DNA of 31,789 bases, taken from the NCBI GenBank assembly GCA_031409335.1, contig JANNWY010000152.1, forward strand, positions 1-31,789, written 5' to 3'. Origin of the DNA: Chthoniobacteraceae bacterium (GTDB lineage: Bacteria; Verrucomicrobiota; Verrucomicrobiia; Chthoniobacterales; Chthoniobacteraceae). Position numbers and translations under genes: made by a program. Each line of letters opens with the position of its first letter. The stretch's first letter is position 1. The notes below the pieces were generated by a model. That model had not been told where the DNA came from. It did no database searches and saw nothing but the letters and a program-made list of their open reading frames with translations. Of the stretch, positions 1 through 31,789 are shown one piece after another.

Positions 1-582
1 ATGGGTGCGCGTCCACTCGAATTCGTGCTGCGGCGGGTAGCGGTATTCGTGGTCGAAACGATTGCCGAGATAGCGCCACTGCCCGCCGTCGCAGAGCCAC
101 TTGAAGGTCTTGAGGTCGGTGACGTTTTCGCCGACGCGAAACTTCATGAACAGGTGCGGACCGATGGTCGAAAATTTCGCGAACCGCGCGTTTTTGTAAT
201 AGCGGTAGAGCGCTTTGAAGTCGGCGTGGAATTCCGCATCGGCGAGCGGGGCGAGCGGGAGTTCGCGGAACTGGTGATCCTCGTGCTGGTAGAGCGCGAA
301 GACATCGGCGGGCTGCGTTTCGGTGCGCAGGCCGAGGAGCACGTTGTAGCCGAGCAGGAAGCGTCCGCCGCCGATGGGAATCATGTCGCGCGGCGTGCAG
401 TTGTGCGTGGTGGTGATGCGCTCGGTGGCGAGGAGCGCGGTGGGGATCGCGCCGAAGACGGCCTGGCGCGCGGTGTTCAGCTTTTCAAGGCGCGTGCGCA
501 AATCCGCGCCGTGCGCGGTGAGGCGGGCGCGGAGGATTTCGTAGGTGCCCTGATCGAGAGCGGTGGCGGCGGGGTCCGGCAT
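1..582 (-). CDS. N-terminal part of the large flotillin-associated putative AAA ATPase (often annotated 'DNA repair ATPase', DUF3686-type); runs off the left edge
   Basis: Absent from the ORF track (no stop in window). Translated by hand from ATG at 582: MPDPAATALDQGTYEILRARLTAHGADLRTRLEKLNTARQAVFG...FKALYRYYKNTRF...YLGNRFDHEYRYPPQHEFEWTRTH, open to position 1. The G-x-YE-x-LR-x-RL...LN-x-x-R-x-x-x-FG start and the position downstream of a flotillin gene match this family. The ATPase domain itself lies outside the window. Confidence 0.85.
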   Translation of the reverse strand, partial: MPDPAATALDQGTYEILRARLTAHGADLRTRLEKLNTARQAVFGAIPTALLATERITTTHNCTPRDMIPIGGGRFLLGYNVLLGLRTETQPADVFALYQHEDHQFRELPLAPLADAEFHADFKALYRYYKNARFAKFSTIGPHLFMKFRVGENVTDLKTFKWLCDGGQWRYLGNRFDHEYRYPPQHEFEWTRTH

Positions 583-639
583 TTGCGGAGATCAGCGGGG
601 GAATGCAACGAAAACGGGGAGATGGGCTGCCGGATGTGA

Positions 640-784
640 CGGCCCTGCGGGCGGCTGAACGCCAAACGCCAAACGCCAAACTCCAAACTCCAAACGATCG
701 GACTCCAATGCGAACGCGACCGGGAATCCTTTGGCGTTTGGCGTTTGACGGTTGGCGTTTGAAGTTAAGCCGCCGGCAGGGCCG
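640..784. repeat. Large intergenic inverted repeat built from heptamer tandem arrays
   Basis: Outer arms 640-656 CGGCCCTGCGGGCGGCT and 768-784 AGCCGCCGGCAGGGCCG (16/17 complementary). Inner arrays (AACGCCA)3(AACTCCA)2 at 658-692 and TTTGGCG-type units at 730-757. Confidence 0.9.
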
Positions 785-852
785 CAACGACTCGATGGCA
801 AAGCGCCGGTTTCCAGCTTCACGTTCATCTCCTTTGACGGCAGCGCGAACGG

Positions 853-2922
853 TCAGGCCTTGGCGCGTTTTCCGTCTTTCGCGACTTTGCTGCCGGCGAG
901 GCCGAGGCGCTCGGCCTGGCCGAGCAATCCGGCGAGCAGGCCCTTCGTCCGCGTGTCGTCGGCGAGGCCCAGCATCTGCGTGAGCGCGGCGGAGATGGTG
1001 AGGTTTTTCAGGTCTTCGCTCGTCAGTCCGAACCGGTCGATGAAGCCTTGGAGTTGAGTGTGGAAATGCTCGGGGTCGCCGTTGAAAAAGGTGTCCTTCA
1101 CGTCGGTGAGCACGGTGCTGCTGCCGCTGAAACGATCGGCCGCCTTGCCCGCGCTCACCGCGCCGGTGATGCGATCGAAGAACGCCGCGTCGCCACCGAC
1201 GATGTCGATCTTCGAGTGCTTGAGCGCTTCGCTGATGACGGATGCCTGGCTGCTCGCGATATTCGCCTGGGTCTGGATCGTGGCGAGGTCCACGTCGCGT
1301 TCTTTGGCAAGGCGCAGCTTGAACTCCTCGTGCTCGCGGCCCGCATCGTGGAAGAGCTTCATCGCTTCCGCTTTTTCCGTGATGCCTTTCGCTTCCGCGG
1401 AAGCTTTGAGCTGGAGCACTTCGGCTTCCGCGGTGCCCTGCTGTCTCGTGGCCGCAGCTTTGGCGGTGAGGACTTGCGCGTCGGCAAGGCCATGCGCGGC
1501 GGCTTCCGCAGTGAGCGCCTCGGCGAGCATCTTCTTCGCGGACGATGTTTTGATCGCGGCCTGCTCGTCGGCCTCGGCGCTGATGACTCTTTGCTGCGCC
1601 AGCTTCTCGGCGGCTTGTTTCTCCGCGTCGGCGTGGCGGACGATCGTCATCAAATCCTGATCGGCATGAAACTCCGCCGCCTTCTTCGCGGCCTCGGCGG
1701 CTTTGATGTCCTTGATGAGCACCTGCTCGGCCTCGCGCTCGGCGGCGACGATTGCCACCTTCTTCTCACGATCCGCAATGGCGAAAGCCTCGGTGTCCTT
1801 GATCTTCTGCTGCTCGATCACCACGGTTTTCTCCACTTCGAGCCGCTGGCGGATCACGTCCTGGATGGCCTTTTGCTGCACCTCGACGGCCTTGTCTTTT
1901 TCGATCTGCGCGAGCTTTACGATGCGCTCGCGCTCGTTCACTTCGACGAGGCGATCTTTTTCCACGCGCTCCTTTTCCACTGCATCCGTGCGCTCCTTGT
2001 TCCGCGTCGCGACGATGATTTGCCGGTTCTTGTTTTCCTCGGCGACCATCAGCTCTTCATCCACGGCGATGCGCGATTGCTCGGATTTCAACCGCTGCTC
2101 GGCCTGCACTTTCTTCGTCTCGGATTCCTCGCGCGCCGTGATGGAGGCAATCTCGCGCTTCTGCTTTTGCTCGGCCTCGGCGAGCTGCTTGTTGAGTTCG
2201 AGGATCGCCTCGTTCGCCTCGACATCCTGCTTCGTGATCGTCTTCTGCCGCTCGCGGTCGATCTGGTTCGCCAGCACTTTTTGCACTGCCGTGAGTTCGG
2301 TGATTTTCTTGATGCCTTCCGAGTCGAGGATGTTGTCCGGGTTCAGCAGCGAGAGTGGCGTTTGTTCGAGAAAATCAATCGCCACGTCTTCCAGCACGAA
2401 GCCATTCAAGTCGGTGCCGATCGACTTGAGGATGCCTTCTTTCAGCTTGTCGCGGCTGTTGTAGAGATCGACGAACTGGAACTGTCGGCCCACCGTTTTC
2501 AGCGCCTCGGAAAACTTTGAGTCGAAGAGATCAATGATCGCCTCCAGGCTCGAAGCCCGCGCGCATCCCACCGATTGCGCGACTTTCAGCACGTCGTCGG
2601 CGGTCTGATTTACGCGGACGAAAAACGCGACCTTGATATCGGCGCGCATGTTATCCATGCAGATGAGCCCGTTCTGCCCGTGGCGATAGATCTCCACGCG
2701 CTTCACCGAGATGTCCATGTATTCGGCCTTGTCGATGATCGGGAAAACGGTCAGGCCCGAGAAGGAAACCTTCGTGCCGCGCAGGCCGTTGCGGATGATA
2801 GTGCGGCCCTGCTCCACTTTGCGGAAGCAGGTGAGGATGCTCAGCAGCCCGCCGATCAGGATGAGTAAAAGGATGGTGCCAGCGATGCCGAAGAGGTTCT
2901 CCAGAAATGCGAAGGTGATCAT
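853..2922 (-). CDS. Flotillin / SPFH (band 7) family membrane protein, YqiK-like
   Basis: 689 aa. N-terminal TM helix, SPFH region (GLICMDNMRADIKVAFFVRVN...FSEALKTVG...IGTDLNGFVLEDVAID), long Ala/Glu/Lys coiled coil, C-terminal IDIVGG motif. Confidence 0.93.
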   Translation of the reverse strand: MITFAFLENLFGIAGTILLLILIGGLLSILTCFRKVEQGRTIIRNGLRGTKVSFSGLTVFPIIDKAEYMDISVKRVEIYRHGQNGLICMDNMRADIKVAFFVRVNQTADDVLKVAQSVGCARASSLEAIIDLFDSKFSEALKTVGRQFQFVDLYNSRDKLKEGILKSIGTDLNGFVLEDVAIDFLEQTPLSLLNPDNILDSEGIKKITELTAVQKVLANQIDRERQKTITKQDVEANEAILELNKQLAEAEQKQKREIASITAREESETKKVQAEQRLKSEQSRIAVDEELMVAEENKNRQIIVATRNKERTDAVEKERVEKDRLVEVNERERIVKLAQIEKDKAVEVQQKAIQDVIRQRLEVEKTVVIEQQKIKDTEAFAIADREKKVAIVAAEREAEQVLIKDIKAAEAAKKAAEFHADQDLMTIVRHADAEKQAAEKLAQQRVISAEADEQAAIKTSSAKKMLAEALTAEAAAHGLADAQVLTAKAAATRQQGTAEAEVLQLKASAEAKGITEKAEAMKLFHDAGREHEEFKLRLAKERDVDLATIQTQANIASSQASVISEALKHSKIDIVGGDAAFFDRITGAVSAGKAADRFSGSSTVLTDVKDTFFNGDPEHFHTQLQGFIDRFGLTSEDLKNLTISAALTQMLGLADDTRTKGLLAGLLGQAERLGLAGSKVAKDGKRAKA

Positions 2923-3587
2923 AGGTCAGGTAGGTTTTGGGTTTGTGAAGATTCGAGCGAAGGCATCGGCGTGATGTAATAGACGCCCTTTTCTGAGTCG
3001 CTCCGCACGACGGCGGCGCGCGCGCCTTTTACCAGGACGGCGTCGCCAAGCGTGCGCACATTGATGAGCACCGGCGCGCCGCTGCGCGTGATCTCGGCCT
3101 GGCCAAAGGTCGGCGTGGCCTCGCTCGTGGTGATGAGGCAGACGCTCCCGAGCACTTCCTCGCCCGCGCCGCGGTCCTTGTTGATGAGGCGAAATAGCGG
3201 GCGCAGCGGCATCGTCACGTAGCGCGTGACGACGACGCTCACGAGGAAAATGGGGATGAGCATCGCGAGGGCGAAAAGCTGGGAGCCGCCGGTGAGGTAG
3301 TAATTTGAAAGCATCGAGCCCAGCCACATCGCGAGCCCGAGCACGCTGACGATGACCATGACCGGCACATCGCCGATGCCGACGAAGTCCATGAACTTGG
3401 TGGCGCCGCCAGCGTCGTGATCGATCTCGTGGTGAACGTCGCCTTCGACATGCGCATCGACATCGGAAAAAAGATGCACATCCAGCGCGCCCAGCGCGAC
3501 GAGCAGCCAGTAGAGCACGATCAGCCCGAGCAGCACCGTGAAGGGCAGATTCACCATCCGAAAGGCTTGTTCGAAAACTTCGCTCAT
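2919..3587 (-). CDS. YqiJ/NfeD-like membrane protein with C-terminal OB-fold (DUF1449-type flotillin partner)
   Basis: Start taken at MSEVFEQ (ATG 3587). Three TM helices, His/Asp-rich loop, GDVP motif, C-terminal G-x-A-x-I...G-A-P-V-L-I-N-V-R OB-like region. ATGA overlap with the flotillin start. Confidence 0.85.
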   Translation of the reverse strand: MSEVFEQAFRMVNLPFTVLLGLIVLYWLLVALGALDVHLFSDVDAHVEGDVHHEIDHDAGGATKFMDFVGIGDVPVMVIVSVLGLAMWLGSMLSNYYLTGGSQLFALAMLIPIFLVSVVVTRYVTMPLRPLFRLINKDRGAGEEVLGSVCLITTSEATPTFGQAEITRSGAPVLINVRTLGDAVLVKGARAAVVRSDSEKGVYYITPMPSLESSQTQNLPDL

Positions 3588-4204
3588 ATTGCCAGACGGG
3601 AGTGAACCATCGCGTCTGCGGCGATGCACTCGAAATCGCGCGGGCTGGCCGGTCGGCTGGTCACCGGTGGTTTCCGCGTTGTGATGGAAATTGGTGCGAA
3701 AGAAAGGCCGCCCGGGGCGCGGGCGCGCGAAGTAAAGCGGACAGGCGGTGTTCTGCCGTCGCCTCGCCGTTCCGCCACCGCTTTTCCATCACGACTCGTG
3801 CTTTCGGCGGATGAAAAAACTGGCGCACGCAGAGCCCGCGACCGGGGCTGGCAATCAGCCCGCGCGCGGTGACCCAGGCTTCCCGATCACTGCGCGAATG
3901 CGGTGGCTTTCCTCTGCGATCATGTCGGCGACATCGGCCACCAGCGCACTTTCCATGAAGTCCGGCGATTACCGATCCGCGCGGCAAGTGTTTCGATGTG
4001 ACGAAGCGCAGCCATTGCCCGGTCTTGCCGATCCACGCTCAAACCGCCGGAACTGAGTAGGGAGTGGGGTGAAACATGTGTCCCAATCCCAAATTTGAGG
4101 TGCGCGGCATGAGACCGAGTGAATCCGCCTCGATTTGGAGGCGCACGCGAATACCGTCAATTGGAGAGTTCTTGGCAGAAGGACATCGGAAGATTCTGCC
4201 ACTC

Positions 4205-4342
4205 ATGCCGAAGCTCAAACGACCGCACCATTTGCTCGGTCGCAATCTCTCCGCCACCCGCCAGGGACGGGGCTGGACGCAGGAGCAGGCTGCGGAACGC
4301 GCGGGCGTTTCGCTCAAGTATTCTGGCCCTTTTGATAGATGA
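4205..4342 (+). pseudogene. Truncated XRE-family helix-turn-helix regulator
   Basis: MPKLKRPHHLLGRNLSATRQGRGWTQEQAAERAGVSLKY matches the first three HTH_3 helices (R-x-x-R-G-W-T-Q-E-x-x-A-E-x-A-G-V-S), then breaks into SGPFDR* where the 30-bp repeat begins. Confidence 0.75.
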
Positions 4343-4392
4343 CCTGTCCCTTTATTTCGCCTTTTTGATAGATGACCTGTCCCTTTATTTCG
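4330..4392. repeat. Two exact 30-bp direct repeats (period 33)
   Basis: TTTTGATAGATGACCTGTCCCTTTATTTCG at 4330-4359 and 4363-4392. Confidence 0.95.
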
Positions 4393-4456
4393 GCAGGCAC
4401 TTGTGGTCGTTGGTCTTCGAAATCTGTCCCGAATCGGCACTCTGGGTGAACACCGT

Positions 4457-4483
4457 GGAGCCGAGGGTCCGGAGCCGAGGGTC
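4457..4483. repeat. 13-bp tandem direct repeat
   Basis: GGAGCCGAGGGTC at 4457-4469 and 4471-4483. Confidence 0.85.
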
Positions 4484-4612
4484 AGTCTGTGAATCTTGAA
4501 ACTTCCAAGTAACAACGCGAGATTCGCCGGAGAAACACTGACGACAATTGCGGAAACTCGCTCTGCCGCACCTGCATACGCGGTATCGCTGCTGCGTTTT
4601 TATTGCGCACCA

Positions 4613-5771
4613 CTACCGCGCTCTTCGGCGGGCGAGACTCAGTCCGATCGAAAGAGCCAGGAGCAACGTGGAGGAGGGCTCGGGGACGGGGTTGGCGATG
4701 GCGATGCCGGTGGTGCCATTCGCCAGCTCGTAGTAGAAGGCCACTTGTCCGAGGTCGTTCAGGCTGGTCGGAGAGATTCCCAGCCCGGTGACCGTAGAGC
4801 CAAAGAGCGGACTGCCGTTTCCGAGGACTTCGCTTGTGGCAGAACCGTCACCGATGAAGATACCAGCGCCTCCGGCATCCAGACCTGCTGCGAACGCCAC
4901 CTTGCCCGCTGCGTTGATCGACGCTACGCTGCCATAGAGGCTGAAATGGCCCGGAGATGTCGGCGATGGTCGTCAACGGTCCTCCGTTACCGGTATAGAT
5001 GCCAAAGCCGCCCGAGTCTATATCTCCGACGCCTGCAACGAAAGCCACTGTGCCCACCGCGTTCATGGAGGGTGCAAAGCCAAAAGATTTGAGCGGTCCC
5101 GCACTGTCAACGATCGTAGTCATCAACCTACCGTTGACGGTCACAATGCCGGTCCCGTTAGTTTTTCGAAACGCGACGGTGCCAGCGTCGTTGAGAGAAA
5201 CGTTGGAATCCGCGAACAACGGCGCTGAATTGAGAAAAAGCGGCGTCACGGTGCCTCCGCTGTTGATGAAAATACCAGCAGGTCCCGTGTCCTGCGAAGC
5301 CCAGAATGCCACCGTGCCCGCCGAATTGATCGCGGTGGAGTAACCAGCGGCGAAGTCTCTGAACTGGCCCGCTGTATTTGCGATTGTGACTAAAGGTCCA
5401 CCGTTGCCGGCAAAGATGCTGTCCCCGGAACCACTATTCGGGGAGGCGACGAACGCCACCGTGCCGGCCCGGTTGATCGCGGGCGGTCCAAAATAGGCGA
5501 ATATGGACGGAGCAATGGCGATCGTTGTTATGGTGGAAGCGTTGCCGGTAAAGATTCCCTGGTTTCCAGCGTCCAGGGTCGCGCGAAACGCCACCGTACC
5601 GACGGCGTTGAGGGAGGGCGAATCAAAGTCAAAGGTGCCAAATGGCCCTGCGGAATCGGCGACTAGCGTGAACGTGTATTCGGCTTTTGCCTTTGCGGCG
5701 ATTGCCCCCACCAGCACACACGCGATCAAAAAAGCGCAGTTTAGTCGCGAACGGAAAGCTCGAATTGTCAT
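4613..5771 (-). pseudogene. NxxGxxAF tandem-repeat (choice-of-anchor) PEP-CTERM surface protein, frameshifted near 4943-4946
   Basis: ORFs 4848-5792 and 4613-4900 join if one base is removed (CCATTTCAGC to CCATTCAGC), giving GPFSLYGSVASINAAGKVAF, colinear with the paralog. Signal peptide ending AKA-EYTF, repeats S(I/L)NxxGxVAF, C-terminus VPEPSSTLLLALSIGLSLARRRAR. GAGGAG precedes ATG 5771. Confidence 0.85.
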
Positions 5772-5792
5772 CCAACTCCTCTTCCATTTCAC

Positions 5793-7001
5793 TCAGCACT
5801 TCCGCGTTGTTCGCCTGGCGAGACTCAGTCCGAGCAAAAGCGCCAGGAGCAGGGAGGAAGAGGGCTCGGGGACGGGGTTGGCGATGGCGATGCCGGTGGC
5901 GCCATTGGCTAAGGTGTAGCCAAAGGCCACTTGTCCGAGGTCGTTGAAGCTGGTGGGGGAAATATTCAGCGAGGTAATGGTGGAGCCAAAGAGGGGATCG
6001 CCGGAGCCAATGACCTCGCTCGTGTCAGCGCCGTCACCGATGTAAATGCCAAACCCGCCGGAGTCCAAGCTCGCCATGAACGCCACGGTGCCAGCCCCGT
6101 TGATTGAGGGCAGGTTAAGATTAAAATCGAAGTAGCTAAATGGTCCCGAGAGATCGGCGATGGTCATCAAAGGCCCGCCGTTGCCAGTGTAGATGCCGAA
6201 GGCAGCCGAGTCGAAATCCAAGCCTCCGACAAAAGCCACCGTTCCCGCGCTGTTGATCGAGGGTGTGTTGCCAAAAGATTTGAGCAGTCCCGAGCTGTCA
6301 GCGATTGTCGCGATCGGCCCCCCATTGCTGGTGAAAATTCCCATGCTCAAATTGCCCTGACCCAGGAAAGCCTTGAAAGCCACTGTGCCTGCGTCGTGGA
6401 TAGAGGCGCTGCTCACTCGATTCAAAGAAACCGAATTAATCACAATCGGAGTCGCTACCCCGCCGTCGCCGACAAAAATCCCGATAGGCCCTGAGTCCTG
6501 GTCGGCAACGAATGCCACCTTACCCGCCGCATTGATCGACGTGTAACCACCAAAGGAATCAAACTGACCGGCCGTGTCCGCGATCGTAAGCAATGGCCCA
6601 CCGTTGCCAGCAAAGATGCCTTCTCCTACACCGGTTGCTTGCTTCCCATAGAACGCTACAGTGCCCGCCTGATTGATCGAAGGGGCCCCAAAACTTGCGA
6701 ATGGCATCGCAGAGATCGTGACTGTTGTTGTTGGCCCCCCATTGCCGGTAAAAACTCCGCGGCTCCCGTTGTCCAAGAGCGCCGAAAACGCCACTGTTCC
6801 CGATGCGTTGAGGGAAACTGGCGACGTCGTGCCAAAGTTTCCGAACGGTCCCGTGGAGTCGGCGATAAGTGTGAATGTGTATTCGGCTTTCGCCTTCGTC
6901 GCCGTGATGAGCAGGCACGCGATCAAAAAAGCACGGCTTAGATCGCGGAGCAGGAACTGCCGCGAACGGAGAGGTTGAATCGAGGGGAAGGTGGTTTTCA
7001 T
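5793..7001 (-). CDS. NxxGxxAF tandem-repeat (choice-of-anchor) PEP-CTERM surface protein
   Basis: Start taken at MKTTFP (ATG 7001). Signal peptide ending AKA-EYTF, seven S(I/L/F)(N/H)xxGxVAF repeats (probable 7-bladed propeller), C-terminal VPEPSSSLLLALLLGLSLARRTTRKC. Confidence 0.92.
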   Translation of the reverse strand: MKTTFPSIQPLRSRQFLLRDLSRAFLIACLLITATKAKAEYTFTLIADSTGPFGNFGTTSPVSLNASGTVAFSALLDNGSRGVFTGNGGPTTTVTISAMPFASFGAPSINQAGTVAFYGKQATGVGEGIFAGNGGPLLTIADTAGQFDSFGGYTSINAAGKVAFVADQDSGPIGIFVGDGGVATPIVINSVSLNRVSSASIHDAGTVAFKAFLGQGNLSMGIFTSNGGPIATIADSSGLLKSFGNTPSINSAGTVAFVGGLDFDSAAFGIYTGNGGPLMTIADLSGPFSYFDFNLNLPSINGAGTVAFMASLDSGGFGIYIGDGADTSEVIGSGDPLFGSTITSLNISPTSFNDLGQVAFGYTLANGATGIAIANPVPEPSSSLLLALLLGLSLARRTTRKC

Positions 7002-7116
7002 ACTGGCGTGTGGGGGTTGCAGCTTTAACCGGCGTTTTTGGTTTGATAAAAACCCTCGCGGATCTCCGAATTGCTGCATTCCATATCGGCTAGTATGTCG
7101 CATGCGGCGGTGTTTA

Positions 7117-8946
7117 TCAAGGAGGAGTGAAGGTGGCGAATCCGCTCAAATCAATCGTTTGCACGTGCAGGCCCGTGTTTAGTCCCGCATCCGTGTCCGC
7201 AGCCACGATCAGGTCATTCAATGTCGGATTGATGAGGTTGGTCACAAAGGTGCCTTTGCCTTCGTTGGCGAAAGTCGCCGTGCTTAACAGGACCAGAGTA
7301 GGGACCAGAGTAATACTATCGTTGATGATCAGGAAAGCGGGGTTCCCAGAATCTCCAGGGATCAGGTCTTCATAAAACTTCAGTCGGTTCCGATGCAGGC
7401 CCGGTTTCACAAAGACTGCGAAAGAAGGGCCAAGTGCGGGAGAGCCAAGTTCGCGCAACTCGGACACAAGTGCCTTCTCCTCTTGATCGAGAACCATTAC
7501 CGGAGGTCTTCCGTTCTCCAGATAGCCGAGGTAGTCGTCGTAATTGTCGGAGAGCATCTTGCAAGGCGTGATGGTTGTGGGCAGCTGCGAATCGAGGGTG
7601 TACACCGTGAGGTCATTATTGTAGTTGGGAGAGCCCGAGTAAGCCGAGTGGCGTGCTTTCCCTACGATAGTGCGGTCAGGCGTTACAACTACATTGTCCG
7701 CCGTGATAAACCGGACGGTTTGGCCGACTTGCAACTCAACATGCGCCGAATTGATGATATGTTGCGCCGTGATGGCGGTGCCCGCGTAAAGATTCTGTCC
7801 CTCGCTATTCCACGGGCTGATACAGGTCATCTGCTGTCGCAGGTTGTAGCACCACGAGGCGGTATTCCGGATGTAAGTCTGGGTACCGTGGGTCTGCGTC
7901 GAAAAGATCCGCTTGGCGTCTTCCGGGTCTGTCGGAACTGCGAGTGCGGCGGCGATCCGATCGTCGATGGCCTCGCTCGCACTCAGGCCCACGGTGTTGG
8001 CTGGATACTCGTAACGAAATTGTGTGGTCGGCAGCACCGAAACCTCAGGTCCGTTCCCGTTCGGCAGTGCGCTTCCCACCTTTGCCGTAATGGTTCGCAG
8101 GGTGGGAACCGGAGGATTTGCAGAGGGGTGCTTGTAATACACTTGGGTGCGCCCATCCATTCCGGTCAGCAAATGCAAGGTGGTTTTCAGGCCGCTGCCA
8201 TCGCTGGCAGGCGAGACCTGGCCTTGATCGACGCCCGGGACGAATACCGTGACGCGGGCGTTATTCACCGGTCCCATCCCATCCGTCACCTCCAAGATCA
8301 ACGGCGCTGACAGTAGAGTTCCCGGTTCATCCGTCGGCGATGGGTTGGGCCAGTCGATAATCGCAATCCCCGGGTAGTTGCTCCCATTGTAATGATCGGT
8401 CGGATCAGTGCCCAGTGTTCCCGTCTGATACTCGACCAGATTGGTCACGCCATCGTCATCCGGATCAGCCGTGGGGCCGGTGGCATCATTGGGATCGTCC
8501 GGATCGAGCCCGAAATGAATTTCCCAATCGTCCGGAATGCCATCGCCATCGGTGTCGGATGAGGAGAAGGGATCGGTGCCGTCCGCGAGTTCATCGACAG
8601 TGATCACTTTATCTCCATCGAAATCCTGCTGGGCTGGATCGCCCGTATAGGACTCGAGGTATTTCAGACGAACGAAAAACCGATCGGCGTCGGACACCTG
8701 GAAGCCGTACGAATTGGGCGTATCTTCACCCGGCGCGAAGGCGTCCGGAAAATAGTGCCAGGAGACCAAATCCTTTGAATGCTGAATGAAATAGAACCGT
8801 CCTGCGCGTCCCCAAAAGGAAAAGGTGTACGAGTCCAGGCCATCCTGGCTCAGCCGGCATCCTTCGTTATCGTCGTTCGCCGTTTGGGCGAAGGCACCGC
8901 CGATTAGCACCAGCCCACAGAGGACGCAGAGCAATACGCGGCTCAT
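7117..8946 (-). CDS. Secreted multidomain protein: Ca-binding DxDGDG (TSP3-like) repeats, Ig-like region, C-terminal trypsin-like serine protease
   Basis: True start MSRVLLCVLCG at 8946 (ATGA overlap with the upstream stop). Signal peptide AFA-Q; DFDGD, DTDGDGIPDDWE, DPDDDGVTNLVEY; triad motifs GTAITAQHIINSAH (His 7741-7743), NDLTVYTL (Asp 7612-7614), PGDSGNP (Ser 7348-7350). Confidence 0.85.
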   Translation of the reverse strand: MSRVLLCVLCGLVLIGGAFAQTANDDNEGCRLSQDGLDSYTFSFWGRAGRFYFIQHSKDLVSWHYFPDAFAPGEDTPNSYGFQVSDADRFFVRLKYLESYTGDPAQQDFDGDKVITVDELADGTDPFSSSDTDGDGIPDDWEIHFGLDPDDPNDATGPTADPDDDGVTNLVEYQTGTLGTDPTDHYNGSNYPGIAIIDWPNPSPTDEPGTLLSAPLILEVTDGMGPVNNARVTVFVPGVDQGQVSPASDGSGLKTTLHLLTGMDGRTQVYYKHPSANPPVPTLRTITAKVGSALPNGNGPEVSVLPTTQFRYEYPANTVGLSASEAIDDRIAAALAVPTDPEDAKRIFSTQTHGTQTYIRNTASWCYNLRQQMTCISPWNSEGQNLYAGTAITAQHIINSAHVELQVGQTVRFITADNVVVTPDRTIVGKARHSAYSGSPNYNNDLTVYTLDSQLPTTITPCKMLSDNYDDYLGYLENGRPPVMVLDQEEKALVSELRELGSPALGPSFAVFVKPGLHRNRLKFYEDLIPGDSGNPAFLIINDSITLVPTLVLLSTATFANEGKGTFVTNLINPTLNDLIVAADTDAGLNTGLHVQTIDLSGFATFTPP

Positions 8947-9740
8947 TTCACGGCCTCCCGATTGAGCGGCAGCGTCGCAGGGCTGGGTTTCTTCCAGTAG
9001 TTGATAACGGTGTTCTTGCGAGGCGGCGGATTCTCGCGCAGTTGCCGCTCCGCTTCCGCCCTGGCTGCTTCGCGCTCGCTGTATGCCTGCATCAAGGCCT
9101 CGCGGTGCGCGTCGTAGTATGGGTGGATCGCGTCCAGCGCAGTCATCATCGGCGCGTTCGTCTGCCCCAACCCATCGGCCAGCACCCACCCGGCGCGGTC
9201 CTTTGGCAGAACGGCGATTTGCGGAAATTCGCGCGTCCTTTCCGCGAGCATTTCCGGCGTGCCACCGTCGAGAGCCAGCATCAGGGTATAGATGGCATCC
9301 GCCGTTTCGATCTCACCCATCCCGCTGAAATACTGGAAGTCGATGTTACTAAAGGCACGATAGCTCCTGCCCTCCTCGGTCCAGTGCAGCTCGGTAAGCT
9401 TGTGATCGAGGACCGTCGCCGAAAAGAACAGCACCGCATGCTGTTTCGCCTCCCGGCGGCGCTGGGTCGCGAGATCCTGTGGAGACAGCACTTTCGCCAC
9501 CGGAACCGGAGCCGGGGCGGAGGGCGCGGCTACCGGCGGCGGAGCGACGCGCTGGTAAATGATGGAGTGGTCCCCGCGTTTGATGACGGTCCGTTTGAGC
9601 ACCTGGAAATTGCGTTCCGGCTTCTCCGCGTTCGCTGGATTGGTCTGATCCTGCGCGAAGGTCGGAAACGTGAGGAGCGCACCGGCGAGGAAGGCGCAGA
9701 GCCTGGAAACAATTCGGTGAATTGGGGACAGGGAGATCAT
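8943..9740 (-). CDS. Secreted hypothetical protein, translationally coupled to the protease gene
   Basis: 265 aa from MISLSP. Signal peptide ending TFA-Q, Pro/Ala linker, C-terminal charged helix and NPPPRKNTVINYW motif. Confidence 0.82.
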   Translation of the reverse strand: MISLSPIHRIVSRLCAFLAGALLTFPTFAQDQTNPANAEKPERNFQVLKRTVIKRGDHSIIYQRVAPPPVAAPSAPAPVPVAKVLSPQDLATQRRREAKQHAVLFFSATVLDHKLTELHWTEEGRSYRAFSNIDFQYFSGMGEIETADAIYTLMLALDGGTPEMLAERTREFPQIAVLPKDRAGWVLADGLGQTNAPMMTALDAIHPYYDAHREALMQAYSEREAARAEAERQLRENPPPRKNTVINYWKKPSPATLPLNREAVK

Positions 9741-9846
9741 GGCGTTTGGATGGGTTGCGCGCCGAGAAACAACCACTCGGCGCCGGTTGCGCTGGATGAC
9801 GCCTCGTTTGTGGAGAAGTGCGCGTCAGATGGCAAGAAGTTTTTCA

Positions 9847-9873
9847 CACCTGAATCCAGACTTTAGTCAGGTG
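9847..9873. promoter_or_regulatory. Candidate operator between the divergent XRE gene and the secreted-protein operon
   Basis: CACCTGA-N13-TCAGGTG inverted repeat overlapping GACT-TT-AGTC (9859-9868). Confidence 0.4.
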
Positions 9874-9907
9874 GCTTGGAGGCATCCACTGCTTGCATCG
9901 TGAAGCG

Positions 9908-10159
9908 GTGAAACGCTCCGACTCCGAAAAAATTGCCACTGCGGTGGTGGATTTGCTCGCGGTGGCGAGGCGGAAAATGGGGTTGAACTACGAGGATTTG
10001 GGAGGGCTCACCGGCCTGCACGCGACCTCGCTGTCCCTAATCGAACGTCACTTGAGGAAACCCACTTTCGTCAATCTGTGCCGGATCGCCTCAGCCTTGC
10101 GGGTCAGGCTGTCAACGATCGTGCGAAATGCGGAGAACCAAGTGCGCCAGGGGGATTGA
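9908..10159 (+). CDS. XRE-family helix-turn-helix transcriptional regulator
   Basis: RRKMGLNYEDLGGLTGLHATSLSLIERHLRKPTFVNLCRIASALRV is a complete HTH_3 pattern. GTG start at 9908 (TTG at 9893 is an alternative). Confidence 0.9.
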   Translation: MKRSDSEKIATAVVDLLAVARRKMGLNYEDLGGLTGLHATSLSLIERHLRKPTFVNLCRIASALRVRLSTIVRNAENQVRQGD

Positions 10160-10317
10160 CCCTGCCGAGACTCCCAATGGCGACCGCTGGCGCGCCGCTT
10201 CCGACAACCCATGGCTTTCCCTTCCCCACTTTCCTTTCAATCCCTGTGGGTCGGCTCGCCTCAGCCGCACTTGAAATAGTCGCTAGAATGGTGAGATGGT
10301 CCGGGTCAATTGCTGTG

Positions 10318-12621
10318 ATGAGTCGCTCCACTTTCTGGTTCCCATTTTTTGCCTGTGCAGCGCTCGCGATTTCATCCGCTGGCGCGGACGACGGCGTGGC
10401 GTTTTTTGAGGGCAAGATTCGGCCACTTTTCGCCGAGCACTGCGCGAAGTGCCACAGCGCGGACGCTCCGAAGGTGAAGGGCGGGCTGAGGCTGGATTCG
10501 CGCGAGGCGATTTTGGGCGGAGGCGATTCCGGCGTGGCGATCGTGCCAGGCGATCCGGAGAAGAGCCTGCTGATCCAGGCCGTGCGGTACGGCGACAAGG
10601 ATACGCGGATGCCGCCGCAGAAAGACGGCGTGGATCGGAAGCTCTCCGACGCGCAGATCGCGGCGCTCGAGGAGTGGGTGAAAATGGGCGCGCCGGTGCC
10701 GGCGGCATTTGTGAAAACTGAGGGTGCGGAGAAACACTGGGCTTTTCAACCGATCGCAAATCCGACCGTGCCGGAGCCCGCCGACCAGGCGTGGGTGAAG
10801 ACGAGCATCGACGCGTTCCTTTTCGCGCAGCAGCCGCCCGCGCCGCCCGCGGACAAGCGCACGCTTTTGCGCCGCGCCACCTACGATCTCACGGGGATGC
10901 CGCCGACGCCGGAGGAGTGCGACGCCTTTCTCGCGGACGCTTCGCCGGATGCGTTTGCGAAGGTCGTCGAGCGGCTGCTCGCCGCGCCCGCCTACGGCGA
11001 AAAGTGGGGCCGCAAATGGCTCGATGTCGTCCACTACGCCGACAGCTCGGGCAATGACACCGACCACCCCACGCCGCTCGCGTGGCGGTATCGGAATTAC
11101 GTCATCGACGCCTTCAATCGCGACCTTCCGTTCGACCAATTCGTGCGCGAGCAACTCGCCGGCGACCTCCTTGCCGCGGCGCAGCCGCGCGAACGCTACG
11201 CCGACTGCATCACCGCCACCGGCTACCTCGCCGTGGGGCGGCGCTTTGGCTCGGGCAAAGACGACCGCGATGTCCATCTCGACCTCGAAGACACGATCGA
11301 CACATTCGGCAAGTCGATGCTCGGCCTCACGATCAGCTGCGCGCGCTGTCACAATCACAAATACGACCCGATCTCCGCGCGCGATTACTACGGCCTCTAC
11401 GGCATCTTTGCCTCCACCCGCTTCAGCTTTCCCGGCGGCGAACATCACCTGCATCCGCGCGATCTCACCCCGCTGCTCCCGCCGGATGAAGTCGCAAAAC
11501 TCGCCGCCGCCAAGGCCGCGATCGACGCAGCCAATGCCCCGGAGAATCGCGTGAAGCGAAAAATACGCGGCACCATCGAGCTGCTGAAAATGAAGTTTCA
11601 CGACGTGAAGAAGCAGGTGATCTGCGATGTCCCGCAGCCACGCGAAATCTTCGGCGAAAAGAAGCCCGAAATGGCCTACGCCGTGACCGAGGGAAAACCC
11701 GCGAACGTCCACTTGCAAAAGCGCGGCGAACCGAAGGAACTCGGCGACGAAGTCCCGCGTAAGAACCTCGACCTGCTCGGCGGACAACTCGTTTCTCCCG
11801 ATGGCGGCAGCGGCCGCGCGCAGCTCGCGGAATGGCTCACCGCGCCACAAAATCCGCTCACCGCCCGCGTCATGGCGAACCGCATCTGGCTCGGCCATTT
11901 CGGGCGCGGCATCGTCGCGACTCCGAACGACTTCGGCACCCGCGGCGCGCCGCCCTCGCACCCCGAACTGCTGGATCATCTCGCGTCGAAATTCATCGAA
12001 TGCGGCTGGAGCGTAAAGGCAATGCACCGCCTCATCATGCTCAGCGCGGCGTATCAGCAGACGAGCCAGGCGGAAGGCGGCTTCTCCCGTCGCCGGCTCG
12101 ATGCCGAGGAAATCCGCGACACCTATCTCGCGCTCGCCGGTGAGCTGGATCGCACGCCGAACACCGGCCATCCCTTTCCCGATGAAGCCCTGTGGGCCTT
12201 CTCCCAGCACAATCCATTCAAGGCATTTTACGATTCGCCGAAACGCAGCGTCTATCTCATGACCCAGCGCGTCCAGACCGAGCCGTTCTTCGCCCTCTTC
12301 GACGGAGCCGATACCAAGGTGAGCACGCCGCTCCGCTACGCCAGCACCGTCCCGACGCAAGCCCTGTGGTTCCTCAACGATTCGTTTTTTCATGCGCGCG
12401 CCGAGTCCTTTGCGCGGCGTCTGCTGGTCCTGCCCGATGACCCGCAGCGCCTCGCCTTCGCCTACCGCCTCTGCCTCCAGCGCGCTCCGACCGATGCCGA
12501 GGCGCAGACCGCCGCCACCCTCATCGCCGCGTATCAGCGTGAATCCCAGAGCCGGCTCGAAAGCTGGAGCGCCTACTCCCGCGTGCTGCTAGGCTGCAAC
12601 GAAATGCTCCACCTCGACTGA
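10318..12621 (+). CDS. Planctomycete-type cytochrome c / DUF1549 / DUF1553 (PSD1) protein, copy 1
   Basis: Start MSRSTFWF. Signal peptide, FFEGKIRPLFAEHCAKCH heme motif, KHWAFQP, RRATYDLTGMPPT, YGEKWGRKWLDVVHYAD, CARCHNHKYDPI, NPLTARVMANRIW, PSHPELLD, STVPTQALW. Confidence 0.95.
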   Translation: MSRSTFWFPFFACAALAISSAGADDGVAFFEGKIRPLFAEHCAKCHSADAPKVKGGLRLDSREAILGGGDSGVAIVPGDPEKSLLIQAVRYGDKDTRMPPQKDGVDRKLSDAQIAALEEWVKMGAPVPAAFVKTEGAEKHWAFQPIANPTVPEPADQAWVKTSIDAFLFAQQPPAPPADKRTLLRRATYDLTGMPPTPEECDAFLADASPDAFAKVVERLLAAPAYGEKWGRKWLDVVHYADSSGNDTDHPTPLAWRYRNYVIDAFNRDLPFDQFVREQLAGDLLAAAQPRERYADCITATGYLAVGRRFGSGKDDRDVHLDLEDTIDTFGKSMLGLTISCARCHNHKYDPISARDYYGLYGIFASTRFSFPGGEHHLHPRDLTPLLPPDEVAKLAAAKAAIDAANAPENRVKRKIRGTIELLKMKFHDVKKQVICDVPQPREIFGEKKPEMAYAVTEGKPANVHLQKRGEPKELGDEVPRKNLDLLGGQLVSPDGGSGRAQLAEWLTAPQNPLTARVMANRIWLGHFGRGIVATPNDFGTRGAPPSHPELLDHLASKFIECGWSVKAMHRLIMLSAAYQQTSQAEGGFSRRRLDAEEIRDTYLALAGELDRTPNTGHPFPDEALWAFSQHNPFKAFYDSPKRSVYLMTQRVQTEPFFALFDGADTKVSTPLRYASTVPTQALWFLNDSFFHARAESFARRLLVLPDDPQRLAFAYRLCLQRAPTDAEAQTAATLIAAYQRESQSRLESWSAYSRVLLGCNEMLHLD

Positions 12622-14027
12622 TGAATCGGTCCCACTCCCGTCGCGGATTCCTGCGTTCGCTCGTCGGCGGCTCGCTGCTGATGCCCGGCATCGTTTCCGA
12701 GCTGCTTGCGGAAAATGGCGCGCCTTCTCCCGACGATCCGCTGCTCCCAAAGCGACCGCATTTTTCGCCGAAGGCGAAGCGCGTCATCTTCCTCTTTCTC
12801 ACCGGCGGCGTTTCGCACATCGACGCGTTTGATCCAAAGCCGCGGCTCTTCGCGGACCACGGCAAGGAGATGAAAGTCGATCACCCCGAGGTCAACGGAC
12901 GGCCCGACTACAAGCAGCTTTTTCTGAAACGCCCGCAGTGGGAATTTTCCCCGCACGGGCAATGCGGCACCGAGGTCAGCACGCTCTTCCCGCACCTCGC
13001 GCAATGTGTGGATGACATCGCGCTGATCCGCTCGATGAACACGTCGCACTCGAACCATTTCCAGGCCACGCTCGGAATGCACACGGGCTCGTTCGCGTTC
13101 GCGCGACCGAGCATCGGCTCGTGGGTCAGCTACGCGCTCGGCACCGAAAATCGCGACCTGCCGTCGTTCATCAGCATCGCGCCTTTCCTGCCGTACGCGG
13201 GCGCGCAAGTGTGGGCGTCCGACTTCCTGCCCGCCGCGCATCAGGGCACGCTCGTCGTCCCCGGCCCGGAGCCGGTGGCAAATGTGCGGCGGCGTGCCGC
13301 CACTCCACGCCTTCAGCAAATCGAACTCGCCGCGCTGCGCGAACTCAACGCCAGCCACCTCGCCACCCGCGCCGAAGACACCGTGCTCGCCGCGCGGATG
13401 CGCTCCTTCGAGACCGCCGCGGGGATGCAGCTCGCGGTGCCCGACGTGTTCGATTTTTCAAAAGAAAGCGACGCCACGCTCGCGATGTACGGCCTCACGC
13501 GCGGCCAGAATACCGGCTTTGGCTGGCAATGCCTCGCCGCCCGCCGCCTCGCCGAGCGCGACGTGCGTTTCATCGAACTCATCGACAGCGGCTCATCGAG
13601 CAATTGGGATTCGCACGACGACATGCTCGACCACGCACCGCGCGCCATGAACGCGGACCAAGCCATCGCCGGCCTGCTTCGCGACTTGAAGGAACGCGGC
13701 ATGATGGACGAAACGCTCGTCGTCTGGGCCACCGAGTTTGGCCGCACGCCCTTCAACAACATCCTCGACGCCAAAGGCCGCGAACATCACCACTGGGCCT
13801 TCTCCTGCTGGCTCGCCGGCGCCGGCGTGAAGCCCGGCATCGTCCACGGCGCGACCGACGAATACGGCATGCGGCCGATCAGCGATCCCGTCCACACCCA
13901 CGATTTCCACGCCACGATCCTGCACCTCATGGGCCTCGACCACGAGCGCCTCATCTACCGCCACAGCGGCCGCGACTACCGCCTCACGGATGTCGCGGGG
14001 AAAATCGTGAAGGGTGTCCTCGCGTAG
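12621..14027 (+). CDS. DUF1501 family protein (Tat-exported, sulfatase-like), copy 1
   Basis: Twin-arginine SRRGFL, PKAKRVIFLFLTGGVSHID, CLAARRLAE, WDSH, EFGRTP, DFHATILHLMGLDH, GRDYRLTDVAG. Confidence 0.95.
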   Translation: MNRSHSRRGFLRSLVGGSLLMPGIVSELLAENGAPSPDDPLLPKRPHFSPKAKRVIFLFLTGGVSHIDAFDPKPRLFADHGKEMKVDHPEVNGRPDYKQLFLKRPQWEFSPHGQCGTEVSTLFPHLAQCVDDIALIRSMNTSHSNHFQATLGMHTGSFAFARPSIGSWVSYALGTENRDLPSFISIAPFLPYAGAQVWASDFLPAAHQGTLVVPGPEPVANVRRRAATPRLQQIELAALRELNASHLATRAEDTVLAARMRSFETAAGMQLAVPDVFDFSKESDATLAMYGLTRGQNTGFGWQCLAARRLAERDVRFIELIDSGSSSNWDSHDDMLDHAPRAMNADQAIAGLLRDLKERGMMDETLVVWATEFGRTPFNNILDAKGREHHHWAFSCWLAGAGVKPGIVHGATDEYGMRPISDPVHTHDFHATILHLMGLDHERLIYRHSGRDYRLTDVAGKIVKGVLA

Positions 14028-14090
14028 ATCAAATCGCGGAGCTAAGTGCGACCGCGTTCGCGGGTGTTTTCTGCAACCAGCATCGCCCAC

Positions 14091-16949
14091 ATGCGTCTCC
14101 AGATTTCGCTAATCCTCATCGCATCGACCATCGCGTTCGCGCGCGCCGATTCCGCGGGCGACGAGTTTTTTGAGAAACGCGTGCGCCCGCTTTTTATCGA
14201 GCACTGCGCAAAGTGCCACAGCGCCGACGCCGAGAAAATCAAAGGCGGGCTGCGGCTGGATTCCCGCGAAGCGATTTTGAAAGGCGGCGATACCGGCGCG
14301 GCGCTCACGCCGGGCGAGCCCGAGAAAAGCCTGCTCATCCAGGCGGTGCGCTACGCCGACAAGGATCTCAAAATGCCGCCGCCCAAAGACGGCGTGGATC
14401 GCAAACTCTCCGACGCACAGATCGCCGATCTCGCCGCGTGGGTGAAAATGGGCGCGCCGATTCCGCAGGCATTCGTCAGCGCGACCGACCCCGCAAAGCA
14501 CTGGGCATTTCAGCAAATCGACAAGTCGCACGCGAACGCGAGCATCGACGCGCTCCTTTTCGCAAAAGCCCCGTCCCCGTCCCCGTCCCCACCGCCCGCC
14601 GACGCGCGCACGCTCATCCGCCGCATGACGTACGATCTCACCGGCCTCCCACCAACTCCCGAGGAAGCCAACGCGTTCGCCGCCGAATCAATCCGCAATC
14701 CGCAATCCGCAATCCGCAATCTCCTCACCCGCCTGCTCGCCGCGCCCGCCTACGGCGAAAAGTGGGGCCGCAAATGGCTCGACGTCGTGCGTTACGCGGA
14801 CAGCGCGGGCGATAACTCCGACTACCCATCGCCGCTCGCGTGGCGCTATCGCAACTACGTCATCGACGCCTTCAATCGCGACATGCCATACGATCAATTC
14901 GTGCGCGAGCAACTCGCGGGCGATCTCCTCGCCGCCGCGCAGCCGCGCGAACGCTACGCCGAGTGCGTCACCGCCACCGGCTACCTCGCCATCGCGCGGC
15001 GCTTCGGCGGGAACAAGGATGATCGCGACTTTTACCTCACCATCGAGGACACCATCGACACGCTCGGCAAATCCGTGCTCGGTCTCACCATCGGCTGCGC
15101 GCGCTGCCACAATCACAAATACGACCCGATCACCTCGCGCGATTACTACGGCCTCTACGGCATCTTCGCGTCCACGCGCTACAGCTTTCCCGGCAATGAG
15201 GAAGCGCAGCGCCCGCGCGATCTCATGCCGCTCGTCCCGCGCGCTGAGGCTGATGCCGGGCTGAAACCGTGGGAGACGGAGCTGGCAAAACTCGATGGCG
15301 AGGTGAAGCGCATCGACGAAGAACTCGCGGCGAAAAGAAAATCCTTCGCCGCATCCGCACCGGTCGCACTCACGAGCGGCGATGTGGCGAGCGGAGGCGC
15401 GCAGGATTTCTCTATCGCCGCCACGCCCGTGCGGATGAAAGCGGGCGAAATGCTCCAACTCACCGTCCTTCCAAAAACGAATCACGGCGCGGACTCCACG
15501 CAGCTCGAACTCGAAATCACCGACGCCAACGGGCGCACGTGGTCGCTATCGCGTGAGATCGTCGCGCATTTTACCGAAGACAAAATCGGCCCGTGGAGCC
15601 TGCTCGATGTCACGCCCGGCCCGGCGCTGCTCTGGCGGCTGGCGCGCGATGTCGTGAGCACACCCGGCCTGCATCACCGAAAGGCCAGCGCGGATTTTCC
15701 GGTCATCACCGCGAACACCAACGCGACCCCGATCAAAATCCTCAACGCCGTGTTCGCACCGCGTTCGCTCGTCGTGCATCCCGCGCCCGCGGGCGGTGTC
15801 GCGGTCGCGTGGGAATGTCCCGCCGATGGCGCGTTCGTGGTGAAAGGGCGCGTCGTCGATATCGATCCCGGCGGTGGCGACGGCGTCGCGTGGACGCTCG
15901 ATCAACGTCCCGGCATCGCCGCCGCGCTCGGCGAAACGCTCGCGCTCGCCCGCGCGTTCGACGCCGCGATGACGCAGCGCAACGACTTCGCCGCGAAGAA
16001 GCCCGCCTTTGCCGTGGCCTACGCCGTCGCCGAAGGAAAACCGGCGAACGCCCGCATTCAAAAACGCGGCGAACCGAAGGAACCCGGCGACGAAGTGCCA
16101 CGCAAAAATCTCGACCTGCTCGGTGGCCAGCAAATCCCGCCCGACACCGGCAGCGGTCGCGCGCAGCTCGCCGAATGGCTCACCGATCCGCAGAATCCGC
16201 TCACCGCGCGCGTGATGGTGAACCGCATCTGGCTCGGTCATTTCGGGCGCGGCATCGTCGCGACACCAAATGATTTCGGCACCCGCGGAGCGCCGCCCAC
16301 GCACCCCGAATTGCTCGATTTCCTCGCCACGAAATTCATCGAAAGCGGCTGGAGCGTGAAAGCGATGCACCGCCTCATCATGCTCAGCGCCGCGTATCAG
16401 CGGAGCGACTTTCCCGTCCGCCGACTCGATGCGGAGGAGTTGCGCGACACGATCCTCGCGCTCGCCGGCGAACTCGACCGCGAGCCCGGCGCAGGTCATC
16501 CGTTTCCCGAGGAAAAAACCTGGACCTTCACGCAACACAATCCGTTCAAGGCCGTGTACGATTCGCGGAAACGCAGCGTCTATCTCATGACGCAGCGCAT
16601 CCAGCGTCACCCGTTTCTCACCCTCTTCGACGGAGCCGACACAAACGCCAGCACACCCGCGCGCGCCGCGAGCACCGTCCCCACGCAAGCCCTCTGGTTT
16701 CTCAACAACCCATTCGTCCACGCCCGCGCCGAGGCTTTTGCAAAACGCCTCCTCGCCCAGCCCGACGACACACAGCGCCTCGCGCTCGCCTACCGCCTCA
16801 CCCTCCAGCGCACCCCGACCGACGCCGAGTCGCAATCCGCCAGCGGCTTTCTCGCCGCCTATCGCAGCGAATCCGCCAGCGATCTCACCGCATGGAGCGC
16901 CTATTCCCGCGTGCTCCTCAGCCGAAACGAACTCCTCCACATCGACTGA
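14091..16949 (+). CDS. Planctomycete-type cytochrome c / DUF1549 / DUF1553 (PSD1) protein, copy 2, with extra central domain
   Basis: Start MRLQISL. CAKCH and CARCH heme motifs, same conserved blocks as copy 1, plus a roughly 190-aa longer central region. Confidence 0.95.
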   Translation: MRLQISLILIASTIAFARADSAGDEFFEKRVRPLFIEHCAKCHSADAEKIKGGLRLDSREAILKGGDTGAALTPGEPEKSLLIQAVRYADKDLKMPPPKDGVDRKLSDAQIADLAAWVKMGAPIPQAFVSATDPAKHWAFQQIDKSHANASIDALLFAKAPSPSPSPPPADARTLIRRMTYDLTGLPPTPEEANAFAAESIRNPQSAIRNLLTRLLAAPAYGEKWGRKWLDVVRYADSAGDNSDYPSPLAWRYRNYVIDAFNRDMPYDQFVREQLAGDLLAAAQPRERYAECVTATGYLAIARRFGGNKDDRDFYLTIEDTIDTLGKSVLGLTIGCARCHNHKYDPITSRDYYGLYGIFASTRYSFPGNEEAQRPRDLMPLVPRAEADAGLKPWETELAKLDGEVKRIDEELAAKRKSFAASAPVALTSGDVASGGAQDFSIAATPVRMKAGEMLQLTVLPKTNHGADSTQLELEITDANGRTWSLSREIVAHFTEDKIGPWSLLDVTPGPALLWRLARDVVSTPGLHHRKASADFPVITANTNATPIKILNAVFAPRSLVVHPAPAGGVAVAWECPADGAFVVKGRVVDIDPGGGDGVAWTLDQRPGIAAALGETLALARAFDAAMTQRNDFAAKKPAFAVAYAVAEGKPANARIQKRGEPKEPGDEVPRKNLDLLGGQQIPPDTGSGRAQLAEWLTDPQNPLTARVMVNRIWLGHFGRGIVATPNDFGTRGAPPTHPELLDFLATKFIESGWSVKAMHRLIMLSAAYQRSDFPVRRLDAEELRDTILALAGELDREPGAGHPFPEEKTWTFTQHNPFKAVYDSRKRSVYLMTQRIQRHPFLTLFDGADTNASTPARAASTVPTQALWFLNNPFVHARAEAFAKRLLAQPDDTQRLALAYRLTLQRTPTDAESQSASGFLAAYRSESASDLTAWSAYSRVLLSRNELLHID
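14689..14721 (+). repeat. Intragenic heptamer tandem repeat (CAATCCG)4+CAATC
   Basis: Read directly from the sequence. Encodes SIRNPQSAIRNL and is absent from the equivalent position of the paralog. Confidence 0.95.
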
Positions 16950-18341
16950 ATGAATCCCACTTTTTCCCGCCGCGATTTCGTCCGCTCCTTCGTCGCGAGT
17001 TCGCTGCTCATGCCGGGCATCGTCGCGGAATTGTTCGCGGAAAGCGGCGATCCGCTCGCGCCAAAACAGCCGCATTTTTCCCCGAAGGCGAAGCGCGTCA
17101 TCTTCCTGTTTTCGAGCGGTGGCGTGTCGCATGTCGATTCCTACGATCCAAAGCCGCGCCTCATCGCGGACCACGGAAAACAAATCCAGGCCGATCATCC
17201 CGAAATCCAAAACCGGCCCGGCTACGAAAAGATTTTCATCAAGCGCCCGCAGTGGGATTTTTCGCCGCACGGCCAGTGCGGCACCGAAGTCAGCAGCATG
17301 TTCCCGCACATCGCCGGATGCGTCGATGACATCGCGCTCATTCGCTCGATGCACACGTCGCATTCGAATCACTACAACGCCACGCTCGGCATGCACACCG
17401 GCTCGTTCGCCTTCGCGCGGCCCAGCATCGGCGCGTGGACGAGCTACGGACTCGGCACCGAAAATCGCAACCTGCCATCCTTCATCACCATCGCGCCGTT
17501 CATGCCCTACGCAGGCTCGCAAGTCTGGGCGTCGGACTTCCTGCCCGCCGCGCATCAAGGCACGCTCGTCGTGCCCGGCGCGGAACCCGTCGCGGATGTG
17601 CAGCGGCGCGCCGCGACCACACGCGTTCAAGAAATCGAACTCGCCGCCCTACGCGACCTCGACGCCAGCCATCTCGCCGCGCACGCAAACGACCCCGCGC
17701 TCGCCGCGCGGATGCGTTCGTTCGAGACCGCGTTCGGAATGCAAATGGCCGTGCCGGATGCGTTCGATCTCTCACGCGAAAGTGACGCCACGCTCGCGCT
17801 CTACGGCCTCGCGCGCGGCCAGAACACAGGCTTTGGCTGGCAATGCCTCGCCGCCCGCCGGCTCGCCGAACGCGGCGTGCGTTTCATCGAACTCATCGAC
17901 ACCGGCTCATCGGGAAACTGGGATTCGCACGGCGACATGATGGAGCACGCGCGCCTCGCCAAGAACATCGACCAGCCCATCGCCGGCCTCCTGCGCGACC
18001 TGAAACAACGCGGCATGCTCGACGACACGCTCGTCGTCTGGACCACCGAATTCGGCCGCACGCCCTTCAACAACACCGCCGACGCCAAAGGCCGCGAGCA
18101 CCATTCCTGGGCCTTCTCATCCTGGCTCGCCGGAGCCGGAGTGAAGCCCGGCATCGTCCACGGCGAGACCGACGAACACGGCATGAAGCCCATCCGCGAC
18201 GGAGTCCACGTCCACGATTTCCACGCCACAATCCTGCACCTCATGGGCCTCGACCACGAGCGCCTCACCCACCGCCACAGCGGCCGCGACTACCGCCTCA
18301 CGGATGTCGCGGGGAAAATCGTGAAGGGTGTTTTGGCGTAG
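16950..18341 (+). CDS. DUF1501 family protein (Tat-exported, sulfatase-like), copy 2
   Basis: SRRDFV twin-arginine motif, GGVSHVD, WDSH, EFGRTP; colinear with copy 1. Confidence 0.95.
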   Translation: MNPTFSRRDFVRSFVASSLLMPGIVAELFAESGDPLAPKQPHFSPKAKRVIFLFSSGGVSHVDSYDPKPRLIADHGKQIQADHPEIQNRPGYEKIFIKRPQWDFSPHGQCGTEVSSMFPHIAGCVDDIALIRSMHTSHSNHYNATLGMHTGSFAFARPSIGAWTSYGLGTENRNLPSFITIAPFMPYAGSQVWASDFLPAAHQGTLVVPGAEPVADVQRRAATTRVQEIELAALRDLDASHLAAHANDPALAARMRSFETAFGMQMAVPDAFDLSRESDATLALYGLARGQNTGFGWQCLAARRLAERGVRFIELIDTGSSGNWDSHGDMMEHARLAKNIDQPIAGLLRDLKQRGMLDDTLVVWTTEFGRTPFNNTADAKGREHHSWAFSSWLAGAGVKPGIVHGETDEHGMKPIRDGVHVHDFHATILHLMGLDHERLTHRHSGRDYRLTDVAGKIVKGVLA

Positions 18342-18417
18342 AAGCGTTCAGATCGTTTTTCCGAGTGTCGTCTCGAAAATCCGATCCCCCGCCGACTGGG
18401 CTCAGTCACAATCGATC

Positions 18418-19758
18418 ATGACGAAGCAACCGGGTGATCTTTGGCCGCTGTCCGCTTTGATCCTCGCGGGTCATGCCGTGATTGCGCTTTTGTGGTGGTG
18501 GGCAATGCCGGGCGGTTTCCCAGTGGCGCATCCACGATTTTGGATCAATGGCGTGCTGCCGTGGTTGCTTGTCGCGCTGGCGGTCGTCCACTTTTTTCCC
18601 GGAAGATTTCCGCGCGAGACGCTGAGACTTGCGACCATGACTGCGTTGGCGTTCCTCTGGATCGCGGCGGCGATTTCCGCGCGACTTACTTTTCCGATCG
18701 CGTTTCGGTTTCTGTGGATCGGACCGCTTCTCGCGGGAATGGCGATTGGGACCGTGGGAATTGCGGAATCCAAGCGTATCCCGACATCGCGATCGCTGGC
18801 CGTCGCCATAGCCGTCTTAATAGCCTCCGCGTGTGGCGTGGTTGTGCCAATTGCGCAGCGCACCAGCTTTCCAGATACACGTCCGGCGAATAGCGAAATT
18901 CGCGATCGGAAGCTCGGCGCGGTTCCAGAGTTGGCGACTACGACTTTCATCCTGAGTGACAGCGTTCAGGTCATTGCCAGGGAAGGCATCGTGATCCAGA
19001 AATCCGGCGCGCGGATGATTTCCGTCGAGCCGATGCTGACCTTTCAAAGCCGGTCACCCGATCGTTGCTGGACGTTATTTGCCGTGGGAAGGGCCCGGCG
19101 TGGACCCGAAAGACAGATCAATGGGTTCGAGCAGCTCGGCGCGCAGGTCGCAATTTCATATCGCGATGATGATCTCACGACGCTCGATGTGGATGCGTCC
19201 GCCGCTTCCCGTGTCACGCGCATCGAATCCATTTCGCGTTTGCCGATGCCCGTCTGGTCGCACCTCAATTCCTTTGCCCAACTCGTCGTCACCGCCGGGG
19301 GCGCGCTGTCCGTCTCGTTTTCACCGTGTCCCGATGCCCGCATTGAGATTCGCGATATGGACTATCCATTTGGTCGCCCGGCGCGCTTCGCCTTTCTCGA
19401 TGCCGGAAATGTCTTTCGTGTGGTGGAAGCGCGCAGTGCGGAGAAAGGGCCATTTCGCGAACTCGCCTCCGGTCCCATCCGAAACGACGCTCCATTGGAA
19501 ATGATTTTTTTCGATGATGCCATTCCGGTGTTCCGAGTGACCCTGGCCGATTGGGCGGCACAGACTGGCCGGCAAATTTCCCCCACCGCGGGCTGGCTCA
19601 TCCCGGTGAACGCGATCGAGTTTTCACTACTCGCAGAATCCACTGCTCAGGTTTTCGTCACGCTCGCCGCCACAAGCGTAGGGCGTGGCTTTGAAAGTGT
19701 CGGCCATGCCGCTGGCGTATATCGAAACCGGATGTCGATAGAATCACTCGCGGACTGA
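18418..19758 (+). CDS. Hypothetical membrane protein (about 5 N-terminal TM helices, soluble beta-rich C-terminal domain)
   Basis: Long ORF, start taken at MTKQPG. Hydrophobic helices in the first ~150 aa. No family recognised. Confidence 0.8.
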   Translation: MTKQPGDLWPLSALILAGHAVIALLWWWAMPGGFPVAHPRFWINGVLPWLLVALAVVHFFPGRFPRETLRLATMTALAFLWIAAAISARLTFPIAFRFLWIGPLLAGMAIGTVGIAESKRIPTSRSLAVAIAVLIASACGVVVPIAQRTSFPDTRPANSEIRDRKLGAVPELATTTFILSDSVQVIAREGIVIQKSGARMISVEPMLTFQSRSPDRCWTLFAVGRARRGPERQINGFEQLGAQVAISYRDDDLTTLDVDASAASRVTRIESISRLPMPVWSHLNSFAQLVVTAGGALSVSFSPCPDARIEIRDMDYPFGRPARFAFLDAGNVFRVVEARSAEKGPFRELASGPIRNDAPLEMIFFDDAIPVFRVTLADWAAQTGRQISPTAGWLIPVNAIEFSLLAESTAQVFVTLAATSVGRGFESVGHAAGVYRNRMSIESLAD

Positions 19759-19765
19759 TTTCGAC

Positions 19766-19784
19766 AGCGCGGGAATCCCGCGCT
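19766..19784. terminator. GC-rich hairpin between convergent genes (possible bidirectional terminator)
   Basis: AGCGCGGGA-A-TCCCGCGCT perfect inverted repeat between the stops at 19758 and 19784. No clear U-tract. Confidence 0.45.
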
Positions 19785-20119
19785 CAATCCCAGCTTTCCA
19801 CGATCCGCTGGAGGTCCTTCACGGCGGCCTCGATTCGTTTCAAATCGCGACGCCGGCCCTTTTCCGGTTTCACTTCGACTTCGCGGAGGATCAGCAGCAG
19901 ATCGCGCAGATTTTTTACCCGATCTGCTGGCACTTTTTTCTGCGCACCGATGTGCGCCACCGCTTCGCGGACCAAATTTAACTCGCCGTCAATCCGCGCC
20001 AGGTAATGCGTCATCGTGTCGTGCAGCGCCTTCCGCACAAAGACAAGCTCCTCGAGCGTCGGCTTCACGGGCAGGTCGTCCGGGCTCAAATGGGTGGCGG
20101 CTTTCTTCGGTTTTTTCAC
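19784..20119 (-). CDS. Hypothetical helical protein
   Basis: 111 aa, amphipathic helices, KPEKGRRRDLKRIE motif; fills the gap without conflict. Confidence 0.78.
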   Translation of the reverse strand: MKKPKKAATHLSPDDLPVKPTLEELVFVRKALHDTMTHYLARIDGELNLVREAVAHIGAQKKVPADRVKNLRDLLLILREVEVKPEKGRRRDLKRIEAAVKDLQRIVESWD

Positions 20120-20235
20120 GGCGTTGCTTTGCTAATACGTCACACGCCACCCGGAAAGCGGTCAATCCACCGAATGTTACGTTTCCGTCACGCGCCGAGG
20201 AATTGAGCGCGCCAAATCCGCCCGCGGCGCGCCAC

Positions 20236-20424
20236 TCAGCCGAGACAATGTTTCACAGCCCGCACCGTCACTCGATCGCGTCCGTATTTCTGATACGCCG
20301 CCTTCAAGATTTCGTTCACCGAGGGCGGACGTTGTTTTTTCGAGATTTCCTTCCGCGGGGAGGACGAAGACCAGGAGTTCGCAGTCATGAGAGTGAACAA
20401 ATAGTAGCAATGCGTATGCCTCAT
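20236..20424 (-). CDS. Small basic hypothetical protein (start 20424 or 20388)
   Basis: C-terminal half SVNEILKAAYQKYGRDRVTVRAVKHCLG looks protein-like. TAACAT lies 7 nt before ATG 20424. Confidence 0.45.
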   Translation of the reverse strand: MRHTHCYYLFTLMTANSWSSSSPRKEISKKQRPPSVNEILKAAYQKYGRDRVTVRAVKHCLG

Positions 20425-20511
20425 GGCGGGAATGTTAAAGCGAAGTGAAATCATCAAACTTCGCGTCACGCTGCTTTGACATCAGCCGCGCGCGCGGCCC
20501 TTACTTTCCGG

Positions 20512-21327
20512 ATGAAGCTATACCGCACGGGCTGGATTTCCGATGTGCATCTCGGCACGCGCGGCAGCCGCGCCGAGGCGCTCCTTCATTTCCTCCGCGA
20601 CCGCGAATTTGAAACGCTCTATGTCGTCGGCGATCTCATCGACATCTGGTCGCTTCGCCGCGGCATCTACTGGCCGCAGGCGCACAACGACGTGATCCAG
20701 AAACTCCTCCGCGCCGGGCGAAAAGGGACGCGCGTCATCTACATCCCGGGCAATCACGACGAATTCGTCTCCGGCTTTCTCGGCCACTTCGGCGCGGTCG
20801 AAATCGTCCCGCGCGCCATCCACACGACCGTGGACGGACGCCGCCTCCTCGTCCTGCACGGCCACGAACTCGACGCCGTCGTGCAAAACGTAAAGTGGCT
20901 CGCCTTCATCGGCGACATCGGCTACCAACTTCTCCTCCGGTTAAACACACCCGTCCACTACCTGCGCCGGCTCTTCGGCCTCGGCCACTGGTCGCTCAGC
21001 GCGGCGGTGAAAAAGAGCGTGAAGGAAGCCGTCAGTTTCATCGGCGCATTCGAGCAGGGCATCGTGCGTCTCGCAAAGGAGGATCGCGTCGAAGGCGTCG
21101 TCTGCGGCCACATCCATTCGCCCGCCATCCGCACGATCGACGACACGGCCTACTACAATTGCGGCGACTGGGTCGAGAGCACCTCGGCGCTCGTCGAGGA
21201 CTTCGAGGGAAAGCTCGAACTCATCACCAATTTCGAAAGCACCATCCCGCCATCCGAGCTGCTCGCGCCCATCGAGCCGGACGACGCGCCCGCGTCCACC
21301 GTCACGCCGATCACTCCACGGCCATGA
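20512..21327 (+). CDS. UDP-2,3-diacylglucosamine diphosphatase-like (LpxH/YbbF family) metallophosphoesterase
   Basis: Calcineurin-like motifs ISDVHLG, VGDLID, PGNHD, LHGH, CGHIH, NCGDWVES. Start MKLYRT. Confidence 0.92.
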   Translation: MKLYRTGWISDVHLGTRGSRAEALLHFLRDREFETLYVVGDLIDIWSLRRGIYWPQAHNDVIQKLLRAGRKGTRVIYIPGNHDEFVSGFLGHFGAVEIVPRAIHTTVDGRRLLVLHGHELDAVVQNVKWLAFIGDIGYQLLLRLNTPVHYLRRLFGLGHWSLSAAVKKSVKEAVSFIGAFEQGIVRLAKEDRVEGVVCGHIHSPAIRTIDDTAYYNCGDWVESTSALVEDFEGKLELITNFESTIPPSELLAPIEPDDAPASTVTPITPRP

Positions 21328-23869
21328 CGCCGTTCATGATCTGCCAGTGACCGGGAAAGGTGCATAGATACGGATACTCGCCCGGCGCGACGGGCGCGGT
21401 GAAATGGATCGTGGATGATTTCGCCGGCTCGATGATGTCGGTGAAAAACAGCACGTCATCGCCGGGCGGGATGTATCGTTTCGCGCCGCCATCGGGCTGC
21501 GCGGCCATGCGATTCGCGCCGTCGCCGACCTTCGCGAGCGTGCCCGGTTTCGCGATTGCGAGGTTGTGCGGCATCGTGTCGGGATTTGCGAGCGTGAGGG
21601 AAATGCGCTCGCCCGCTTTTACGACGAATCGTTTCGTGGCGAAGGTCAGACCACTCGCCGTTTCGATGCGAATCGCGCGGCCCGCGTCACCTTTCGCCCA
21701 CGGATTCGGCTCCGTCGGAGCGGCAACGGACGGCTGCGCGGCAGGAGCATTTTTCACCACGCGCTGGTAGCCCGCGAAATCCGTGAACGCGGCACCGAGC
21801 CGGTGCGGCGTCGCGAAAAGGTCCACCGCATCGGCTCCTATTTTGATGTGCAGATGGAGCTGCCCGCATGGCTGGAGTTGCGGGATTTCGAGGAAAAGCG
21901 TGCGCCCGTCCGCGAGCAAATGCGCGCTCGTGATTTCCAGCGGGTCGTGTCCCGGCGTGCCCGGCCAGCGTGTGGAAAACTCCGGCGAACCGTAGCTTTG
22001 CGCGTAGCGATAATTCCACGCTTGGGCAAAATGCCACTTCGCATTTCCCACCACCGCGCGATCGAGCGGCTGCGGAAAACGCACGAGCACGCCGTTGTCG
22101 CGCGCGTGATATTCCGCGGGCAATTGCACCGGCGCACCCGTCCAGCGCAGGCGCTGAAAGCAGCCGTCATCCGGCGTGTAACTCCCCCAGCCCTGACAAC
22201 CGCTCACATAAAATTGTCCGTCGCCTGGATGGAACCGCCCGCGATGCGCGCCGCTGCGAAACTCGCCCGGCACTTGCACCGCCGCCGCCTGCCACACGCC
22301 CTCCACCACTTCCGGCAGCAGCAGCAGCGTCGAGCCCGTGCCCCAAGAAGTGCTCAACAGCGACCCGCGCGGCAGTCCCCATTTGTCGCTCTCCACAAAA
22401 CATTGCCCGCCCGCCGAGTTATCTACCCCGCGCGGCAGATAGAGGAGCGGCGGCGTGGTCGTGCGATCTTTTTTCGGGCCGCCGTATCCAAAAAAGAGCG
22501 CGCTCGCACCGGGCGGCACGAGGCAGATTTGCGAGGCTGGCGTCCACTCGCCTTCCTGGCAGGAAGTCGTCAGCGTCCCATCCGCGCCGAGTCCGACGCC
22601 ATTCGGATTGCGAAAGCCCGACGCGACCACGTTCACCTTTTTCCCATCGGGTGAAATGCGGAAGAGCCCTTGATTCGCCGACACCGAATACCAATGCCCC
22701 GCGCCATCGCGCTGGAGGCCCGCGATGTAATCGTGTCCGCCTGGCGAAGTCGTGAAGACATTCGAAAAACACTCGTAAAAATCCGCCTCGCCGTCGCCGT
22801 TCAAATCATGAAGCCGCGTGATCTGATCGCGCCCGAGCACATGGATCGCGCCATCGACCACGCGCAATCCAAGCGCCTGACTCAATCCCGTCGCGAAGCG
22901 CCGCCAGCGGAGTCGCTCCAGTTTTTCGTCCAGTCCGCTGACGACCCAAACTTCACCCATGATCGTGCAAATCACCCCGTCACCATTCGGGAGAAAATCG
23001 TGATCGCCGATGAAGAAAAGCGACTTCCACGGATTCGCGAACGGCAACGTGATCGTATCCACCGCGAACGGCTGCGTGGTCCCGCGCGAGCCGCTGGTTT
23101 TCACGATTTGCGGCCACTGCGCCGATCCGCCTTTCGTCAAAGCTGCGAGCGGATGCGTCGCCGCTGGCGCAACGACGCGCACAAACTTGCCACCCTCAAA
23201 CCAAGGTGAATCCAACATCTCCACGCCATCGCGCCGATAGCTGAAAATCACGCGACGCCCGTGTCGATAGAAGCCGTGATACTCAAAATCACCCGCCACC
23301 ACCGCGCCCGGATCAGCCGTCTCGATTTCCCCCGCCACCGCCACGCCCTGCCCGATGCCATGACGAAATGCATCGTATTTCACGAAGCCATTTTTCCAAA
23401 CGATCGGGATCGTCAAAGTCTGCGGATCAAAGCAGCAAGCCATTTCCCCGGCATCGCCCAGCCGCACGCAAATCCCTTTTGCCACCGTCTTCCCGCCGCC
23501 ACGCACGACTCCGCTCGCCACGGTTCCGAGGTCCATTTCGTTCCAGCGCCCATCGCGCCACACCGCTTCATTTTGATTTCCCCAGTGCCCGTGTTTCCCG
23601 CTGTCGAGCCCAGGATATTCCGCGAGCAGCGCCGGCATCTGCGGCTGCGCCAGGGCACACTCCGCCTGCTTCGCGTAAAAATCGAAGATGCGCTCGCGAT
23701 TCACCGGCGCATCCCACGCAGGCCAGAATTCCGGCTGCAACGGCTTGCGTTTGACGGGAAACTCGGCCGCCACCGGCGCATGATGCGCGGCGTGCGGATC
23801 GGGAACGATCTGCGCGATTGCCGCGAGCGGAAGGAGCGCGGTAACGATGATAGAGCGGCGAATACTCAT
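21311..23869 (-). CDS. Secreted DUF6797-like / beta-propeller protein with C-terminal azurin/plastocyanin-type copper domain
   Basis: Signal peptide, GHWGNQ, KGICVRLG...FD, propeller motifs (LHDLNGDGEADFYE, ASGFRNPNG, QEGEWTP), type-1 copper ligands MPHNL...YLCTFPGHWQIMNG. Confidence 0.88.
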   Translation of the reverse strand: MSIRRSIIVTALLPLAAIAQIVPDPHAAHHAPVAAEFPVKRKPLQPEFWPAWDAPVNRERIFDFYAKQAECALAQPQMPALLAEYPGLDSGKHGHWGNQNEAVWRDGRWNEMDLGTVASGVVRGGGKTVAKGICVRLGDAGEMACCFDPQTLTIPIVWKNGFVKYDAFRHGIGQGVAVAGEIETADPGAVVAGDFEYHGFYRHGRRVIFSYRRDGVEMLDSPWFEGGKFVRVVAPAATHPLAALTKGGSAQWPQIVKTSGSRGTTQPFAVDTITLPFANPWKSLFFIGDHDFLPNGDGVICTIMGEVWVVSGLDEKLERLRWRRFATGLSQALGLRVVDGAIHVLGRDQITRLHDLNGDGEADFYECFSNVFTTSPGGHDYIAGLQRDGAGHWYSVSANQGLFRISPDGKKVNVVASGFRNPNGVGLGADGTLTTSCQEGEWTPASQICLVPPGASALFFGYGGPKKDRTTTPPLLYLPRGVDNSAGGQCFVESDKWGLPRGSLLSTSWGTGSTLLLLPEVVEGVWQAAAVQVPGEFRSGAHRGRFHPGDGQFYVSGCQGWGSYTPDDGCFQRLRWTGAPVQLPAEYHARDNGVLVRFPQPLDRAVVGNAKWHFAQAWNYRYAQSYGSPEFSTRWPGTPGHDPLEITSAHLLADGRTLFLEIPQLQPCGQLHLHIKIGADAVDLFATPHRLGAAFTDFAGYQRVVKNAPAAQPSVAAPTEPNPWAKGDAGRAIRIETASGLTFATKRFVVKAGERISLTLANPDTMPHNLAIAKPGTLAKVGDGANRMAAQPDGGAKRYIPPGDDVLFFTDIIEPAKSSTIHFTAPVAPGEYPYLCTFPGHWQIMNGVMAVE

Positions 23870-23927
23870 GGCGGGAATGGAATTGAAACCGTCAGGCGTT
23901 CACTCGCGCGAGTCCCGTTTTTGTTTC

Positions 23928-26900
23928 TCAAGGTTTCGACACCGCGCGGTAAAAGCGACGCGTGTCTGTAGTCGGATGGACGACCGTCGCAGCCCCATCA
24001 ACGGCGTTCGCAGTGATGACGCTCACGTCGCTCCAGTCGGTGAGATTTTGCGAGGTCTGGATCGTGTAAGGCGCACCGGGCGTGCCGCGGATTGTCAGCG
24101 TCACTTGCGCGGTTTGGCGCGTGATGGCTTCGATCCTGGCCAGCGCGGGGATGAAGATCGCGGTGACGCTCGCGTTCGCGCTGAGCGTCAGTGAAGCGTT
24201 CGCATTCGGGGAAGAGACGCCCGTCCAACCCGCGAAAATGTAGCCGGGATTCGGCACGGCTTCGAGTGCGAGCGGGACGCCCCGAAAATAGGTTCCCGTC
24301 CACGGATACGGCGCACTCGAGTTTGCGCCGGGTAGTGCGGCGTTCACGAGCAGACGGTTCACGCGAATGCTGCCGCGTGCGGCCCCGTTCACATTCAGCG
24401 TGAGCAGCGAACTGCCGCCGAGCGCGAACTGGCTGACAAAATGCGCGCGCATCTGCACCGCCCGCTGCGCGGCAAAATCGCGCACGGTCTGCACGCGCGT
24501 TTGCCACGCGCTGAGGCTACCGCCGCCGCTCTGCCAGCGCGCGATGTGCTCGGGCATCGCGGGCTGGAGCTCGGCTTGCATCGCGTCGAGCAGCGCGACG
24601 GCGCGCGCGGGCTGGAAGAGGCTGTTCAGCAAATCCGCGGCGGTGTTGATGCAGTCGTTTTTGAACGCGGGATTTGTCATCAGCCGGCGGAAGACGGCGT
24701 TGCCCCACGCGGAGTTCGTGCCGGGGCGGCCCGTGGGCGCGAGCGCGACGGCGAGCGTGTTTTCCGTCACGCCAGTCGTCCACGGGTGGCCGCTGCCGAG
24801 ATCCGTATCGAAAAGGAACCAGTGCCAGCGGCCATCGAGGCCGATCGGTTGTGCAAGGTCGTTTGTGGCAAGGCGGCGACGCCAGATGCGGATGTTATTC
24901 TGCGGCCAGTCGGCGTTCGCGAGATAGATTTCGGTGAGGAAATAATAGAGGCAGTCCTCCACATCCACGCGCGCGGCCACGTAGTCGAAATTTGCCGGCA
25001 CGCCGAGATCGTGCGTCTCGCAATAACTCAGCAAATCAATCCACGGCTGCTCGTCGCCCGGCAGCCCGTCTTCCAGCGTGCCGGGGCCGTAGAGGATCAC
25101 GGCGTCGTCGTTGTTCATGCCGTAGTGCGATTGAAGATAGCGCGGGTCCTGTTGCTCGCGCAGCTCCAGCACGCCCCAGTATTCGCCATCGAGAAAAATG
25201 CTCACGGGCCGCGACGACATCCCGTTCAGCCCGATCCCCGCGCCGAGCCGGTATGCCCACGAATCGCGCAGCATCGAGTAGTCCCAATCGTTCCCCATAT
25301 TCCGCAGCCGGGCGTGGCGGAATTGCGTGAGTGGCGCACCGTTGCCGAGCTTCACGAGACCGGGGAAAAACGGCCAGGTGAACGTGTCCACCGGAGCTTC
25401 CGTGCCGCGCGCTTTCAGCCCGAAACTTTTCTGCCGGAACGAGCGCGACGACTGTCCCTGAATGTCGATCTCCACCGGCTCGTTGAACCCGAACGCGCCC
25501 CCCGGCTCGAACCATTCCAGCGAAGCCGCGCGCTCCCACGCCGCGCCGCGCTGCGTGTAATTCGCGGGCGTGTGCCCGGTGAGCGGCTCGCCGGGATGTG
25601 CCGCCACATACGCATCGAAAACCGCGCCGAGCATGTAGATGCCCGAGTTGTAATCGAAGAGCCCCGGCTGCGGCGTGACGATGCTGAGCGTCGCCAGCCC
25701 GTCCGCGCGCGCGGCGTCCGAGCCGATGAAATACGTGCGCGTAACCACCGGGCCGGGGATCGCGCCGGGCCGCGTGGCGCGCGCGCGGACGACGGTGCAT
25801 TTGCGCACTTCACCGACGGGCGGCTTCCAGCCGTCGGTGTGCTGATTCGCGGTCGAGGTGCCCTGGATCAGCGAGAGCACATTCGGCTGTCCGGCGCGGC
25901 TCGTGAGCGCGAGCGGCGCGGTGTAGGCGGGCGAGGCTTCCGCGGGATCGGCGCTGTCGAGCGTGTAGCGCAGCGTCACGCCGGGCTCGGCGGTCGAGAG
26001 CGCGAGCGATTGCGCGGCGGTGTAAAATCCGGGCGCGAGCGAGAAAAAAGGCGGATCGAAAACGACGCTGTCGTACGCCGTCTGCGAGTTGTTCGAGCGG
26101 CCCGGCGTGGGCGTCGCGAAATATTTCCAAGTCGCGCCGATGCCGCTCGGCGTGCGACCCAGACTCACATCCTCGCGCAACCGCGCGGCGGGCGCGGAAG
26201 TCGCATACGACGAATCGGGAGCGATGAGCGCCACCGCTTCGCCCGTCGATTTCAGCTCGAAATTCGTGTGCAATTTTCCACCCGGAACGCGCCGGTCTTT
26301 GCCCGAGGCGAAGACGACCAGATACGTGTGCGGCGGCATCGTCACGGCGGGGAAGATCCACTTGAACGGCTGCCCCGCATTGTCGCTCAAGCCCCAGCCC
26401 GCCAGCGCCACGGACACATCGCGACCGTTGAAAATCTCGATCCAATCCGGCTCATCGCCGTCCTCGTCGGACAGCGTTTCCCTGTTCGAGCTGACGACTT
26501 CATTGATGACCATCTCGCCATTCAGCGGCGTCAGCGGCCCGGTGATCGCGTCGATCTGGAAAACGCGCGGCCCGCTCCCGGCGGTGCGCGTGAACTCGAT
26601 GCGAAAGTCCTCCCCGACGATCGCGCGTTCCGAAAAAATCCGCGTCACCGCACCGTCGAAACCGTGGTTATCGAAGAGATCCACCTCGATCCCGCCAACG
26701 AGAAACCGCACGAGTTCCGTATCGCGATTCGACGACGCGCCGTCGCCGCTCAGCCCGATGCGAAAGCCCGCGAGCGAGATCGGCTGCGTGGTGTGCCACG
26801 CGATGAAATCCACGGTCTCCCCCGCGTCGCCCATCACGGGATTTCCATTATCCGGCACGCCGCGGTCGCCAAAAATAAAATCCTCCGGCTCGACCGCACC

Positions 26901-27659
26901 ATTCCGGTTTCCAAAAGAATCCTCGACCGTATCCGTGCCGAGCACGCGGCTGCTCACCGTGAAATTCGTCGCGAGCCCTGGCCCCTCATCATCGCTCGCC
27001 GCAGCCCCGCGACCGGTCAGCGTGTTGGTCGCCGCATTGAAAGCGAGGCGGTCGAGAAACGTGCCCGTCGTCGCGCCCGCGGTGCCGCCCGCATCCAGCT
27101 CGATCACGCGCGGCCCCGACGTGGTGAGCCGCGTGAGTTCGAGACGAAACGCGCGCACATTCGCCGTCGTGCCCGTGAGCGCGCTGTCGCTGATGAGCAG
27201 CGGGACGTGTGTATTCGCGCCGCCGGTGAGCGGAATATTCCCGCCGGAAACCTGCGAAAAACCCACCCCGTCCGCGCTCGCGAAAAGTTTGAATGATCCC
27301 GCGCCGCGCGCGGGATTGCCCGCGCGATCCTGGAAAAGCCGCAGCGCGATGCTCGTGAGATTCACCGGCCCCGCCGTCTGCCATTCCAGAAAATCCACCG
27401 TCCCCACCGCGCTCCCATCTTGAAAAGTCGCGTGCCCCGGCTCCGTCCAGCCTCCCCCGCTCACGAAACCGATGATCTGCCGCGGATCGGAATTCCCGCA
27501 GCACGGATGCTGCGGCGAAGACGAAATGACCTGCGCGCCCTGCGCCACATCGAACAAATCCGTCGTCACCCCCTCGCCGCTCCCGGTCGTGAAAACCGGC
27601 GCGGCATTTGCCACGGAAATCGCGGCCAGCGAAACCGCGAGCAGGCGAGCCGCCTTCAT
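23928..27659 (-). CDS. Secreted CotH-family kinase with N-terminal repeated module, lamin-tail domain, Fn3-associated domain and C-terminal beta domains
   Basis: Signal peptide ANA-A; LTD (VINEVVSSN...DEDGDEPDWIEIFN...LHTNFEL); LRYTLDSADP; CotH motifs IQGQSSRSFRQKSF, RLRNMGND, FLDGEYWGV, NADWPQNN, FDTDLG; AVPNPGYIFAGW repeat. Confidence 0.92.
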   Translation of the reverse strand: MKAARLLAVSLAAISVANAAPVFTTGSGEGVTTDLFDVAQGAQVISSSPQHPCCGNSDPRQIIGFVSGGGWTEPGHATFQDGSAVGTVDFLEWQTAGPVNLTSIALRLFQDRAGNPARGAGSFKLFASADGVGFSQVSGGNIPLTGGANTHVPLLISDSALTGTTANVRAFRLELTRLTTSGPRVIELDAGGTAGATTGTFLDRLAFNAATNTLTGRGAAASDDEGPGLATNFTVSSRVLGTDTVEDSFGNRNGAVEPEDFIFGDRGVPDNGNPVMGDAGETVDFIAWHTTQPISLAGFRIGLSGDGASSNRDTELVRFLVGGIEVDLFDNHGFDGAVTRIFSERAIVGEDFRIEFTRTAGSGPRVFQIDAITGPLTPLNGEMVINEVVSSNRETLSDEDGDEPDWIEIFNGRDVSVALAGWGLSDNAGQPFKWIFPAVTMPPHTYLVVFASGKDRRVPGGKLHTNFELKSTGEAVALIAPDSSYATSAPAARLREDVSLGRTPSGIGATWKYFATPTPGRSNNSQTAYDSVVFDPPFFSLAPGFYTAAQSLALSTAEPGVTLRYTLDSADPAEASPAYTAPLALTSRAGQPNVLSLIQGTSTANQHTDGWKPPVGEVRKCTVVRARATRPGAIPGPVVTRTYFIGSDAARADGLATLSIVTPQPGLFDYNSGIYMLGAVFDAYVAAHPGEPLTGHTPANYTQRGAAWERAASLEWFEPGGAFGFNEPVEIDIQGQSSRSFRQKSFGLKARGTEAPVDTFTWPFFPGLVKLGNGAPLTQFRHARLRNMGNDWDYSMLRDSWAYRLGAGIGLNGMSSRPVSIFLDGEYWGVLELREQQDPRYLQSHYGMNNDDAVILYGPGTLEDGLPGDEQPWIDLLSYCETHDLGVPANFDYVAARVDVEDCLYYFLTEIYLANADWPQNNIRIWRRRLATNDLAQPIGLDGRWHWFLFDTDLGSGHPWTTGVTENTLAVALAPTGRPGTNSAWGNAVFRRLMTNPAFKNDCINTAADLLNSLFQPARAVALLDAMQAELQPAMPEHIARWQSGGGSLSAWQTRVQTVRDFAAQRAVQMRAHFVSQFALGGSSLLTLNVNGAARGSIRVNRLLVNAALPGANSSAPYPWTGTYFRGVPLALEAVPNPGYIFAGWTGVSSPNANASLTLSANASVTAIFIPALARIEAITRQTAQVTLTIRGTPGAPYTIQTSQNLTDWSDVSVITANAVDGAATVVHPTTDTRRFYRAVSKP

Positions 27660-28834
27660 TTCCCCCGCCGCCGCGCCAGCACCACGCAGCCGAGGAGGAG
27701 CAGTGCCAGGCAGCCGGGCTCGGGCACTGCGGTCGTGATCGCGTCGATCTCGAAAATGCGTGCGCCCTGTCCGGTCGTCCGCGTGAATTCGATGCGGAAA
27801 TCATCGCCCGTCACCGCGCCGCCCCCGAAGAGATGCGTCACGCTTCCATCGAAGCCATCGTTGTCGAAAAGCGCGACCTCCAGCCCCCCGACGAGGAAGC
27901 GGATGAGCTGCGTATCGCGATCCGGGCTCGCGCCATCGCCCGAGAGCCCGATGCGAAAGCCGGCCAGCGTCAGCGGCGCACTCGTCTGCCACTGGATGAA
28001 ATCCACCGTCTCGCCGCCGTCGCCGAGCGTCAGGTTCCCGTTATCCGCGACGCCGCCGTCGCCGAAGATGAACGAATCCGGCTCGATCGTGCCGTGATTT
28101 CCCCCGAACGCATCGCGCACCGTATCCGCGCCACCGGCCACCGCGCTGCTAAACGTGTAGCCGGAGCCGAGGCCCGCGCCTTCATCGTCGTTCGCCGCGC
28201 CGCCGCGACCGGTGTGCGAATTCGTCGCGTCATTGAAAGCGAGGCGATCGAGGAACGTCGTGGCCGGCGCGACGACCGCGCCCGTGGCATCGAGCTCGGC
28301 GACGCGCGTCCCCGCGCCGGTCGTGCGCGTCATTTCCAAACGAAACGCGCGCACCGCCGAGGTCGTGCCGGTGAACGCGCTATCGGTGATGAGCAGCGGA
28401 TTATCGAAATAGCCGCCCGCCCCGGCGGGCATCGTGCCACCGGAGATTTGCGAAAAATTCACGCCGTCCTGACTCGCGAAAAGTTTGAAATCCAGCGCGC
28501 TGCGGTCGGGATTTCCATCGTCGAAAAGGTGCAGTGAAATCGCGCTCAGATCGACCGGCTGCGGCGTCTGCCATTCCAGAAAGTCGATCCCGCCCGCCGC
28601 GCCATCCTGCCAGAGCGCGTGCGTTGTTTCGGCAAATCCGCTGTTAAAACCAAACGCCGAACGCGGATCGGAATCGCCCGCGCCATTGTGCTGCGGTGAG
28701 GAAAAGATAACCTGCGCCCCTTGCGAAAGATCCCAAATATCCGTGCCCACGCCTTCGGCATTCGGGTCCGCCTGATACACCGGTGCCGCCGTGGCCGCCG
28801 ACAGCGTGGCCAGCGAAACGGCGAGCAGCCGCAT
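27656..28834 (-). CDS. Second PEP-CTERM unit (392 aa); possible independent start at ATG 28834
   Basis: MRLLAVSLATLSAATA-APVY is a signal peptide homologous to MKAARLLAVSLAAISVANA-APVF of the next gene. It is followed by one module copy and VPEPGCLALLLLGCVVLARRRGK. Confidence 0.6.
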   Translation of the reverse strand: MRLLAVSLATLSAATAAPVYQADPNAEGVGTDIWDLSQGAQVIFSSPQHNGAGDSDPRSAFGFNSGFAETTHALWQDGAAGGIDFLEWQTPQPVDLSAISLHLFDDGNPDRSALDFKLFASQDGVNFSQISGGTMPAGAGGYFDNPLLITDSAFTGTTSAVRAFRLEMTRTTGAGTRVAELDATGAVVAPATTFLDRLAFNDATNSHTGRGGAANDDEGAGLGSGYTFSSAVAGGADTVRDAFGGNHGTIEPDSFIFGDGGVADNGNLTLGDGGETVDFIQWQTSAPLTLAGFRIGLSGDGASPDRDTQLIRFLVGGLEVALFDNDGFDGSVTHLFGGGAVTGDDFRIEFTRTTGQGARIFEIDAITTAVPEPGCLALLLLGCVVLARRRGK

Positions 28835-31648
28835 GACCGCCGCCGGGCGAACTGTGCGCCGCAAAAACAACGCGCCGCCGAGGAGCAGCAGCGCGAGGCT
28901 GCCGGGCTCGGGGACGGCTTGCGCGGAGCCTGCCGCCAGAACATCGCCAAAGCCATCCGCGAGCGCGGGAACCGCGGGCAGCGGGTCGCTCAAAGTGACC
29001 ACCGCACCGTCGCCGATATTCAGCGCGGCCAGCGTCTGGCTGACGCCGAAATTCGTTTCCGCATTCGCGTTCACCGTGGAACCGCCCGTCCCCAGCGCGC
29101 TCGCGAGATCGGTGCGCCCCTCCTGGGTCGTGAGCGTCGCGTAGGTCTGCAGTCCGTCGAGCGTGAGCCGGCCGGGGCCGGTCTTCGTCAGCGCGGTGCC
29201 GCCGATTGCGTGGCTCAGCGTCACCGGGCCGACGGTCGCATTTCCACCGCCCACGGCGACCGTGAGCCCCGCGCCACTCAAGACCACGGCGGGACCATTG
29301 AGGTTGAGCGTCGAGGTCGGCTGATCGTCCAGATTGAAAACCACGAAGCCACTCGCGGGGAGCGTCACGTTGCCGATCGTCTCCGTTCCGTCAAAGCGAT
29401 TGTTCAATCCACCGCCGTCGTTCAGCGTCACCGCATTCGTCAGCGTCAGATCGCCTCCCGTGTTCTTGATCAGCTTAGCCCCGTTGCCCACCGAGATCGC
29501 GCCGCCGCCGAGATTCGCCTGCGTGTTGTAAAAAGTGCGTCCGCCCGTGAGCACCCACGATTGCGCATCGGCAGTCGTCCCGCCGCCGAGGATGAACTCC
29601 CCGACGTTCCGCGAGATCGTGCCGGTGCCGGTGATGTTCCTGTTAAAAAATCCGCTCATGTTGAACTCGATCGCCGCATTGTTTTCGATGTCGCTCACGA
29701 AGCCGTTGTAGAAAACCGGGATCTCATATTTCACGATGCCGCCGCTGACTTTGGTCAGGCCGTCGTAGGTGTTCGCGCCGGAGAGGATCAGGATGCCGGT
29801 CCCTATCTTGGTGAAAGTGCCGCCGTTGCCGCTGAGCACGCCGGCGAAAGTCGTGCCGCTGTTGTTGCCACCGGCCGTCAGATTTTTTCCGCCGAGGACG
29901 ACCGACGAGCCGCCGACTCCCGCGAGCGAGCCGATGATTTCACTCGCACCACCGATGGCCGAGATGTCGAAAATCGCGCCGCCGCGCGCGACGTTCACCG
30001 CGCTGGAATCGGCCAGCGCGCCTGCGCCACTCAGCGTGAGCGAGCCCGTATTGATGGTCGTCGCTCCCGTGTAAGTGTTCGCGGCGGTGAAGACCACGTT
30101 GCTGTTCTGCACGATCATCACGCCGTTCGCGCCGCCATTTCCACTGCTCGAAATCGCGCCGTTGAAAGTGACGGTCTTCCCATTGTTCCCGGAAATCTGG
30201 AGCTGCGTCGTCCCCGCGAGGTCGATCGGCGTCGAGGCGCTGAAGACCAGGTCGCTATTTGTCGGATTGATCTCCGCCCTGCTGCCCGCGCCGCCGTTCA
30301 GCGTCAGCGTCTGGCCAGCGTCGAGGTTGAAGGTCTGCGTGACGAACGAGTTATTGTCGATGCGCGGAAAATTGCCGTTGAGATCGGACAGCGTGAATCC
30401 ATTTCCCGTGACCGTGAAGCCCGTGTCGTTCGCCACCGCGCCATCGACGCCCGTGCCCGTCGCGTCGCTGTCCTGAAACGCGATGCGATTGCCGATGTAA
30501 CCGGCGAGATTATTCCGCGCCGTGATCGCGCCGGTGGCACCCGCGGCTTTATAAGTGCGACCGAAAAACAAATCGCGCTGGCCCGCCGCGGGGCCGGTGC
30601 CATCCCAGTTTCCCGGGCTGCTCCAGTCATTGTTGCCGGCGGTTCCCAGCCAGCCGGTGGACACCGCGGTGATCGCGTCGATTTCAAAAATCCGCCCGCC
30701 GCTGCTGGCCGTGCGCGTGAACTCGATGCGGAAGTCGTCGGCCAGCGCCGCACCGCCCCCGAAATGGCGCGTCACGTCGCCGTCGAAACCGTTGTTATCG
30801 AACAAGTCCACCTCGATGCCCTCGATGAAGAAACGCACCAGCTCGGTGTCACGGTCCGGGCTCGCGCCGTCGCCGCTCAGGGCCATGCGAAAGCCCGCGA
30901 GCGAGAGCGGCTGCGCGGTGTGCCACTGGATGAAATCCACCGTCTCGCCGCCGTCGCCGAGGGTCAGGTTGCCATTGTCCACCGCCCCACCGTCGCCGAA
31001 GATGAAAGACTCCGGCTCGACCGCGCCGTGATTCCCACCGAACGCATCGCGCACCGTATCCGCGCCGCCAAGCACCGCGCTGCTAAAAGTGTAGAGGGAG
31101 CCAAGGCCCGCGCCCTCATCGTCCTTCCCCGCGCCGCCGCGTCCGGTGAGCGAGTTCGTGGCGTCGTTGAAAGCGAGGCGGTCGAGAAACATCCCGACCG
31201 GCGCGGCGGCGGTGCCCGTGGCGTCCAGCTCGACGACGCGCGTCCCCGCACCGGACGCGCGCGTGATTTCCAAACGAAAAGCGCGCACCGCCGAGAACGT
31301 GCCCGCCAGCGCGTTGTCCGAGATGAGCAGCGGATTGGTGAGATAGCCGCTCCCCGCGTTCGGGATCGCGCCGCTGGAGATTTGGGAAAAAGCGACGCCG
31401 TCCTGACTGGCGAAAAGTTTGAAATCCAGCGCGCTGCGGGCAGGGCTGCCATCGTCCTGCAGGTGCAGGGAAATCGCGCTGAGATCGACCGGCTGCGGCG
31501 TCTGCCACTCGATGAAATCCACGCTGCCGCCGCCCGGCCCATCGGCGAACAGCGCGTGCGTCGGCTCGACCCATCCGCTCGTCGTGGTGAAGCCAAACGC
31601 CGAGCGCGGGTCCGAGTTCCCGCAGCAGCCGAGTTGCGGTGAGGAAAA
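27656..31648 (-). CDS. IS-interrupted PEP-CTERM surface protein with autotransporter-associated beta-strand repeats, fused in frame to a second PEP-CTERM unit
   Basis: Frame stays open and homologous upstream of the track start (FSSPQLGCCGNSDPRSAFG, 31648 to 31523) up to the IS end. Repeats FTKIGTGILILSGANTYDG, AANTYTGATTINTGSL, LTKTGPGRLTL. VPEP motifs at 28904-28915 and at the C-terminus. The 5' end is missing. Confidence 0.85.
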   Translation of the reverse strand, partial: FSSPQLGCCGNSDPRSAFGFTTTSGWVEPTHALFADGPGGGSVDFIEWQTPQPVDLSAISLHLQDDGSPARSALDFKLFASQDGVAFSQISSGAIPNAGSGYLTNPLLISDNALAGTFSAVRAFRLEITRASGAGTRVVELDATGTAAAPVGMFLDRLAFNDATNSLTGRGGAGKDDEGAGLGSLYTFSSAVLGGADTVRDAFGGNHGAVEPESFIFGDGGAVDNGNLTLGDGGETVDFIQWHTAQPLSLAGFRMALSGDGASPDRDTELVRFFIEGIEVDLFDNNGFDGDVTRHFGGGAALADDFRIEFTRTASSGGRIFEIDAITAVSTGWLGTAGNNDWSSPGNWDGTGPAAGQRDLFFGRTYKAAGATGAITARNNLAGYIGNRIAFQDSDATGTGVDGAVANDTGFTVTGNGFTLSDLNGNFPRIDNNSFVTQTFNLDAGQTLTLNGGAGSRAEINPTNSDLVFSASTPIDLAGTTQLQISGNNGKTVTFNGAISSSGNGGANGVMIVQNSNVVFTAANTYTGATTINTGSLTLSGAGALADSSAVNVARGGAIFDISAIGGASEIIGSLAGVGGSSVVLGGKNLTAGGNNSGTTFAGVLSGNGGTFTKIGTGILILSGANTYDGLTKVSGGIVKYEIPVFYNGFVSDIENNAAIEFNMSGFFNRNITGTGTISRNVGEFILGGGTTADAQSWVLTGGRTFYNTQANLGGGAISVGNGAKLIKNTGGDLTLTNAVTLNDGGGLNNRFDGTETIGNVTLPASGFVVFNLDDQPTSTLNLNGPAVVLSGAGLTVAVGGGNATVGPVTLSHAIGGTALTKTGPGRLTLDGLQTYATLTTQEGRTDLASALGTGGSTVNANAETNFGVSQTLAALNIGDGAVVTLSDPLPAVPALADGFGDVLAAGSAQAVPEPGSLALLLLGGALFLRRTVRPAAVMRLLAVSLATLSAATAAPVYQADPNAEGVGTDIWDLSQGAQVIFSSPQHNGAGDSDPRSAFGFNSGFAETTHALWQDGAAGGIDFLEWQTPQPVDLSAISLHLFDDGNPDRSALDFKLFASQDGVNFSQISGGTMPAGAGGYFDNPLLITDSAFTGTTSAVRAFRLEMTRTTGAGTRVAELDATGAVVAPATTFLDRLAFNDATNSHTGRGGAANDDEGAGLGSGYTFSSAVAGGADTVRDAFGGNHGTIEPDSFIFGDGGVADNGNLTLGDGGETVDFIQWQTSAPLTLAGFRIGLSGDGASPDRDTQLIRFLVGGLEVALFDNDGFDGSVTHLFGGGAVTGDDFRIEFTRTTGQGARIFEIDAITTAVPEPGCLALLLLGCVVLARRRGK

Positions 31649-31789
31649 TGAGGTGCAACCGATTTCTGGACCATTTTTAGTTAGATGTTTTGGGAGAGAT
31701 TTGACTCGAATTGAGCTGGTGAAAGGTAGCCCAAGGAGGAATGTTTCCGATGGGTGTTGTAGTAAGATTCGATATAGGCGAAGATCTCG
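31649..31789 (-). mobile_element. Right end of an IS3-family insertion sequence
   Basis: Abrupt GC drop. Terminus TGAGGTGCAACCGATTTCTGGACC has the 5'-TG end and IR style of the IS3 family, and the transposase C-terminus is adjacent. Confidence 0.9.
31681..31788 (-). CDS. IS3-family transposase (OrfB) C-terminal fragment
   Basis: Hand translation EIFAYIESYYNTHRKHSSLGYLSPAQFESNLSQNI* is the typical YI-x-x-YN-x-x-R-x-HS-x-LGY-x-SP-x-x-FE tail. Confidence 0.92.
   Translation of the reverse strand, partial: EIFAYIESYYNTHRKHSSLGYLSPAQFESNLSQNI

Follow-up and report, generated by a model that had tools for sequence, protein, structure and literature searches.

Can one bacterial reading frame encode two surface proteins that are cut apart and sorted separately? 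The question is raised by a minus-strand ORF (27656..31648) in a 31,789-nt contig of a Chthoniobacteraceae bacterium, the whole of which is referred to here as the window: frame translation places two units in one stop-free frame, with a PEP-CTERM sorting signal and a signal-peptide-like stretch between them. Viruses offer textbook examples of secreted proteins made as a processed polyprotein; in bacteria this is considered rare.

The fused frame and its junction

The features of the locus are, in the direction of reading:

31649..31789, minus: 3' end of an IS3-type insertion sequence (transposase end, inverted repeat), which breaks unit 1 near codon 48; the contig ends inside it
30662..31648, minus: remnant of the first module of unit 1; judged by its homology to unit 2, two galactose-binding-like beta-sandwiches in tandem
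28916..30661, minus: passenger-associated transport repeat (PATR) beta-strand stalk of unit 1 (PF12951, TIGR02601)
28856..28915, minus: internal PEP-CTERM (VPEP, hydrophobic helix, RR), VPEPGSLALLLLGGALFLRR; best TIGR02595 stretch at 912-931
28835..28855, minus: seven-residue in-frame linker TVRPAAV, standing where unfused junctions have an ATGA stop/start overlap
28787..28834, minus: inner signal-peptide-like stretch MRLLAVSLATLSAATA, 16 residues ending in A-T-A, with an ATG at 28834
27728..28786, minus: mature module of unit 2, two predicted galactose-binding-like (F5/8 type C / CBM32-like) beta-sandwiches (AlphaFold2, Foldseek)
27656..27727, minus: terminal PEP-CTERM of unit 2 and stop, VPEPGCLALLLLGCVVLARRRGK-stop, overlapping the next start (ATGA)
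23928..27659, minus: separate downstream gene with its own signal peptide, a third module copy, LTD, Fn3-associated and CotH kinase domains (Pfam)

A first, sequence-only reading had described an internal VPEP-TM-RR, a signal-like stretch, APVY, a module and a terminal PEP-CTERM without a stop between them, and this order is confirmed by frame translation and by TIGR02595, which matches the chain in two PEP-CTERM stretches (32.4 bits vs a cut-off of 16); Pfam PF07589 reaches 19.1 bits, below its cut-off of 20.7. APVY begins at 28786 and is followed by a 352-aa module. The stop that the same reading placed at the next junction is also present, in the ATGA overlap of unit 2 with the CotH-domain gene. 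The internal PEP-CTERM has a 419-aa tail, the C-terminal position being held by the second copy only, and its basic cluster is weaker than the terminal ones (RR-TV-R vs RRRGK). The inner signal has a basic n-side, an h-region and A-x-A, and at the level of pattern is homologous to the N-terminal signals of the family; its hydrophobicity (2.07, 10-aa Kyte-Doolittle mean) lies inside their range, and in alignment its cut site falls on the N-terminal one of stand-alone homologues, before AP[V/T]F. Shine-Dalgarno scoring does not discriminate here: ATG 28834 scores −5.0 and two real starts score −5.9 and −6.2, with a median of −2.5 in a crude genome background.

The sequence over the junction, which the first reading had left to be verified, is unchanged in two contigs that span it without a single mismatch or gap, one from run X1 (record 2, 27998-30950, depth 11.9), which may be the source sample, and one from run X2 (record 9, 27998-29040, depth 6.2); the two runs belong to one study and the comparison is at contig level. 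These contigs, together with the same in-frame junction in an independent ENA protein (P0001), speak against an assembly error as far as contig-level evidence reaches. Among the pieces listed for runs X3 and X5 none bridges the junction.

Folded from a 32-row alignment with AlphaFold2, the unit 2 module is predicted to have a galactose-binding-like beta-sandwich fold (pLDDT 90.6, pTM 0.88; a single-sequence fold reached only pLDDT 40), and its best Foldseek matches are CBM32 pairs (E 1e-11). Each half gives VIA Z 14-16, with rmsd 2.3-3.1 over 128-147 residues, lectins and non-lectins scoring alike. The modules may bind glycans; non-lectin members of the fold score as high. PF00754 is weak on the module family (E<=0.1 is reached by 7 of 32 members, the lowest value being 2.7e-4), and the module profile had no match among PDB sequences. 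In unit 1 the module is 75.5% identical to that of unit 2 and 93% to that of the unfused relative P0002, while the stalk scores 33.9 bits with PF12951 (cut-off 27) and 38.2 with TIGR02601 (cut-off 19.85).

Overlooked by the sequence-only reading was the IS3-type element that cuts off the start and signal of unit 1. A native start is missing from the assembled ORF, whose 5' end at 31648 abuts the end of the element, where rve_2 is found (29.3 bits vs a cut-off of 22); the same 140-141 nt recur at the ends of contigs C154, C251 and C136. At the end of contig C237 we found the matching other IS end, the start of HTH_Tnp_1, a 3-nt target duplication and the missing N-terminus of unit 1, and we infer from the target duplication and from homology with P0002-P0007 that C237 pairs with the window contig (C152). 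Because of the insertion, the window ORF is without the N-terminal signal peptide that, by pattern and hydrophobicity, is present on C237 and in P0001. The window allele is thus a damaged example of the fusion, from which the full precursor would not come.

Relatives and origin of the fusion

P0001 (1369 aa) is a diverged relative in which the fusion is intact. Its junction is identical to that of the window in 40 of 43 residues (93%), its unit 2 is 90% and the neighbouring CotH protein 92% identical, and its unit 1 only 79% and 63%; the junction has outlived both this divergence and what looks like an exchange of unit 1. The linker of P0001 reads TVRPAAA, with Ile where the window has Met 28834. 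Aligned at the DNA level with two unfused junctions, the window has GCG at the position of the ancestral start codon, ATG 28834 lying elsewhere; with the Ile of P0001, this suggests that a separate start for unit 2 has not been conserved. The same alignment gives the fused junction a net +4 nt, which rules out a simple point loss of the stop codon and fits badly with the alternative first offered, a recent stop loss with initiation at ATG 28834.

Six of the seven unit-1 representatives are unfused and end at their own PEP-CTERM, P0002 being nearest to unit 1 of the window, and all 8 of the more distant module-PEP-CTERM genes keep the stop. Unit 2 is absent altogether from one genome of the same genus, only G003 gave the module when the genus's 4 other genomes were searched at the DNA level, and no stand-alone unit 2 above 70% identity occurred among 35 near-length matches. 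The module fusion, known from two sequences, is probably one event. On sequence and DNA alignment, the signal of the CotH gene is the apparent parent of the inner signal; a duplicated module copy would have landed between that gene and unit 1 and taken over the PEP-CTERM/signal junction, in which 4 extra bases abolished stop and start.

Recurrence of the layout

In the host genome 155 of 173 PEP-CTERM-like signals lie <=40 aa from a stop, and internal ones are rare, since only 5 of the 173 have tails >120 aa. The genome encodes four exosortases above the PF09721 cut-off, without stops, and one signal peptidase I above cut-off. A second fusion in the same genome, on C95, is fused in 4/4 full-length relatives (65-89% unit-A identity), as found with search length limits under which split forms could not be returned. 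Its linker varies in length in these relatives, two of which are without the Met (present in 3/5 junctions of the C95 family as a whole); when 301 order-level genomes were searched for the C95 junction, only its beta-propeller part was found outside G000. The long tail of C62 was dropped as an out-of-frame read-through.

The sequence-only reading had also suggested looking for PEP-CTERM-signal junctions inside other proteins, and they are there: a junction profile run against 1.84 billion representatives returned internal PEP-CTERMs in 27 of 37 matches, in a search built to favour the fused layout. Basic residues and a second hydrophobic helix come next in 57/61 internal junctions, and one chain (P0085) carries 10 PEP-CTERM stretches; mixed alignments of half-junction rows were misaligned and were left out. 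Judged by sequence, the layout is thus general and extends beyond the window locus. Terminal PEP-CTERM genes have a same-strand gene <=150 nt away in 54 of 155 cases, 28 of them signal-like, 13 of these already in frame, and the window itself has an in-frame PEP-CTERM gene pair parted by a single stop. Chance fusions thus have plentiful raw material, and for the present one staying open takes only about 7 stop-free codons; both points tell against the polyprotein reading.

A probable processed polyprotein and its rivals

The locus is an in-frame fusion, and we put at roughly 0.6 the probability that its intact alleles, such as P0001, encode a processed polyprotein that is cut into two separately sorted proteins. 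Topology, the exosortase and signal peptidase I cuts and the surface location are predicted from sequence: unit 1 would leave the cytoplasm by means of its N-terminal signal, transfer would halt at the internal PEP-CTERM helix and resume, now for unit 2, at the signal-like helix after it, and the chain would be severed by signal peptidase I and an exosortase. The helical hairpin and polyprotein first proposed gain support in that the layout is observed, the fusion is conserved in P0001 with Ile for the inner Met, the ancestral start is GCG, the cut sites align, the enzymes are present in the genome and the layout recurs widely; they are weakened by the unfused state of most unit-1 relatives and by the IS. 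Since the IS removed the start and signal of unit 1, unit 2 would be made from ATG 28834 only, if at all, in the window allele.

It is possible, if unlikely, that the single chain is processed in part or not at all, with signal peptidase freeing unit 2 and exosortase refusing the long-tailed PEP-CTERM, so that unit 1 stays tethered by the helical hairpin, or with no cut and a two-domain inner-membrane protein as the result. The weaker internal RRTVR would agree with this, as would P0126, whose PEP motif and basic cluster are degenerate and whose hairpin is kept, and our literature search found no exosortase cleavage of an internal PEP-CTERM. Yet VPEP and A-x-A are intact in the window and in P0001 and near-invariant in multi-unit chains, each unit of which keeps a full PEP-CTERM. 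Rather improbable, in our view, is a tolerated read-through, the fusion being an unselected by-product of duplication and unit 2 having its own start, ATG here and a rare Ile codon in P0001. The complete 16-aa signal behind the ATG, the pair parted by one stop, the 13 in-frame neighbours and the C95-family Met are all consistent with this, and an ATT/ATC start could serve in P0001, which is known from its protein sequence alone; but ATG 28834 is neither ancestral nor conserved, Met stands at the second helix in only 16 of the 57 junctions and is missing in 41, and in the DNA of family members 2/3 new junctions are without any in-frame ATG, GTG or TTG ahead of the helix.

That the chain is non-functional, the IS marking relaxed selection on a decaying locus, appears very unlikely. 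The long-linker read-throughs of C153 and C66 in the same genome are indeed frameshifted further on, C66 also having a stop in unit A, and a passage of Haft et al. 2006 (PMC1569441) places 87% of PEP-CTERMs <=10 residues from the end and remarks that long tails are possibly non-functional. Against this, P0001 is intact across its 1369 aa, and unit 2 is free of lesions, 90% conserved between window and P0001, with a dN/dS of 0.27-0.31 vs unit-1 modules, an average over its whole history.

In its parts the processed polyprotein resembles the PEP-CTERM/exosortase system (EpsH, Xrt; TIGR02595, PF07589, PF09721), with VPEP-TM-basic signals, a predicted N-terminal signal peptide (P0001), cargo without a TM segment and a many-to-few pairing (173 signals, 4 enzymes); it departs from the norm in having one signal 419 residues from the C-terminus, with another export signal and another whole substrate after it. 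Flavivirus and pestivirus envelope precursors and Bradyrhizobium FbcH, the cytochrome b-c1 precursor, are signal-peptidase-processed. They share with the chain a stop-transfer helix and an internal signal restarting export (the signal peptidase cut being proposed here), but have no sortase-type step, whereas here every unit has its own sorting tag and the units are shuffled adhesin- or lectin-like modules. An internal PGF-CTERM-like ArtA substrate was reportedly described by Abdul Halim et al. in 2017, and LPXTG fusions are said to go back to Navarre and Schneewind in 1994. We know of no second exported, sorted protein in the downstream part of either. As they are cited in a passage of PMC11980579, a sorting enzyme acts in both on a tripartite signal that is not C-terminal, as proposed here. 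That passage (Guo, Haft and Wall 2025) states, with reference to two papers, that sorting tags function inside proteins too, and describes what is the nearest case in the literature, MXAN_5598, a single case with an internal MYXO-CTERM that is explained by gene fusion and for which processing is proposed. MXAN_5598 likewise has a C-terminal-type tag in mid-protein; it differs in tag and protease, and what follows the tag is an outer-membrane barrel/OmpA domain. The passage on it mentions neither a second signal peptide nor a chain of sorted units. No account of a PEP-CTERM polyprotein turned up in main texts; further internal tags may appear in Table S1 of PMC11980579. Passages from 10.1101/2023.06.07.544157, PMC12188702 and PMC7783341 contain nothing on internal tags.

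It seems to us an even bet that PEP-CTERM and signal peptide together form a reusable cut and re-export cassette, by which one gene would give up to 10 surface proteins in a fixed ratio, the chain being threaded and then cleaved by the two enzymes, exosortase and signal peptidase I, and that fusions like that of the window start such chains. The window locus, with its unfused relatives, 4-nt remodelling and start loss, is a snapshot of the origin of a chain and not the best test object; chains with internal tags offer a direct assay of exosortase cleavage, because cut and uncut forms lie hundreds of residues apart. If the junctions are cut, many giant 'PEP-CTERM proteins' would be misannotated, each being several proteins, a free C-terminus would not be required by exosortase, and the junction would be a portable means to co-display several proteins from one gene.

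The fused gene and its internal junction

The minus-strand frame 27656..31648 is, by sequence reading, free of stops and spans both units.

Features of the fused gene and its surroundings in the window
31649-31789: IS3-type element, also at the ends of contigs C237, C154, C251, C136, C253 and C106; three or more identical copies, which the assembly has merged
5' part of 27656..31648, minus: unit 1, module plus PATR stalk (PATR, a single match over the cut-off)
28915-28856, minus: internal VPEP-helix-RR
Between RR and ATG 28834, minus: linker TVRPAAV, in frame
From ATG 28834, minus: signal-like stretch of 16 residues
From 28786, minus: unit 2, second module copy, beginning APVY
End of 27656..31648, minus: terminal PEP-CTERM
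23928-27659: shuffled module, also in P0008-P0036 and C-terminal in P0037/P0038
21311-23869, minus: DUF6797/PVC-type propeller protein, azurin-like domain at its C-terminus, next after the CotH gene
10078-18341, plus: two tandem PSCyt1/PSCyt2/PSD1 + DUF1501 gene pairs

The sequence-only reading of an internal VPEP-helix-RR running without a stop into a signal-like stretch was confirmed on this strand, and a profile search gave two TIGR02595 matches in the one chain. The stop that it placed at the next junction is also there, the start of the downstream gene (module, LTD, CotH) overlapping the stop of the fused gene as ATGA, and the check it proposed over the junction agrees at the level of contigs: those of runs X1 and X2 (both from one study) span it without any difference. 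A pattern search found 173 PEP-CTERM-like signals in the genome, 155 of them within 40 residues of the stop and five with tails longer than 120 residues; the internal tag departs from the terminal position typical of the family. Haft 2006 (PMC1569441) describes long tails as few and possibly non-functional. The internal PEP-CTERM/signal feature is real.

The products are likely glycan-binding surface proteins, because structure prediction and structural comparison give the cargo module, with good confidence, a pair of galactose-binding-like sandwiches, a fold whose non-lectin members score equally high. The module, a 350-aa tandem of beta-sandwiches that is undescribed, has been shuffled between proteins of the PEP-CTERM, PATR and CotH-kinase kinds within a gene cluster that is conserved.

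Relatives, origin and damage of the fusion

Named relatives were mostly Verrucomicrobiota, including Chthoniobacteraceae, which makes that phylum the probable one for the source genome. The longer-protein search returned 38 matches, seven with unit 1. Read-through is kept in one of these, P0001, an intact fusion of 1369 aa (signal, unit 1, junction, unit 2, terminal tag) identical to the window at 40 of 43 junction residues and 90% in unit 2, but the remaining six stop at their own PEP-CTERM with RRR-x-K. The CotH gene directly follows unit 1 in a genome of the same genus (G003), where unit 2 is absent, and a stop is present in all eight more distant module-plus-PEP-CTERM genes, found in the 9 loci that were read out of 12. 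Among 35 near-length matches, none was a unit 2 standing alone at more than 70% identity.

Unit 1 of the window is 93%/88% like the unfused P0002 as against 79%/63% for P0001, while the likeness to P0001/P0011 is 90-93% for junction, unit 2 and CotH, suggesting that recombination took place ahead of a junction that was kept. The module tree groups the first module of P0001 with unit 2 (97/96). Aligned as DNA with two unfused junctions (27582-27742 of the window, and locus L014), the fused junction has four additional bases and lacks ATGA. The fusion may go back to a single duplication, in which a copy of the module was made and the PEP-CTERM/CotH-signal junction served a second time.

The fused allele in the window is young and IS-damaged. 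The final 141 bases of the window form a repeat that recurs at the ends of three further contigs and codes for the last part of an IS3-type transposase. At the end of C237 lie a start codon, a signal peptide and residues 1 to 47 of unit 1, and after them the opposite end of the IS. The element is flanked by a 3-nt duplication, and the X1 and X2 contigs each extend 30 bases into it. We infer the join C237-IS-window. The element interrupts unit 1, and therefore the fused gene in this strain is without its start and first signal. Decayed ends of the element lie on C39 and C21. Upstream of the unit-1 start on C237, a putative C-terminus of an AraC-like regulator was picked out by eye (a Pfam query there matched nothing), and the 60 bases upstream are kept in G003.

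Recurrence of the layout and chance fusion

Features compared with the fused gene
Window 4616-7103, minus: tandem DUF7453 PEP-CTERM genes, same frame, one stop between
C95 14137-18723 (L024), junction at 15274: DUF3344-like unit fused to a YVTN/Kelch propeller with CxxCH
C153 35989, minus, and C66 23292, plus: paralogous read-throughs, both frameshifted further on
L062, L066, L085 (G019, G017; same-family genomes): further internal PEP-CTERM/signal junctions

Chance fusion has ample raw material in this genome: 54 of 155 terminal PEP-CTERM genes have a close same-strand neighbour, signal-like in 28 cases, of which 13 are in frame. The DUF7453 pair, whose second gene has its own Met and signal and a frameshift near 5000, is a pre-fusion arrangement. 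In-frame neighbours being plentiful, single fusions prove little, and the argument rests on conserved families and multi-unit chains without Met.

The fusion on C95, a compact junction before a propeller protein of 1100 residues, is undamaged and lends itself better to testing than the gene of the window. All four relatives covering both its parts (P0123-P0126; first unit 65-89% identity) are fused, in a search whose length limits left no room for split forms; their linkers vary in length and Met is absent in two. The paralogues on C153 and C66 read through longer linkers (~55 residues), built from two different palindromic repeats (one with 170 BLAST pieces in the genome), into homologous signal peptides. 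A two-row junction profile searched against 1.84 billion representatives gave 37 matches, 27 with internal PEP-CTERMs; 57 of 61 internal junctions run on into basic residues and another hydrophobic helix, with Met at 16 of these 57, counts that come from crude heuristics with a query biased to the studied layout and GTG/TTG invisible. P0085 carries ten PEP-CTERM tags. Thirty loci from genomes of the family gave three junctions outside the source genome, two without ATG, GTG or TTG before the helix.

Proposed processing and significance

As outlined in Haft 2006 (PMC1569441), a PEP-CTERM protein is exported by its signal peptide, with PEP at the periplasmic face, the helix running out-to-in and basic residues inside. 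In the fused chain the short basic linker would remain cytoplasmic and the second helix would insert in-to-out, so that export restarts; signal peptidase I, present in the genome, would cut after A-T-A, the site used by stand-alone homologues, and each PEP-CTERM would be processed by one of the four exosortases encoded. This mechanism is plausible, and we put full processing in intact alleles at roughly 0.6. In its working the chain would resemble a polyprotein that is made up of PEP-CTERM substrates and processed by signal peptidase.

Partial or no cutting of the chain seems rather improbable to us. Production of unit 2 from its own start is slightly more so: the proposed ATG 28834 exists, but it is Ile in P0001 and falls where L014 has Leu, three codons beyond the aligned start position, at which the fused junction has GCG in place of the start codon of the unfused ones. 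The polyprotein proposal is the likelier reading for intact alleles such as P0001, which keeps the layout without the inner Met; the broken allele of the window would give no full precursor. That the fusion is dead is very improbable, and unit 2 has dN/dS of 0.27-0.31 against unit-1 modules.

One internal MYXO-CTERM, proposed to be processed, is described in Guo, Haft and Wall 2025 (PMC11980579). In the freely accessible article texts that were searched, PEP-CTERM chains that contain inner signals are nowhere described. The main use of the locus in the window is in showing how multi-unit chains arise.
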